DNA from: an uncultured virus (IMG/VR IMGVR_UViG_3300002066_000001)
Taxonomy: Duplodnaviria > Heunggongvirae > Uroviricota > Caudoviricetes
IMG/VR virus record: IMGVR_UViG_3300002066_000001
Length of the DNA: 64,000 nucleotides
Reading direction: 5' to 3' (one strand)
Position numbers and translations under genes: made by a program. Under the pieces are notes generated by a model, which was given only the letters and a program-made list of their open reading frames with translations, searched no databases and was not told where the DNA came from. Numbering within the stretch: the stretch's first letter is position 1; every line of letters starts with the position of its first letter. Shown in pieces: positions 1 to 64,000 of this stretch.

Positions 1-273
1 CTCCTTCGGGGTAAGGACGGAGGCAGGAACGAAATAAGACGGCATAGTATCTCTCCCGTCGGTTGTAAGTTCCATAATGTGCATTACCTTGCCGTCCATT
101 GAAAACTTGATATTGTCGACGGGTATTCCTGCTTTCCGTATCCTTTCCCTCTCCTGCTCTGCCCCCTCTGCGCGGGCAGCGGCGATAAGGGAGTCAGTCT
201 TCATTCTAAGCCATGTGTAGTCTTTCCGCTTAACACCCAAAAGCAATTCATCTCGCAGCTCCTCAGCGGTCAT
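1..273 (-). CDS. Hypothetical protein of the modular VEELRE / RAEGAEQE / SVLAPK family, running off the window edge
   Basis: ATG at 273. Manual translation MTAEELRDELL...DSLIAAARAEGAEQERERIR...VPASVLTPKE shares motifs with the ORFs at 733, 13655, 60254 and 60861. Confidence 0.7.
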   Translation of the reverse strand, partial: MTAEELRDELLLGVKRKDYTWLRMKTDSLIAAARAEGAEQERERIRKAGIPVDNIKFSMDGKVMHIMELTTDGRDTMPSYFVPASVLTPKE

Positions 274-428
274 GTCCTGCACCTTGCCTTTCCCTTGATG
301 ACTACTCGGAGTTCACAGTGTTTCACATCACAACCAGATTCATCAAGACAGGCGTTGCAAAGCGGCCATTCTTCCTCCCGCTTCTTCAATTCTAGCTCCC
401 TCTCTCGCAGTTCCTCAACCATAGTCAT
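270..428 (-). CDS. Small Cys-containing hypothetical protein (52 aa)
   Basis: Manual translation MTMVEELRERELELKKREEEWPLCNAC...; ATGA overlaps with both neighbours. Confidence 0.55.
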   Translation of the reverse strand: MTMVEELRERELELKKREEEWPLCNACLDESGCDVKHCELRVVIKGKARCRT

Positions 429-736
429 GGTTGCCCCCTTGGAATCGGTTCAATCCCAAGATATTCATTCAATGAAACTCTTTGCCCGCTTGCATCTAGC
501 CCAACGTTTTCTTCTTGTATCTGTACGGCGCGGATAAGTGCGTCAACAAGTTTCGCGGCCTCCCGTCCTGCGTTTTCGCTACACGTTCCGTGATATATGT
601 ACATGCGACCGATAAGACCGATACACTCCTTCCGCAGTTCTTTAACCCTGTTTGCCATTGTCAACCTCCCCATAATCCTTATCCTCTCGAATCTCAGCAG
701 ACGTGAACGCATCCGCAGGAATGATGATGTGTTCAT
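425..736 (-). CDS. Hypothetical protein, VKELRK / VDALIRA family-like
   Basis: ORF track; ATGA-coupled to neighbours. Confidence 0.6.
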   Translation of the reverse strand: MNTSSFLRMRSRLLRFERIRIMGRLTMANRVKELRKECIGLIGRMYIYHGTCSENAGREAAKLVDALIRAVQIQEENVGLDASGQRVSLNEYLGIEPIPRGQP

Positions 737-1284
737 GGCTTCACCTCGGGCGCGAGAACGGAGGCCAGCCGTTCCTCTGCATCTTTCTTCTTGGATTCAT
801 AGTCCATACGGGTTGCAGGCAAACCATCTAAGGTAGAGATTTCGACAAGGAATTGGCCATACATCTTTATCTCCGCTCGTATGTGCTGGATTTCTTCCTC
901 AACTTTCTGCTTTTGCTTCTCCTTCTCTGCCCCTTCCGCACGACCCTGGACAAGACAGGCGGCAATGAAAGAGTCAACCACTGGATTGCCATATTTATGT
1001 CTGAGTTCTCCCCATGCCATTTCTGGATGCTTGCCACCTAGAAACGCCAATTGTGTCAAATCGCCAACAATACCCTCTCGCAGTTCTTCTACCTTGCTAT
1101 TCCAGTGTTTATCATATGCCGCGTCTTGCTCTTGTTGCTTCTTCATACCACAAACTTCGGCGGCGGCGATAAGGGAGTCAAGCATCTGTATCAAAGACGG
1201 CATAGCCAAGTCTCCGGCTATCGTGTGCAGTAACTTCTCTCGCAGTTCCTCAACTGTTGCCTTTGTGACGTCTGTGAGTATCAT
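733..1284 (-). CDS. Hypothetical protein of the modular family, with two VEELRE...DSxIAA units
   Basis: TAATG overlap with the upstream ORF at 1284. Contains VEELREK..DSLIAA, VEELREG..DSFIAA, QGRAEGAEKE and LASVLAPEVKP. Confidence 0.7.
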   Translation of the reverse strand: MILTDVTKATVEELREKLLHTIAGDLAMPSLIQMLDSLIAAAEVCGMKKQQEQDAAYDKHWNSKVEELREGIVGDLTQLAFLGGKHPEMAWGELRHKYGNPVVDSFIAACLVQGRAEGAEKEKQKQKVEEEIQHIRAEIKMYGQFLVEISTLDGLPATRMDYESKKKDAEERLASVLAPEVKP

Positions 1285-1499
1285 TAGACCTCCGGCATCT
1301 TCCAGCGAGGAATCATACAGGTTCGTAACTGACCGCCAGCCCATGCCATGCACTTCTCTTCCATACACGGAAGGAATGTTTCAGATGAGGATGGTAGCGC
1401 AAACGAGTCTGGATATTCGCTATTACAACTGGGATGATATGTCGTCTCCTTGCGGAACGGACACAGTAACAGTTTTAACAGTTCTCTTTTTTCGTCCAT
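1284..1499 (-). CDS. Small Cys-rich hypothetical protein
   Basis: LCPFRK...PCMEEKCMAW motif; purine-rich RBS upstream. Confidence 0.6.
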   Translation of the reverse strand: MDEKRELLKLLLCPFRKETTYHPSCNSEYPDSFALPSSSETFLPCMEEKCMAWAGGQLRTCMIPRWKMPEV

Positions 1500-1518
1500 A
1501 AGTCTCTCCCCCCTGTTG

Positions 1519-1944
1519 CTATGGCTTCTTCCAACTCTTCAAGACTTGCACAATGCACGTTCCAAGAGCATCGGCAAGTTTGGCGGCTGTCGTGTGTTCC
1601 TGAATCGGTCGGTAGAGCATGACATCGTACTCCCCGGAATTGAGTAACGTCGTCTGAACACATCCGTACTTCCCGGACTCTGAAAGTGTTTGCAACCCTG
1701 TTTCCTTTGCTATTGTCTCTCTGTCTAGTTTTAGCAGCCAATGCAAAAGAACGTCTGTACAGTAAGAAGGGACGTATGGGTTCGTTCTGTCACTCACTGG
1801 GCCATCTTCTATGGTGGCTAGATGCTTGCCATCCTTTGACAACCAGAAGACGCTATCCCATACCTGCCCTGCCACATCGTCAAACCTCACAATGGCGAGC
1901 TGCTCGCTCACGTCGAAGCTCGTGCGGTCGCTCATGTCAATCAT
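1519..1944 (-). CDS. Hypothetical protein
   Basis: ORF track; lies in a tightly packed minus-strand operon. Confidence 0.55.
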   Translation of the reverse strand: MIDMSDRTSFDVSEQLAIVRFDDVAGQVWDSVFWLSKDGKHLATIEDGPVSDRTNPYVPSYCTDVLLHWLLKLDRETIAKETGLQTLSESGKYGCVQTTLLNSGEYDVMLYRPIQEHTTAAKLADALGTCIVQVLKSWKKP

Positions 1945-2127
1945 CGTTCATCTCCTTTGTCAGCGCCCTGACCTCGTCTTCGGGGATACCCGAGAGACTG
2001 GCGGCTTCCTCATATGACATGTGGCCGCCGTTCTTAATAGGTTTCAGGACTCCGAGACTTTGAGCAAACTCGACTTGCATTGGTGTATGTATTTTGTTCC
2101 AGCGGACAACGGGCGGTTTCTTCTTTT

Positions 2128-2508
2128 TCATGGTTCTTTGTGGACAAGGTTCCGATAGATGTCGACAGCCCCCTGTAACTGAAGCGCGCGGTCAAACTCT
2201 TCACACGCGACCTCATACTTGTACTTGACGTCGACGCACTTGTCTTCGAGCTTTCCCATGTCGAGCTCTTCCATCCCGGGAGCATCTATAGAAACAGGGA
2301 TGACGACTGTCTTGTCGTCGTAGATGTGTCCCTCGATAATACAACCGTCGACCATTACACAGACCTTCTCAAACTCTTCCTTGTTCTTCTTGCTATGAGT
2401 GGAACTCATAATAACCAACTCGGCATAGAGGTACGGGTTGCACCCTGCCTCGAGAGCGCTCACGTTTCCACAGATTTCGACTTTCCTGAACAGATAGTCT
2501 TCTTTCAT
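2128..2508 (-). CDS. Hypothetical protein
   Basis: ATGA overlaps on both sides. Confidence 0.6.
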   Translation of the reverse strand: MKEDYLFRKVEICGNVSALEAGCNPYLYAELVIMSSTHSKKNKEEFEKVCVMVDGCIIEGHIYDDKTVVIPVSIDAPGMEELDMGKLEDKCVDVKYKYEVACEEFDRALQLQGAVDIYRNLVHKEP

Positions 2509-2807
2509 TTGCTTGTCTCCTTGGGCTTGTCGACGCTCTCATTGCGGGCATACCGAGGAAGAAAACAGTCCGTCAACTGCCCTGTTTCCCGGTCGATGTA
2601 CGCCGTGATTCCGGTGATATCATGAATGAAGTCCCCGTCCTTAGCGTTCAGAAGGTCTGTGAGTCGGAGTGGGGTTCCGTTCATGTGGCAGGCGGTGATG
2701 TCCATAAGAGAAGTCATCCGGTCTTTCACAAGCCCCATATCTTCTGCCCGTTTGACGATTGCAAGCATCAGTTTCGTGTCCTCTTTTGACGTTGTCCATT
2801 CAATCAT
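2505..2807 (-). CDS. Conserved phage protein (DUF6874-like)
   Basis: MDITACH.NG.PLRL..LL.A.D.DF.HDI.GI...IDRETG.L..CFLPRYA signature, recognised from memory. Confidence 0.7.
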   Translation of the reverse strand: MIEWTTSKEDTKLMLAIVKRAEDMGLVKDRMTSLMDITACHMNGTPLRLTDLLNAKDGDFIHDITGITAYIDRETGQLTDCFLPRYARNESVDKPKETSK

Positions 2808-3172
2808 GTCGTTTACTCTCCTTCGACGAGCTTCATGTCGAGCTCGCCAACCAGACGGGATGTGAACCCGCCCTTGCCCTTCTCGTCAGTGACCTTATAG
2901 ACAACTGTGTAGACGCCGTCGCCCCAGTAAGCGTTGACGTGTCCAACCAATGTTCCATCCTTCACGTCGCCGGATTTGTGGGTATCCGGTGTCTCGACGA
3001 TATCTCCGACCTGAAACTTCTGAGACTTCTTCACTCTTCCCCCTCTCCGTAGTCTGCAAGTACCTCGCCGCTTGTGAATCCTTCTTTGATGAGGTTTCCG
3101 ATGTGCTCCAAATCGCAATCGTCAAGCTCTACGTCGCAGTCAAGAGACCACCAGCCATTCTTTTTTGCCATG

Positions 3173-3625
3173 TTACTCCCCCTCGTTCTTCACGACAGCT
3201 TCAAAGTATTCCTGCAGGTGGTTGAAGATGATTTCCTTCTGGCGGTAGATACCGATGCCGATTGCATCGAACAGGCTGAAGTTCTCCATTTCGACCGACC
3301 CATCCGCAACCGCTTCGTCGACGTAATCAACGTTGTTGTAGTCCTCCAACAACCATTTCATGCGGTCGTTGTTGTAACAGGGGACGAGGCTGTCGACTTG
3401 TTCAGTGAGGTTGTCCTCACTAGGCAGCTCTTCGCCTTCCATCGTATCGAGCAGAAAGTCGATGTACTCGCTTGCCGTCTCCCATGAAGCGTCGAGGTCA
3501 CTGACCTCGCAGGTACGAACCGCATCCCTGAAGTCGATGAGTTGAGGGTCGAGGTTGTCGTCGAAATACGTCTTCTTTTCCTTGACAGTGAAACCTTTCT
3601 GAATCTTCTCGAGCAATGCTCTCAT
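3173..3625 (-). CDS. Highly acidic early protein, possible DNA mimic
   Basis: GGAGG RBS before the ATG at 3625; D/E-rich; contains EQVDSLVPCYN. Confidence 0.5.
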   Translation of the reverse strand: MRALLEKIQKGFTVKEKKTYFDDNLDPQLIDFRDAVRTCEVSDLDASWETASEYIDFLLDTMEGEELPSEDNLTEQVDSLVPCYNNDRMKWLLEDYNNVDYVDEAVADGSVEMENFSLFDAIGIGIYRQKEIIFNHLQEYFEAVVKNEGE

Positions 3626-3832
3626 GTCAGTCCTCCGGAACGTCAAGAAACGACGTAGCTTTTTCCTCATCGTTCCAGACAACGTGACCAACAATGCCCC
3701 CCTGTCGAACCGCTTCGTTATGCGCGGACTCGGCGGTGTCGTGGAGGATTCTGCCGACCAGCGGGTACTTGTAATTCTCAGGCTGATACAACGAAAGAAC
3801 AACCCATGCCTCATATTCCATATCAATCTCCC

Positions 3833-4252
3833 TTAGTCGTTGAGTTCGTTGTAGTCTTCGATTGGGTCGAGACCGAGGTCGGCTGCTTTGTCTGCTTGCT
3901 TCTTGCAGTCGTTATAGATGGCATACACATTGCGGCTGTCGGTATCGTAACCAAACTCGCTGCAGAACTCTTCAAAGTTCAGATTCCCGGAAGAGGCGTC
4001 TGACATGAGGCAAGCGAGAGCGGCCTTAAGGTCGTCGGCTGTCAGGGTGTCTTTGCCAAGCTGCCAGTTATACGCGGAGTCGGTGAATTGAAAGGAGCGA
4101 TGAATGCCAGTAGTTTTATTCTTGACCGTGACAAGGAAACGGTTGTGCATACTTGCTGTCCGAGACTTCGGCTCATGTTCCCATCCGTCAACTTCTTTGA
4201 GGAATCGAGCTGTGACCTCGTAGTTCTTGTAGACATAAGTCAACTTCTCCAT
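3833..4252 (-). CDS. Conserved phage hypothetical protein
   Basis: FEEFCSEFGYDTDSR motif, common in phage early genes; GGAGG RBS. Confidence 0.7.
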   Translation of the reverse strand: MEKLTYVYKNYEVTARFLKEVDGWEHEPKSRTASMHNRFLVTVKNKTTGIHRSFQFTDSAYNWQLGKDTLTADDLKAALACLMSDASSGNLNFEEFCSEFGYDTDSRNVYAIYNDCKKQADKAADLGLDPIEDYNELND

Positions 4253-4528
4253 ACTGTCCTCCTTAGTCTGTAGGATTGTTGTCAAGCCCGAAGGCTTGCG
4301 GGTCTTCTTGAACCTCCGACCATCCGGCCATGACGCCGTTTTGATGAACCACTCTGACAATAATCTCTAGTGCCATTCCATGTCCATAGAAGTTGACCAA
4401 GGGTATGTACTCTTCTGATGCCGTCTCTACAACTTCGTCTTCGTTCTGCGCATAACCGAGCACAGCGGTCAACCTCTCTTGCGAGTGTTTTATTCGAGCC
4501 GCTATCTCTAGTTCCTCTGCCGTCAACA

Positions 4529-4858
4529 TTAACTCTCCCCCCGAAGCAGTTCATCTGCTTCCTTGAACCTTCCCCCTTCTCTCAGCAATGCGACCTGCAC
4601 TTCTTTGGGAAGCCCATTCCATTTGATGCGCTTTCCAAGGCGAGCATAATCGGCTTTGCGTCTGCCCCAACCGTCAATCGGATTGAAAGACTGTGAACCG
4701 TGCTGGAAGAAACCACACGGGTAGAGCGGGTTGTTGCTGAGTCCGGCGTATGGGTAGACCTTCTCGCCCAAAAACCTATATCCTCTGTAACAGACTGTGT
4801 ATTTATCAAGCGTCTCTTGACTTTCGTCGTAATAGAACCGTGCCCGTATCCCTTTCAT
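4529..4858 (-). CDS. Conserved phage hypothetical protein
   Basis: DKYTV...GFFQHG...LGKRIKW..LP..VQ motif. Confidence 0.65.
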   Translation of the reverse strand: MKGIRARFYYDESQETLDKYTVCYRGYRFLGEKVYPYAGLSNNPLYPCGFFQHGSQSFNPIDGWGRRKADYARLGKRIKWNGLPKEVQVALLREGGRFKEADELLRGES

Positions 4859-5696
4859 CTCTCTCCCCCCTGTTACTTGTATTTGTCAATCTGATGAACG
4901 TAGTAGTTCTTGCTGAAGTTTGCAAGGTCTTCAGCTTGTTCGTAGGTCGTTGTAACTGCGATGATACTGTAACTGCGATTGTTGCTCTCTCTCCTCAACA
5001 CTGCCCATCGCTTATCTTCTTTCAGCCAATCGCAAATGTCTTCGTTGTCCATGTTTTCTCCTAGACCTCTTCGAGCTGTTGGATATAGTAGTCTGCGTTC
5101 TCGTACGCCGCCAAGAAGGTGTCAGCCTGCTCTTCGGTCGTGAATAGCGCAACAATGGTGTCTTCAATATAGGTGCCATTGTTTATCACTGCCCATCGCC
5201 TGCTGCTGCCACTGTACAGCCATTGCCGTGCGTCGTCGTTGTCCATGTCTTCTCCTTAGAGTGCGCCGTTGACAAGAATCTCGTTTTGAAAGTCCTTATA
5301 TCGCTTGCCCTTATGGTCGACTGTCAGCCGCGTCTTGTCAAACTGTTTGACAATATACTCACGAAGCTCCCATCCCTCCCAATCCTCCGGCATGAATACA
5401 GTCTTCAAGATGACGTCATCACGAACTCTGTTGCATAGAGCTTCGATGAACTGTAGACGCTCGAGTCCTGTCATTTCTTGTTCCCGAGCATCCAGTCAAT
5501 AGCGCCACACGCCATGAGAACGCCGTGCTCGATGGTCAGGCTGTCGTTGTTGATGAACTTCTCTTCCAACCATTCGGCGAAGTCGTCTCGAAGACCGTAG
5601 ATATACAAACCCCGGACGATGTTGAGAGCACAGTAAGCGTCTTTGATTCTCTCTTTCTTGTGTTCCAGATATGCTTCCGATGACATGTCTTCCTCC

Positions 5697-6062
5697 TCAG
5701 AACGATGGGTCGTAGTAGTGTTCGCGCTTACCGATGCGGACTACCCGCCCTCTCATGTTTTTCTCGTCATGCCACTTGCCATCCTTCCTCATCCAGCATT
5801 CGTAGATGGGGGCTTCCGGGTCTGGTTCGTATCGGTAATACTGTGCATCGCCAATGTCAAAAGTGGACTGTTTCCCGTCCTTGTCGACCCTGATGTGTTT
5901 GTCGAGTTGCACACGGATGTGTACGTCCGAGACAACCTCAATAATAGTCCCGGCGTCCAAATCGGAGTAACTGACGAAGGTTGCTCCCATCCCGACTTCT
6001 GGTTTCAACTTCTGCGCGCCCTCTTCCATGATGCGGTTCTGCAGACTGCCATAGAGCTTCAT
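5697..6062 (-). CDS. Conserved phage hypothetical protein
   Basis: PEVGMGAT...IGKREHYYDPSF motif. Confidence 0.65.
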   Translation of the reverse strand: MKLYGSLQNRIMEEGAQKLKPEVGMGATFVSYSDLDAGTIIEVVSDVHIRVQLDKHIRVDKDGKQSTFDIGDAQYYRYEPDPEAPIYECWMRKDGKWHDEKNMRGRVVRIGKREHYYDPSF

Positions 6063-6249
6063 GTTTCCCCCTTAATATCTGCCGTGAGTACGAGAAAATA
6101 TTGATTCCCCATCCCGTCATCGCGGCTAATCTTAACCAACTCTGGCGTCACTAATTCCACAACAGTTCCATACCATATTGTCTCATGCGCCGGATTGTTG
6201 TAAAACCCCTTGTCATACTGTCTGTGCCAGCCGACCCTATCTCCGACGT

Positions 6250-6795
6250 TCACAGTTTCCCTTCCTCCCGATAGAAAGTCCATTCTTCGAGCGTTCTTGC
6301 CCCTTTTGAGCTATTGCAATGAGCGCAAGCTGCCGCCACATTGCCCTTATTGTGTCTGCCACCCCTTGAGAGTGGGATAACGTGGTCTAAAGTTAATTTT
6401 GCTTCTTTGTCGCAGTAATAGCAATGACCTTTGGCTTCTCTTAGAATTGCCAGCCATTCAGTTGATGTCAGCATTTCATCAATCGGGGTATTGTGCAATT
6501 TGAGGTCGCGGCGTTTAGATGCTTGAGCCGAAGCCATGCCCAAATATCTTTCGGGGTATTTTTTCTGCCACCTAATTTTGTTTGCTTTTCCTTTTTCGGG
6601 GTTTTTCTTAGCGTATTCAGCTAGATACACCGCCGTTTTCTCGGGATTATTCTTGCGCGACTTAGCAGCATTAACCCTGCGTTGCATAGTTCTCACCATT
6701 GAGCCGCACCCTTTGCAATATTTCTGACGAGAAGCAGTTGGTTTGTATTCTATGCCACACCTCTGACATATCTTTGTTCCGTAAACGTGACTCAT
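6250..6795 (-). CDS. HNH endonuclease
   Basis: CYYC...LTLDHVIPLSRGG.H...NV..AC..CNSSKG; N-terminal CxxC; AT-richer than its neighbours. Confidence 0.9.
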   Translation of the reverse strand: MSHVYGTKICQRCGIEYKPTASRQKYCKGCGSMVRTMQRRVNAAKSRKNNPEKTAVYLAEYAKKNPEKGKANKIRWQKKYPERYLGMASAQASKRRDLKLHNTPIDEMLTSTEWLAILREAKGHCYYCDKEAKLTLDHVIPLSRGGRHNKGNVAAACAHCNSSKGARTLEEWTFYREEGKL

Positions 6796-7485
6796 CCTAT
6801 TTCCCTTCTGTATGACAAGTATATATCAAGAGAACCTTTTATCGTTCAACCGCGTCTCTTTCTTCGCGTCGTACTCCATCTGAGTCTTCACCAGCCGCCA
6901 AACTAAGTCGGGGACTGTTTCGTTGTCCTTAAGGTCAACGCCGAGGTTGTAGATGAACCTGTCTGCCAACTCTTGAAGGGTGTCCCCCCTCGTAAGAACT
7001 GCACAAGTCTCGAGCTCGAGCACCTTGTACTTCCTTTGAGGTTTCTTCCCCTTGACAAGTATCCAACCAATGCCCGGGAGTCCACTCAAAAAGACTCGAA
7101 CACCGTTCTCTGTATACGTCTTTCCATCGTACCAATTCAGGTAACTCGATGACAAGGGTATCTTTGTCCTAGATTCGATGAACTTTGGGTGCGCGACCTT
7201 CCATGCTTCGATTGTTTCTGCGGCGGTCATGGTTTCTCCTTTGCTTTGACTTCGACAGTTCCACCGTAAGGGTAAGCGTCGAGACAAGCCGGACAACGCT
7301 CAAATGCGGTAACGTATCCTTCTTCCATGTTTGCCCGTATTAGCGTGGTTTCGTCCGCTTGGTCTTCAGGGAATAGACAGGCATCGCAGAAGAAAGCGCA
7401 GGTAACGGGTTCCACCCCAGTAGCAAAGGGGCTGTACTCGTCTTCAGTCGGCTCATCGCAATACTTTCCGCTCGGTATTTCCACG

Positions 7486-7890
7486 TTAGATTTCCTCGAC
7501 CCTCTTTGTAAGTTTGATGCTGCTTGCCATCATCGTGCCGAGCCAACAACGGGTGCAATTATAAGCGTACTCGCCTCTCTCCTCGCAACGGATAACCTCG
7601 TCCATTAAGAGTTGAATCTCTTTCTCTCTTGCTCCCCTTACGCAGTCGTAGGCGACCATCATCTCTATTGCATGGAGGTCGGCGGATGTCTCGCACTCCC
7701 AAATTTGCTGCCTCTCGTAGCCACAGAACAATTTTGCATGTTCCAGAGTATCGAACACAAAGGGGCCATACTTCTTCTTTGTCGTCCACTCGCCGGGCTT
7801 ATAGACAATTTGGCTAACTCCCGAGATGCAGGCAGAAACAAGAAGGCCCTCGTCAACCCCGGTAACAACCTTGAATGCTTTCTTGTTCAT
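7486..7890 (-). CDS. Hypothetical protein, paralog of 9391..9801
   Basis: Shares IVY.PG.WT.K..YGPFVFDTL.H and GT..ASSIKLT with the paralog. Confidence 0.7.
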   Translation of the reverse strand: MNKKAFKVVTGVDEGLLVSACISGVSQIVYKPGEWTTKKKYGPFVFDTLEHAKLFCGYERQQIWECETSADLHAIEMMVAYDCVRGAREKEIQLLMDEVIRCEERGEYAYNCTRCWLGTMMASSIKLTKRVEEI

Positions 7891-8250
7891 GACCTACAAC
7901 CCCTTTAAAATCTTGATTCTGTTCTTCTCTTTGCGCGTAAGGGCTTTGGGAATCTTAGTTTTCCAAACCCCTGCCCGTTTCTGATTGTGTTTTTGCTTGG
8001 CTGGCTTCAACTTGGGCTTTGAGACAATCTTGGCTCCGCGAAGGTTCCCGTCTTTATCAAAGCTCAATACTATCATTATGCGACCGCCTTCTCGCAGCCA
8101 GCTCAGCCAGTATTACTGCTGCGGCTGCCGACTCTGTTCCCCCGGCAATGAGGGAGGCAATGATAGGGAATATAATGTTCTCAGCTTCTAACTGCGAAAT
8201 CATTTGAGAGTGTAGATGCCATAGCGTTCTAGAAATCTCTTCAAGCGCCT

Positions 8251-8721
8251 TCATGCGACTTCCTCCTTCTTTTTGTACCCGATGTTACCAGAGATGAAGT
8301 CCCAACCATCGTTTCCTATCATATTCTGTCGCTTGTCCATGTAGAAGCCGAATAGCATGTTGATAAGGGGAACCTCTTTGTGCGCGTCATGGAGCAACTT
8401 CTTCAGATTGTTGCCCTCCTTAAACCATAACCCTGCATACGTTCCATAATCCGCGAGGATTTCTGCTTTCTCAAGTTCAGTTCCGATGACATAATCATCA
8501 CCACAACAACATTTGGCGGCTTCTTTCATCCCCTCTTCTCCGGCTGCTTCGGGTGAGACGGCGATTATCGAGACGGCGTAGGTGGGGTAATCAGCCTCTT
8601 CTCTGTACTCGCGTTCGTATAAGATTTGGATACTGAGCCAGTAATCCCAGTCACCGTTGTTTAGCTTCTTCGAGAACAATGTTTTTTCGCTATCGTCGTC
8701 CTTCGAGATGTTGAACCTCAT
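8251..8721 (-). CDS. Conserved phage hypothetical protein
   Basis: LFGFYMDK.QN.IGNDGWDFI.G C-terminal motif; RBS before the ATG at 8721. Confidence 0.6.
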   Translation of the reverse strand: MRFNISKDDDSEKTLFSKKLNNGDWDYWLSIQILYEREYREEADYPTYAVSIIAVSPEAAGEEGMKEAAKCCCGDDYVIGTELEKAEILADYGTYAGLWFKEGNNLKKLLHDAHKEVPLINMLFGFYMDKRQNMIGNDGWDFISGNIGYKKKEEVA

Positions 8722-9390
8722 GTCATCCCCCTTCTCCCCATGAAGGGGGTTTTGAATGGTCGGCGAAGTTGTCAATAACTGCGAATGACGGGAATTTTTT
8801 GTGGGCCGCCCTCCACTGTGCCGCGAAGATAATAACGCCATTGACCTGCCACGGCTTCAGCTTCGGGAACTTGCTGTGCATGTGCCCCACGATTGCTTCC
8901 ATTGTCATGTCGTCACCGCTCCCGAGTCAAAGATTGCAATGATTCGTTTTTCTGCTTCCATCTCGGTGATTACTCCGTAGCTAAGCTGTAAAAGTATCTT
9001 GGAGATTGTTTCTTTTGGTGTCATGCCGCCACATCCACACGAACGGTCATTTCCGCGTCTTTTTTAATGTCTCCGTCAATTCTTACTATGTATTTTGCCC
9101 CCGTGAAAATTCCCTCTTTGTCTCCGTTGGGTGCTTTTGCATATACGTCAGTCAGGTACTCCGCTCCGCTGTCGGTTTTATGATAATATAGTTTGATATT
9201 CATTTCGCCACCGATTCGATTCCAGACCCGCCCTCGCCCGTGGCCTTGAACCCGTCCTCGTAAAGGCCAGTGTTGTAGTCGATGAGAGCGTCTAGGACAA
9301 GTTGGGCTTCGTTGCGAGTATAGGTGTAGACATAGAGCGTATAAGCGGGGTCGATTGGAGAGTTGTACCACACTCTGAATTTCTTCTCCC

Positions 9391-9801
9391 TCATGCCTCC
9401 TCCTCTAGAAAAATGCGCTCTGTAAGTTTGATGGAACTTGCTATCAGCGTTCCTTCCCATGGGTCTTGCGTGACAGGTTCGTCGTTTTCGTCGCCATCCC
9501 TAGACACTTTGTCCATCAACGCCCTAACCCGTTGTAGCGATGCTATTTCTACTTCATATCCAGCGACCATCACATCGAGTTCGTGAACGTCTTCGCTCGT
9601 TTCACACACCCAAACCTGTTGGGAGGGGCAAGAATGTGTAACATATTCGCTTAAATGCTTGAGAGTATCGAAGACGAAGGGGCCGTATCTACGCTTTGGC
9701 GTCCATTTGCCGGGCTCATACACTATCTTAGCTGAACCATAGATGAAAGCCGATGTCAGCGTACCGTCATATTCCACATTCACTAGCTTGTATGCTCTCA
9801 T
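9391..9801 (-). CDS. Hypothetical protein, paralog of 7486..7890
   Basis: Shared motifs as noted for the paralog; ATGA coupling. Confidence 0.7.
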   Translation of the reverse strand: MRAYKLVNVEYDGTLTSAFIYGSAKIVYEPGKWTPKRRYGPFVFDTLKHLSEYVTHSCPSQQVWVCETSEDVHELDVMVAGYEVEIASLQRVRALMDKVSRDGDENDEPVTQDPWEGTLIASSIKLTERIFLEEEA

Positions 9802-10087
9802 GCCGTCGCCTCCAATTTGAATGCTTCAATAACCTCGTAACTGATTTCATTGCCCTTGTCGTCAAACTTGGCAATACCCACCTTGTTATCGTACATATAC
9901 TCGCGGATACGTATCGGGATTCCCATGAAAGAACTAATACCACTAAGAGCCGGGTCAGGCATGCCTGTTCCACTTGCTTTCCCGAGTTTCTCTAGTGTCG
10001 TCTCGTTCATGCGGAGTTCCATGTGATAGGGCAGCCGTGCTTTCAATCGCGCCATGTCGTCAAAGAGTGCCGTGAGGGTTTTGTCGC

Positions 10088-10747
10088 TCATGCCGTTACC
10101 TCCGGTTCAAGGTTCCGTGCGTAGTAGACCGTGCCATCATCGAAGAACTCAAGTTCGTTGGCTTCGATTTCCTCGACGATGTAGTCGCGTTCGAACAGAC
10201 CTTCGTACTCTTCTCTGAACATCTTCAGCATGTCGCCGTTGAAGTCGCGCACAGTATCCACGATGTCTTCGACGATTCCGTCGAATTGCTCTTCCAAGTC
10301 GCCCCGTGTTGACCTCATATTGTCAATGCCGCTTTCGATTTGTGTGCCATAGTAGTTGCTCTGGTTACAACTGAACGATAATTCAAGAGCGCCGTGGTCA
10401 ACGCACCGCAGAAAGCGCGTCCAATACTCGTATTCCCTGCGCTTCCGCATATCAGGTTTCCGCAGGTTCATGACCGTCCTTGCAAAGAGACTCTGGTCGC
10501 CGGCATATCCCTCGAAGCCGAACTCTCGATGGTCGATGTCAAACCAGAACTCCAGACCCCACTTTCCCTTTGCCTTAATTTCCATGCCAAGCTCCCTAGC
10601 CTTATCTTTCATCCAATCTTCGTCGCCATCCCACCAATCGTAGCCGGGGTATTCGCCGCTCGTATAGTGTTCGACTGCCGCGTCCTGTGCTGAGTTGCTC
10701 AGTTCCTTGAACTGATAAACCGTGAACTCCTTTTGTACAATTCTCAT
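10088..10747 (-). CDS. Conserved acidic phage protein
   Basis: TVYQFKELSNSAQ..A at the N-terminus and EEIEANELEFFDDG at the C-terminus, typical of a widespread phage family. Confidence 0.7.
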   Translation of the reverse strand: MRIVQKEFTVYQFKELSNSAQDAAVEHYTSGEYPGYDWWDGDEDWMKDKARELGMEIKAKGKWGLEFWFDIDHREFGFEGYAGDQSLFARTVMNLRKPDMRKRREYEYWTRFLRCVDHGALELSFSCNQSNYYGTQIESGIDNMRSTRGDLEEQFDGIVEDIVDTVRDFNGDMLKMFREEYEGLFERDYIVEEIEANELEFFDDGTVYYARNLEPEVTA

Positions 10748-10776
10748 GGCTCTCTCCCCCCGAGATAAATTGGCGG

Positions 10777-11724
10777 CTATGCCGTCTCTTCTTCACTCAC
10801 AACTGGCAAACATACGTCGTCTGATGGTGCTTCCTCTCCGAACGCTGCTGCAACCAACTGGTTCTTGTACCATTCCGCTAGGCCAGCAGCTACGCCTCTT
10901 TGAATCTTCGGCCATGCGTACTTGAACAGTGCCTCTCGGATGAACACTTCTTCGTCTTTTAAGAGGTCTGTTCCTAACTCCCGCATCAACAGCCCGATGT
11001 CTTTCGGGTCGTGCAGGAGCGTTCCATTCTCGCTCAGGTGCTGGACGGCTTTCTGCCAGCGGGCCTCTGTCTTGAGCTGCACAACGAGGTTGTCGATGAA
11101 GTCCCCGGCATGAGGGTTAGCTGCTCCCCATTGCTTCTTGTGGTCTTCCTTGAACACTTCCGAGACAAACTTTGCCATCGTAACCTTGTGGTCTCTCGTG
11201 TTGAAAAAACCGTAGTTTTTCATCACGACGCCCTCAATCTTGGAGCCGCCGAGGAAACTGTCTGTCTGCAAAAACCCCTCAAGAAGGGTTTTTGTGACAA
11301 TGCCACGGTAGATGAAAGGAACGCACTCAAGACCGAGACGTTCTGCTTCTGCGGCTTTCTCATCGTATTCCATGTAGTCTTGGTCGCCCTTGTCGATGTC
11401 GAAGATGACCCAGTTGCGGACAGGAACGCGAGTGTAGGAGAGCGTGTTGTGGTGCGGTGTCTTCAGATATTCTCCACGATATGTCCAGCCGTCGTGAAAG
11501 TCTAAGTTCTGCAGATTGAGGACGGCGGGCGCAAACATTTTCTCGGGTGCTTCTTGATACACTTGCTTGCCGTGAGAACGGAAGAAGACAGTATCGCCCT
11601 CTTTACGGACAGAGAACTGACTACCATCAACTTTCTCTTCGACGGTCAACTCCATGTCGAGCAGGCCCTCGATTGCCTTGTTGCCGATGTTGTAAATCTC
11701 ACTGTAGCCGTTGATGTCGCTCAC
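10777..11724 (-). CDS. RNA ligase (Rnl2-like nucleotidyltransferase)
   Basis: Motif I EEKVDGSQ, RGEY, VIFDI, motif IV EGVVMK, motif V AKFVSEVFKE. Confidence 0.85.
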   Translation of the reverse strand: MSDINGYSEIYNIGNKAIEGLLDMELTVEEKVDGSQFSVRKEGDTVFFRSHGKQVYQEAPEKMFAPAVLNLQNLDFHDGWTYRGEYLKTPHHNTLSYTRVPVRNWVIFDIDKGDQDYMEYDEKAAEAERLGLECVPFIYRGIVTKTLLEGFLQTDSFLGGSKIEGVVMKNYGFFNTRDHKVTMAKFVSEVFKEDHKKQWGAANPHAGDFIDNLVVQLKTEARWQKAVQHLSENGTLLHDPKDIGLLMRELGTDLLKDEEVFIREALFKYAWPKIQRGVAAGLAEWYKNQLVAAAFGEEAPSDDVCLPVVSEEETA

Positions 11725-12523
11725 ATCCCCTCCTCGTATAGTTGTTCCGCGCGGCGAAACTCCCAGTCTGCCCGCGCGGCCTCGTGTACGTCACACTCCA
11801 AGAGCCAGATGATATAGTCCTCGATGCTCAACCCCTTGCGGGAAGCGAGACAGGCAATGTTTTGAGCAAGTATCATGTCCTTGATGTCGATGATGAGTCG
11901 CTTCATTTGATTCCTTTTGCCGAAAACACCGCAAGGTCAAGGTATCTATGGTCTTCGACATCTGTCCATCCCGTCCACGGAGCATCCCATCGACTGCTAT
12001 GACGGCAGAGCAGCCATTGTTTGAGCGTGTAGCAGCCGGGGCGTTTGAGGACTATGCTGTTATAGGGGTCTCGAATGGTAAAGGACATCCACGGTGGATT
12101 GAATTTATCGAGAAACTCGGGTGGGGTTCTACTCCCGCCGTCGTGGTGAAAGTGGCTTCCGTTTTTGCACGGCTTTCTCATGATAACTCTCCCGCGTTGA
12201 ACTTCCTCAATGCCTCTTGTGCGGCGCGCATCACGTTTTCTTTTGCGTTCCCGTAGTCTCCGCCCCCCCTGCCTCTGTCAGCATCGCCATAACTTCATCG
12301 CGTGTCAGTTTGTGTTCGCATTCGGAACAGTGCCACTGAACGTTTCCCTCATCTACTTCCGTAGCGACCTGTTCGTTCACAGAATCTGCTAGGTCATCAT
12401 TTCCTGCTTCTGTGTCGTAGTCCAGCTTGCCAGCGTAGACACAAGCCGTGACGGGAATAAATATCTCTACCGTGACTATGGCCACGGCTTCGACGTTCTC
12501 TTCCTCGCAATACGGACACTTGC

Positions 12524-13168
12524 TCATATGGCACTCTCCTTCGGCTGAGGTATTGCCTCAGCCTGACCGTCGCTGGCACAGAACGCTTCGGCACCATTAG
12601 GCCCTTCGTTGAGCCATTTGGCGCGCTGTTCGTACTCCTTTGTGTTGGGCTGACCGTTGTAAGTCATCTCCCAAATGACGTGTGCGAGAACAACGTCAGC
12701 GGGCGCTTCGAAAAACTCATGGTTAACGGTCATCCCCAACCACTCGTTCCAATCGCTATATTCGAGACCCCACTTTATCTCGTGATAGGTGTCCTTCTCG
12801 TCCCAAGGTGTTTCCTTTCCCCACTTCCACTCGTGTCCGTCGACGCACATGTCTTCCCACGGATGGTCAACGTACCGCAAGCGAATTGTGATGTCTGAAT
12901 AGACAGGAGAGAACTCGGTAAGCAGGCGCAGAACAGCAGCCGCGAAGTATTCACGTTCGTGCTCGAAGCGTTTCTTTCCGAAGCGCTTGTCGTCGGCATA
13001 TTCCCAAACCATGAGACGAGCGTACTGAGTGGCGGCAAGGTCAAGGAAGTTGGAAAGTCCGTCTGAATAGTCTTCCTGCGTGACAAAACGCGACGTGTCG
13101 CTGTCGCTAGCCCAACTGAAGACCATGCACAACCACTCGTACAGATTGATGTGACGCGAGTTCTCCAT
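12524..13168 (-). CDS. Hypothetical protein
   Basis: 214-aa ORF with RBS; C-terminal W.EWLGM...AH..WEMT motif. Confidence 0.65.
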   Translation of the reverse strand: MENSRHINLYEWLCMVFSWASDSDTSRFVTQEDYSDGLSNFLDLAATQYARLMVWEYADDKRFGKKRFEHEREYFAAAVLRLLTEFSPVYSDITIRLRYVDHPWEDMCVDGHEWKWGKETPWDEKDTYHEIKWGLEYSDWNEWLGMTVNHEFFEAPADVVLAHVIWEMTYNGQPNTKEYEQRAKWLNEGPNGAEAFCASDGQAEAIPQPKESAI

Positions 13169-13208
13169 TGTCTATTCCTTCGGTGCAGGATTTGTGGAAC
13201 AGGTGAAA

Positions 13209-13400
13209 CTATGCCTTGTAGTAAGCGTTGACTCCGATGGTGATGAGCTTTCCGTCTACCTTTGCGTCGGTGACGACGTTGCCGTGAGTGGAAGCGACGA
13301 CCATGTTCTTGAGGGACGTGGAAGGGGTAGCTTTCTCAAGAGGTAAAGTGATGACAAGCTCATTGCCCTTGACTTCAACCTTGATTTCAGTCTTGCTCAT
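13209..13400 (-). CDS. Small beta-rich conserved phage protein
   Basis: PS.S.KN.VVASTHGN...ITIGVNAY motif. Confidence 0.65.
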   Translation of the reverse strand: MSKTEIKVEVKGNELVITLPLEKATPSTSLKNMVVASTHGNVVTDAKVDGKLITIGVNAYYKA

Positions 13401-13654
13401 GATAACTCCTATGACAGCCGCCGCTGAGTTCGGTGGGGCGGGCTATCTGTCGTGCCTACATCCTGTTCGTCGATGTGTTTAGATAGACGAGTGCTTCTTC
13501 AAACGTGTCGAACTGTGTTGAATCGTCCACGCTGTCACGATAACTCTGTTCGTGGACAAACCACTTTCCATCGCTGTACCTTCCAATAGAACGATAGATT
13601 GCGCTGTAGGGTTTCTGAATAGCCCATTCGGGATTATTGTCTCTCGGGTTCATG

Positions 13655-13900
13655 TCACCCCTTTGGGGCAAGGACGGAGAAAGGAACGGTTACGGTTCCA
13701 AAGGGCGTGAGAGGCATAATTATCGCGCTGTTCCGTATTTTCTCCCTCTCCTGCTCTGTAGCGGCGAAAACCAGTTCTTCCAATTCAGCTCGTGTGGGGA
13801 TGTGTTTTCCTTTCGCATATCCGCAGTCTCCTTGAGCGCAGAATAGCGGCGTCTTGTCGACGCAGAGCAGTCTCTCCAGCAATTCCTCTACCGTTTTCAT
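13655..13900 (-). CDS. Hypothetical protein of the modular VEELRE / EQERE / SVLAPK family
   Basis: MKTVEELLER...ATEQEREKIR...VPFSVLAPKG. Confidence 0.65.
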   Translation of the reverse strand: MKTVEELLERLLCVDKTPLFCAQGDCGYAKGKHIPTRAELEELVFAATEQEREKIRNSAIIMPLTPFGTVTVPFSVLAPKG

Positions 13901-14280
13901 GTCAACTTACCGATGAGAATGTCGATGATGGGAACTGCTTGGAACCGAGCGAAGAAGGCCATTTGGTCGTGTTTGGCAAGTGCTTCGCTGTCTTCTGTTC
14001 CCCACGGGGTGAAGCAGACTGTTCCTTCAGGTGCATTGAAAATATTCGAAGCTGCAAGTTCTTGGACACAGGCGATTCGATATTCTTTTCCCGTAGGCAC
14101 ATCAACAACGTAGATTTCGAAGAAGTCCTTCAGTTCCTTATCGGAGACCCTGTAGGTTTTTGCTACAACCTTGACTGCCGTGTTCCAACCAGCGGCTATC
14201 GTTGTGATGCCGGACTTCTCTCCACCGAGACGTGACGTTTCGCCCTTGTGACCTTGAACTGTTGCTCTAAAGCGTGCCAT
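13897..14280 (-). CDS. Conserved phage hypothetical protein
   Basis: MARFRATVQG.KGETSRLG N-terminal motif; AAGGAG RBS. Confidence 0.65.
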   Translation of the reverse strand: MARFRATVQGHKGETSRLGGEKSGITTIAAGWNTAVKVVAKTYRVSDKELKDFFEIYVVDVPTGKEYRIACVQELAASNIFNAPEGTVCFTPWGTEDSEALAKHDQMAFFARFQAVPIIDILIGKLT

Positions 14281-14813
14281 GTTTTCTCCTTTCTTCGGCA
14301 TCGCGCTCTCCATTGTTATAGCCCCAAACGTACAGGCAGAGCGCATAAATCGTAATGATGAACACTATTCCGAGCGCACCCCAAAACTCACTCATGTCCT
14401 TACCCTGCAACCCTGTCTTCTTCGACCACGAGTATGTCATCATACAGGTTCGCCAAGTCCGCTTCTGAAACGCAATCCAGAGCGAAGGTAGCAAGGTCTT
14501 GTTCGATGAACGTCGAAGTCTTGTCCATGACGATTTCTTCGTAGATGAAGTTGTAGAGGTATTCTGCCTTGAAGTTAGTGGGGTCGATAGGCTTGAACAA
14601 TTTTACTTCACGAGCTAACTTCGCGCAGTAAGGGGCGTCTGAGTCCTCTGCGTCCGTCTCGAACTCGTCCAGTAGCCTCTTGGCTACATTCTTGGACAGA
14701 TACTCCATGCGGACGTCAGCAGACTTGTCATCCACGTCATCATATGTTCCGGCTATCCCTAGTGTCTTCATGTCTCCCCCTTATTGACAGCTCGTCTGCG
14801 GGCTATCTGACTG

Positions 14814-15197
14814 TTATGCAAACCGCTCTTGAAACTTCCATTGAAGCAATTTGTAGGCGGCTGTCCAATTGTTAGACCAATCCCACTTCCCTTCGTAGTA
14901 GCAGCGTTCTTGGTACGTCTGAAACTCTTGTCCGTTGGTAAGGGTCTCGTTGAGGACGGCCATTGCCCTCTTGACGCTGGTGCGCGTCTTGCCCCCGCCG
15001 TCAACAAACTCCATGACGCAGGGATACTCCGGCAGGACGATGTTTTTCATGCTCTCTGGAATCTCGCTGTTGACTATCTTTCCCAAGATTGCCGTGTGAT
15101 AAGTGCCGTCCCATTGCACATGAATGATAGGACTGTCATCGCTTGCTACGAACTGATGTCCATTGCATCGTCCGAACGAAACCGTTGTGTATTCCAT
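14814..15197 (-). CDS. Hypothetical protein whose 5' end is duplicated upstream
   Basis: AAAGGAG RBS; starts MEYTTVSFGRCNGH. Confidence 0.6.
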   Translation of the reverse strand: MEYTTVSFGRCNGHQFVASDDSPIIHVQWDGTYHTAILGKIVNSEIPESMKNIVLPEYPCVMEFVDGGGKTRTSVKRAMAVLNETLTNGQEFQTYQERCYYEGKWDWSNNWTAAYKLLQWKFQERFA

Positions 15198-15342
15198 GTC
15201 ATCTCCTTTGTGCTCATGCCGTCGCATCAAGCATTGGGCGCGCCGACATGAACGATTCTGCTGTTGTCATCTGCTACGAAACAGTGTCCCTTGCATCGTC
15301 CGAACGAGACTGTTGTGTATTCCATATCATCTCCTTTGAGCT
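15118..15342. repeat. Tandem duplication of about 95 bp (RBS plus gene start), start codons 128 bp apart
   Basis: ttgcatcgtccgaacga.ac.gttgtgtattccat.tcatctcctttg.gct occurs at about 15162-15214 and 15290-15342. Confidence 0.85.
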
Positions 15343-15801
15343 ACGAGACACCATTTGCTCTCGTCGTAGAAGTTGTACTCGTCTGTCAGATAGAGGTTAA
15401 ACCGCGTCCATATGTAACCACCAGCGTACGTCTCGGTGCGAATCTTGTGCATAGCGGCTTTTTCGTTCTTACCCCTGTCCAAACTCCTGAACTTGAATAT
15501 TCTTGCGTGGTCTGAACCGAGTTGAGTTTCCTCTCCGTTGGCGTCTACTTCACAGGCATAGAAGGTCATCTTGCCGCCTTATATTCAGGAGTGAAGATGT
15601 CGCACTCAATCTGCGACAGGCGCGTCATCAGTCTGTCTGCGTCATACTGTCCGAAATATGAGACGAAGAAGGAGTAGCGGCTTCTCGCGGGGTTTCTCAC
15701 CTTATCAGACCATTGCTCCAAGTCCTTGTTCGTTTTGATGCCAAGCTCTTGCAACTTCTCTCGTAGGCTCATGTCAGCTCCTTTGTTGCAGGATGTGTTG
15801 C

Positions 15802-16149
15802 CTAGTAGTCGTTCTCGTTCTTCCAGAAGCTGAAGTCGCTTCCGTCCCCTTCAGACGAGCCATAGTAGCAGCCTTCAGGGGCTATCTCTTCAAACAGGTT
15901 CCACAGGGTTTCATTGAGGTCGGTTGACGAGTAACTGTCACCTGCCCAAAAGTCTGTCTGCCAGTTCGTAAAGGCGTTATTCCAGCGAGTGAGCCACTCG
16001 GTATGAATGTGCTGTTCTGCTCGTTGAACGAACTCGTTCATAGCATTGGCGACATCATCTTCCTTCATGGTTGCTTCGCTGATAGGAAAGCCGATGAACG
16101 TTTCGTCGAGTTTGGCATGTCTGACAGATACGTTGATGACTTCGTTCAT
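15802..16149 (-). CDS. Conserved phage hypothetical protein
   Basis: APEGCYYGSSEGDGSDFSFW C-terminal motif. Confidence 0.7.
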   Translation of the reverse strand: MNEVINVSVRHAKLDETFIGFPISEATMKEDDVANAMNEFVQRAEQHIHTEWLTRWNNAFTNWQTDFWAGDSYSSTDLNETLWNLFEEIAPEGCYYGSSEGDGSDFSFWKNENDY

Positions 16150-16857
16150 AGCCCCGCCTTCACTACGTCAAGGATGCTCTGAGCAAGCATGTTGATGGCT
16201 TCAGCCGCGTTTAGCAGGTGGTCTACCTGTTCAATTCTTCCCTTGTCGCTGTTCAGGGCTGAGTTGAGTGCCACACTTGCGATGTTGTAGTGCACGATGT
16301 CCGCAGGCGTCCAGAGTTGTGCAGCCTTACCGAGTTTCAGTCCCATGTCTCTCCCCCTTATCTAATGTGCGTGGCAACGCCCGGGAACAGTAGTCATATC
16401 CCTCCATCCTCAAGCGGATAACTTTGTCCCCTTCTAATCGAATACAATCATGTGCGGCCTCGCTCCATCTCGCACAATCTCTGCAATGTGTGACTTGTTC
16501 AATCACCCGATTGACCGCTCTCTGCGTATCCGCCATCGACAAGGACAGAAGTTGCAGACCAAATGTCAATCCAGCCTTGTCCAGACCTTTCTTTGCCATG
16601 TCTGTCTCCTTGCCCCTATAAGGGATTACGCGCCGAGGTCAGTTGCACAAGTCTCTAGTCCGCAGAACTGCTTGAGAACTCGTACTTGCGCGCTATCGGT
16701 TTCAGGTTGAAGTCCTTCTTGTGACCGTTGCTGTCCACACCGATGAAACTGACTTCGCCGCCTTCGACAATCACCGATTCCACTTGGACGGTGTAGCTCT
16801 CTTCAAACTCGCCGCCCCAATAGGCTTTCTGGCATTTGAAGACGAGTTCGCCTTCCA

Positions 16858-17292
16858 TTAGGACACCGCCTCTCGGACTTCCGGCGTGTTCAATGTCTGC
16901 CGGATAGTCTCCTTGAACTGTTGGAACTCCCGCTCGACCCCTTCCAAGCACTGTCGTTCAGAATCAAGGTCGCGCTTGACCGCTTCAAGATGACCGTTGA
17001 GTTCGTACAGTTGCCTATCCTTCAGGATGACCTGTTGCTGTTCCATGAGAAGAGCCTGTACAGCTCTGTCCTTGATTTTCATCGCTGCTTCGATGTTCTC
17101 TTTTGCAGCCTCTCCGAGATATACGAGACGAGCCACGTCAAGCGTCGAGTCGTCCAACATTGCACGACTCAGGACTTCGTCAAAGTGCTCCAGATAGTCA
17201 TGCAGGTACGATTCCTTAGGAAGTGAGGCGTAGAACTTGTTCCAGAGTGCCATTTCCATTGCTTTGCTTATCATGTTTGCCCCCTTAGTCAA
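16858..17292 (-). CDS. Coiled-coil hypothetical protein
   Basis: Heptad-like C-terminal half. Confidence 0.55.
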   Translation of the reverse strand: MTKGANMISKAMEMALWNKFYASLPKESYLHDYLEHFDEVLSRAMLDDSTLDVARLVYLGEAAKENIEAAMKIKDRAVQALLMEQQQVILKDRQLYELNGHLEAVKRDLDSERQCLEGVEREFQQFKETIRQTLNTPEVREAVS

Positions 17293-17928
17293 TGGCTTCT
17301 ACTTCATAGACGCCGCTTCCACGGTCAATAACGCATCCATCCCTAAAAGAACGAGCGTCTTCTACACAAAGGAACACGGCAATTATGGTTTTCCATTGTT
17401 CGTTGCTCTGACGATAGGTGACGACAAAAGAAGCGTTGCGTTCGTTGAAGACATCGACTCGTTTCTTGTCCATAGTTGGTCTCCCTTACTTTGCCGGACG
17501 AACAACAACAACGTCACCAGTAGTTGTCAACTTGATACCAAAGGCGCGCAAGGTCTGCTTGATAGCGTCTTTGCTGTCAGTTGCATAGAGCGTGAAGTTC
17601 TGATTATTGCAGGCTACTTCGTACTTCGTCAGCTTCATCTCATCGACGTTTGTCATGGTTGCCTCCGTTGATTATGTGACAGTCCCCAAGGCGGCTGTCT
17701 AGGCGTTCTGCAATTCGATTGCGCGACTTCTGTTCCACGAGCGCGGTCTGTACCAGACGCAGTTCCAATGGTGCGTATACTGCGACAGGGCAAGGACTCT
17801 GATTGCGTGGAATCGCGTGTTGTCAAGCGTGTCTGCGTACAAGCAGGCGTCGCCTTCGTGAGCAAAGCAGGCGATTTCCTCAAAGTCGGACTCCAACAGG
17901 CGTGAGATTTGAACCTTGGCGATTGTTT

Positions 17929-18174
17929 TCATGGGTTGATGACACAGTTGGCAACTTTCGCCGCGAGTCCAACATGGCGTGAGGTTGTCATGCTCTTGAA
18001 CTGCTTGCCGCCCTTTGTGTAGTTGATGACAACCTTGCCCCTCAAGCCGTCTGTGTAGCCAATTATCAGGGCGTAGGAGTAAAGGGTTGCCCCGTCCGTT
18101 GTCAGAGCGCCAGCCTCTGCGATATGTCCGCTCTGCCAAGCCCAAACAACTGTTTCGTTGCGTAGAACGCTCAT
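17929..18174 (-). CDS. Conserved phage early protein
   Basis: LYSY..IIG...SMTTSRHV motif. Confidence 0.65.
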   Translation of the reverse strand: MSVLRNETVVWAWQSGHIAEAGALTTDGATLYSYALIIGYTDGLRGKVVINYTKGGKQFKSMTTSRHVGLAAKVANCVINP

Positions 18175-20068
18175 CTTGCCCTCTTCTGTTGCGACTGTAC
18201 GCGCCAGACCTTGCCGTTCTGCTCCACAACCTTGTAGCCGTTGTGGTTGATGTCCTCATGCTCGTTCTTGCCGAAGATGTCGTTGAACTTGACTTGCCAC
18301 TCTCTCATATTCATGCTAGCCTCCGATGGCTTATGCCGCAGTTGTCGCAAACTTTGTTGAACGCCAAGATATACCGTCTGGCGTCTCTGAGGTCGATTGA
18401 CGAGCCGGTGTCCGTGAAAGAGGCAAAATAGCCCTGTTGCATGAACTTCAGAAGAGCATAGGCCATCGTATAGTTCTCCGTATTGACGTTTCTCTCGACG
18501 ATTTTTGCCTGTTCTTCAATTTCCGCGTCGGGATAATGTTCGTTTGCGCCCGCTGTCTCAATTATCGGGGCTTTCCAGACCGTAGGCACGGTCACTAGAG
18601 CATCCCATTCGTTGCGAGTTGTATAGTTGGCCATTCGAATCCTCCGATATTGGTGCTGCGGAACTGTTCTTGAGGTATCGGTTCGTCCTCAGGGTTCTTT
18701 GCCGCAAAATAGCGTTCCCAAACTTCGTCCATGAGGTCGCTGATTGCGTCGGGCTGTGGCATTGCGATGTAGTCGAGTTCCGAGATGGTTTCAGGAGACG
18801 CGGTCATGAGAGCGTAGATTCCTCCGAGTGTCCCGTAGAGAAGACACCAGAACTGCGCCTTGTGCTTCTTTCCGCGCCTGATTGCCTCCCACGCCTTGTC
18901 ATATTCGGCGGAAATGACGGCTTTCTGCATTGTGTCGAACATATCGGCCTCCTATTTGCCGTTCAGCAGGTCGTGGAGCATGTTCTTGGAGTGCAGCAAT
19001 CCGTCTTCTGCGTTGAGGACTTTCTTTTGACTTAGACTGTGCGTGTCGTTCTTTTCAAGGGCGATGCAGATGTCGATTCCATCATTCAGAGCGTCGATGA
19101 TTTCCCTTATGTCGTTGTTCGTCATGAGAGCCTCCTGTGGCTACTTGATTGTCAAGACGCAGACATCGCTCGGATACTGCCAAGCATCGGGGCAGAAGCT
19201 GATGACTTCGACCTCTTCGCGGTTTCTTTCGACATTGAAGCGTTTGTTGCAGAACATTTGGAAGCCACGAACTCGCACAAATTGGTCGCGGTTGTTGTAC
19301 TCCAAGGCTGCTTCGATTGTGTTCCAAGGCAGAACGTGTCCATTATCAAAATCCCGCTGAAATTGCCGTTCAATCGCATGAGGCGTGATGACGACCGTAA
19401 ACGTCCCTCTGTGCAGATATTGGCAAGCGTTCATGCTAGCTTCCTGTTGGTTTTGCCCACCATCAAAATAACGCTCGGTCGTTTGTTGAACAACTGGATG
19501 TGCTTCTTGGCGGCTTTCTGGTCAACTGCATACCCTTCAGGTGTCCTGTCAGGGATAAAACCGTTCCCCATGAACCACAGAAGCGCATATTCGGTCGGAT
19601 AATCAGGCGTATTGTCGATATGTTTGACGGCGACGATGTTGCGCTGTTCCCCGACAAGAAGCGCGCCATATTTACTCGGGTTGGACGTTTTGCTCAGGAT
19701 GCCGCTCCAATGGGCGCTGTCGTGGTCGTTTCGATGGTCAGCCATGTCGTACGTCATGCGTTGCGGTCGCATTAGACCGCCTGAAACAAGATTGCCGCAG
19801 GGTTGCCGATTCTGAACGAAACGCGACATCCGCGTTCATCGAACCAGCCCGAGAAGATACCGTTCTGGACATTTTCCTTGATGGTTGCGAATGTTGCATC
19901 ACCGACAAAACGCGGTGTGACAATGTGCGTGGTTTCTTTCGTGTTACCGATATAGCTCGTGACTTCGTTCGTCCCCGACATAGTAACCCCCTCAGATTGG
20001 TGCATATGTGACAGCTCCACTTGGGGACTGTCTGACTGTCTGACTGTGTGCGTATCTGTTAGCGCGTG

Positions 20069-20527
20069 CTACCCTGCGATGCCGCGAGCCAGCTTGAGCG
20101 TGGACGCTGCCTGCTTGGCGTACCAGCAGACGGTCTTTGAATTGAAGCGGAACCCCTGCGCCTTCATTGCAGCGCGGATGGTGTTGGTCGGAATACCGTT
20201 GAAGAACAGCTCGACGCCATGCTTTTCGGCGTTCAGAACCATCGTTGCGGCGGTTGCGACAGCCTTGGGCGTGGGTGCATGACGCGCGGTCACGGCTTCG
20301 TACGCGAGACGAGCAGCCTTCGCACCCTTCTTGTCAGCGGCGTTCGGGACGTACTTGGCGACTGCGGCAGCGTCCATGCGTGCGTCCAGCGTGCTCGCCT
20401 TGCTCGCGGTTGCGCGTTTCGCGGTTGCGGGCGCGGCTGTAGGCGTGCTGTGCGTGAGAGCCTGAAGCAAAGCGTCGAACTTCGCGTTCTGTGCGGTGAT
20501 GAGTGCGGCTACGGTTGCGTTAGTCAT
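20069..20527 (-). CDS. Probable first gene of the leftward operon; Ala-rich N-terminus plus a small domain seen in polyvalent proteins of mobile elements
   Basis: AGGAGG RBS; C-terminal NAEKHGVELFFNGIP...R.AMKAQGFRF.....CWYAK. Confidence 0.65.
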   Translation of the reverse strand: MTNATVAALITAQNAKFDALLQALTHSTPTAAPATAKRATASKASTLDARMDAAAVAKYVPNAADKKGAKAARLAYEAVTARHAPTPKAVATAATMVLNAEKHGVELFFNGIPTNTIRAAMKAQGFRFNSKTVCWYAKQAASTLKLARGIAG

Positions 20528-22029
20528 GGTGAGCCTCCTGTGAAGCTTATGTGAGGGTTTGGACAGCCCTCTGCTGTGGGCATTGCTGCCGCACATACGA
20601 GCGTAGCAACACGTCCGCATGTGTAGGAACAAAGCCATAACGTTCACCAGAACAGGGCATAAAGGTCGGCCTAATGCTGTACTGCGATACGGTTCCAAAG
20701 AACCCTAAATCGCTGTTGACAACAGGGTTTGCGGTTTCGCCGTGCCTGTATGCGCCTGTTCTGTATCGCGCCAGCCATGCAGCCACAAGCTCGTTCCCTG
20801 TGTTGGAGTTCACCTACCCATGCTACCAACGCGGGCTGTGTGTTTGTATGACTGTTTGTAGATGTTGGAGCTTTGACTTGCAACCATATCGACATCACAA
20901 TATGCAGCCAATGGTTTGCTATTAGGGTATAGCTACCCATTAGAAGTGAACCATATGAAGTCGGGTTGTAGCACAACAAGGTCAGGACATAGTCACCCAT
21001 ACGTTCGGGGCTGTTGGATTTGTCAAAAGCAAGCAACCAATAGGCAGGAAACACTACACCTTGACAGGATATAGTGACTCGTATATGACGGTTCCAGTGA
21101 ACCCTAACACATACAACCTATAGACAGTCTGACCCATTAGAAGGTTGTCGCTTCTGACCTTGTTTAGTTGTCAATGAACAGTCCTACTCGTCACAGAAGG
21201 ACGTTGAGTGATACTACCTCATGCTCGTGCTAGTATTCATCTCAAGACAATGAGACACTAGCGAAGCACTCCGCATTTTCACTCGTGCGAGCTGAGCGGC
21301 TCGCTTTCTTACTCCTTAATTGTACAACTAGCTATCTTGAAGCTGGGGGGATTGATTAATACTGACGTTGCAGGCTAGTTGATGGTCTCCTAGCGACGTC
21401 TGTTAAGTTATGTCATTACCTACCGGGGAAGCTATGTCTTGCGGGAATGCTACTCTGCTTGATTCCTAGCAATAGTTGTACCCAGTTAAATGAAAGCCAG
21501 TCCCGATGCTGTTGTACTATTGTAGTAGTACAAGCGGACAAGAAGTAGAATCGCCGGAGAAAGGAAAGTCTCCTGACCCCCCCAAAACCTGCCTTCCGCT
21601 AGTTCTGATGCGGGGGTCTTTTGGACGGGCGCTTCCAATTTCTCGGACAGCAATATGTTGACATTGAATAATTATGATTTGGCGCAAGGGGGATATTAAA
21701 GAATCCAGTTGTTAAGTCATTGGTCAAATACGGAATCTGGAACCGCGCAAATCTTTTCTACCATTATTTACTTCTCTCTTAATATCTAGTTCTTTAAAAG
21801 ATAGTTCTTTTAAAAGAACCCCATCTCCAGTGGTGTAAGTAATATATTAGGTACGTACGTCCTTACCCAATGATGCCTCTTCATAACGACGCAAGTTCAT
21901 AATGTCATAATTACTGACTTCCGCAAAGACGCATCATCACTACCATAGATACCCCTTCTGTTCTCTACAGTGGAGAGGACAACTATCTTATGGGCGGGGT
22001 TTGCTCTCCTTTTCCCCGCCCGCCCTTGT

Positions 22030-22104
22030 GGGCTTTTAGTTCAATCGGGAGAACTCCTGTTCTGCAAGCAGGCGATGAGGGTTCGAGCCCCTCTTAGTCC
22101 ACCA
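22030..22104 (+). tRNA. tRNA-Ala(TGC), atypical
   Basis: G3:U70 pair, anticodon arm cctgt-TCTGCAA-gcagg, T-arm gaggg-ttcgagc-ccctc, ACCA end. Has C33 and two acceptor-stem mismatches. Confidence 0.7.
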
Positions 22105-22107
22105 TAC

Positions 22108-22182
22108 GAGCATGTCGATTATCTAGTAAGTCCCCTGTCCCCAAAACAGGAGAACCCTGTGCAAATCGGGGCGAGCTCGCCA
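22108..22182 (+). tRNA. Degenerate tRNA-Trp(CCA)-like
   Basis: gagc/gctc acceptor, cctgt-CCCCAAA-acagg anticodon arm, weak T-arm, GCCA end. Confidence 0.4.
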
Positions 22183-22207
22183 TTTGAAAAGGGCAAAAGG
22201 GAGAGAG

Positions 22208-22525
22208 ATGGTAGGAATCACAGTAGAGCGTGTCTCGAAAAAGAGGATGCACGAAGAGTGGGTCAAAGCCGGGGGAGATGAATCAATGACGCCCGAAGGT
22301 CTGACTCTTACGCCGAAAGAAATAGCCCGCAATCCTATCAGGGGAAATGGAAAGATTGAAATCTTCATCCAAGAAAAGATGAAGCAAGACCTCTCCAGAG
22401 AAACCATCTTCCACGAGATGATGCACGTTTCTCAGTTTCTCTGTGGATGTGAAATCGACGAGAAGATGTCTATCGAATGGGCGAAGTTTCTTACGACGTG
22501 GCTGAAGGAAAGGAAGAAGGAATGA
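22208..22525 (+). CDS. Small HExxH zincin-like metallopeptidase
   Basis: ETIFHEMMHV...DE. Confidence 0.6.
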   Translation: MVGITVERVSKKRMHEEWVKAGGDESMTPEGLTLTPKEIARNPIRGNGKIEIFIQEKMKQDLSRETIFHEMMHVSQFLCGCEIDEKMSIEWAKFLTTWLKERKKE

Positions 22526-22692
22526 CAGAGCGACAGATGTTTCTCCTGTTCGCCCTCTATCTCGACCTGCAAGATGGTGGTGAAGGTTTGAAGTTGGAAT
22601 TGCCGAAGCGTCCTGCTCCCCCAATTCTTCCCGACCCGCTTCCATATGCGTTAGTTCCACCTGATAGATACAAGCGTCGGGACTCCGAGTGA
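22522..22692 (+). CDS. Small Pro-rich hypothetical protein
   Basis: ATGA overlap with the previous gene. Confidence 0.45.
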   Translation: MTERQMFLLFALYLDLQDGGEGLKLELPKRPAPPILPDPLPYALVPPDRYKRRDSE

Positions 22693-23227
22693 GCCGACGT
22701 AACGATAGCGCTCGCTGCCAATAACTCGAGCGCAACTTTAGTCCCCACGTAGAAAGCCGACTGCGCGCCCTCAACCTCATCGTAGTACACCGAGAGGCAG
22801 AATGAGGCTAGTGGTTAGGAATGAGATGATGGTAAGGCGACCATCGGGGACTTTATAAATCTACTGTGGGGGAACTTACCCCCCCCCTAAAAAAAAATCG
22901 CGAACTTTCTTTTGAACCCACAAGTAATACTTGTAAGTTGCTCGGTCTGTCTGCCGCACAGAAGTTAAATGAGAGGCATGGACGCCCTCTGCCGAGAAGA
23001 AACGAGCCCCGCAAGCTTCGAGCTACGGGGACTATTCCGGGATTCGGTAGGCCACCGATAGCGCCTTGGCGCGAACCCTTTCGCGAGGCCAAGAATAACT
23101 CGCGAATCTAGAGCCTCATGTGCCACGCGCACAAAGAGTTCCCTTGTCGATGCAACGAATGGTCGGCAACCGCATTTGTATTCCCCACGGGTTCGTAGCT
23201 TTTTATCCCGCATCTAGAACTTCACGT
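22693..23227 (+). ncRNA. Candidate large structured ncRNA (about 530 nt) inside the tRNA cluster
   Basis: No credible ORF. Hairpins at 22708-22733, 22828-22845, 22920-22934, 23007-23030, 23044-23058 and 23065-23093, plus long-range pairing 22740-22746 with 22846-22852. Confidence 0.5.
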
Positions 23228-23302
23228 GGGCCAATAACTCAGCGGCAGAGTGACCGCCTGTTAAGCGGTTTGTCGGGTGTTCGACTCACTCTTGGCTCGC
23301 CA
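23228..23302 (+). tRNA. tRNA-Asn(GTT)
   Basis: Canonical cloverleaf, accgc-CTGTTAA-gcggt anticodon arm, TTCGA T-loop, GCCA end. Confidence 0.9.
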
Positions 23303-23358
23303 CATGACTAGGGGCAGCTATCCCTGCCCCTAGTCCATCCTTGGATAGAAGGAGATTA

Positions 23359-23691
23359 ATGCCATACAAAGATATAGTAAAGAGAAAGGCTTATGCAAGT
23401 AAATGGCAGAAAGATAATCCACGAAAAGAAGAGCCAGAGCAAAAGAGAATTCGTAACCTAAAACTTAGGTATGGAATTTCCGTTGAAGACTATGATGCAA
23501 TGTTTATTGAACAAGACGGTAAATGTGCAATTTGTGGAAGAGAGTCTACCGATAAATGTTTATGCGTAGACCATAACCATAAAACGGGAAAGGTTCGGGG
23601 GCTCCTGTGTCAGCGGTGTAACGCCCTACTGGGATTGTTAGAAAATCATCCAGAAATGCTTGTTCAGGTACAAAATTTTTTGTTCCTATAG
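23359..23691 (+). CDS. Endonuclease VII-domain (homing-type) endonuclease
   Basis: YGIS.EDY..M...QDGKCAIC...LCVDHNHKTGKVRGLLC..CN; AAGGAG RBS; preceded by a perfect 12-bp hairpin at 23306-23335. Confidence 0.9.
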   Translation: MPYKDIVKRKAYASKWQKDNPRKEEPEQKRIRNLKLRYGISVEDYDAMFIEQDGKCAICGRESTDKCLCVDHNHKTGKVRGLLCQRCNALLGLLENHPEMLVQVQNFLFL

Positions 23692-23757
23692 TCTAATGAA
23701 AAGAGCGGCGGTCTGTTAAACCGTAGGTCGTAGGTGCAATTCCTGCCGAACTCGCCA
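23682..23757 (+). tRNA. Second tRNA-Asn(GTT)-like gene with a damaged acceptor stem
   Basis: gcggt-CTGTTAA-accgt anticodon arm, gtagg-tgcaatt-cctgc T-arm, GCCA end. The 5' strand overlaps the endonuclease stop and does not pair in register. Confidence 0.5.
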
Positions 23758-23758
23758 T

Positions 23759-23823
23759 ATGTCCCTTCGTAACTCAGTGGCAGAGGAAATTGTTGCCCCG
23801 GTTCGATTCCGGGCAAGGGACAT
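23759..23823 (+). ncRNA. tRNA-like RNA lacking the anticodon arm
   Basis: 9-bp terminal stem atgtccctt/aagggacat, D-arm ctc-agtggca-gag, T-arm cccgg-ttcgatt-ccggg, and only about 10 nt between the two arms. Confidence 0.55.
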
Positions 23824-23828
23824 CCTAT

Positions 23829-23918
23829 CATCCTCCAACAGAGATTGAGAGACGCCGTTGCCGTCACCAGTGCGTAACGGGCCGCTTTTCTGCTGGTGCA
23901 ATTCCAGCGGGGATGCCA
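23829..23918 (+). ncRNA. Degenerate tRNA-like RNA with an expanded anticodon loop
   Basis: catcctc/ggggatg stem plus CCA, T-arm gctgg-tgcaatt-ccagc, ccgtt-16nt-aacgg arm. Confidence 0.4.
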
Positions 23919-24030
23919 AATGTGTTTAAGGTTTACCGCCGTGGATAATGGTGCAAATTCTTCCCGCAATCATGGCAATAGGGTGCGACACGGTGAGAGT
24001 CCAAGCGGCACTTGGCGGTCATGTTCAAAT

Positions 24031-24105
24031 TGCTCGGTGGTGCAACAGTAGCATCAGAGGCTCATACCCTCCGGATTCGGGTGCAACTCCCGACCTGAGC
24101 GACCA
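24031..24105 (+). tRNA. tRNA with CAT anticodon (Met, fMet or Ile2)
   Basis: gagg-CTCATAC-cctc anticodon arm, tcggg-tgcaact-cccga T-arm, ACCA end. Confidence 0.75.
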
Positions 24106-24106
24106 T

Positions 24107-24180
24107 ATGGGCATGGGGTAGTGGCAACCTCCGTCGCTTGGAACGATGAGTCCCTAGTCCGATTCTAGGTGCCCGTACCA
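24107..24180 (+). tRNA. tRNA-Pro(TGG)
   Basis: atgggca/tgcccgt acceptor, cgtcg-CTTGGAA-cgatg anticodon arm, ACCA end. Confidence 0.75.
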
Positions 24181-24237
24181 TTTGTTTATTCCTACCATTT
24201 TGCTGACCTCAGCAATATGGTCATGAACACCACATAT

Positions 24238-24319
24238 GGGGTTTATGTCTAGTCCCAAGACGGGTTGCTTCCGCAAAGGTCTAGGTTGGGTGCGCGCTGT
24301 AACATACCCAAACCCCGCC
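24238..24319 (+). ncRNA. Degenerate tRNA-like element (possible Gly TCC remnant)
   Basis: ggggttt/aaacccc stem, gtct/agac D-stem, ttgc-TTCC-gcaa hairpin, enlarged T-loop, no CCA. Confidence 0.3.
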
Positions 24320-24322
24320 CGT

Positions 24323-24398
24323 TGATGCGTAGTGTAATCGGCAACACCCCCGGCTCTGAACTGGGAAAGTCTAGGTTCGAACCCTAGCGCATCAGCCA
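24323..24398 (+). tRNA. tRNA-Gln(CTG)
   Basis: Canonical cloverleaf: tgatgcg/cgcatca acceptor, cccgg-CTCTGAA-ctggg anticodon arm, GTTCGAA T-loop, GCCA end. Confidence 0.9.
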
Positions 24399-24402
24399 AT
24401 AT

Positions 24403-24476
24403 TCCCCTGTCGTCTAAAGGCAGGACAAGGGCCCTTGAAGCCCTGTATCTACGTCCGATTCGTAGTGGGGGAGCCA
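24403..24476 (+). tRNA. tRNA-Gln(TTG) with C33
   Basis: tcccctg/tggggga acceptor, agggc-CCTTGAA-gccct anticodon arm, GCCA end. Confidence 0.75.
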
Positions 24477-24718
24477 TTATTCATATCAATTCTGCCAGAT
24501 TGCAACAACCGCCCGTTGGTCTGAAGAACCCCGGGCAAGAGCAGTCCGACTTTCCGCAGGTTTTACCGACCACAGCACCACAAGGGGGTGAGGACGTTCT
24601 AACATACAAAAAACTACTGTTTATGCACGTTTTGGCTGATTTGTGCCAAAAGCACTGACTTTTTGGTTCAAATGAGCTGAAAGTGGCTCAAATAGTGGGT
24701 AACAAAGGAGAAAACAAC

Positions 24719-25141
24719 ATGGAAATTACCAAAACTACGACAAAAGCGTTACTTATGGAAGCACTCTTCGACGCCGCAATGCTCACAAGAGACGCGGCAG
24801 TCCTTCTCGAACATGGGGACAGAGACGCAGCACACAAACTGTTGGAACTTGCAGACAGTATCACCTTTCCGATACAGCTTCTGCTTTCCGATTTAGAGAA
24901 GGTCGAGAAGCTCCCCGACGTTCCGGTGAGAGGAAAACCTGTCATCGGCTTCGACTTCGCGTCCACAATAAACGGAGACACCGATACGGTAATTATTGCC
25001 ACCCCATCCGACGACGGGAAGACGTGGAACTACCGGCCCATACTGAAAGAGGGGCCCTTCCGCTTCAGCGACCTGAATGCGAAGGATTTCTCGACCACTT
25101 CCGGTTCATCCTTCACCCCAACAGTCACCCTTACTAAGTAG
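24719..25141 (+). CDS. Hypothetical protein
   Basis: AAAGGAG RBS; 140-aa ORF. Confidence 0.65.
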   Translation: MEITKTTTKALLMEALFDAAMLTRDAAVLLEHGDRDAAHKLLELADSITFPIQLLLSDLEKVEKLPDVPVRGKPVIGFDFASTINGDTDTVIIATPSDDGKTWNYRPILKEGPFRFSDLNAKDFSTTSGSSFTPTVTLTK

Positions 25142-25237
25142 TCATCGCCCTCTACACCGAGGGCTTCCCCGTTCCGGGGGTTAAATGCGCCATAAGGGGA
25201 GCCAATCGTGCTCCCCGGGCGATTCACAAGGAGTCCT

Positions 25238-25774
25238 ATGAAAAAGACCTTCATTGAGAAGTTCGATGCTCAAGGGAAGGCCGTAGTCCTCGATTACGCC
25301 GCAAACCATAGTTCCCGGGAGACTGCTGCCTTCATTCAGAAGCAGTTTGGCGTCTCGGTCTCGTATGTGACCATTACCGCTATGATAAAGCGTCACTACG
25401 CCCAACTGCCAACGGAAGTCAAAATCATCAAGTATCAGTCGGCCAAAAACATCTTTGCGATACAGACGTATCTCATGGAAGTGTTCGAAGGCTATAAGGT
25501 AAAGGTTAAAGACATTTCACTGTCCGATGCCATCCGCGCACAGTACCAGATGGGCGCAGTCGAACTTGGACTCAAGATTGCCAAGATAGCAGCCGAGGTC
25601 ATCAAGACACCGCTCGCTGCAACGTCTTCATCCGAATCATCCACCGTACAGGAAGTCGACAGTATGGGGTGGGCGAAGACCCTTGACAGCACTCCTGATG
25701 AAATTGTCGAGGGTGAAGGCGTCGAGACAAACGAAAGCGTTGCCGAGGAAGAACCCTCCAAAGAAGAACACTGA
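25238..25774 (+). CDS. Probable terminase small subunit
   Basis: Immediately upstream of and coupled to terL; N-terminal HTH-like segment and acidic tail. The call is positional. Confidence 0.5.
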   Translation: MKKTFIEKFDAQGKAVVLDYAANHSSRETAAFIQKQFGVSVSYVTITAMIKRHYAQLPTEVKIIKYQSAKNIFAIQTYLMEVFEGYKVKVKDISLSDAIRAQYQMGAVELGLKIAKIAAEVIKTPLAATSSSESSTVQEVDSMGWAKTLDSTPDEIVEGEGVETNESVAEEEPSKEEH

Positions 25775-27060
25775 TGGCATCGCAGTTAGTCTACAAGCCT
25801 CAGTGGTATCAGGTCTCCTTTCACAAGAGCCTTGCCTTTGTGCGTTCAGCGTTCGGCGGTCGTCACTCGGGCAAATCAATGGCTGGCGTCAACGAAGCAA
25901 TCAGGGCAGCAACAGTCGGCATACCGGGTATCCCGGCTCCTAATATCGGTTTATGCGTCTCCCCCACGAAGGAGTTGCTCGAGGGCGACCTTGTTTCACT
26001 CTTTCAACAATATCTTGACTACAGCCTTGTCAAGAAGTTCACCAAACACACCATCGTCTTCACGAACGGCTCCGTCATCCATCTGCGTTCCGGGTTCAAA
26101 CCCGATGCAGTCAGGGGACTCCATCCTAACTGGGCGTTCATTGACGAAGCGGCCTATCTTGAGACGGGCGATGTCTTTCAGAATATCTTGCTCGGACTCC
26201 AACAGGGCGGTCGTATTTGGATAGCGTCGACGCCAAAGGGGTTCAACTGGGCATATTACCAACTCTTCCTTCCGTGGAAAACGGCGGTAGAGAACGGAAC
26301 CATAGATACCGCGCAATACGTCGCCTACTCTTGGCATTCGGATATGAACCAATACCGAAACCAAGACATGCTCGACAAAATTATCGCTGCTATCCCCGAC
26401 GAAAAACGGAGACGACAGGAACTCGATGCTGAGTTCATCTCCTACGAAGGTCAGGTTTACAAGGAACTTGATGTCGAGATAGTCGCAGCAGCCCCTTCCT
26501 ACGTAGAACACGTTGCCATTGGATTTGACTGGGGGTTTGTCCATCCTTCCTCTTTCCAAGTCCTCGGAGAGCGAGAAGGTGTGGTCTACCAACTCGAAGA
26601 AGTCATGTTATATAGCGCAACTCCGCTTCGCGTCTCTGAAGAAGCCGAACGGCTGTCGATAAAATATGGATGGCCGCGCATCTTCGCCGACCCCTCTGCT
26701 CCCGGCATCATGGCAGAAATGGTGCAGTTCAATCCAAGAATCCGTGTCGAGAAAGCCATGAACGACGTCCCAGTTGGCATCGGCAAGTGCGATGACGGAT
26801 TCCGCACCAATAAACTCAAGATTTGCAACGCCCCTCGCTTCTTGGAAGAAAAGAAGGGATACCACTGGGTAGGGGACAAAGTGTTCAAGGAGAACGACGA
26901 TTCCTGCGACGCTTTGCGTTACGGATACTGCGGTATCGAAATACCAGACAACTCGAAAATCATCATCGTCGATACTCGAACAGCAGACGGTTTCAATATC
27001 GGAATGCCAATAGTGCGACATGACGACATTGCGATAGAGCACAGTTATGGAGAGTGGTAA
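25774..27060 (+). CDS. terL: Terminase large subunit
   Basis: Walker A GGRHSGKS, Walker B AFIDEAAY, ASTPKGFN, nuclease motifs GFDWG and DDSCDALRY. Confidence 0.95.
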   Translation: MASQLVYKPQWYQVSFHKSLAFVRSAFGGRHSGKSMAGVNEAIRAATVGIPGIPAPNIGLCVSPTKELLEGDLVSLFQQYLDYSLVKKFTKHTIVFTNGSVIHLRSGFKPDAVRGLHPNWAFIDEAAYLETGDVFQNILLGLQQGGRIWIASTPKGFNWAYYQLFLPWKTAVENGTIDTAQYVAYSWHSDMNQYRNQDMLDKIIAAIPDEKRRRQELDAEFISYEGQVYKELDVEIVAAAPSYVEHVAIGFDWGFVHPSSFQVLGEREGVVYQLEEVMLYSATPLRVSEEAERLSIKYGWPRIFADPSAPGIMAEMVQFNPRIRVEKAMNDVPVGIGKCDDGFRTNKLKICNAPRFLEEKKGYHWVGDKVFKENDDSCDALRYGYCGIEIPDNSKIIIVDTRTADGFNIGMPIVRHDDIAIEHSYGEW

Positions 27061-28469
27061 TGCCAACAACCCCTAGCACTAAGACACCAAAGAAAGTGAC
27101 AGGGGGCTCGACCTCGTTTATCCCGGGAACGACCGCGTCACAGGTGGTCGCAACAAAGGCGAAGATACCGAAGCCGAAGGGCTCCCTCATCGGCGCTGTT
27201 GATGCAAACAACCCGGTTGAGGCGAACTCCAAATGGACTTTTCCAACTTCTATTACCCTCGTCAATGAGATGAGCAGCAGGGATTCGGCAATAACCGGAT
27301 TCCTCAATTCACTCAAAGACCCTATTACGACAACCAACTGGCGTGTATTAGGAAAAGATGAAACACAGCGCGCCTTCATAGAGGACTGTCTGTTCAACAA
27401 GAACAGATGGTATTCCTTTCTCAACTCTGCCCTATTTCATCTCGATTATGGGTTCTATGCGTTCGAGAAGATTTGGCAACTCATCGACGGACAGTGGAAC
27501 ATCGTTGGACTCGAACCACGTGTTCCTGAGACGATACAGGAATTTATCTTCGACCAGACGACATGGCAGGTTACTGGCATCCGGCAGACACTGGGTTCCG
27601 GTACGAGTGTGGACATTCCTCTCGAGAAACTCGTCGTGTTTGTCAACAAACAGAAAAACGACAGTCCGTATGGAATGTCTGTCCTGCGCCCGCTGTACAA
27701 GGATTACGTCCTGAAACAGCAGACAGAGGAATCAAAGTCGATTGCCCTGTCCAAGAACGGACTAGGAATCCCCGTCGTGAAAGTTCCGCAGAACATCTCT
27801 CCAGCAGAAGAAGCAAAGACCGGAACAAACCTCGGGCGCGTCGCAGACGGGCACATCAAGTATTTCATCGAGAAGGGTGAGACTTCTTTCCGCTTTCAGG
27901 GCGTGGAAGGGGCGATACCGGATGCAGACAGTTTCCTTCATTACTTGAAGGAGGGCATCTACGGCTCGCAGTCGCAGAACATCTTCAACATGGGCTCACA
28001 AACATCTGGCGGGTACGACGTTCTCATGACCGCAATGTTCCTGCGTATTTCGTCCATAGCTAAGTACATGTCGGAAGTCATTGAGAATCAGGTCATCAAA
28101 CCAATGATTCTTGTCAATTTTGGGCCGCAAGTCGAGTACCCAAAGCTCTCCGCGACTGTCATGTTTGGCAAAGACCCAATCGCGCTTATCAACTCTATTT
28201 CTCAGATGATTGCAACAGGAACGCTGGCTCCGACACAGGAGCTTGTCGATTTTGTCGGTTCGCTCTTGGAGCTGCCGGAAGGGAGTGTAAAAGTTGGAAC
28301 AGGAAAAGTTAGTAATGCCCCCGGAAACGGAGACGGAAACCAAAACCCTGACGGAACCCCCGTCGCAGGAAAGCCCGGAGACAAGTCAGGAAAACCTGTC
28401 GCCGGAAAACCCGGAGTTAAACCCGCAGTTAAGCCAGCAATCAAGCCCGCTCCAAAGCCTAAAGGATAA
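27060..28469 (+). CDS. Portal protein (DUF935 / Mu gp29-like)
   Basis: Follows terL; YGFYAFEKIW, PYGMSVLRPLYK..LK, G.GIPV, Q.IKPMI.VNFG....YPKL motifs. Confidence 0.85.
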   Translation: MPTTPSTKTPKKVTGGSTSFIPGTTASQVVATKAKIPKPKGSLIGAVDANNPVEANSKWTFPTSITLVNEMSSRDSAITGFLNSLKDPITTTNWRVLGKDETQRAFIEDCLFNKNRWYSFLNSALFHLDYGFYAFEKIWQLIDGQWNIVGLEPRVPETIQEFIFDQTTWQVTGIRQTLGSGTSVDIPLEKLVVFVNKQKNDSPYGMSVLRPLYKDYVLKQQTEESKSIALSKNGLGIPVVKVPQNISPAEEAKTGTNLGRVADGHIKYFIEKGETSFRFQGVEGAIPDADSFLHYLKEGIYGSQSQNIFNMGSQTSGGYDVLMTAMFLRISSIAKYMSEVIENQVIKPMILVNFGPQVEYPKLSATVMFGKDPIALINSISQMIATGTLAPTQELVDFVGSLLELPEGSVKVGTGKVSNAPGNGDGNQNPDGTPVAGKPGDKSGKPVAGKPGVKPAVKPAIKPAPKPKG

Positions 28470-28470
28470 C

Positions 28471-29415
28471 ATGTGGGCGAGCCTCGGAGAGTTGGAAGTC
28501 GAACTCGTCGAGGGAAAGCAGGTCATCAAACCCGTCAAGGTTCTCAAGACCGGGCTGTATTCGTATTGGTCGAAGGACGACATGAACATCAACAAGGATG
28601 TCATCCGTCAGATGGTCACGAACTTTCACGACGGCGTCAAGCCAAAGAAACCGCAGAAGGTTCCAATCGACTACAATCACGGTTCCCTTCAGGAGGGTGA
28701 CGGAAGGGCCGCAGGTTGGATTCAGGACTTGGAGTTCGACGAAAAGTCGGGCTGGTTGCTTATGTATCCCAAGTTTACAAAACGCGCTCAGCAACTCATC
28801 GCTGACGAAGAGTACAAGTACACGTCCGCAACCTTCGCGCTCGAGGGGATGGACAACAAGGGTAAAGGCGTCGGGGCGTATCTTGCGGCTGTGGCACTGA
28901 CCAACCGTCCATTTATTGACGGTCAGAGCGGTATCGAGTTCAAGGACAACACAGAAGTACCACCTATTCAACCCATCCTTCAGGAGGAATCAATGGAGAA
29001 CGACACCAAGGGCGTTACCGTCGAGATGTTCGAGGCAATGAAGACCACGAACGCGACTCTCGAAGCCAATTTCACCGCAGTAAAGAACGAGAACGCCGAG
29101 CTCCGGGAGAGCGTCACCGCTCTTGTGAAGTCGGCAAAGCACGACAAGGCTGTCGCGTTTGCAGACAGCGCCGTCATCGGGAACAAGGTTGCCCCCGTTG
29201 AGCACGACCTCTACGTCGAACTGTACGAGAACAACGCAGAACTTGCAACGAAGCTTGTTGCAACTCGCACGGCTGTGGTTCCTGCTGGACGTATCGGCGA
29301 GAACACCCCCGCTCCCGAGACCAAGTTGTCCGAGTACGACGAAATCGTAAAGCTGGCAACCGCGAAGAATATCAGCATTGCTGATGCTTCTATCATGTTC
29401 AAGGAAGGCAAGTAA
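28471..29415 (+). CDS. Mu gpI-like prohead protease with a C-terminal scaffold
   Basis: PIDYNH, AAGWI, YKYTSATF and AVALTNRPFI motifs. Confidence 0.88.
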   Translation: MWASLGELEVELVEGKQVIKPVKVLKTGLYSYWSKDDMNINKDVIRQMVTNFHDGVKPKKPQKVPIDYNHGSLQEGDGRAAGWIQDLEFDEKSGWLLMYPKFTKRAQQLIADEEYKYTSATFALEGMDNKGKGVGAYLAAVALTNRPFIDGQSGIEFKDNTEVPPIQPILQEESMENDTKGVTVEMFEAMKTTNATLEANFTAVKNENAELRESVTALVKSAKHDKAVAFADSAVIGNKVAPVEHDLYVELYENNAELATKLVATRTAVVPAGRIGENTPAPETKLSEYDEIVKLATAKNISIADASIMFKEGK

Positions 29416-29747
29416 TGAATAGCTCAATCGCACTCATCCAGCACGAAAAGATTGGAATGCTCGTGGCCGTCGACATCAACAGCGATGGTGAGGCTTGTCT
29501 TCCCACTGCTGGTGGCCGGTTCATCGGCGTCTGCCAGAGTCCCATGCCCGAAATCGGACAGGCCATTCCTGTCAATATCGAGAGGTGCATTGTTGTTGAG
29601 TCTGGCGGGGTTTACGCCGCTGGCGATTACCTCGCCGTCGACGCTGCGGGCAAGTTTGTGGCGTCTGCCTTAAACGCACCCACGAATACTGTCGCTTTTG
29701 AGGCTTCCATAGCCGCTGGCGACAGAGTTCAGATTATCCGTCTGTAA
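29415..29747 (+). CDS. Capsid decoration or cement protein (DUF2190-like)
   Basis: Lies between protease and capsid; VESGG...AGD.L..DAAGK...A.EA..AAGD.V motif. Confidence 0.7.
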   Translation: MNSSIALIQHEKIGMLVAVDINSDGEACLPTAGGRFIGVCQSPMPEIGQAIPVNIERCIVVESGGVYAAGDYLAVDAAGKFVASALNAPTNTVAFEASIAAGDRVQIIRL

Positions 29748-29759
29748 GGAGGACGAGAC

Positions 29760-30722
29760 ATGTTCGATATTAGACTGATTCCCCACAGAGACCCTCTTCA
29801 GACCGACGTCTACAACGAGTACAAGCCGCAGGGCATGTACATTCAGGATTGGAAGGCAATTCCTCACCGCAAGGTCGATGCACTGACTTCCGTATTTGCC
29901 GACATGGCCTATACCTCATCCGAGTGGAAGGGGGAATGGACGTGGGGTGCCGAGATTCAGACCCTGTTCGAAGACATCGGGGGTAACAAGACATTCAGCG
30001 TTTCCATGTGGGCGCGAGGTCTCTCCATCAATGCCGACAAGCTCAACGAGCTCATGCCCGCATGGTTGGCTCAGATTGTAAAGAACGACGCAACTACGGC
30101 TCTCAAGCGCACCATGCAGACACTCATCGAGCGGAAGTACATCTCTCTGCTCACGACTCCGGCAAACTACGCTACCGGATTCACGTCTATTCCTACCGTC
30201 AAGTGGGACGCCGCCAGTGGTTCGACTGTTCAGGCCGACATCATCGCGGTACTTCAGAAGATGTCCAAGCTCGGTCTAAATGTGACACACATCATCATGC
30301 CACAGGTTGTCATGGACGCCCTCACGCTCAACAGCACTCTTATGACCGCGTTGCACGATGCGTCTGTCCCTGAGTTCATCGTCACCACGGAAGTCCTGCA
30401 GAAGTTCACGGGCATCCTTCCTTCGATGATGTTCCATCCGCAGGCATTCTCCTTTGGACGTCCCCGCGCCATCGACATGAGTCAGGGTGCAATGGCTAAT
30501 CAGAATCAGATTTGGACGGACGACGTTGTCTTCCTTCACATCGAAGATGCTGGCATGGGAACATACCCGTCCATCGTCGCTCTTGATTACCTCGTCCCCA
30601 CGATTCAGCAGCTTCCGTACAACCCCGAGACGCTGGACACCAAGTTCATCGCTCGCCAGTCAACGACCCCCGTCCTCTTCAACAAGGATGCGGCCTATCT
30701 GCTTCACGACGTCCTCACCTAA
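29760..30722 (+). CDS. Major capsid protein
   Basis: Position, 320-aa size, strong AAGGAGG RBS, C-ending codon bias; KWDAASGS...ADI and AAYLL.DV motifs. Confidence 0.8.
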   Translation: MFDIRLIPHRDPLQTDVYNEYKPQGMYIQDWKAIPHRKVDALTSVFADMAYTSSEWKGEWTWGAEIQTLFEDIGGNKTFSVSMWARGLSINADKLNELMPAWLAQIVKNDATTALKRTMQTLIERKYISLLTTPANYATGFTSIPTVKWDAASGSTVQADIIAVLQKMSKLGLNVTHIIMPQVVMDALTLNSTLMTALHDASVPEFIVTTEVLQKFTGILPSMMFHPQAFSFGRPRAIDMSQGAMANQNQIWTDDVVFLHIEDAGMGTYPSIVALDYLVPTIQQLPYNPETLDTKFIARQSTTPVLFNKDAAYLLHDVLT

Positions 30723-30724
30723 AT

Positions 30725-31084
30725 ATGTACTGCTCGGTCGACGACATCAAGGCGTACTGGTCGTCTGACCAATTGCGGAACAAGCAACTCCCCCCAACAG
30801 GGGAGCTGCTTTCCCTTGCTGCTCAGATTGGAGCGGAACTGACAGGATTGATGAAACTGTACGGCTATTCCATTCCCGTCATAGACCTCGACTTGCTCGC
30901 CTACCTCAAGACGGCGAATGCGATGGGGGTCGCCGCTCTCGTCGATATTAAACTCCGTCCCGCAGGGGAAGCGATGGTCAATGACCTCGAACAAAAGTAC
31001 AGGGAAATGAAGAAGGCCCTAGCCGACAACGTTTATCGCGATTCCATCTATGTCATCCCCGATTGGGCGGTGAATACATGGTAG
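30725..31084 (+). CDS. Head-tail connector (Mu gp36-like)
   Basis: MYCSVDDIK...GYSIPV; directly follows the capsid gene. Confidence 0.65.
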   Translation: MYCSVDDIKAYWSSDQLRNKQLPPTGELLSLAAQIGAELTGLMKLYGYSIPVIDLDLLAYLKTANAMGVAALVDIKLRPAGEAMVNDLEQKYREMKKALADNVYRDSIYVIPDWAVNTW

Positions 31085-31719
31085 TCGACTTCATCGACGA
31101 AGTTCGGAGGCTCCTACAGGACTTCCCGAACGCGCGCACCAAACAGATTTCGAACTGTCCTGCCATCGTCCGCATCGAGTATGCGCCCGTGCAGGACGTT
31201 ACCATCTATCTGAACGGCGTAAAGACGACGACCGGGTTCACGCTCGACGCTGACAACGGCATCATCACGTTTGCTACCGCGCCTGCAGTGCTCGTCACCA
31301 TCAACTACAAGACGGTGTGGTTTAATGATACCTCCCTTGAGCGGATGGCGGTGATGCGCCCGCTGGACGAAGACCTCGTCCGAGTCGATTCAAACAAATG
31401 GCGGTTCCTGCTGCCTGCTGCCCCGGTGTACGTTGAACTGACTGACGAGAACGAAGCGTTGGTAACAGCGACGTATGAAAACGGGGCTTTTTCTATTTCT
31501 ACGACTGAACCACCGACTTCCCCCACCAAACTGCACATTACTGGAACTCAGTGTGACCTCTTTGGCACGGTCGCAACACTCTACATGATTATGGCAAGCG
31601 ACATCGATGGTATCCGTCGCAAGATGGGAACAGACGTCGCCTACGGTGACTATGCAGTCATGGCTGCAGCGTTCAGGGAACAGGCAAAAGCCTATCTAGG
31701 ATTTGGCGGTATCCGGTAA
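31078..31719 (+). CDS. Virion structural protein
   Basis: Neck-region position; VTIYLNGV..TTGFTLD..NGIITF.TAPA beta motif. Confidence 0.6.
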   Translation: MVVDFIDEVRRLLQDFPNARTKQISNCPAIVRIEYAPVQDVTIYLNGVKTTTGFTLDADNGIITFATAPAVLVTINYKTVWFNDTSLERMAVMRPLDEDLVRVDSNKWRFLLPAAPVYVELTDENEALVTATYENGAFSISTTEPPTSPTKLHITGTQCDLFGTVATLYMIMASDIDGIRRKMGTDVAYGDYAVMAAAFREQAKAYLGFGGIR

Positions 31720-33146
31720 TGGCAACAAGGACTGGTGGACTTCAGCTCGACATCCACTTCAAACCGCATGAGCTGCACGGTGTCCACCAACTTTCCTCAC
31801 TTGGCATTCAAAAACGGGAACCCGGGACATGGGGGTTCCAAAAAGACGACACGAACGAATCCTTTAGTGAAAAGCCCGATGAAGAGTCCCTTCAATCCAA
31901 TATCTTCAATGCTTCAGATACCTCTTCCGAAGAAACTGACCACGGAAACGTCACTGACGAAGGGTGTATGCAGGACTTTCGCTATGAATTTAGCAGACAA
32001 GTCGCCGCAAACTACGCACAGAAAGGGCACTATTTCGGATACTCCTCTGAAGAGTGTACAGTAGCACTCGAGAAAGCCTATGCAAGAAAGGTTGTCAAAC
32101 TCAATCACGCATTGCGAAATGCAGTTTTGTCATCGCCGGAGGGACGACCTGCGGGAGAGGGTATTCCCGCGTATAGTGGAACGTTCATCTATTCTCTTCT
32201 TCTTTCATCGGTCGCATACCTCGGTCAGGAAGGAATTGGCGACATCGTTACCGCAAGCGTCACGGCATTGAACCTTCGTAACAGTCCGAGCGAGAGAAAA
32301 ACATACTCTCGAGACATGCTCACGGCAATGAAAACGGTTCTTCAGTCGAGTCCGAAACAACAATCCGCTTTTGTGCGAACATACGCCAAAGTCATCGCAA
32401 CGGCAAAACCGGAAAAAGTGGATGCACTCCTGCACAGTATTACTGGACAAGTTGTACGGCGTATCAGTTCCCGGGCTATCATCGCTGGTATTGGAGAAAT
32501 GACCACAGCCAACATCAAAAAAAAGTTCGGGTCGCTCTTTACACAACTCTCCGATAGTCTCGACCCCGCAAAGATGAAGGCTGCAACTACTGCAAAAATC
32601 ACCCCTCTGTTACAAAAGAGAGAACAGCTTCTCGGTGACATGGCGGCTGCGGAAGAAGACGATACGCTTGGCGACTACGATGAACTTCGCGCTGAGTTCG
32701 ACGTCAACAATGAGAACATCGCCATGCTCGCAAGGGCCAATGGTGATACGGCAAGAGTAAATGCCCGTCGAAAATATGCGCAAGTTAAACGTCTCCTTCG
32801 AACTGGAAAAGGGAAAGGACTCCTTGATGAGAAGGGGTGGAAATACCGTCTCGCTGCCACGGCTGGTGCGCGGAACAAGGTTCCGACTACAGGACTTATG
32901 GGGTACAGGGAATCAGGAACACTTCCCCTCTTTTCTGTAAGTACGGGGTGGAGCAAGGATGCGAAACAATGGGGAATCTTGTGGCATTGCAACATTTTGG
33001 CTCAACCGAACTACTCACGGAAGATAGAACAAGGTTATCAGAATTGGAGTGGCGGTTATAAACCCATCGAGATGATGGCGAACTATGTGAAATCCAACGA
33101 ATTTCTCGAGGACTTCCGGCATTTTCTCTACCCAAGGGGTTCATGA
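31719..33146 (+). CDS. Large hypothetical virion or neck-region protein
   Basis: 475-aa ORF coupled to both neighbours. Confidence 0.65.
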   Translation: MATRTGGLQLDIHFKPHELHGVHQLSSLGIQKREPGTWGFQKDDTNESFSEKPDEESLQSNIFNASDTSSEETDHGNVTDEGCMQDFRYEFSRQVAANYAQKGHYFGYSSEECTVALEKAYARKVVKLNHALRNAVLSSPEGRPAGEGIPAYSGTFIYSLLLSSVAYLGQEGIGDIVTASVTALNLRNSPSERKTYSRDMLTAMKTVLQSSPKQQSAFVRTYAKVIATAKPEKVDALLHSITGQVVRRISSRAIIAGIGEMTTANIKKKFGSLFTQLSDSLDPAKMKAATTAKITPLLQKREQLLGDMAAAEEDDTLGDYDELRAEFDVNNENIAMLARANGDTARVNARRKYAQVKRLLRTGKGKGLLDEKGWKYRLAATAGARNKVPTTGLMGYRESGTLPLFSVSTGWSKDAKQWGILWHCNILAQPNYSRKIEQGYQNWSGGYKPIEMMANYVKSNEFLEDFRHFLYPRGS

Positions 33147-33541
33147 TGAGATTAAAAGACATAGAGTACAGTCTCTACCGAAGACTCGAAGAACTCGGCT
33201 TCAAGACAAACAAAGACGTGGACAGTGACATCGGATTTTCCCTAGCTCTCACTGACGTGTCTAGGGCAAAAGTTACCGTTGGTGGAAAGGGTATGGAGTT
33301 TACTGCATACTTTGTCGTTATTGGGACTGCAGATACACACGAGGCAGCTCTCGACCTGTTAGATGACTATCTCAGTGCCCCTGTCAACGTGAAGGGACTG
33401 TCGGTATACGAGACCTATACGATGACGGAAGTCTTTGATGTCGAGGTTTCCATCGAAATTGACGGACACGCGACTGTCGACCCGGTTGATGGGCGCAGTT
33501 TCACAGATGGTATCACAGTCAGTATCATCACTCTCTCTTAG
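33143..33541 (+). CDS. Putative tail terminator
   Basis: Size and position immediately before the tail tube gene. Confidence 0.45.
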   Translation: MMRLKDIEYSLYRRLEELGFKTNKDVDSDIGFSLALTDVSRAKVTVGGKGMEFTAYFVVIGTADTHEAALDLLDDYLSAPVNVKGLSVYETYTMTEVFDVEVSIEIDGHATVDPVDGRSFTDGITVSIITLS

Positions 33542-33550
33542 GAGGAAAGA

Positions 33551-34249
33551 ATGTCAATAAAGTATTCTACTGGTGAGTGGACTAAGGTCTACATCGCCAA
33601 CGGTAAGGGCAAGCACGCTGAAATCAAGATTGCGACCAAGTTGGATGCTTCACAGAAGCAGACCACCACACCCGTCAAGGCTATCGGAGACCAAGAGATT
33701 CCCGTCGCTATGGTAACTGAACTCGGCGAAGTTTCCGGCTCCATTCCCGTCATTTTCACTTCAGACACTACGTTTGAGGCACTTGTTGTTGACGGCGACC
33801 CGGCGTCTCCTCCCGTCACATTCTCGCTGTCGGATGTCGCCCCCGTCTGTATCGCCCGCAACTTCATGGACAAGGTGACCAAGAAATACTTCGCTGCGGA
33901 TTGGATTACCAATGCCATCATCAACAACAGCGGCACGAACGTCGCAGTCGGTGGAACACTCGCTGCGGACTACTCGTTTTCCGGCCTCAACATGTACAGT
34001 TTCAAGAACTCTGTCGGCGGAGCTACCCCCGAGGGTTGCCAGATTAAGTTTGCAACGGGCATTCTGCCCATCGACGCAATCGAGTGGAAACCCGGGCGCA
34101 AGTTGATGCCGTGGGGTCGTGACGACAATGGTGACGAGCTCGTGTATGCGTATTCGGCGGTTGACGGGTTCGCGAAACTCACCACTGGTGGCGTCGACCC
34201 GATTCCCGCCGTTGGCGACATCATCGCTTACCTCTCAAGCACTCCGTAA
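33551..34249 (+). CDS. Putative major tail (tube) protein
   Basis: Strong AGGAGG RBS, beta-rich sequence, upstream of chaperone and tape measure genes. Confidence 0.6.
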   Translation: MSIKYSTGEWTKVYIANGKGKHAEIKIATKLDASQKQTTTPVKAIGDQEIPVAMVTELGEVSGSIPVIFTSDTTFEALVVDGDPASPPVTFSLSDVAPVCIARNFMDKVTKKYFAADWITNAIINNSGTNVAVGGTLAADYSFSGLNMYSFKNSVGGATPEGCQIKFATGILPIDAIEWKPGRKLMPWGRDDNGDELVYAYSAVDGFAKLTTGGVDPIPAVGDIIAYLSSTP

Positions 34250-34370
34250 GCAAAATATCCCGATATAACGTAACTATGGCAGCTAGGGTAGGCGTTTCTC
34301 CTATCCGAAGAGCGGACAATCTGCCGCCTGCTGCCACTTCGAATATCTGCTCAAAGGAGAAAAACACACT

Positions 34371-35000
34371 ATGGATTTGGGGAACTTAATCACAGGAAGG
34401 TTGCCATTAAACCTCCCCCTCGTTTACGAGGGTTTGTTTTTGAACACGCCTAAACACATCGACTACATGAAGACAGTTTCCTTCATGGCTCGGTACAAAA
34501 CGGTAGCAAAGGAGAGTCTACTGACGCTCGAAAGTATGCTCCCCGATGACTTCTATGACATCAAACAAGAGGCAGAAAAGGAACGAAGAAAAGTAGTCCT
34601 GACCTTGTCTGAAGGGGATACGCCTGATGAGCGATTCATCCACTCGCAGGAAGAGCTCAATACCATGTCATCCGAAGAACTGGAAACTTACCAGAAGTAT
34701 CTGTCAAAACAATATACTGCCATGACAGATGCCCTCGAGATGATTCCGGTCTACCGCAAATGGCAAGTCTACAAATTCCTTCGTGAATGCGCGTACAAGA
34801 AGACGAAGGAATATGAACTTGCCCGTATTCAAAAGGAAACTCTTTTTGCCGTCACGTCGACCAAGGAAGATGGCACTCCCTATTTCACAAGTATCGAAGA
34901 CGGCGTTGCTAAGCTCGAGGAACTATCAGAGGAATTGTTTGCGAGGGTTCTCGAGACCTTCGACTCAGTTTATACTGGGGAATCGCCTAGTTTTTTCTAA
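34371..35000 (+). CDS. Tail assembly chaperone (gpG-like); a -1 frameshift would extend it to 35203
   Basis: T TTT TTC heptamer at 34991-34997 before the TAA. The -1 frame stays open to a TGA at 35201-35203, just before the tape measure ATG. Confidence 0.8.
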   Translation: MDLGNLITGRLPLNLPLVYEGLFLNTPKHIDYMKTVSFMARYKTVAKESLLTLESMLPDDFYDIKQEAEKERRKVVLTLSEGDTPDERFIHSQEELNTMSSEELETYQKYLSKQYTAMTDALEMIPVYRKWQVYKFLRECAYKKTKEYELARIQKETLFAVTSTKEDGTPYFTSIEDGVAKLEELSEELFARVLETFDSVYTGESPSFF

Positions 35001-35206
35001 AGTTCCTTGACGACAGTGAGTGGCGTTCGCTCAAGGAGACCATTGCAGTCACCAATCCGAATATCGCCCTGCTAAAGAGTATGACGAGCATGTATGACAG
35101 TCTCGACCAGTTGGAAGAGAAAGACCAGCCGCCACAGTACATCTTGTGGCATTTCGAGCGCGTACAGTCGTTCGTCGCTCTCTATGGCAAGAAATTGGAG
35201 TGACCT

Positions 35207-38200
35207 ATGTCAGAAGACGGAAGATTCACAATGGACATCACGTCGCAGGCCGACCTCAGCGCAATCTACAACGAATGGGACAAACTGCTGAGTTATATGG
35301 ACAAGTCGACCCGTGATAAGCTGACAACAAATAATCCTATCGCCGGACTTCTCAGTCAAGGACTTCCCCTTCAGACTCTTACTGACTCCGGGGCCGCCGA
35401 AGCTCTCAGCGTCAAAGTGCGAAAGAATCTAGAAAAGCAAATCAAGAGTCTTACTTCTCCCAATATCACGGACTATACCTCGGAAGTTCGACAGGCTCAG
35501 TCAAGTTTCATAACAGACAGATACAATACTCCCCCGACCGTAAGTGGTACGACTGCCGAGTGGAAAGCCGCCTATAATGCGGAACAGGAATATGCAAAAG
35601 AACTCAAAGCCCGCGCACAGGTTCTTATGGCTTCTCCCGATACGTCTGTACAAGAGTTCAAAGACCTTGCGGACAATATTTCCGTGTTCCGGAGAGAGCT
35701 CACCAACCTCACGGCGGCAGCCGCTGGACAGGGAAGAACTGGAACGGCGGGAAAATTTACTGCTCTCGACAACGCGACAAATACGGGTTCTCAATTTGAC
35801 CTTGTAACGGCCCGACAAGATATCCTCGACCGCGCAAAATATATTAAACGGGCGGATGATGACTATAACCGTGAACGGGCTGGTTATCTAAAAGAAAACG
35901 CTGATTTTGACAAGCAACAGATTGCTGACGCCTATGCCGAGGACAAGGCGCGCGATGAACATCTTTCCGACGAGAAGCACGACGCTTATGCTCAGAACGC
36001 CTCTATTGACCTTCAGGCCCGGATAACAGACAAGGCAAGAGCAGAACTTGAGAGTACCATCAGCAAAGAACATATTGCTGGCATCAAAGAGAATACTCAA
36101 CTCGACAAGGAGACATCTGAACTCAAGGCGAGCGCAGCCCGAGAAACTCTTCGTCAGAGTCTTGCGGCAACGTCGCCCTCTACTGCACAGTCGGCAGGAG
36201 CATTGCCATATCTTCAGTCTGCTATCGCAAACGGCGGTTCTCAAGAAGACCTTCTTAAGGCCGCAAATCAATATGCCTCTTCATTGAGTGATAACGTCAA
36301 CGAGGCAAATAGTGCTCTCGTAAAGACGCAGGGAAGCAGTCAAAACGTCCTCGGCTCTATGAAGGGTATTTATGGAGCGATGGTCATGTCTCGCGGCATC
36401 CTCTATAGTCTCATGGGCGGTCAGAGCGCATGGATGCAACTCGCAAGACAGGGTTCGCAAGCCATCTATTCCTCTGTTTATGCTTATAGTCTTCTCGACG
36501 GGCAAGCAAGCAAGGTTACGGGAACACTCGTGAAGCACACGCAAGAGTACATAAATAATCAAAAACTTCTCGGCTCTGTTGCCGCAGCACAACAAATCCT
36601 CACCCTTGAAAAAGAGGAGGACTTGGTTACAACAACGGCAATTGGCGCGTTGGAAAACAAGATAGCGTCGGACAAGGGACAAGTTGCTATAGCTACTCTG
36701 GCGAAGGATGCCGAAGAAGTTGTCATAAAACAGAAGGTACTTGAAACTGATACAGCTAATTTGCTCGTATTGCAGGAGACTAAGGTTAAGCAGGATGGAA
36801 TAGTCGCATCTGCTACTGCGAACTTAGCAACAGAAAAACTCGCACAAGGCGCTACTGCCGGAGCCCTTAAAGCCACTACCGCAGGAATAGCCTCAGTCGT
36901 CGCCCCCATAATGGGTATTGTCGCCGGGGCAGCGGCTATCGGCATGTTTCTCGCTCAGGCTGTCCAGTGGGTAAAACAATTTCAGATTGCCTCCGAGACC
37001 TCGGCTCTTAAATTCCGCGTCCTTGTTAATGAGGCAAGGGGGCTCAATAACGAACTTCAAAAAGCCCCAACAGGAACCATTACAAGTGTAGAACAGTTAA
37101 TAACATATGCGACTGCTGCAAAGGAAATCAATAAGGATTATCTCAAACTCACAGCAAGTATGGACGACGCCCAAAAAGCGGGAACAGCATTCTGGATGGC
37201 GATGGAAAAAGGGCCGGGCACGACTGAGGCTCAGCTCACCAAATTAGACAAACAGTTGGAGCAGATAAAAGCACAAGAAGAGGGGCAAGTCTTCAGGAAC
37301 CAAGGTTACGTCATGCCTCCCGTTTCAGAGAGTTCGGAAAAAATACAAGATTGGACGATTCTGATAAACGCTCAGAAGGATGCAATCGTTAGTGGAAAAA
37401 ATCCCCTGCTAGATTACATGAATGCTTTGCTCTCAGTACGCGCGGCAACACAGACTGCAATTAAAACTTCAGGAGATTGGATAACCGCGAACAAGGCATC
37501 CTTCTACTCGGTCGTTGAGCAAAGGGCGGCCCTTCTCGACCAAGTTGACGAGACAAAGCACGCAACGGAGGGTTTCGCTGAACTTACAGATGCCGTTGGC
37601 GGGCAAGCCGCAATGGCTGCTCAGATGGGTTCGATAAACGCCATTCAACAGTTAATAACAAGAGCAAGGACGTTAGGGGGCGCGGCTCTTGACGCCATTG
37701 GCCCCCTAGAAGAACTCCTGAGCGTTATGCAGGGAATTAGTAAAACGCTTAACGAGCCACAAACTCCTCAAGAGATTGCCGCAGTCCTTGCTGAGCATTA
37801 TGGGGGGCTCACGGACACCTATACTGAGTATAGTTTAAAGCACCCCGAATATAAGGGGTTAGCAAAATCAGTTCAGGCAAAGGCTATCGCCGCAGAAACG
37901 GAAAACATCAAGGGTCTTGAAGATTTAGTCAACGGGGTTCCAAGTAAAGAAGTCGCCGATTTTATAGGAGGACACACTTACCAAGCGACCCCTCAAGATA
38001 AGAGCGAAACAAATGCGACCTATCAAAAGAATCGGTCTGACCTAGCCGCCGCAAGAACGAGACTCGATGCCCTTCTTCATCCCTCGGCATGGGAACCTGA
38101 AAAACCTGCAAAAGTTGAAGATATGACCATGCTCGACTACACGCAGTCGATGTATGAAAACTACAAGACGGCATGGACGTCGACGGGCGAGAAAGACGCG

Positions 38201-38608
38201 GGTCTCGAGAAACTCATGAAGTCATGGCGCGACAAATATACCAGCGCCCTCCGCAAGGATATTGCAGACCAACAGAAACTTGTTCTGCAATACGGCGGTG
38301 ACTCACAGAAGGGTATGGTAGCAAACGTCCAACTCACATCCGATACCGCACAGCTTCAGGAAATCCTGAACCTCACGACCAAAATCAAGAATGAGTCTGC
38401 GACGTGGTTCAACATTCCGGGCTCCATCATCAAGCCAACAGCATCCATCATCAATCAGGTTTACATCGATGGGAAGTTTGTCACTCAGACAGCCACCACT
38501 TCCGCAGCAACCCTTCAAAGTATCGTCAAGGGGGCTATGGCAGACTTTGAACGCACTCATATCACGGGCGCGGGCAATATGCAACAAGACAAACCGGGGA
38601 CAACATGA
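35207..38608 (+). CDS. Tape measure protein
   Basis: 1133 aa, Ala/Gln/Lys-rich and helical, central hydrophobic segments, follows the frameshift chaperone. Confidence 0.85.
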   Translation: MSEDGRFTMDITSQADLSAIYNEWDKLLSYMDKSTRDKLTTNNPIAGLLSQGLPLQTLTDSGAAEALSVKVRKNLEKQIKSLTSPNITDYTSEVRQAQSSFITDRYNTPPTVSGTTAEWKAAYNAEQEYAKELKARAQVLMASPDTSVQEFKDLADNISVFRRELTNLTAAAAGQGRTGTAGKFTALDNATNTGSQFDLVTARQDILDRAKYIKRADDDYNRERAGYLKENADFDKQQIADAYAEDKARDEHLSDEKHDAYAQNASIDLQARITDKARAELESTISKEHIAGIKENTQLDKETSELKASAARETLRQSLAATSPSTAQSAGALPYLQSAIANGGSQEDLLKAANQYASSLSDNVNEANSALVKTQGSSQNVLGSMKGIYGAMVMSRGILYSLMGGQSAWMQLARQGSQAIYSSVYAYSLLDGQASKVTGTLVKHTQEYINNQKLLGSVAAAQQILTLEKEEDLVTTTAIGALENKIASDKGQVAIATLAKDAEEVVIKQKVLETDTANLLVLQETKVKQDGIVASATANLATEKLAQGATAGALKATTAGIASVVAPIMGIVAGAAAIGMFLAQAVQWVKQFQIASETSALKFRVLVNEARGLNNELQKAPTGTITSVEQLITYATAAKEINKDYLKLTASMDDAQKAGTAFWMAMEKGPGTTEAQLTKLDKQLEQIKAQEEGQVFRNQGYVMPPVSESSEKIQDWTILINAQKDAIVSGKNPLLDYMNALLSVRAATQTAIKTSGDWITANKASFYSVVEQRAALLDQVDETKHATEGFAELTDAVGGQAAMAAQMGSINAIQQLITRARTLGGAALDAIGPLEELLSVMQGISKTLNEPQTPQEIAAVLAEHYGGLTDTYTEYSLKHPEYKGLAKSVQAKAIAAETENIKGLEDLVNGVPSKEVADFIGGHTYQATPQDKSETNATYQKNRSDLAAARTRLDALLHPSAWEPEKPAKVEDMTMLDYTQSMYENYKTAWTSTGEKDAGLEKLMKSWRDKYTSALRKDIADQQKLVLQYGGDSQKGMVANVQLTSDTAQLQEILNLTTKIKNESATWFNIPGSIIKPTASIINQVYIDGKFVTQTATTSAATLQSIVKGAMADFERTHITGAGNMQQDKPGTT

Positions 38609-39009
38609 TTCTTACAGCGCGCGTTTGGTACAAACCGGCGGGGAGCGAAGCATACAAGGAGTTGTTTCCGCTCACAAAACATGATACCGAAGACCCAGTC
38701 AACATTACTCTCAGCGGAACCTTCTTAGGACATCCGGTGGCAACTGTTGCCCCGAACGCAACGAAGAAATTTTCCTTTCAGGTCGTTGCTGCGCTGCAAC
38801 TCCACTCGACCATCATCACCTATCTCATGGACTGCAAGCACTACGGAACACTCTCTATCGGAGACCCCACGGATGCAAAACACGAAGAATATCGCGTTGC
38901 AGCTACCGCATGGGCACACTCGAAGAAGGGGCTAACCTATGGAAAACTCCTGTACACCTTCGATATTGCCTTCGAAACCGTAGATGACAACTCATGGAAA
39001 CAGGGATAA
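38605..39009 (+). CDS. Putative distal tail protein
   Basis: Small ORF directly after the tape measure gene; positional call. Confidence 0.5.
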   Translation: MILTARVWYKPAGSEAYKELFPLTKHDTEDPVNITLSGTFLGHPVATVAPNATKKFSFQVVAALQLHSTIITYLMDCKHYGTLSIGDPTDAKHEEYRVAATAWAHSKKGLTYGKLLYTFDIAFETVDDNSWKQG

Positions 39010-40736
39010 TGCTCGACAAGGTTTTCGTCCAGTTCTTTGCTCCACAGGAGAATCCTGACGGAACACAGAACGGGTCGGAAACACTCTCTACCGTCTACCT
39101 CAACGAGGGGCTCATCACGAGCCTCTCGGTTGTCTCGACATTCTTCGGGGCTGCGGGAACCACTGTAGCATTGACGTTCAAGAACCCGCAGGGAATCTTT
39201 AACCCCGACAAGCATATCGTCCAGAAGAGCATCTTTGGAGATGACTTCCAAGACTACCGCAACCTCATTGTTCCCGATGCGAAGTTCTTTATTGCCAAAG
39301 GAACTTATACCGATTTTTGGGCCGGAACAGATGCAAGCCGAGACAGTCGCCTTATCGGGGTCTTCTATGCAGACGATGTCGAATTTGACCTGCTTGGGCA
39401 GACCCTGAGCATCAAGGGCGAAGACGGCATGAAGTACCTGAAGATGTCGGCGTATGTCAACGACGAACCCACTGTTCAACGCTTTCCTCTGCCCCTTACG
39501 GTCTGGCCGTACAGCGCCATGTGTGTTGGAGACATCGTCCACCATCTGCTCGAGAAGTTTGGTGTCTGGCACTACCATCCGGTTACTCAGGTTATCGCAA
39601 AAGATGCTGCAGGAACGCTCTTTACCGACCATAACAACGGATTTTACAAGACCTCCATGTCATTTAAGCGCGGTGCTGCTGACAACGAATATAATGTTCT
39701 CGACATAAAAACCATCTACGACTACATCGTCAGTTTAGCAGCGTATACAAACTACCGTTTCTTCTGTGGAAGTAAGTTTCTTGACGGGGACTCGATACCA
39801 CGTCCTGTTTTCTACTTCCTTCCCGGAGAGCCAACGGCGGCAAATAATGTTCCCTCTCTTGGCAATGCCGAAGATAATGTATTTCGACTGATGGGGACAG
39901 ACCCGAACCCGCTTCTCGGCCATATTACCGCCATCAAACAATATCACGAGCCATCGGACACGCATGAGCGTCCCATTGCTATCACGAGCCTGAAGTATAC
40001 CCTCAGCGACAACGATGTGCGCTCGGGGGTTGTTGTCCATATCGGAAGTGAAACGGCCCGCATCAAAAACACGGGTGACTCCTATAACCGCATGAGATTC
40101 CGCAAATATCGCATCGGCTATGTTAAAGACGATGGAATCAGCACGGACACGGCATGGAGCAAGGGTGACGCGACTCGCATTGCGGCTTCACTCATGTGGC
40201 AGTCCCTCCATTCATATCGCAAGTTCGAGGCATCTTTCACGAACTGGGTGAAGTTCTCGGGGCTGTCGTACAACTTTGACATCGACTACACGGGGAACAT
40301 CAATCCACTTAATGTCCAGATAGGGGGTCACTACTTTTGCGATGAGGCGACCTTGACGTGGAATGGAATGTTCACGACTTCCGGCAAGTTTTGGTTCCTT
40401 GAAAGTATCGCAACGGTGGTCGAACCGCTTGTTTTAGATTTCGTGGACGATGTCTCGGATTACGCTACAGGAGCGACAAGGACATCCATCGCCTTCTCTA
40501 ATATGGGGGGAAGTCCCTATACCGTGAAGTATTCACTGAATAAGGGAACCCTCACCAACGTTTATGTCACAATGGATACAGATAACCCCATCGGAACCTA
40601 TGACCTCGACACCCACATTGGGGACACCCTTTCGGTTCAGGTTTTCGGAGGCGGTCTACAATCAGACCTCATCTTCCACGTCGTTTCAGGTATGACGCTT
40701 GGTGGCGGGGGAAGGGTAACAACGATGACCGTGTAA
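39009..40736 (+). CDS. Putative tail hub or baseplate protein
   Basis: Position; IGVFYADDV.F......SIKGED.MKYL hub-like motif. Confidence 0.55.
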   Translation: MLDKVFVQFFAPQENPDGTQNGSETLSTVYLNEGLITSLSVVSTFFGAAGTTVALTFKNPQGIFNPDKHIVQKSIFGDDFQDYRNLIVPDAKFFIAKGTYTDFWAGTDASRDSRLIGVFYADDVEFDLLGQTLSIKGEDGMKYLKMSAYVNDEPTVQRFPLPLTVWPYSAMCVGDIVHHLLEKFGVWHYHPVTQVIAKDAAGTLFTDHNNGFYKTSMSFKRGAADNEYNVLDIKTIYDYIVSLAAYTNYRFFCGSKFLDGDSIPRPVFYFLPGEPTAANNVPSLGNAEDNVFRLMGTDPNPLLGHITAIKQYHEPSDTHERPIAITSLKYTLSDNDVRSGVVVHIGSETARIKNTGDSYNRMRFRKYRIGYVKDDGISTDTAWSKGDATRIAASLMWQSLHSYRKFEASFTNWVKFSGLSYNFDIDYTGNINPLNVQIGGHYFCDEATLTWNGMFTTSGKFWFLESIATVVEPLVLDFVDDVSDYATGATRTSIAFSNMGGSPYTVKYSLNKGTLTNVYVTMDTDNPIGTYDLDTHIGDTLSVQVFGGGLQSDLIFHVVSGMTLGGGGRVTTMTV

Positions 40737-43700
40737 TGAAAAGCAGAGCAGAACTGTTCAAACAGTTACAACCACACTACCAGACGGAACCAGTCATTCA
40801 ATCCGTCGACGTTAAAATAGATGCAGCAAAAGCGGGAACTCATGAGGGGACAACCTATTTCGTAGATGCAGCCAAGACTGCGCCAAAAATTGAAGTCCTC
40901 TTTGTAAATCGCTATCTTGGGGAACCCGTTATTACCCAAGGGGTCTCGGCTGTCGGGTTTAAGTTGAAGTCCGGCGGCGTTGACATGGTGAATGTTCAGC
41001 CTAATGGCCATGCCCCGGCAGGACTTAAGGTCGGAACAATTGTCCACACCGACGGGGGTGACTATAGGATTACGGCAGTAAACACTGATGGGACTTACGT
41101 CAGTGTTCCGTATACCGGGGCCCCCACGACCTACACTGACTATGCGGGCGACTGGAAAATGACCATCGCTGGAATGTTTTCAAAAGACGATGTCATTGTC
41201 GGGGCAACTCTCTATATCAATCCGAGAGATGTGATGCTGGAGAATTTCGACGCTGGTTCGTACCCCCTACATGGGGCCATCCGTCTTCTTATCTCGGGAC
41301 TTGCCGCGACTGCAGACCTCGGAGATATCGACGAGTGGGATGAAATCCCCTCTGAATGGAGTACCACCAAGGACTCGAAAGAATATGATACGGACGCCCC
41401 TCTCGCCCCTATCGGATGTGTTCTCACTACGGGAACATATAGTCCGGCGGGGGTAGATGCCAAACAATCGGCGCTCATGGCGTGGGTAAAACTCGATTGG
41501 ACGAAAGTCGTACACAATGACCTCTCGGGTTACAACACCGACATCTTCGAGGATAAAGCCAAGGCGAAGACCTCGGGAACTGTCGTAGAGACAGACTTCA
41601 TCGGAGCTCCGGAACAAAAGTTTATCGTAGCAAGTCATGAAAACTGCTATTGGGACAACCTGACACTTGATTCGCGCTATTGGGTTCGCCTACAGTCCGT
41701 CGACGCTCACGACAACCGTTCAGATTGGTTTGTCGTGGGGAGTATCGACACTGGGAAAGATGGGACAGTTCCGGCGCTTGCAAGCATCACGACAGAACTC
41801 TTCCGTCCGAACATCGTCAGAGTCTCATGGGCATATACTCCCGGAACAACGAACGCGAGCAATGTTGGGTCGTACCAACTTGAACGCAAAGAAGCGCAGT
41901 ACCTCGATACCAATGGCAATGTTATAACCCCTCTTGTATGGGGTTCCTATCCCGTTTCCCCCGCCCCGCACCTTGCCGAGACCCCGGGTTGGTCGTATAC
42001 GGATACGGGTCTCGACAGAACAAAGAAGTACCTCTATCGTGTGCGTGCCGTCTCCAAGTACAGCCCCACCTACTCGGCGTGGCTCGAGATGTTGGATGCG
42101 AACGCCGTTCAGCCGCAGGGCATCCTCAACATGGATGTGCAGGCAAACGAGCTCTATAACCGCCTCACCGTAGGTGGCGTTCTTTCAGGCAATATAGCAA
42201 AAGCGGCTATCACCGCCGACAAACTCTATGCCGGGACAATCACGAGTTACCTAACAAACGTCGTCAACAGATTACGTGGTTGTACCGTGAAATTCCTCCC
42301 CCCAGTCGGTACAACAAATCGTGTCGATTGGGCTGCTGGCAGCGTCACCCTCGCTAAAGCAACCTATTCGGGGGCAACCCCGTCAACACTCGATGCAACG
42401 TGGGGAACTTCTATTCTCTCGGTCAGTGCGGGAACAACATCTAGCATCGCCTTTGGTAACTATTACTACGCCTATGTCACCTATACAGTCGACTCCTATG
42501 GCGAACCAACATCTGTCGGAAACGTTCAGTTTGCAACAACGTATCCCATAGGACAGTACGACATTGTTCTTGCCGTCGTTACTTGCGATAGTCAGGGAAG
42601 GGTAAACGTCGAAGCTGTTACCGCAACGGGAACCATCATCAATGGCGACCACATCCTCACCGGCTCCATCGACGCAGTAAAAATCCACGTAACGGATTTG
42701 TCATCAATCTCGGCAAACATCGGGATTGTCACCTCGGGAATGCTCCGGTCTTCCGACCCTCTCGGTTCCTATTTCGACCTTACAAATGGTAAAATCTACA
42801 TAAAAAGCGGAAAGGTGTCGGTCGATACTGGGGCCATCTCGACAAGCCAATTAGCCAATGACCTTGTTTGGACAGACAATACAAGAGCAGAAACGGCATA
42901 TGCTCTTGCCAATACTAAAACTACTGCAGCAGAGGTCGCAACAACGCTCGCAGCCTATGCTACAAAACTGGATATCGCCACCAAAATCACTGCCGGAGAA
43001 GTCCAAAACGCAATTAGGGATAATGTCACGATTATCGACGGAGCAAAATTAACAACGGGGTCAATCGCCGCAGGAAAAATACAACTCTACGGCATCACCA
43101 CGAGTGCACTCGACAACAACGCGGGCTGGACAACCGATGCAGCGGCAAATGCCGCTCAAGGTACGGCCAATGGGGCCGCATCTGCTGCCAGTAACGCTCA
43201 AGGTACAGCCGATGGNGCTGCGAGTGCCGCCTCAGTAGCCGACGGTAAGGCGGTGAGTGCGCAAGACACAGCCAGTACCGCTCAGATTGCAGCAGCTAAT
43301 GCGTTGGCTGTCGCGAACCTAAAAATCGCCGCCGCCGACGTTGCCAACGCAATCAATAACAACGTTACCACCATCGATGGCGCAAAAATAACGACGGGAA
43401 CGATTATCGCAGGAAAGATACAGCTCTTTGGTATCACCACAAGTGCGCTCAACAACAACGCTGGTTGGACAACTGATGCAGCGGCAAATGCCGCTCAAGG
43501 TACGGCCAATGGTGCTGCGGGTGCCGCCAGTACCGCGCAAGCGACGGCCAACGGTGCTTCTTCTGCCGCCAGCACCGCACAGGGAACGGCCAACGGCGCT
43601 GCGAGTGCCGCATTAATAGCGGACGGTAAGGCAGTGACCGCTCAAGACACAGCCAACGGTGCCGCCTCTGCTGCCAGTACCGCACAGATTGCAGCGGCTA

Positions 43701-44575
43701 ATGCGTTGGCTGTCGCCAACCTAAAAATCGCCGCTGCTGATGTTGCCAATGCAATCAACAATAACGTTACAACCATCGATGGAGCAAAGATAACAACAGG
43801 GTCAATTGTTGCAGGAAAGATACAACTCTTTGGTATCAGTACGAGTGCACTCAATAACAACGCAGGCTGGACAACTGATGCGGCAGCAAATGCCGCGCAA
43901 GCGACGGCCAACGGTGCTTCTTCTGCCGCCAGCACCGCACAGGGAACGGCCAACGGCGCTGCGAGTGCCTCTAGTGTCGCGCAGGGTACAGCCGATGGCG
44001 CTGCGAGTGCCGCCTCAGTAGCCGACGGTAAGGCGGTGAGTGCGCAATCTGCCGCTAGTGCCGCTTATACCTACGCAGGAAATGCGTACGGCCTTGCTGC
44101 TGGCAAAATCGACGCTAACGGTGTCCAAAATGCAATTACATACAATGTTACGACCATCGATGGAGCAAAAATAACAACTGGGATGGTAAACGCTAGGTAT
44201 GTCAACTCCGGAGCGTTTAGAACTAACTATTACGGAACGCACAGAATAGAACTTACAAGCGGATGCGACGTCAAAAGCGACTACCTCCACCTATATGACA
44301 CGAACTATGAATACATGTCCTTCAACAGCGGTTATTCCGAGTATGCCTACATAAAGGGTTACGCAAATGATTCTTCCTTGAACATCTATGCCGCAGGTCA
44401 GGTGGCAATATCCAACGCATACGGTGTCGGCGTCATATTTCAGAATTGGGCGAATGGTCTCGCCTTATTTTCCGGTGGACTATCGTTGCCGTATGGACGT
44501 GGAATAGCGTTTGGGAATGACACTCTCACGGTAAGTAATGGTCACATCTACATAAACGGAAGTTACCTTATCTAA
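40736..44575 (+). CDS. Central tail fibre or host-specificity protein with FN3-like domains and long internal repeats
   Basis: FN3-like YWVRLQSVD...NRSDW and YTDTGLD..KKYLYRVRAV; DLSSISANIG.VTSG motif; repeated VTTIDGAKITTG units. Confidence 0.8.
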   Translation: MKSRAELFKQLQPHYQTEPVIQSVDVKIDAAKAGTHEGTTYFVDAAKTAPKIEVLFVNRYLGEPVITQGVSAVGFKLKSGGVDMVNVQPNGHAPAGLKVGTIVHTDGGDYRITAVNTDGTYVSVPYTGAPTTYTDYAGDWKMTIAGMFSKDDVIVGATLYINPRDVMLENFDAGSYPLHGAIRLLISGLAATADLGDIDEWDEIPSEWSTTKDSKEYDTDAPLAPIGCVLTTGTYSPAGVDAKQSALMAWVKLDWTKVVHNDLSGYNTDIFEDKAKAKTSGTVVETDFIGAPEQKFIVASHENCYWDNLTLDSRYWVRLQSVDAHDNRSDWFVVGSIDTGKDGTVPALASITTELFRPNIVRVSWAYTPGTTNASNVGSYQLERKEAQYLDTNGNVITPLVWGSYPVSPAPHLAETPGWSYTDTGLDRTKKYLYRVRAVSKYSPTYSAWLEMLDANAVQPQGILNMDVQANELYNRLTVGGVLSGNIAKAAITADKLYAGTITSYLTNVVNRLRGCTVKFLPPVGTTNRVDWAAGSVTLAKATYSGATPSTLDATWGTSILSVSAGTTSSIAFGNYYYAYVTYTVDSYGEPTSVGNVQFATTYPIGQYDIVLAVVTCDSQGRVNVEAVTATGTIINGDHILTGSIDAVKIHVTDLSSISANIGIVTSGMLRSSDPLGSYFDLTNGKIYIKSGKVSVDTGAISTSQLANDLVWTDNTRAETAYALANTKTTAAEVATTLAAYATKLDIATKITAGEVQNAIRDNVTIIDGAKLTTGSIAAGKIQLYGITTSALDNNAGWTTDAAANAAQGTANGAASAASNAQGTADXAASAASVADGKAVSAQDTASTAQIAAANALAVANLKIAAADVANAINNNVTTIDGAKITTGTIIAGKIQLFGITTSALNNNAGWTTDAAANAAQGTANGAAGAASTAQATANGASSAASTAQGTANGAASAALIADGKAVTAQDTANGAASAASTAQIAAANALAVANLKIAAADVANAINNNVTTIDGAKITTGSIVAGKIQLFGISTSALNNNAGWTTDAAANAAQATANGASSAASTAQGTANGAASASSVAQGTADGAASAASVADGKAVSAQSAASAAYTYAGNAYGLAAGKIDANGVQNAITYNVTTIDGAKITTGMVNARYVNSGAFRTNYYGTHRIELTSGCDVKSDYLHLYDTNYEYMSFNSGYSEYAYIKGYANDSSLNIYAAGQVAISNAYGVGVIFQNWANGLALFSGGLSLPYGRGIAFGNDTLTVSNGHIYINGSYLI
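42990..44185 (+). repeat. Intragenic repeats: four NVTxIDGAKxTTG units separated by Ala-rich heptad-like runs
   Basis: Identical 77-bp blocks at 43533-43609 and 43893-43969; an N base at 43216. Confidence 0.9.
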
Positions 44576-44586
44576 AAGGAGAACCT

Positions 44587-44760
44587 ATGAACGAAAACGA
44601 GATAGACATTCTAAAAACAAAATCGGAAATCTTCGACCTCGAGAACGAACAGAAGGGTCTTCAGAACCGATACAATCAGCTTGAACAAGCAAAACAGCCG
44701 CTCTATCAGCGGCTGTCGGAGCTCTTGACACCAAAGGAGCCATCCGAGAATAAGGAGTAA
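44587..44760 (+). CDS. Small coiled-coil protein, possible fibre chaperone
   Basis: AAAGGAG RBS; MNENEIDILKTKSEIFDLENEQKGLQNRYNQLEQ. Confidence 0.6.
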   Translation: MNENEIDILKTKSEIFDLENEQKGLQNRYNQLEQAKQPLYQRLSELLTPKEPSENKE

Positions 44761-44763
44761 CTC

Positions 44764-45225
44764 GTGGACAATCTTGTAAATTTTGGCAAGGCAGTTTTAT
44801 CGACTAGCTACGATGCCTCGGCAACGAGCATTGTCCTTTCTCCTACAGATTTTGCAAAACTTCCGCAGACAGCGCCCTACAACCTCGTCTGGTGGAACCA
44901 TACGGATTTTCCATCTCCCGAAGATGACTCGGCAGTTGAAATAGTTCGTGTCACGGGCCTCAACGCGGGAACTTATACATTGACTATCGCGCGCGCGCAG
45001 GAGGGGACAGCGGCTGTCGACCACAACACGGCTGACAAAGAGTATTGGTTGATGAACGGTCTGACAAAATCAGTCATGGATGGGATTCAGAGTGCCATTG
45101 ATGCGAATGTGGTGAAAACTTGGTTAGAACTAGATGTGAACGGGGATTTGATGCCAGCAACCGCGTACCAAACGGGAACGTATCTTGAAGCAGATGTAAA
45201 TGGCGACCTTCAACCTGTCGCATAA
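44764..45225 (+). CDS. Tail fibre-associated structural protein
   Basis: EIVRVTG.....LTI.RAQEGT.A..H motif typical of fibre N-termini. Confidence 0.7.
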   Translation: MDNLVNFGKAVLSTSYDASATSIVLSPTDFAKLPQTAPYNLVWWNHTDFPSPEDDSAVEIVRVTGLNAGTYTLTIARAQEGTAAVDHNTADKEYWLMNGLTKSVMDGIQSAIDANVVKTWLELDVNGDLMPATAYQTGTYLEADVNGDLQPVA

Positions 45226-45233
45226 GGAGATAT

Positions 45234-46709
45234 GTGGCTACTAAAAATTTTGTACCAAGAACAGACGGAGAAGGTCAAATAGGAACTGTTGCAAAGAAGT
45301 GGGCAAAAGTCATTGCTAATCAAATCACTGTCGGAACAACCGTTATTACCCCAACCGCAAACGTCACAAGTCTCTCAACTTCCACGCCCAATCACCTTCT
45401 CATGTTTACAGACACAAGTGGTCAGGTGGTTCAAGATAGCGGAATGGCGATAGCCCCGACCAACAATATCGGTATTGCGGGCCAGATGGGATTTGGCGTC
45501 GGTATCTGTCCGGGGGCCTTGCCAACGGGCATGGTGGAACTCAATGGAACTCGTGACCCGACCGCCGACAACTATGGCAACTATCAGTTTTCTGATGGTT
45601 CTGCGATGGTCTGGATTCCGGCGTTCTGGTACAAATATGGGACTGGAGCAAATGGACTCGCGGTCAACGTTGTGGACATCAAAGCATTTTCCTATTACGC
45701 AGATGTCGCCACAGCCAACGCCGCAGGTTATGCCCTTCACCGCATGTTCTATGATGGCGGGTTTGTTCAGCCGGGCGTGTTCGTCGACAAGTACATCTGC
45801 TCGAACAACGGAGGAATAGCCTCCAGCATCAAGAACGGCATCGTCCTGACCAGCGCACAACGCGGTAGTCTGTCGACAGCCATGTATTCTGCCCTGACGG
45901 GTGCCCCCGCCAACAACCTCGGAGGTTCGCAAGCCGCAGCCAAGACGAGAGGCGCCAGTTTCTTCGCCAACAGCCGCTTTATTCAGGCTGGACTCGCATT
46001 GCTTGCCCTCGCGCATGGTCAGGCCGCAACATCAGTGTTCAACTGTGCATGGTTCATGACGAATAGCATGTTCCCGAAGGGCTGCAACAATAATGCCCTC
46101 GGCGACTCGCAAGATGCAACCATCCTCTACGACAGCGACGCGAACGGGACCTACAACGTCGGTAAGACTGGGTCAGCCAACTACTTTGCCAAGACAACTC
46201 ACAATGGACAGAATAGCGGGGTATGCGACCTGAACGGACTCATTTGGGAAACCGGATATGGCTTATCATCGGACGGGACAAATTTGTTCGTCCTCAAGAC
46301 TATCAAGGCCATGAAGGAGCTGACAGGCAGCAATACTCTGGCTACTGACTTGTTCGGAGCAACTGGCCTCGCGGCCAACTACGACAATATAGGGGCAACC
46401 TATGGAGCAGTGCTCGCGTCCTCCACAGTAAAAAACTATGGTAGTGCCACGCAAGTCCTTTCTGCAGCAGTAAGCGGCAACGATTGGGCGGCGGCCGGTT
46501 TAGGCATCCCATTGGTCGGTGGTGTTGGAGGGTCAAACCTCTTTGGCAATGACTATCTGACTGATTATCGGCCTAATGAGTTGTGTCCGATTTCGGGTGG
46601 CAGTTGGGACAATGCTTCGCTCGCGGGTTTATGGTCGCTCGATTTGAGCAACTACCGGGCGCACTCGACCGGCGGCATCGGGTTTCGCTCCGCCTTATAT
46701 TTGTTGTAA
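45234..46709 (+). CDS. DGR target protein: fibre or receptor-binding protein with a C-terminal CLec (FGE-sulfatase-like) variable region
   Basis: MVWIPAFWYK, GVFVDKY, GVCDLNGLIWE; ends in GGSW...GFRS matching TR. Confidence 0.92.
   Translation: MATKNFVPRTDGEGQIGTVAKKWAKVIANQITVGTTVITPTANVTSLSTSTPNHLLMFTDTSGQVVQDSGMAIAPTNNIGIAGQMGFGVGICPGALPTGMVELNGTRDPTADNYGNYQFSDGSAMVWIPAFWYKYGTGANGLAVNVVDIKAFSYYADVATANAAGYALHRMFYDGGFVQPGVFVDKYICSNNGGIASSIKNGIVLTSAQRGSLSTAMYSALTGAPANNLGGSQAAAKTRGASFFANSRFIQAGLALLALAHGQAATSVFNCAWFMTNSMFPKGCNNNALGDSQDATILYDSDANGTYNVGKTGSANYFAKTTHNGQNSGVCDLNGLIWETGYGLSSDGTNLFVLKTIKAMKELTGSNTLATDLFGATGLAANYDNIGATYGAVLASSTVKNYGSATQVLSAAVSGNDWAAAGLGIPLVGGVGGSNLFGNDYLTDYRPNELCPISGGSWDNASLAGLWSLDLSNYRAHSTGGIGFRSALYLL
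46581..46694 (+). repeat. DGR variable repeat (VR)
   Basis: 114-nt ungapped alignment to 47159-47272 with 22 mismatches, all opposite TR adenines. Confidence 0.97.
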
Positions 46710-46717
46710 TCATGTCA

Positions 46718-46740
46718 GGGTGACGCGGTAGCGTCCACCC
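46718..46740 (+). promoter_or_regulatory. DGR target-recognition hairpin downstream of VR/IMH
   Basis: gggtg-acgc-GGTA-gcgt-c-caccc: GC-rich stem with a GRNA-type loop just after the target stop. Confidence 0.8.
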
Positions 46741-46761
46741 ATTTGTTCTAAAGGAGACCAT

Positions 46762-47157
46762 ATGGGGCGGCACTCAGAAGCGGAATTGAACAGGAAGTTT
46801 ATCGAGACGGCAAAACTGATGAACATCTATCTCAACCATTTTCCAAAATATGAAAAATATGCTCTCTGTCAGACGATTCGTTCTGCTATGTATGACGTGT
46901 ATGCCCTGATTGTCGAAACGCAGAAACGATATCATAAGAAGACGACACTGACTACACTGGACATACGGCATGAACAACTCCGCATGTTTGTGAATCTGGC
47001 CTACAGTCTGGACTATTTTCAATTCAAGGATGGAACGAAAGAAGGTGGTGAGCCACTGGCTGAACATAGATTTATGGCAATCAGTCGACTCATCGATGAA
47101 CTTGGCAGAATGATTGGTGGATGGATTGTACACGAGAATCAACGGGAAACGTCTTAA
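46762..47157 (+). CDS. avd: DGR accessory variability determinant
   Basis: LNHFPKYEKYALCQ.IR...KKTTL..LD..HEQLR...IDELGRMIGGW; lies between target and TR. Confidence 0.93.
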   Translation: MGRHSEAELNRKFIETAKLMNIYLNHFPKYEKYALCQTIRSAMYDVYALIVETQKRYHKKTTLTTLDIRHEQLRMFVNLAYSLDYFQFKDGTKEGGEPLAEHRFMAISRLIDELGRMIGGWIVHENQRETS

Positions 47158-47158
47158 A

Positions 47159-47272
47159 ATGTGTCCGATTTCAGGTGGCAATTGGAACAATGCTTCAAAC
47201 GCAGGTATATGGACACTCAATTTGAACAACAACCGAGCGAACTCGAACAACAACATCGGGTTTCGCTCCGAC
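47159..47272 (+). ncRNA. DGR template repeat (TR)
   Basis: AAC-rich copy of VR located between avd and RT. Confidence 0.97.
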
Positions 47273-47412
47273 TCTGCTTCTCCTCGCATCGAACAATCGA
47301 ATGGTGGAACAAAGGGAGGCGTTTTCCGGCAGGTTCTGTTGACTGCGAAATCGGTTTATCACTCCATTTCTGGTAGGGCTGGCAACAGTCTCGAACGTCA
47401 AGGAGTGAACTT

Positions 47413-48408
47413 TTGAAGCGTGTTGGCTATCTCTTCGAACAAGCGTTTACCAGGGACAATCTCTATCAGGCATATCTCGATGCCAGCAAGCACAAACACG
47501 GGAATCAAGCCTGTTTCAAGTTCGAGCGACGGTTGAGTTACAATCTGGACAGTCTCTATGATGAACTGCAGAGCGGAACCTATAAACCACGACCGTACCT
47601 TACGTTTACCGTTTATGAACCGAAGGAACGCAAGATTTACGCTCCGGCGTTTCGCGACTTGGTTGTGCAACATGCCATCTACCGGGTTATCCGTCTAATC
47701 TTTGACCGGGCGTTCATAGACCAGTCATATGCCTGTCGAAAAGGAAAAGGAACTCATGCCTGTGCAAACTACGCACAGACAGCATTGACAGCATCACCAG
47801 TCGACAGTTATACCCTCAAGTTGGACATCCGCAAGTTTTTCTACCGGATTAACAGGAATGTGCTGCGACAACTCATTGAACGCAAAATCAAGGATAGACG
47901 TTTTATCGACGTCATGATGTTGTTTGCTGATTATGGCCAACCAATCGGGATTCCTATCGGAAACCTACTTTCTCAGGTCTATGCCCTAATTTATCTGAAT
48001 CCGCTTGACCACTTCATCAAACGAGAGTTAAAAGCGAAACGTTATTGCCGATATGTTGATGACTTTATTCTCTTCGGAATCACCAGAAAGCAGGCAGATG
48101 AATATCTCGCTCGCATCATTGCCTTCATCAAGACGCTCAGCCTCGAGCTGTCACGCTATACCATTGCTCTCATTAAGCGAGGCGTCAATTTTGTCGGCTA
48201 CCGTACCTGGACGGACAAACGTTTCGTCCGCAAACGCAGCCTGTTTGTCTTCTCGCGGGCACTGCGAGATGGAAGGATACAAAGCGCCATCTCGATTCTC
48301 GGTCACGCCAGAAGGACACACAGCGTACGATACCTCGTCAGAACAATGAAGGAGAAATACCATGATTTACAGTTACCAAAAGCATATCGACAGTTCGCGA
48401 ACGGTTGA
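47413..48408 (+). CDS. DGR reverse transcriptase
   Basis: EPKERKIYAPAFRDLVVQHA, LKLDIRKFF, GIPIGNLLSQ, RYVDDFIL, NFVGY; TTG start after AAGGAG. Confidence 0.96.
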   Translation: MKRVGYLFEQAFTRDNLYQAYLDASKHKHGNQACFKFERRLSYNLDSLYDELQSGTYKPRPYLTFTVYEPKERKIYAPAFRDLVVQHAIYRVIRLIFDRAFIDQSYACRKGKGTHACANYAQTALTASPVDSYTLKLDIRKFFYRINRNVLRQLIERKIKDRRFIDVMMLFADYGQPIGIPIGNLLSQVYALIYLNPLDHFIKRELKAKRYCRYVDDFILFGITRKQADEYLARIIAFIKTLSLELSRYTIALIKRGVNFVGYRTWTDKRFVRKRSLFVFSRALRDGRIQSAISILGHARRTHSVRYLVRTMKEKYHDLQLPKAYRQFANG

Positions 48409-48769
48409 AATTTCCCTACCTGTAGACGGGATGGAGCGTCTCGGGACAGAGCTGGCAACCGTTGATGGCACGACGTATGTGTACGTACCTGATACTGAGA
48501 CCTTGCCGTTGCAGTCACCGGAAATCACCGTAGAGAGCGTGACATTGACTCCTGAGCTATTGGATGCCATCAAGGCTGCCAGTCCTCATGTGCGGCTGAT
48601 TAATGCCCGCGTTGTGGAGAAAATCAGAAAGAGATACAGCATTGACGATGAACTGAAACTGTTGCGAGATGCCACGGACGTTGATGCGCCAGCGTGCAGC
48701 GCATATGTCAAACAGTGTCGGGCATGGGGAAGGGCTGAAAAAGCGAAGATAGGGTTGGGGACGGGATAA
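48362..48769 (+). CDS. Hypothetical protein, possibly a fibre accessory, overlapping the RT 3' end
   Basis: AAGGAG RBS; ASPHVRLIN.RVVEKIR..YS..DE.KL...CRAWG..EK..LGL motif. Confidence 0.7.
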   Translation: MIYSYQKHIDSSRTVEISLPVDGMERLGTELATVDGTTYVYVPDTETLPLQSPEITVESVTLTPELLDAIKAASPHVRLINARVVEKIRKRYSIDDELKLLRDATDVDAPACSAYVKQCRAWGRAEKAKIGLGTG

Positions 48770-48979
48770 GACGGGTCTATGAGGACAATCGAAAAAAGGA
48801 GATGACATGGTAAAGCAGAGAGTAACTGTTCGAGCAAAGTTAGTACAGGAAGACGCCGAAGGGAACATCAAGAAGTATTCCGTCATGGATTCACGAAGGG
48901 GACATTCTTTTGAAGTCCCTCAATTTATTCTGCGACTGAGAAACATGGTCGCAAGACGCAACAGGAGGATTTGACAAAT

Positions 48980-49348
48980 ATGGCCACAATGACGATTGTA
49001 GATGCTGGCAAGGCCGGGGCTGTTCAGAGATTATTCGACACTGGGTTCAATCCCTTCAACTACATTGCGGTTGGTACAAGTTCAATTGCAGTCGCGGCAG
49101 CGCAGACAGCCCTTCAGGGGTCAGAAGTCATGCGTCAACTCTGTGCGACAGGTACTGAAATCACCTATACCGCAAACAAGGCAACCATCTCGAAACTCTT
49201 CACCTTCAGTGGAAATTCTAGCATCGAAGAGGTCGGCCTTTTCAACGCTGCTGCAGTCGGTGTTATGCTCGGGAGGGGACTGACCGGGACAACCGCCGTT
49301 TCGAGCGGTGACAAAATTACGTTCACCGTCGAAATCACCCAATCCTAA
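48980..49348 (+). CDS. Virion structural protein (fibre N-terminal-like)
   Basis: YIAVGTS.....AAQTAL..E....I.EVGLFNAA..G.ML motif; AGGAGG RBS. Confidence 0.7.
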   Translation: MATMTIVDAGKAGAVQRLFDTGFNPFNYIAVGTSSIAVAAAQTALQGSEVMRQLCATGTEITYTANKATISKLFTFSGNSSIEEVGLFNAAAVGVMLGRGLTGTTAVSSGDKITFTVEITQS

Positions 49349-51070
49349 ATGTACGGGGCCTCCCCTCATGGAAGCGCCCCATTTGGAAGTAAGTCTTCAA
49401 GAAACAGAACCCCCCGGTTTTTCACCTATGTAACGACATTCTACCTTGCAGCCACCCTCTTGGGGTTTATCAAAGACCTCCAGAGGGTTCTGACTGCAAC
49501 AATGTCCTTTGCAGGAACATGGCTGAAGTCCATCCAGCGTTCCACGCACGCGGGGGTTCTCGTTCTTGGGGCGACGATTGTCAAAACTGCGTATCGCGCT
49601 TTCGCGGGAGCTCTTGCTCTTGCTTCGACATTCAAGCGGGCTATCGCTCGCACGATAACGGGGGCGGTCGCGCTTGCAGTCACATTCGTCCCTTCCATAA
49701 CAAAGACGCTCTCGGCAACACTCACTTTTGTTACCAACCACTTCCGTATAGCAATTCGCGAGTTCACCGCGTCCCTGGCCCTCTCGAGCATCAATGCCAA
49801 ACTCAGGGAATTTGCTTATACCTTGGGAATATCCATCGGCGCGGTCGTCAGCTTTACGAAAACACTCTTCCTAACTGGTGTCATCGGTCTTGGGGGCGCG
49901 GTAAGTCGCGAGGTCAACAAGTTACTCTCGATGACGATGACATTCTCTACTACAATTCTCCGCACCTACGAGAGGGAACTGACGGCGTGGATGACGCTAA
50001 TTGCGGAACTCACCGGGCGGTCGCGCGACCTATACGGAACGCTCACGGCTCAGGTAAACTACATCCGGGAATATACAATAGCCGTAGTGGCTTCATTGAC
50101 TCTAGCAACTCTAAGCGTAGTCAAGGCATTCTACAGAACGCTTGTGACCACATTATCATTGGTAAGTCCATCGAGAATTGCCCGTCTCCATTTCACACAG
50201 GCGACGCTAACCTTCACGACGACCATCACCAAAAACGTCATGCTCTCAGTCACCATTTTTATTTCGGCGGCTGTGACGAAGATGGAGTTCCTGAGAGAGA
50301 AACTCTTCACGATAACACTTACCGCCGTTGGCACTATCTCCAGAGGAGCGCGGTTACTCTCGGCTTCTCTGGCGCTTACTGTCACGTCCATTGAAAGAGC
50401 CGTCGTTTATTCCCTCGCCGCATTGCTTACGGCTATGGGTACAGTGAATAAGACCGTCGTGAGGAGGGTTGTAGCATCCCTCGCTCTGTTGGGTTCCATT
50501 TTCCGAACGTCTGTCGCGAAGTTGTTTGCTGGAACTCTTTCGATTCTGGTTTCGACCAAGAAGGCTATTACAAAAACGATAACGGCATATCTTTTCTTCT
50601 TCTCGGCGGGTTCTAAGAACTTCTTGTTAAATTTCACGAGCCGACTTACCGTTACCGGACAGTTAGCGAAAAGCCTAACTAAGAAATTTACCGGAGCGCT
50701 TTCCCTCGCTGTTGGGTACGTCAGGAAAGTGGAGAAGATGTTGTTTTTTGAGATGTCTCTCGACACAACCTTTAAACGTTATCCAATGCGGGCGTCTCTT
50801 GTCCTTGAGTGGTACAGCACCTATCGCGCGCAGTCGTACAACATTTATTACAGTCTCGACCCTCACGCAAAAGGGACTCTTCTCCGAAACGAAACAAATA
50901 CCTATACAACGTTTCTCATCAATAGTGTCGATTACAATCTAGAAACCAAACAGGAAACCCTCCCCGCTTACAGAACTCCATTTGTAGCGGGCATTAGTTG
51001 GTTTGCAGTCTATCCTGTCGTCGACGGACTCGAGCGAGAGTGTCTCATTAGGAAAGCGGTAAAACTCTAG
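49349..51070 (+). CDS. Thr/Ala/Leu-rich repetitive virion protein
   Basis: MYGASPHGSAPFG start; recurring (T)ASLAL....K...R.F units of roughly 19-20 aa. Confidence 0.65.
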   Translation: MYGASPHGSAPFGSKSSRNRTPRFFTYVTTFYLAATLLGFIKDLQRVLTATMSFAGTWLKSIQRSTHAGVLVLGATIVKTAYRAFAGALALASTFKRAIARTITGAVALAVTFVPSITKTLSATLTFVTNHFRIAIREFTASLALSSINAKLREFAYTLGISIGAVVSFTKTLFLTGVIGLGGAVSREVNKLLSMTMTFSTTILRTYERELTAWMTLIAELTGRSRDLYGTLTAQVNYIREYTIAVVASLTLATLSVVKAFYRTLVTTLSLVSPSRIARLHFTQATLTFTTTITKNVMLSVTIFISAAVTKMEFLREKLFTITLTAVGTISRGARLLSASLALTVTSIERAVVYSLAALLTAMGTVNKTVVRRVVASLALLGSIFRTSVAKLFAGTLSILVSTKKAITKTITAYLFFFSAGSKNFLLNFTSRLTVTGQLAKSLTKKFTGALSLAVGYVRKVEKMLFFEMSLDTTFKRYPMRASLVLEWYSTYRAQSYNIYYSLDPHAKGTLLRNETNTYTTFLINSVDYNLETKQETLPAYRTPFVAGISWFAVYPVVDGLERECLIRKAVKL

Positions 51071-51119
51071 CATGAGGGCAATGAAATCATAAGGAATACC
51101 AGAACGACGGGGGGACGAA

Positions 51120-51779
51120 ATGAGTGATGTACAAGACGAAACACCTAGTTCATGGACGGTGGACACCTTACGAGTGTTCCTGTCTGCCAAAATATCCGAC
51201 TTGCACGACATGCTCCAAGAACGATATGAACAACAAACGAAGGCTGTTGACGCCGCATTTTCATCTCAGCAGATTGCTATGCAAGTGGCAAAAACTGAAC
51301 AGGCTACTGCCATGCAAACGGCCTTGGCCGTCCAGAAGGAAGCCGTCAATACGGCTATGGCTGCAGCGGATAAGGCTACCGCCAAAGCTGAGATTTCTTC
51401 TGACAAACGGTTTGAAGCTGTTAATGAGTTTCGAGCACAGTTAGGAGACCAAGCTGCGACCTTTGCGACTCGTAATGACCTAGAATTACGCATCAATGCT
51501 GTAAACGAGAAACTAGGGTACGAATCACAACGCTTTCAGGACTCTGGCGTCGCTCGGGACAAACAGATTAGCGATATGAACGCCGCTCAGGACAAAGCGA
51601 TGAGCGATATGAATTTGCGTCTGACGACTCAATTAGCCGGAAGAGCCGGACAAGATATCGGTTCTGCTGATTCGCGCACTAACAAGCGGCTTGACACATC
51701 ACAGATAATCTCTTTTATCAGTCTTTTCCTAGTTTTTGTGTCGATTGCCATAACGCTTATTACCGTGTTTTCAAAGTAG
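51120..51779 (+). CDS. Coiled-coil protein with a C-terminal transmembrane helix (lysis region)
   Basis: AA.KA..KAE....KRFEAVNEFR..L.D motif; hydrophobic C-terminus. Confidence 0.7.
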   Translation: MSDVQDETPSSWTVDTLRVFLSAKISDLHDMLQERYEQQTKAVDAAFSSQQIAMQVAKTEQATAMQTALAVQKEAVNTAMAAADKATAKAEISSDKRFEAVNEFRAQLGDQAATFATRNDLELRINAVNEKLGYESQRFQDSGVARDKQISDMNAAQDKAMSDMNLRLTTQLAGRAGQDIGSADSRTNKRLDTSQIISFISLFLVFVSIAITLITVFSK

Positions 51780-51811
51780 GTTGATGGCTCTATGAGCCAA
51801 AGGAGTAACAC

Positions 51812-52480
51812 ATGGAAACGTTTGTGAATGGTGTGGAAGTTACGGAAAAAGTCAAGTCACTTCAGATTGAGACATGGGTGGCGAAGGACGGCAAGGTCGT
51901 CAAGGTCAATGAGTCCGCGCATCTCGGGATACAGCCGATGAAGCAGTCTACCGCTAACCCCAAGGTCTATGAGTGCGTTGGTGCATATGGCAGACCTGCG
52001 TCCAAGATTCCAGTCACGTTCACGCTCGAGTCGCTTGGCACGGTGGCTCCGAAGACACAGGTTGTCGCAGGAATGCACGAAGCCAATACAATCATTCCCG
52101 CTTTGTCGTTTCTTGACGAGCCAGAGAAACTTGCTGCGTTGAGTGAGGCAGAGAAGCGGCAGCTCGAGAGCATTGGTATCGTGGACTTGAAGAAACTTTT
52201 TGAGGGTTGGACGCCCACAGTCCACACGGCGATTCAGGACGCAGCAATCGCCATCTACCAGCATCCCAAAGCCTCTGCCTACATTTCGGAACACAACACA
52301 GCAACAACGACCGGCGACCATGCTGACGGAGCCAAGGCAACACTGGCAGTTGGCACTCACATGTTCACGGTCGGCGACAAGTATTTCCATTCTGTTGGAT
52401 ACAGCTTCTGCGAGGGGAAGGACAAGTATTCCTTCACTTGGATGAACGTTCCTCTGAGCTTCTTAGACGAACCCAAGTAG
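51812..52480 (+). CDS. Hypothetical protein
   Basis: AAAGGAG RBS; 222 aa. Confidence 0.65.
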   Translation: METFVNGVEVTEKVKSLQIETWVAKDGKVVKVNESAHLGIQPMKQSTANPKVYECVGAYGRPASKIPVTFTLESLGTVAPKTQVVAGMHEANTIIPALSFLDEPEKLAALSEAEKRQLESIGIVDLKKLFEGWTPTVHTAIQDAAIAIYQHPKASAYISEHNTATTTGDHADGAKATLAVGTHMFTVGDKYFHSVGYSFCEGKDKYSFTWMNVPLSFLDEPK

Positions 52481-52529
52481 GGATAAACGGGTTGGCAGGG
52501 GGTCGAAAGGCCCCCTCTTTGGAGGATAA

Positions 52530-53249
52530 ATGAACATCACTAAACGTCTAAGCCCCAATAAGTACAAAGGTCGCTCGGGCTGGAAACCCGACTGTATCGT
52601 CTGCCACATCACGGAGGGCGCATACATGGGGGCCGTAAGCTGGTTATCCAACCCGGTCTCGGAAGCGTCGGCTCACTTTGTGGTAGCCAAAGATGGCCGA
52701 ATCACACAATTGGTAGAGTTGACTGATGGTTCATGGTGTAACGGAACCAGTTCAGACCCGGCTAGCAGGATATACTTCGGCAAATCTACCCTCTCAGCGG
52801 TTAGAGATAGAAAGACCAACGCTAACTACTACACCATATCCATTGAACATGAGGGCATATGGGCCGACGCGCATGGTAAACTAGCGGACGCGCAGTTGGC
52901 GGCGACTATCGAACTTATCAGATATATCCGGGCAGAGGTCAAGAGAATCTATGGGGTGGACATTCCACTCGACAGGGAACACATCGTCGGGCACTACCAA
53001 ATCTCTCCGGTAAACAAACCAAACTGCCCGGGCTCTGCTTTTCAGTTCGACGAAATTATCAAGCAACTAAGAATCCCGGAGGTAGTCGTGAGCGACTATG
53101 AAGTAGAAAGGACGCAGGACTGGGCCCGCCTGAAGAAGGTTGGTATTCTCAGTTCAGCGATACCGGACACGACGGCTGTGCCAAAGGACGAGTTGGCGGT
53201 TATCCTGTGCCGTTTTGCTGACGCCTTGGCAAAGGGAGTAAAGATATAA
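52530..53249 (+). CDS. Endolysin, N-acetylmuramoyl-L-alanine amidase (Amidase_2)
   Basis: IVCHITEG, ASAHFVV, TISIEHEG, IVGHYQI..NK.NCPG motifs. Confidence 0.92.
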   Translation: MNITKRLSPNKYKGRSGWKPDCIVCHITEGAYMGAVSWLSNPVSEASAHFVVAKDGRITQLVELTDGSWCNGTSSDPASRIYFGKSTLSAVRDRKTNANYYTISIEHEGIWADAHGKLADAQLAATIELIRYIRAEVKRIYGVDIPLDREHIVGHYQISPVNKPNCPGSAFQFDEIIKQLRIPEVVVSDYEVERTQDWARLKKVGILSSAIPDTTAVPKDELAVILCRFADALAKGVKI

Positions 53250-53665
53250 TGGCAATGGATTGGACTCAGGTATCAATAGCGATTATCACTCTTATCGGCA
53301 CCATCATCGTCACGTTAGTTCCCGTGATGGTTACAGCATTTGTCAATATGAACACGGCAAAGCTCGAACAATTGAAGGTACTGGCTGACAACAATCAGGA
53401 CATTGCCAATGGGATTGTGGCAGTAGTCCAAAATAGGTATAAGGCGTTTACAAGCAGTGAGAAATATCAGGCTGCTTTCGATAAATTGAACGCACAACTT
53501 CATCTCCCTACTGGTCAGTTGCAGCAACTCATTGAGCAAGCAGTTTCAATTTTGACACTCACGTGGGGTGAGGAATGGGCAAAACTTGGGGAAACGACTC
53601 CGGCCCCGGAGGGCGAAGAAACAGTTCTGACTCCAGTGTTCGAACAAGAGACCGCACAGATATAG
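53249..53665 (+). CDS. Holin-like protein (LL-H type)
   Basis: Single N-terminal TM helix, V.Q......EK...A...L....LIE.AV pattern; coupled to the endolysin. Confidence 0.65.
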   Translation: MAMDWTQVSIAIITLIGTIIVTLVPVMVTAFVNMNTAKLEQLKVLADNNQDIANGIVAVVQNRYKAFTSSEKYQAAFDKLNAQLHLPTGQLQQLIEQAVSILTLTWGEEWAKLGETTPAPEGEETVLTPVFEQETAQI

Positions 53666-53677
53666 TCACTACAACAC

Positions 53678-53708
53678 AAAAAAGCCCCGCCGAAAAGCGG
53701 GGCTTTTT
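53678..53708 (+). terminator. Rho-independent terminator, potentially bidirectional
   Basis: aaaaaagccccgc-cgaaaa-gcggggcttttt. Confidence 0.9.
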
Positions 53709-53719
53709 CATTTCTACTC

Positions 53720-53747
53720 TTGACACATTATGCAATTACTCTATACT
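53720..53747 (+). promoter_or_regulatory. Sigma70-like promoter for parA
   Basis: TTGACA-16 nt-TATACT, 32 nt upstream of the parA ATG. Confidence 0.7.
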
Positions 53748-53779
53748 CCCATTATGACATTCTGACATAGGGGGATTGC

Positions 53780-54517
53780 ATGAAGGTCATTGCTATAGCG
53801 AACCAGAAGGGCGGTGTAGGCAAGACGACCATCACGTTTCACCTCGCGCAATACCTCGCAGCGCAGGAGAAGAATACCCTTTGCATAGACATCGACCCGC
53901 AGGCAAACCTGACGAGTTGCCTCGTCGACGAACTCGCGGATGCCAACAATGTGAAACTGCTCTTTGAAGAAGGACATCCACAACCGTTACTCGTCGCGGA
54001 CTATCTGTCCGTCATTGGAAGTAACCTTTCGCTCAGTAGATATGAGGCAGACACGAAGTACGATAATTTCTCGTTGCTGAAGGGTCTCATGAAGACACTC
54101 AGGAAATCGGGAGAGTTCGAATATGTCCTCATCGACACACCGCCGTCACTGGCGCTCTTTACGACGAACGCACTACTTGCAGCAGAATATATCCTCGTCC
54201 CGGCAGACGCATCCAAGTTCTCCGTCGACGGACTACGTGACCTCTTCCACACGGTCGACCGTATCCGGGAAAAACAGGATACAGAGACCCCGAAAATCCT
54301 CGGTATCGCCTTGGCTGACGTCCAAGAACGTCTACTGCTTACGCAACAAATCCGTGAGCAACTCGAGAGAGACTACGACGGTACTCTGTTCAGGACGTCT
54401 ATTCCATCTTCGGTCAGAGTGCGCGAAGCCATATACAATCGAGAACCTGTTGATTCGGGTAAGGCAAAAGAAGCCTTCCTGTCATTATTCAAGGAGATTG
54501 AGGGGAGATTAGAGTGA
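53780..54517 (+). CDS. parA: ParA/Soj family partition ATPase
   Basis: ANQKGGVGKTT, IDIDPQANL, IDTPPSL. Confidence 0.95.
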   Translation: MKVIAIANQKGGVGKTTITFHLAQYLAAQEKNTLCIDIDPQANLTSCLVDELADANNVKLLFEEGHPQPLLVADYLSVIGSNLSLSRYEADTKYDNFSLLKGLMKTLRKSGEFEYVLIDTPPSLALFTTNALLAAEYILVPADASKFSVDGLRDLFHTVDRIREKQDTETPKILGIALADVQERLLLTQQIREQLERDYDGTLFRTSIPSSVRVREAIYNREPVDSGKAKEAFLSLFKEIEGRLE

Positions 54518-54750
54518 AACAACAAAAAGGGTCGGGGGATTTCCTCGACAACATGGATACGGCAAAAGACAAGAAGGAGCGTTTTACATCCTACCTTCCC
54601 AAGAAACTGACATACAAACTTCGGGTCTATGCCGCCTACAACCGAGAAGATTGTTCAGGCATCATGCAGCGGGCGCTCGAGAGAGAAATGTCCGACTTTG
54701 AGATACCTGAACGGGCGAAACCGTTTGCGCCAAAAGATGACATGAAGTAA
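54514..54750 (+). CDS. Small putative ribbon-helix-helix partition partner (ParG-like)
   Basis: Coupled to parA; RFTSYLPKKL..KLR.YA......S.I...AL fits an RHH pattern. Confidence 0.6.
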   Translation: MKQQKGSGDFLDNMDTAKDKKERFTSYLPKKLTYKLRVYAAYNREDCSGIMQRALEREMSDFEIPERAKPFAPKDDMK

Positions 54751-54753
54751 GGA

Positions 54754-55989
54754 CTACTTGTTGTGGCGGGCGACAGCCTTCGATATGTACTGTGGTTTTA
54801 ACTTGAATGCCCGGGCTATATCGGCTTGCCGGATGTTTCCGTTCTTGAGCAGTTCCATGATAATGTTGTCTCGCATGACGCGCACCTCCTTGCTTGCTCG
54901 CGTCTGCTGCAGCTCCTGCATCGGAACGATGACGTTCATCTTCTCCATGAGTCTCGAGATGAGTTGTTCAGAGGTCGATGGGGTAGTGACTTTCAGGTTG
55001 TGCAAGATTGCCCGCGCCTTGTCCAGCGTCATTGGTTGCCCGTCCAGTGTCATTGCATTTGCTACGGCATTGGCAACAGAGAGGATGCTGCGGATACTCG
55101 TGATGTTTACTTCCGCAAGGTAATCGAACGCTTCGGGCTGCAGGAGAATCCTTCTCTGAGCAAACTGGCTCTCGAGGATGTCCCGCAGGAGATTCTTGTC
55201 AGGCGGCTCTATCTTCGCCGTCATTCCAGTAATAAGGCGGGACGAGACCTCGGGGATAAGGTTGAAGCGTTCATCCGTTGGAAGTTCCTCTCCTGTGAAC
55301 AGACCCATCTTGCCGGAACTGATGAGATGGTCGAGAATGCCCTTCAACTCCTCCTGAACGCGCGGCATCCTTCGCAGAAACGACATGTCGTCGATGGCGA
55401 GGACATTGACGTCTCGGAACAAGTGCATCTGTTCGATGTACTCTTCCCCACCTTTGTGCATCCCCTTGAGGACATAGTCGGCAAACTCCGAAGAGTTAAA
55501 GAAGGCAATATGCTTTCCTCTCTCGAGCAGGGCGTGCAGGGCCGAATGGAGCAGGTGGGTCTTGCCGGAACCGATACTTCCGTAGATGTACAGGAAATTG
55601 GCGCTAGTGCTCTGGTATGGCTTCGCCGACACCATGTTCATCGCCGCAGTCAGCGCAGATTTGTTGCTCTGTCCGGCTATAAACGTGTCGAAGGTATAGG
55701 CGTAGTTGAGTTGCGCGGTTCCCTGAAGAGCCCCTTTCTGTTCGGCGGCTGCCGCAACGCTTGGAAAGGTATAACTGCGGACAATCTCTAGGGTGAAGGC
55801 TTTTCCTTTCTTCTCCTGAGCCGCCCGCAGCAACGGTTCCTTGAAGATGAGTTCAAGGTAAGATGCTTCTGCTGCATTCCCGCAGAACGCCGTAATCTTC
55901 TTACCCTCAAGGTGAAAGTCACAGTCGCGGAGCACTTTCTTGGAAACCATCATCTCGTCGGTATTAGGTACAAGCTCGTCAATCTTCAT
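54754..55989 (-). CDS. dnaA: DnaA-like AAA+ replication initiator with a divergent C-terminal HTH
   Basis: YTFDTFI.G.SN..A, LYIYGSIGSGKTHLLH, LAIDDM.FL...QEEL, SRL..G....IEPPD; C-terminal RQADIARAFKLKPQYISK. Confidence 0.85.
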   Translation of the reverse strand: MKIDELVPNTDEMMVSKKVLRDCDFHLEGKKITAFCGNAAEASYLELIFKEPLLRAAQEKKGKAFTLEIVRSYTFPSVAAAAEQKGALQGTAQLNYAYTFDTFIAGQSNKSALTAAMNMVSAKPYQSTSANFLYIYGSIGSGKTHLLHSALHALLERGKHIAFFNSSEFADYVLKGMHKGGEEYIEQMHLFRDVNVLAIDDMSFLRRMPRVQEELKGILDHLISSGKMGLFTGEELPTDERFNLIPEVSSRLITGMTAKIEPPDKNLLRDILESQFAQRRILLQPEAFDYLAEVNITSIRSILSVANAVANAMTLDGQPMTLDKARAILHNLKVTTPSTSEQLISRLMEKMNVIVPMQELQQTRASKEVRVMRDNIIMELLKNGNIRQADIARAFKLKPQYISKAVARHNK

Positions 55990-56385
55990 GGCTTCTCCCC
56001 CTTACTTCTGATGGTGGAAGTGTATCACCTTTTTGGATTCCTGTCTACTCACCTTGGAAAGAAGTATCTAAGCCACGCGCGGAGTTCTTTGCTACACTGG
56101 TCGCTCAGAATGTTGCCAAAACGAATGTTGCCAATCTCTCTGTCCCCTTGTCTCCTTTTTCTCTTCCTACTATGAGTAAGAAAAAACTTACTTAATCATC
56201 ATCGACTTAATAAGGCGGTTGGTAGTGTGGAGAAGTGGATGGATTGTCGTTGGAAATTGAGAGTGCGCTGTGAATAGCTTTGTCCCCTTTTTATTGCTTT
56301 GGGGACAGAAGGCGACACTCTCTTCGGGATTTCGGAAGTACATTGGGAAAGGAGACAGCAAGGGAGACAGAGTTACCAACATATG

Positions 56386-56410
56386 AAAAAAGCCCCTCTC
56401 GCGAGGGGCT
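56386..56410 (-). terminator. Rho-independent terminator
   Basis: Reads agcccctc-gcga-gaggggct-tttt on the minus strand. Confidence 0.8.
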
Positions 56411-57149
56411 CGTGTATTTCTAGATGTCCAGTTCAGCTCGGAGTAACCGTATCATGAGCTCAATGTTATTGAGTTCTGCACTAATCTTGCGGTCGCCCCA
56501 CTTGTCGTTGCTCGCCTTTTTAGAAACCTTGAGGGCGTAGTCCGAGATAGCGTCGAGCTTTTTGAGTTGTTCTGCGGTCAAAGTTTTGTCTGGCATGTCT
56601 TCTCCTGTTTGACGAATAGGTGTCTTGTGTTGCAGTCTGCAAGTCTCGGGATGCTGTACTTGTACCGGAGTCTTGTGACGCCGAGTGCAGTACAGGTGTG
56701 GGTCGGCTCACAGTCATGCTTTCCAAATCCCTGAATCCCCGCATGAAAGACGGAGTTGGCGCACTCCATGCAGTTCGAACTACTCATGTTGTCCTCCAAG
56801 TATCTTGTCGCGTTCCTGACGAGCACCTTCAGCCTTCGCAAAATCGTAGAGTTCAACTCCCTTGACACGGATGTACCACTGTAGTCGCCAGTGGTTTGCG
56901 ACATAAACGTCCCAACACGTTTCACAGAGACTCATCGGTTCGCCGCGTCCGGCATAAGAGGGATGTTTCCTGCACGAAAGTTTCGTTTCGGAAGGAGTCA
57001 TCTACTTGGATTTACGTACTCATCCAGAATAGCTTCGACAAAATGGTCGACCCATTCTGTAGCGCGTTCTACTGCCTCTTCGTAAGGACAACCAAACCCT
57101 TCGGTCGCTAGTTCGATAATGCCCTTTCGCATCTTCTCGAGTTTCTCCG

Positions 57150-57620
57150 TCATGTCGCTTCTTCCGGCAGTGCTCCCATTGTCTCATCGACAAGACGAAG
57201 TGCCTGCAGCGCGTACCCGGCGATGTCTCGCCATACTTCCTTGCGGGCTTTCTTAGACTCCTTGGTCTGTTCGTACTTTGACCATTGCATCGACATTAAC
57301 CCGGCTGTCTCGAGTTCGTTGCTCATACGAGCGAGTTTGTCATAGAGACGGACAACGATGCCTATCTCTCCCCACGTCATCAGGTTGGTATCGCCGTACT
57401 CTTTGTTCCTTCCCGAGAGGGCACTACGGACGTGTTCCCGGTACACTCTGTCGAGGTCTTGTTCAAACGGGGTCGATTCGACGATAAGTTCCTTGTTTTC
57501 CACGGTTAGCCCTCCTTGAAGTAGCTCTATTTTCTCGCTGCAACGTGCTGCAGCTTGATGGTGCATAGTAATGTCAAAAGACGTGTCCCAGTTAGTCTTT
57601 TCTGTTGAAATCGTCGCCAC
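57150..57620 (-). CDS. DUF1599 / nucleotide-modification-associated domain-like protein
   Basis: NKEYGD.N....G..GI.VRL.DKLAR...W.DIAGYA motif; the start codon is uncertain. Confidence 0.7.
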   Translation of the reverse strand: MATISTEKTNWDTSFDITMHHQAAARCSEKIELLQGGLTVENKELIVESTPFEQDLDRVYREHVRSALSGRNKEYGDTNLMTWGEIGIVVRLYDKLARMSNELETAGLMSMQWSKYEQTKESKKARKEVWRDIAGYALQALRLVDETMGALPEEAT

Positions 57621-57629
57621 GGGGTTCTA

Positions 57630-58960
57630 ATCGAACCATTTCCATTTTGGAAATAGCTCATGGGCCTCTTGGTCACATTTTAGGGGCCCAAGTCGTGACC
57701 AAGTTGGGACTAAGTTGCATTTGGGTGTCGAATACTATACATTTCTGTATTGTTTCCGACATTGGAATGCAAAAGTCCGTTCCCAATTGTTACGTTTTTT
57801 GTTAATAATCCGAAATGGGTTTGTCCGGTCTGTCCGAAGGTGTCCCGAGGTGTCGGGAGGTGTTCGAAGGTGTCGGGAGGTGTCTGACACTTTTACGGCC
57901 CAAAAAGTGTGGGGTAGGTACACTTTTCCGGTAGTAACGCCAACCGTCCGGAAATCCCGGACACTTCCCTCCCATTTCGCCCATGTGGACAAAATGGCGA
58001 TGTTTTGCTGACGTCAGCAAAATCGTCAGGTGGTGACGGTTTGACTCCGACTGCACAAACCTTAAAATAATTTTAAGGTTGGCAACTGATAAGGATTTCT
58101 TAAGGGTTCATGGCGCGTTTGGCGGGTTTATGGCGGCTTCAAACCGTGACTATCCGTCACGCCTTCGTTTTTCAGAAATATCCGTTGTGGCGGTCAACTG
58201 GCTACAATCTGTAGTCGGTTGACAGAAAGTTGCCAAACACGCACACATAGTTGCCAAAAGTGTGCGAGAAAGTCATGTACATTCAACGGACATGTATTGT
58301 GAACGTGTCCAAAGAACGGCAAACTTTGGACATATGTGCATTCGAGTTGCTGCAGAATATGCACATACTGGAAGCAATGTGCAGTAAATGCACGAAAGGT
58401 ATAATTGTTCAACCGAGATGTATACGAAAGTCCGTATCTTTCTCAAAACAATAATAAGAATCCCGCTATTATTGAAAAAGGGCATTATCCGATAATAGCG
58501 ACCCCGCAAGTACCCCGCAACCTTAACTTGGTTAAGGGGTTGTGCAGCAGCCTGCTGCACTTTATGCTAGTAGCATAATTCCACTAGAATAATTCTGCCT
58601 TATGCCAAATGATTGTGCCAAACGCTTAAATAAGAGAACCGCATGGATACTCGGTATGATGGCAAGTCTGCTCCAGTTTTGTGTAAGAACTTTAATAAAA
58701 CCGGAGCAGAACCACTCCACTCAGAGTCAACTGGAGTGAAAATGTAGCAGCGAATTCGTTTCCGGCTGGTCAATCGTCCCATTTAATCAGCGGTTCGTCC
58801 ATTCCGCGATTGTACGGCGCTTATGCTGAACCGGAAATTGCTGGCTGTTGCGCTCCGGAAGTCCCATTTAATCTCTCTAATGGAGAGAACCAGCAGTAAA
58901 GAAATTGTTTACAACTCAAACACTATTCCTCAAGGGGAACTTCAACCCCTTATTCACGGC
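57630..58960. repeat. Dense non-coding array of diverse palindromes and 10-11-bp-phased direct repeats
   Basis: Examples: ttttgctgacgtcagcaaaa 58003-58022, aaccttaaaataattttaaggtt 58058-58080, gtgcagcagcctgctgcac 58542-58560, ttatgctagtagcataa 58562-58578, and a 10-mer tandem at 57831-57890. Confidence 0.85.
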
Positions 58961-60253
58961 CATTCGCCCCGCTTGGCTTACTGCACCGCGTCCTGTATCT
59001 TTAGAAGAGGGGAATAGGAGGTCAAGGCTAGCGGGCCTCGTTGCCTTATCTGGCCGACATTCATTTGCCCTAGCAACCCGGTGCGGGGTTCACTTGTCGT
59101 TTAATCGGGAGCGCGTTTCCTGCGACCCGAACCATTCGGTCAAACCTTATTGTTCCTGACTGATTTTCGGTCATTTAATACACGACACAACACTTGATAA
59201 TAAGATTTGGCAGAGGCTTGAAGCATTTTTTCGGGGGCATTAGGGCCAAGTGCCGACCGGAGAACGGTGACGATACGCTTGATTTGCGCATCGCACCCGG
59301 TCTTGCTGGCATACTGTCGCACCGTTAGTCCAGAGCCTTGTAGCATTACCGCTACACCCGAAGCCGACATTCGTTGTGCCTTATCGTGCATCATCCATGA
59401 ACCCATCTACAACAGCATCAATTTTTCCCTTAATAACCAAAATATCCGCAATAATTCCGTTCAACTTAAAGATTTCATCGTCAAGAAGGTCTTCATATTC
59501 AACAAGACTATCGCACAATTTTTCAGTTTTAGACATTTTCTTCATTACGCATTACCCCCTTCTTCTGTTGTAGAGACCCTGCACGGTGCCCACAGGGTCG
59601 GGAGCCCATCCCGCCTTGCGCGGGGTAAGGAACCACCTCGGTTCTTTTCTGCACCTTCGCCGAGGGCAAGGAATATATGGCGGACAGCCGCACTCGTTGT
59701 CGCTTTAATCGCTGTAAGGGGTACTTGCGCCCCTCTCCTGCGAACCATCCCGGCTGAGTACCTACGGTATCGTCTACTCATTTAATCCATGAACGAGGCG
59801 ACAGAGGGAAGTCATTGGAACCGGGGGTAAAGGATTTGCTTACAACTGCTTTTCTATTGGAAGACCTCTTCCCCCTATCCCGGGAGACGGAACATTCTCG
59901 ACGGAATACCGCTTCAAAGCTGCGAGAGGAATGTAGGTCGTTCTATTTGGACTAGCTGCTTCACGGAAGTACAGGTCATTGTCGTTCGTGCGCCAGTCGA
60001 TAACGTTGTTAGCAACATAGTCACTCATGTCGGTATAAACGGCTTCAATTACTGTTCTCATGGTTCTCCTTTGCCGCGATTGCGGCTATCCTTTGCCAAC
60101 GGTTTCCTAAGATAATGAACTGCATCCAGCGCCAGAACCAATGGGGCGGTTCGGCAACACTCCACACAATTCCCATTTTGTCACCGCCGAACAACCGGCA
60201 TTCCCATGTTGGTTTGGGCGGGACTGCATCAATTACATGAACAGTAAATCCAT

Positions 60254-60508
60254 TCATGGCTTCACCTCGGAGGCAAGGGCGGAGGCGGGAACAACAATGC
60301 ACCCATTCCGACCGTGCATGTCACAATGAATCTGCCCCTTCAGCAGGTCTGCTTTCTCCTGCTCTGCCCCCTCTGCACGGCCCTGAGCGAGACAGGCTTC
60401 CTTGAACGCAGCAATCTCAGCCCCGAATGCTCTATGCCCGGGGAAATAATGGTCAGCGACTGCATGGATAAGAGTGGTCTCGGCTGTATTAACCTTGCTA
60501 TATGCCAT
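60254..60508 (-). CDS. Hypothetical protein of the modular RAEGAEQE / SxLAxEVKP family
   Basis: ACLAQGRAEGAEQEK...VPASALASEVKP. Confidence 0.65.
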   Translation of the reverse strand: MAYSKVNTAETTLIHAVADHYFPGHRAFGAEIAAFKEACLAQGRAEGAEQEKADLLKGQIHCDMHGRNGCIVVPASALASEVKP

Positions 60509-60864
60509 TGTCGGCCTCCCCAGTAACGCGAGCAAGAATATAGTTTCCGCCCCTTTCTAGTCCCCACCGTAAATACTGTCGCGCAACCATTTCCGACTCC
60601 CATATAGTCCCTCCGAACTTTGCAACGGGGGCTCCTTCCAAATCCACGACAATCCATCCCTCGTAGGGAATGGGGATGAGGTCGAGAGGATGTTCATCAG
60701 AATAGCCGTTGTATTTTCCATCGGCCTGCCATCTGTTCTTGTAAACCACTCGGAAACGTAATAATGCCGACGATGGGAAAGTCCTCATTCTTAACATTGT
60801 CGCGGAGAATCTCTACGATATCGCCCTCTCTTGTCAGATACTTTCCCTTCATCGTCACTATCAT
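60498..60864 (-). pseudogene. Frameshifted conserved phage gene
   Basis: The N-terminus MIVTMKGKYLTREG...DFPIVGII and the C-terminus WQADGKY...EHPLDLI lie in different frames, with the switch near 60733-60745. Confidence 0.55.
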
Positions 60865-61205
60865 GGCTTCTCCTTCGGCGCGAGGACAAAAGTGGGGTCA
60901 TTGAACGCAGAAAGGGGGATAATCAATGACATCTGATGAAGAAAGTCATCAACTGGCATTGCAAGCGTTCGTATCCTTTCCCTCTCCTGCTCTTCCCCCT
61001 CTGTCTTTCCTGCCGCAAAAGCGGTATCATGGTCATCAATAAGTTTGTTGAATGCGTCGGAGTTTCTCTTCTCTAATTCCTCTGCCCCCTCTGCACGACC
61101 TTGCTCAAGAGACGCATTCATAAGGCGAGTTGCATCTTCGCATTGTTCTGACGTGAAAGTCCACCTACCAATAAGACACATCGCCTCATCAACCTTGCTC
61201 AACAT
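60861..61205 (-). CDS. Hypothetical protein of the modular family
   Basis: QGRAEGAEE...EGEEQERERIR...FVLAPKEKP. Confidence 0.65.
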   Translation of the reverse strand: MLSKVDEAMCLIGRWTFTSEQCEDATRLMNASLEQGRAEGAEELEKRNSDAFNKLIDDHDTAFAAGKTEGEEQERERIRTLAMPVDDFLHQMSLIIPLSAFNDPTFVLAPKEKP

Positions 61206-61853
61206 TCTCTGCCTCCTTTGCTACACCCTAATGACGGAACTGAACAGACTTTCACTCTTTTTGATAGGACGGTCTTCCACTTTGAGAATCACGTTTTTTC
61301 CTCGCCGTTTCTTTTCCTTCTTCGCCCACGGAAGTCTGTCGTCACTCTCGTCGGGAGCATCGAAAGATTTGTCGGTCATCTGAATAAGTTCCGGAGAGAA
61401 GTAGTGAATCGACATCCCCTTTTCCGAATCGTCTCTGCAGATGACACCCCACTTGTCGTTGCGCCACATACCCCATAGCAAACCTTCTCCATCGGGGGAG
61501 TCGACAAGGTGATACCGGAACATCAGGTAGTAGTCGATAGTTGCCGGGTTATCCGGGTCAAAATTGGCTCCGGCTGCCACGATTTCTGGACGTTCATTGA
61601 GATAAACTCCTTTGGCCTCATAGAACTTCACCTCACACTCTCCGTAGTTTCTCAACAGCCCAGTATTCCCAGTGGTTCGAGAAGGTTTCTATAAGGTCAC
61701 AGACGACGAAGTCTCCGATGTTCAATTCGTCGTGCAGTGTCTTGGTCGCTCCACAAAAGTCAGGGTGCCTTGTACTGTCGATGCAAATCCAGAACCCATA
61801 TTCACAGCCGGGGTGCAGACCTGAGTGGCTCTTCTCGAGGATGAGTCCAGCTA

Positions 61854-62060
61854 TCATGAGTTCTCCTTTTTGAATGACAGCCAATAGGAAGACAGTTCAG
61901 TGTTGGGTGTTTCCTTGAGGTCTTCTATTAGTTCTCTCAGAGAATCCCAGTAATCATCCACAGCGTCTTCTCTCGTTTTGCCAGTCCCGTGAACCGGAGG
62001 GTTCTCCGTGGTGGCAAGCCAATACTCCTTGTCCCACACAACCTTGATGTCATCGCTCAC
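61854..62060 (-). CDS. HicB-like small protein
   Basis: YWLA......VHGTGKTREDAV....D pattern of the HicB N-terminal fold; no HicA seen nearby. Confidence 0.5.
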   Translation of the reverse strand: MSDDIKVVWDKEYWLATTENPPVHGTGKTREDAVDDYWDSLRELIEDLKETPNTELSSYWLSFKKENS

Positions 62061-62341
62061 GGCAGTACCGCGATTGCACACGGGCCATTGTACCCTTCTG
62101 TGATTCGTACACGAGAACCTAACGAGACCTTATGGAACAGGATAGAGTCTGTCCACACTGTCCACAGAGAACCATCCACCCTGACGACAAGGTGGTACTC
62201 GGCTCCGCCGTAGTAGGGGTTCATGTTCATGCTGACTACTGTGCCTTCATAGACAGAAGGTAGATGTTGTTCTGGCAGGTCACAACCACTTGCTATCCCG
62301 AGTACGAAGCAGATGATGAGAAGACATACGATGCGTTTCAT
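62057..62341 (-). CDS. Putative lipoprotein
   Basis: MKR-hydrophobic-IASGC signal and lipobox. Confidence 0.55.
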   Translation of the reverse strand: MKRIVCLLIICFVLGIASGCDLPEQHLPSVYEGTVVSMNMNPYYGGAEYHLVVRVDGSLWTVWTDSILFHKVSLGSRVRITEGYNGPCAIAVLP

Positions 62342-62747
62342 GCTGCTCCTTCCATCATTTTCAGGACGACCTCTCCATAGGCGTCGACAGGATTGACTGC
62401 CGAGAACTTGAAGACTATGTTGTCAGAACCGAACGCCCGCACGATGAAACGTGGTTCGTACTTTCCCTTCTCACCTTCAAAGGTTCGCCAATCGACCTCG
62501 ACGGTCATTGCCCTGTTCGAGAAGATAGGACTGGTCATCATCCACATCTGCAGCGTGTCGAGACGATAGGCCGCGTACTCTCTTGCTGTAGGAAGGAAGA
62601 TGTCCTCGATACCCAAGTGAATACTTCCGTCTGGATACTCAACCCATGAAGCGTCATAACGATACTTAAATCCTGCCTCGTAGAGCCTCAGCGAAACGTC
62701 GAATGATGTTATTGGTCTGAGCCGTTCGATAGAAAGTTCTGCGGCTG

Positions 62748-63104
62748 TCATGGCGTTCTCAAAACGACATTGGTGTAGCTCTTCTCGGAGGTTAGCTGGA
62801 TGTCATCAACATTGATAACCACAATACGCTTCTCCGGCTGGAAGTACCGCGCCATTCGCGCCTGTGCTACGTCCCACAATGAGCCCTCGGAAGCAGGATT
62901 CCACCACACATGAACTTCATCGGCCCACATGATGTCTTGTTCGTGTGCTTCAGTGATGGATAGACCATCTCCGCTTTGATTGGTGTCACGGAACGGGCAA
63001 CGTACTTGATACCCCCTTGTTTCTAGGGCAGCGACATACGACAGAATCCTTGTGCGTTCAACTTCCGTCAGATGACGGACAGGACAGACAATATAGACTC
63101 TCAT
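62748..63104 (-). CDS. Nucleoside 2-deoxyribosyltransferase-like protein
   Basis: RVYIVCPV...LE..GY.V..P.RD...ADEV..WW...SEGS.WD pattern. Confidence 0.55.
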   Translation of the reverse strand: MRVYIVCPVRHLTEVERTRILSYVAALETRGYQVRCPFRDTNQSGDGLSITEAHEQDIMWADEVHVWWNPASEGSLWDVAQARMARYFQPEKRIVVINVDDIQLTSEKSYTNVVLRTP

Positions 63105-63261
63105 GGTTGCCTCTTTCTGACTACGACGCCCTCTTCAAGATGGTTGATGATGATTGCCAGTCCGATTGCCACAACGAAGCCAACAACATAGATTGCTGTT
63201 GCAATAGGTTGACCCGCCGCGCCAAGGGAACATAACAAAAGCCAGATTGCTAACCACCACA

Positions 63262-63801
63262 TCACAACTCCTTTGGGTCGACGTATTTGAGTTGTTCAGC
63301 AAGTCCATGTCCTTCAACCTCAACAAACTTAACCTTCGGCGACTGACCATACAGTCCGAGATTGAAGGTGAGTCGACGCCATTGTGCGACTGCGTAGTAG
63401 TCTTTTGGCTTCAGACTGACGAACCAGTAGTCTATGAGGTCGAACAGTCCGGGCATGAAGGATTCCGTGAAGTTCGTGTAGATTGCCTTGTGCCACACTT
63501 CGGGGATGTCGTTCATGATGATGCCGACAAGTTCCTTCTGGTATAGCAACGGCTCCCCGCCGCCAAATGCGATGCCATTGTACGGGTGCTCGAGGATGTT
63601 CTTCAAGATAGACTGATACCGGGAGAAGGGGGATTCGTACTCAACCATCAGTTCTTTGTTGAAACAGAAGGGACATTCCAAGTTACAACCTTGGAAGAGC
63701 AGCGTCCCGGAGATACACCCGGGGACTTCTGCTGTCAAATCGACAAACGAGTGGACGCTAGTGTAACTCCTAGAACTTGACAAGTTGATGTGACTGGTCA
63801 T
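63262..63801 (-). CDS. Radical SAM protein, anaerobic RNR activase-like
   Basis: LFQGCNLECPFCFN (CxxxCxxC), FGGGEP, IYTN. Confidence 0.8.
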   Translation of the reverse strand: MTSHINLSSSRSYTSVHSFVDLTAEVPGCISGTLLFQGCNLECPFCFNKELMVEYESPFSRYQSILKNILEHPYNGIAFGGGEPLLYQKELVGIIMNDIPEVWHKAIYTNFTESFMPGLFDLIDYWFVSLKPKDYYAVAQWRRLTFNLGLYGQSPKVKFVEVEGHGLAEQLKYVDPKEL

Positions 63802-64000
63802 AGAATCCGATTTTCCTCATCGCAGAGACGGGAACCATCTGTTGTTTCCCATACCCAAGGTTGACCGAGTCGGCATTCTCCCAATCAGATTTCGTGCTCT
63901 CGTAGATGTCTCCGGTATCCGATTCTGTGATGCGAACGCGGCGCACGTCGTTCTCTCCGAACTTCTCGACAACGCTGCTCTGGATGCCATAAGCGTTAAA

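What the first reader, a model, noticed from the sequence alone, without database searches (positions are those of the whole stretch)
57630..58960. Candidate decoy or self-mimic catalogue: about 1.3 kb of back-to-back binding-site-like palindromes from several apparent families
Seen: the minus-strand operon is interrupted by a non-coding stretch in which a different inverted or phased repeat appears every few tens of bp. It is not one repeated unit, so it is neither CRISPR nor a simple iteron array. The sites fall into geometric classes: dyads around a 5-nt spacer, 26-bp even dyads, a 1-nt-spacer dyad, and 10-11-bp direct repeats. Recalled, not searched: when translated, several match the short variable segments encoded by palindromic DNA inside RhuM, DinD, BRO-N, YhcG/DUF1016 and Fic/AlbA-ATPase genes, families often found in defence islands. 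Inference: these proteins may recognise a site in their own gene, and the phage collects the sites without the genes, either to titrate the proteins or to pass as self. I know of no description of this system.
Basis: partly seen in the sequence, partly recalled or inferred. Interest (0 to 1): 0.9.

Follow-up and report, generated by a model that had tools for sequence, protein, structure and literature searches.

The report
Phage array of gene-less defence-gene palindromes
A phage carries, in a 1.5-kb gene-free stretch, copies of the short DNA palindromes that several bacterial restriction-associated gene families keep inside their own coding sequence, although it has none of those genes, which suggests that it engages or misleads the proteins that those genes encode.

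Summary
Window 57621-59139 has no convincing gene and no Rfam match. It holds about five times more palindromes than shuffled sequence, and the RNA fold z-score is -10.

Four dyads within 57634-58560 are near-identical to palindromes that sit at one fixed codon position in four gene families:
- RhuM
- a DinD-like Bro-N subfamily
- a second Bro-N subfamily
- YhcG/DUF1016

Exact 20-21-mers from these sites recur 8 to at least 120 times in bacterial and archaeal genomes, mostly inside those genes. None of the 128 window ORFs tested belongs to these families. A fifth copy lies among the tRNAs, at 24196.

The Fic/AlbA part of the recall found no support. Only 2 of 28 AlbA_2 genes had any strong palindrome, and Fic was not tested.

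The other dyads tested are private to this phage. One 60-nt block looks like iterons. A DnaA-like initiator gene and a ParA gene lie nearby.

Gene-less copies of a single type are common in phages. A multi-family cluster was seen in 0 of 73 other viral loci.

Function is untested. The choice between decoy, sensor or operator platform, and recombination scars stays open. No paper found describes these palindromes. Earlier notes of this scan reported the intragenic palindromes on other DNA.

The parts
57621..59139 (.). Gene-free, palindrome-dense stretch between two minus-strand genes.
   Evidence: ORF list. No Pfam hit to the named families in 52 frames. No homologue of the longest frame. No Rfam match. 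Palindrome excess over shuffles. RNA fold z = -10.
57634..57657 (-). RhuM-type palindrome without the gene. It reads I-S-K-M-E-M-V on the minus strand. Similarity to rhuM genes runs over 57625-57656. It lies 14-37 nt upstream of the GTG start of gene 57150-57620.
   Evidence: 29/32 identical to a rhuM fragment on a Bacteroides uniformis plasmid and 23/24 to an intact 340-aa rhuM in a faecal phage contig. The 20-mer that matches the window at 19 of 20 bases has >=120 exact genome hits. 43 of the 80 fetched hits passed a strict RhuM test and about 12 more are plainly RhuM. 13 of 13 rhuM genes from an Actinomycetota sample carry a palindrome at the same codons.
57670..57705 (.). Private dyad CTTGGTCAC-N18-GTGACCAAG.
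   Evidence: Read directly. The only outside similarity is 27/30 to an E. coli intergenic site upstream of a GntR-family regulator gene, at E 0.3, which may be chance.
57715..57772 (.). Long imperfect inverted repeat: 27-nt arms, 74% complementary, 4-nt spacer.
57831..57890 (+). Six 10-bp phased direct repeats (TGTCnnnAGG), iteron-like.
   Evidence: AGGTGTC occurs 4 times here, against 9 on the whole plus strand.
57887..57937 (.). Dyad ACACTTTT-N8-AAAAGTGT, plus a direct or inverted partner at 57920-57937.
57946..57962 (+). Possible second RhuM-type site (8-1-8 dyad). It reads T-V-R-K-S-R-T-L. Weak.
   Evidence: Dyad found. It has 5 substitutions against the 21-nt core of an actinobacterial rhuM allele and did not pass the fixed threshold.
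57980..58024 (-). DinD-like Bro-N-type palindrome. The core 58003-58022 is a perfect 20-mer. A short gene-like flank follows on the minus strand.
   Evidence: The exact 20-mer occurs in 25 other viral contigs. It lies inside Bro-N-domain genes in L014 and L025 and in L060. The window matches L059 at 26/28 nt, and a 14-codon peptide aligns at 71%.
58056..58082 (.). Private 13-1-13 dyad.
   Evidence: The exact 23-mer was found only in the phage's own contig among viral contigs.
58193..58223 (+). Palindrome of a second Bro-N subfamily. It reads G-Q-L-A-T-I-C-S-R-L. The arms are 14 nt with 2 mismatches.
   Evidence: 27/30 identical to a Bro-N gene lying between cas4 and cas1 on an Arcobacter cloacae plasmid. 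The window 20-mer, with one N, has 50 genome hits, 35 of them in ORFs with the subfamily's downstream signature. In viral contigs it was found only in the phage's own contig.
58306..58332 (.). Private 9-9-9 dyad.
   Evidence: The arms with any spacer were found only in the phage's own contig.
58464..58500 (.). Private dyad CGCTATTATTG-N15-CGATAATAGCG.
   Evidence: Found only in the phage's own contig.
58542..58560 (+). YhcG/DUF1016-type palindrome. It reads V-Q-Q-P-A-A-L.
   Evidence: The window 21-mer has 8 exact genome hits, and at least 5 lie at the family's fixed site in YhcG genes. 9 of 12 YhcG genes from a Bacillota sample have a palindrome at that site.
58562..58578 (.). 8-1-8 dyad directly after the YhcG-type site.
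   Evidence: No counterpart was sought.
58667..58738 (.). Long inverted repeat (21-nt arms, 81% complementary) followed by a further dyad.
   Evidence: A terminator-like site is called on the minus strand.
58872..58912 (.). Two small 8-1-8 dyads.
24196..24219 (.). A further DinD-type palindrome outside the array, between tRNA-Pro and tRNA-Gln. It has 2 substitutions from the perfect 24-mer.
57150..57620 (-). First gene downstream of the array: 156 aa, unknown function.
   Evidence: No Pfam hit. Weak match to phrog_1485, of unknown function.
54754..55989 (-). DnaA-like AAA+ protein, a candidate replication initiator or helicase loader.
   Evidence: Bac_DnaA ATPase domain, E 2.5e-25. phrog_50.
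53780..54750 (+). ParA-like ATPase gene followed by a 78-aa gene, a candidate partition pair.
   Evidence: AAA_31 and CbiA domains; phrog_164 at E 5.8e-54. The 78-aa product has no hit.

Best explanation
The stretch is non-coding DNA in which a phage keeps gene-less copies of conserved palindromes. Four host accessory-gene families carry these palindromes at a fixed place in their own reading frames: RhuM, two Bro-N/DinD subfamilies and YhcG/DUF1016. The copies sit among dyads private to the phage and an iteron-like block, just upstream of an operon that ends in a DnaA-like gene.

I think the family-type copies most likely work as binding sites for the DNA-binding heads of those proteins, either as double-stranded dyads or as extruded hairpins. 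The phage DNA would then engage them on entry. The outcome would be titration or misdirection (a decoy or self-mimic), or host-dependent control of the operon downstream (a sensor or operator).

Shown here: the sequence identity to the gene palindromes, the absence of those genes from the window, and the rarity of a multi-family cluster. Inferred: that the proteins bind these palindromes at all, and what the phage gains.
For: Four dyads of four families lie within 930 nt (57634-58560). With the same fixed-threshold scan there were 0 hits in 20 shuffles of the 64-kb window.

Each site's 20-21-mer recurs far above chance, mostly at one codon position of its family. Chance is about 0.3 to 4 hits per genome scan by my own arithmetic.
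- RhuM-type: >=120 genome hits.
- Second Bro-N subfamily: 50 genome hits, 35 in such genes.
- YhcG-type: 8 genome hits, at least 5 at the canonical site.
- DinD-type: 25 other viral contigs.

The arms co-vary while the symmetry is kept. This held in 13 of 13 rhuM genes and 9 of 12 yhcG genes. It points to a nucleic-acid-level function of the palindrome.

All four families have DNA-binding heads by Pfam. The palindrome lies inside the Bro-N domain and inside DUF1016_N.

None of the 128 window ORFs tested belongs to these families.

Phages often keep gene-less copies. 46 of 48 viral hits of the RhuM-type 20-mer lie outside rhuM genes. In one gut phage contig a copy precedes each of two small genes, as the window's copy precedes gene 57150-57620.

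These families sit inside type I restriction loci (PMC9881135, passages seen).
Against: No binding of any of these proteins to its palindrome was shown here or in any paper I could read.

The copies are partly degenerate. The RhuM-type has 2 substitutions, the second Bro-N type has 3, and the outer arms of the DinD-type are lost.

Two copies carry short gene-like flanks on one side. This fits descent from genes as well as it fits selection.

Most dyads of the stretch have no family counterpart.

No related phage was found, so conservation of the array could not be tested.

The host is unknown, so I could not check whether it carries matching alleles.
Confidence: 0.4

Rival explanations
1. Recombination scars or landing pads. 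The palindromes are recombination-prone joints at which rhuM, dinD/bro and yhcG cassettes are gained and lost. The array is what repeated insertions and deletions left behind, and it has no function of its own.
For: The copies carry short in-frame flanks of the source genes on one side. After the RhuM-type site the window reads V-R-L-E. After the DinD-type site it reads K-T-S-P-F-C-P-H-G, against K-T-S-P-M-P-H-G in a gene. Several copies are degenerate. The loop of the RhuM palindrome occurs in both orientations in genes, as expected of hairpin-mediated events. Earlier notes of this scan report deletions between YhcG palindrome copies; I did not check this.
Against: No other remnant of the genes is left: 0 of 52 frames hit the families, and tblastn found only the short pieces. 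Four families within 930 nt would need four precise double truncations. The YhcG-type and DinD-type cores are still perfect. Gene-less copies in other phages sit at regular places before genes.
Confidence: 0.2
2. The phage's own control region. The stretch is the replication origin, partition site and early operator or leader region. Phage proteins, or general host factors, bind there. The family-type palindromes are borrowed as ordinary cis elements (operators or 5' hairpins) unconnected to the host gene families.
For: An iteron-like block of six 10-bp repeats. A DnaA-like AAA+ gene and a ParA pair lie 1.6-3.8 kb away. Dyads private to this phage. The RhuM-type copy lies just before a start codon here and in another phage. 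The strong local folding would suit leader hairpins.
Against: It does not explain why four of the dyads copy the palindromes of four unrelated host gene families to within 0-3 bases. Only one near-consensus DnaA box was found. Promoter-like sites are not above the shuffle level: 4 found against 3.4 expected. No phage protein with a Bro-N, RhuM or DUF1016 head was found in the window.
Confidence: 0.25
3. One or several structured non-coding RNAs.
For: RNA fold z = -10. The stretch lies inside a minus-strand transcription unit.
Against: No Rfam family matched. The structure is a string of local palindromes that fold equally on either strand. No relatives were found, so covariation could not be tested. 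The family-type sites occur in both orientations.
Confidence: 0.05

Closest known systems
Conserved intragenic palindromes of rhuM, dinD/bro-N and yhcG genes
   Same: The window's four sites match these palindromes to within 0-3 bases, with the same geometry and centre.
   Different: Here the palindromes stand alone, without the genes. Four families are clustered in non-coding phage DNA. That was not seen in 73 other viral loci.
Pseudo-ToxI repeats of phage PhiTE (RNA mimic of an antitoxin; Blower et al. 2012, recalled, not read here)
   Same: A phage carries a non-coding copy of a nucleic-acid element that belongs to a host defence locus, without the protein gene.
   Different: PhiTE has tandem copies of one RNA unit with a shown escape phenotype. 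Here there are single copies of four different DNA palindromes, and no phenotype or binding has been shown.
Host-regulator sites in phage DNA, such as Spo0A boxes and parS sites in phi29-like phages
   Same: Non-coding phage DNA displays binding sites for host proteins.
   Different: Those are operators of known global regulators. The sites here copy sequences from inside accessory genes whose products have no shown binding site. One perfect TGTCGAA lies in the stretch, which is not an enrichment.
Roi of phage HK022, a Bro-N-type protein said to bind inside its own gene
   Same: It would be a precedent for a Bro-N-family protein recognising a site in its own coding sequence.
   Different: It is a single phage gene. 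No array, no gene-less copies and no multi-family cluster are involved.
Rickettsia palindromic elements (protein-coding palindromes; Ogata et al. 2000 and 2002, known to me only from the citing passage in PMC4316617)
   Same: Palindromic DNA that is read through as protein and also occurs in non-coding DNA.
   Different: RPEs are 100-150 nt selfish insertions at many unrelated sites in one genus. These are 19-30 nt, fixed at one homologous codon position per family, and spread across bacteria and archaea.
Iteron origins and plasmid or phage-plasmid centromeres (P1 oriR/incA, type Ib parC; recalled)
   Same: 10-bp phased direct repeats near an initiator-like gene and a ParA pair.
   Different: Only a 60-nt block fits. 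The many different dyads and the family-type copies are not features of those sites.

Membership tests
Gene-less copy of the RhuM intragenic palindrome | Near-identity to the palindrome found at the S/T-V/I-x-K-x-x-I/T-V/T codons of rhuM genes, with the dyad centred at the third base of the middle codon. | tested here: met
   Window 57634-57657 has 2 substitutions from the commonest allele. It matches rhuM DNA at 29/32 and 23/24. 13 of 13 rhuM genes have the palindrome at that place. The 20-mer has >=120 exact genome hits.
Gene-less copy of the DinD-like Bro-N palindrome | The even palindrome that reads H-F-A-D-V-S-K-M inside the Bro-N domain. | tested here: met
   The exact 20-mer of the window occurs in Bro-N genes L014 and L025 (Pfam E 1e-12 and 1.3e-10) and in L060.
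Gene-less copy of the second Bro-N subfamily palindrome | The 13-1-13 palindrome that reads Q-L-A-T-N/I-C-S-Q-L, followed in genes by D-G-K and Q-S-I-P-S. | tested here: met
   The window 20-mer, with one N, has 50 genome hits, 35 in ORFs with that signature. It matches an annotated Bro-N gene at 27/30. The window copy has 3 substitutions.
Gene-less copy of the YhcG/DUF1016 palindrome | The palindrome just before the P-W-G/F-H-N motif of DUF1016_N. | tested here: met
   The window 21-mer is exact in 8 genome contigs, and at least 5 of these lie at that site in YhcG genes. 9 of 12 YhcG genes have a palindrome there.
   AlbA_2 (PF04326): 2 of 28 genes had any palindrome of score >=11, and at different places. 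Fic was not tested. The earlier notes hold nothing on it.
DNA decoy or titration array | The cognate proteins bind the sites, and the sites relieve a defence. | not testable with these tools
   This needs EMSA or DAP-seq and plating assays.
CRISPR array | One repeat unit recurring at regular spacing. | tested here: not met
   The dyads all differ. The only regular repeats are six 10-bp units.
Iteron-type replication origin | Phased direct repeats beside an initiator gene, an AT-rich unwinding region and DnaA boxes. | tested here: inconclusive
   Six 10-bp repeats. The DnaA-like gene ends 1.6 kb away. One DnaA box with one mismatch. G+C drops only to 0.42-0.45.
Known structured RNA (Rfam) | A match to a covariance model. 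| tested here: not met
   No match in the stretch at E<=1.
Decayed rhuM, bro or yhcG genes (pseudogenes) | Residual protein-level similarity along the gene. | tested here: not met
   0 of 52 frames hit these families. tblastn with six family proteins found only pieces of 11-14 residues at the palindromes.

The most novel reading that the evidence does not exclude
RhuM, DinD/Bro-N and YhcG proteins, the common guests of type I restriction loci, each recognise the palindrome written into their own gene as a mark of self. This phage carries a multi-family set of those marks in early-transcribed, gene-free DNA. The set would soak up or blind several of these proteins at once, making it a DNA-level, multi-target anti-defence decoy.
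Probability: 0.2. Interest if true: 0.95.

Novelty: categorically new. Interest (0 to 1): 0.8.

Why it matters
RhuM, DinD-like Bro-N and YhcG/DUF1016 genes are among the commonest uncharacterised genes in restriction and defence loci. This finding links them in two ways. Each carries a co-varying DNA palindrome at a fixed codon position. And phages carry the same palindromes without the genes, here four families side by side.

That gives a direct handle on what these proteins recognise. It also gives a concrete test: bind the proteins to the sites, delete the array, and plate on hosts with and without the genes.

If the array is a decoy, it would be a new kind of anti-defence that works by DNA mimicry of a host self-mark. 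If it is a set of scars, it shows that these palindromes are the joints at which such genes move. Either result would explain a widespread sequence feature that no paper I found describes.

Tried and rejected
**Related phages.** Protein-guided searches with the 156-aa neighbour and the DnaA-like protein found only the identical IMG/VR contig and distant hits of 27-38% identity. Those distant hits have no comparable array. This covered viral, genome and metagenome contigs. The nearest held virus record lacks the stretch.

**blastn of the stretch.** At E<=1e-5 against phages it found nothing. At E<=10 it gave the leads that I followed.

**BLAST against 401 Bacillota genomes.** 40 hit places were fetched. 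Apart from the RhuM- and DinD-type sites, they were chance matches inside ordinary genes.

**The E. coli hit for 57673-57702.** It is an intergenic site upstream of a GntR-family regulator gene at E 0.3. I treated it as possibly chance.

**Two 'ATP-binding protein' genes beside the plasmid rhuM and bro genes.** They have no relevant palindrome.

**AlbA_2 genes.** No conserved palindrome.

**G-T against A-C mismatch asymmetry, to tell RNA from DNA pairing.** There were too few distinct sites (3 and 7), so it was uninformative.

**Spo0A-box reading of the 10-bp repeats.** One perfect TGTCGAA lies in the stretch, which is not an enrichment.

**Three private dyads.** Scanned in viral contigs, they occur only in the phage's own contig.

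**Literature.** Eight searches and passages of three papers found no description of these palindromes. The Roi paper could not be read.
Full report
**Setting**

The window is a tailed phage.
- Structural and lysis genes: large terminase at 25774-27060, a Mu-like portal at 27054-28469, and tail and lysis genes on the plus strand up to 53665.
- Other features: a tRNA cluster at 22030-24476 and a diversity-generating retroelement.
- Candidate replication and partition genes: a ParA-like gene at 53780-54517 with a 78-aa gene behind it, and a DnaA-like AAA+ gene at 54754-55989 on the minus strand.
- Small minus-strand genes of unknown function fill 56188-57620 and 59140-64000.

An IMG/VR contig is 100% identical over 51153-63620. 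No other close relative was found in viral, genome or metagenome contigs. The nearest held virus record lacks the stretch.

**The observation**

Positions 57621-59139 hold no convincing gene.
- The longest stop-free frame is 126 aa and has no homologue.
- 0 of 52 stop-to-stop frames of at least 20 aa hit any relevant Pfam family, even at E<=10.
- Rfam gave no match there.

Palindromes are enriched.
- In 57630-58960, 22 dyads have arms >=8 nt and spacer <=8. The mean of 200 dinucleotide shuffles is 4.2 and the maximum is 12. With arms >=9 nt there are 11, against a mean of 1.2.
- Palindrome coverage is 12.3% in the region and 1.9% in the whole window.
- As RNA, the minus strand of 57621-58600 folds with z = -10.0, and 0 of 20 shuffles folded as well.

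The dyads differ from one another. A 60-nt block of six 10-bp phased direct repeats lies at 57831-57890.

**What the dyads are**

A lenient blastn of the stretch against plasmids and phages gave only a handful of short hits, but they were telling.

1. *RhuM type.* Window 57625-57656 matches rhuM DNA.
   - It is 29/32 identical to a rhuM fragment on a Bacteroides uniformis plasmid, and 23/24 identical to an intact 340-aa rhuM in a faecal phage contig. The matching DNA there reads T-I-S-K-M-E-I-V.
   - In a sample of 301 Actinomycetota genomes, 13 of 13 rhuM genes inspected carry a 25-35-nt palindrome at the same codons. The arms differ between genes but stay complementary.
   - The 20-mer of the commonest allele matches the window at 19 of 20 bases. 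About one hit is expected by chance, by my arithmetic. The hits run from Clostridia to Bacteroidota, Helicobacter, Akkermansia and Methanobacterium.
   - Of the 80 hits fetched, 43 passed a strict RhuM test and about 12 more are plainly RhuM. The rest are rhuM genes with the loop flipped, or gene-less copies, for example just upstream of uvrB in Lachnospiraceae.

2. *DinD-like Bro-N type.* The perfect 20-mer at 58003-58022 occurs exactly in 25 other viral contigs with unrelated flanks.
   - In L014 and L025 it lies inside Bro-N domains, at Pfam E 1e-12 and 1.3e-10, and reads H-F-A-D-V-S-K-M. In L060 it lies in a homologous 292-aa gene.
   - Against L059 the window matches 26/28 nt. On the minus strand its reading continues for 14 codons that align with the gene product.

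3. *A second Bro-N subfamily.* Window 58193-58222 is 27/30 identical to an annotated Bro-N gene on an Arcobacter cloacae plasmid.
   - That gene lies between cas4 and cas1. It reads G-S-Q-L-A-T-I-C-S-Q-L where the window reads G-G-Q-L-A-T-I-C-S-R-L.
   - The window 20-mer, with one N, has 50 genome hits against about 4 expected by chance.
   - 35 of these lie in ORFs with the subfamily's downstream signature, and several more lie in broken copies. Archaea are among the hits.

4. *YhcG/DUF1016 type.* In a Bacillota sample, 9 of 12 YhcG genes have a palindrome just before the P-W-G-H-N motif.
   - The window 21-mer around 58542-58560 reads V-Q-Q-P-A-A-L. It is exact in 8 genome contigs against about 0.3 expected by chance. 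At least 5 of these lie at that site in YhcG genes, some of which carry in-frame tandem arrays of such palindromes.

**Specificity and controls**

I used one fixed scan for all of the following: seven family cores with 2-5 substitutions allowed.
- The window has hits of four families in 57634-58560 and one more DinD-type copy at 24196-24219, between two tRNA genes.
- 20 shuffles of the whole window gave 0 hits.
- Of 73 other viral loci that hold one such palindrome, 11 hold a second copy of the same family. None holds two families.

A weaker, possible second RhuM-type site lies at 57946-57962. It did not pass the fixed threshold.

Only 2 of 28 had any strong palindrome, at different places. 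Fic was not tested.

**What the stretch is not**

- It is not decayed genes. Protein-level searches found only pieces of 11-14 residues at the palindromes.
- It is not wholly a catalogue. Three other dyads that I scanned occur only in the phage's own contig. A BLAST of the stretch against 401 Bacillota genomes gave chance matches in ordinary genes, apart from the RhuM and DinD types. Only two candidates per genome were scored in that search.
- The hit of 57673-57702 in 892 of 5426 E. coli genomes is an intergenic site upstream of a GntR-family regulator gene at E 0.3. It may be chance.

**The phage lacks the genes**

None of the 128 ORF translations of the window is RhuM, Bro-N or DUF1016. The window may not be the whole genome.

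**Gene-less copies in other phages**

Of 48 viral contigs with the RhuM-type 20-mer, only 2 have it in a rhuM gene.
- By a simple ATG-ORF rule, 24 lie inside an ORF of at least 60 aa, 11 lie within 80 nt upstream of a start or overlap one, and 13 are otherwise intergenic.
- In one gut phage contig a copy precedes each of two small genes. The window's copy likewise lies 14-37 nt before the GTG start of gene 57150-57620.
- A contig group (L012, L016, L018, L021) has a DinD-type copy beside two to four dyads of another class, with variable arms around a GTGCAG centre, in about 300 nt of non-coding DNA. I could not place that class.

**How it most likely works**

Three things are shown: the sequence identity to the gene palindromes, the co-variation of arms within the families, and the absence of the genes from the window.

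The rest is inferred. Co-varying symmetry at a fixed codon position says the pairing matters at the nucleic-acid level. All four families have DNA-binding heads, so the simplest reading is that each protein recognises its own-gene palindrome. The phage copies would then engage those proteins, either as a decoy or self-mimic, or as host-dependent operators of the operon that leads to the DnaA-like gene. I put 0.4 on this binding-platform reading and cannot split it further.

The rivals are these.
- Recombination scars, 0.2. This is supported by the one-sided gene-like flanks, the partial degeneracy and the loop flips.
- The phage's own origin, partition and leader region that merely reuses the palindromes, 0.25. 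This is supported by the iteron-like block, the neighbouring genes and the private dyads.
- Structured RNA, 0.05.

An attempt to tell RNA pairing from DNA pairing by mismatch type had too few sites.

**Literature**

- PMC9881135 (passages seen) lists DUF1016 and RhuM proteins as enriched neighbours of programmed-inversion targets. It also shows DUF1016, dinD/RhuM and Fic/DOC genes between type I restriction genes. It mentions no palindrome or hairpin.
- Searches combining RhuM, DinD, Bro-N, YhcG or DUF1016 with palindrome, inverted repeat or hairpin found no description of these elements. I judged this from listings and from the passages of PMC4316617, which concern Rickettsia palindromic elements.
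- The paper on Roi of HK022 is not held.

**Earlier notes of this scan**

Earlier notes had already reported the intragenic palindromes of rhuM, dinD and yhcG on other DNA. I re-tested that here on fresh samples. They had also reported operator-like arrays in other phages. None reports a multi-family gene-less array.

**Verdict**

The decoy idea is open but testable. Novelty is high, both for the element class and for its clustered, gene-less form in a phage.

Noticed in passing
window 45234-48408: A diversity-generating retroelement. It comprises a 491-aa target gene whose 3' end (46582-46695) is 82% identical to a template repeat at 47160-47273, a bAvd-like gene at 46762-47157, and a reverse transcriptase gene at 47413-48408.
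   Followed up: partly
window 23341-23691 (+): An endonuclease VII (junction- and cruciform-cutting) gene inside the tRNA cluster, about 500 nt from the extra DinD-type palindrome at 24196. This is of interest in a phage so rich in palindromes.
   Followed up: no
window 116-192, 732-765, 925-960, 60253-60397, 60860-61115: Families of 28-55-nt direct repeats recur at the ends and starts of small minus-strand genes near both ends of the window. They may mark paralogous small genes or repeated regulatory boxes.
   Followed up: no
L016 2990-3280 (also L012, L018, L021): Another phage group has a DinD-type palindrome followed by dyads with variable 10-11-nt arms around a constant GTGCAG/CTGCAC centre, in about 300 nt of non-coding DNA: four in L016 and two in each of the other three loci. 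I could not assign this class.
   Followed up: partly
L073, L111, L120 (Lachnospiraceae genome contigs): A gene-less RhuM-type palindrome sits just upstream of the uvrB start codon in three Lachnospiraceae genomes.
   Followed up: no
L244, L250 (genome contigs): Some YhcG genes carry several in-frame tandem palindromes of different alleles before the P-W-G-H-N motif.
   Followed up: no
L333 and about 15 similar viral loci: In a recurrent group of gut phage contigs, the ATG inside the RhuM-type palindrome could be the start codon of a roughly 200-aa gene with no Pfam hit.
   Followed up: partly
window 6250-6795, 10777-11724, 63262-63801: An HNH endonuclease gene, an RNA ligase gene and a radical-SAM gene lie in the minus-strand early blocks.
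   Followed up: no
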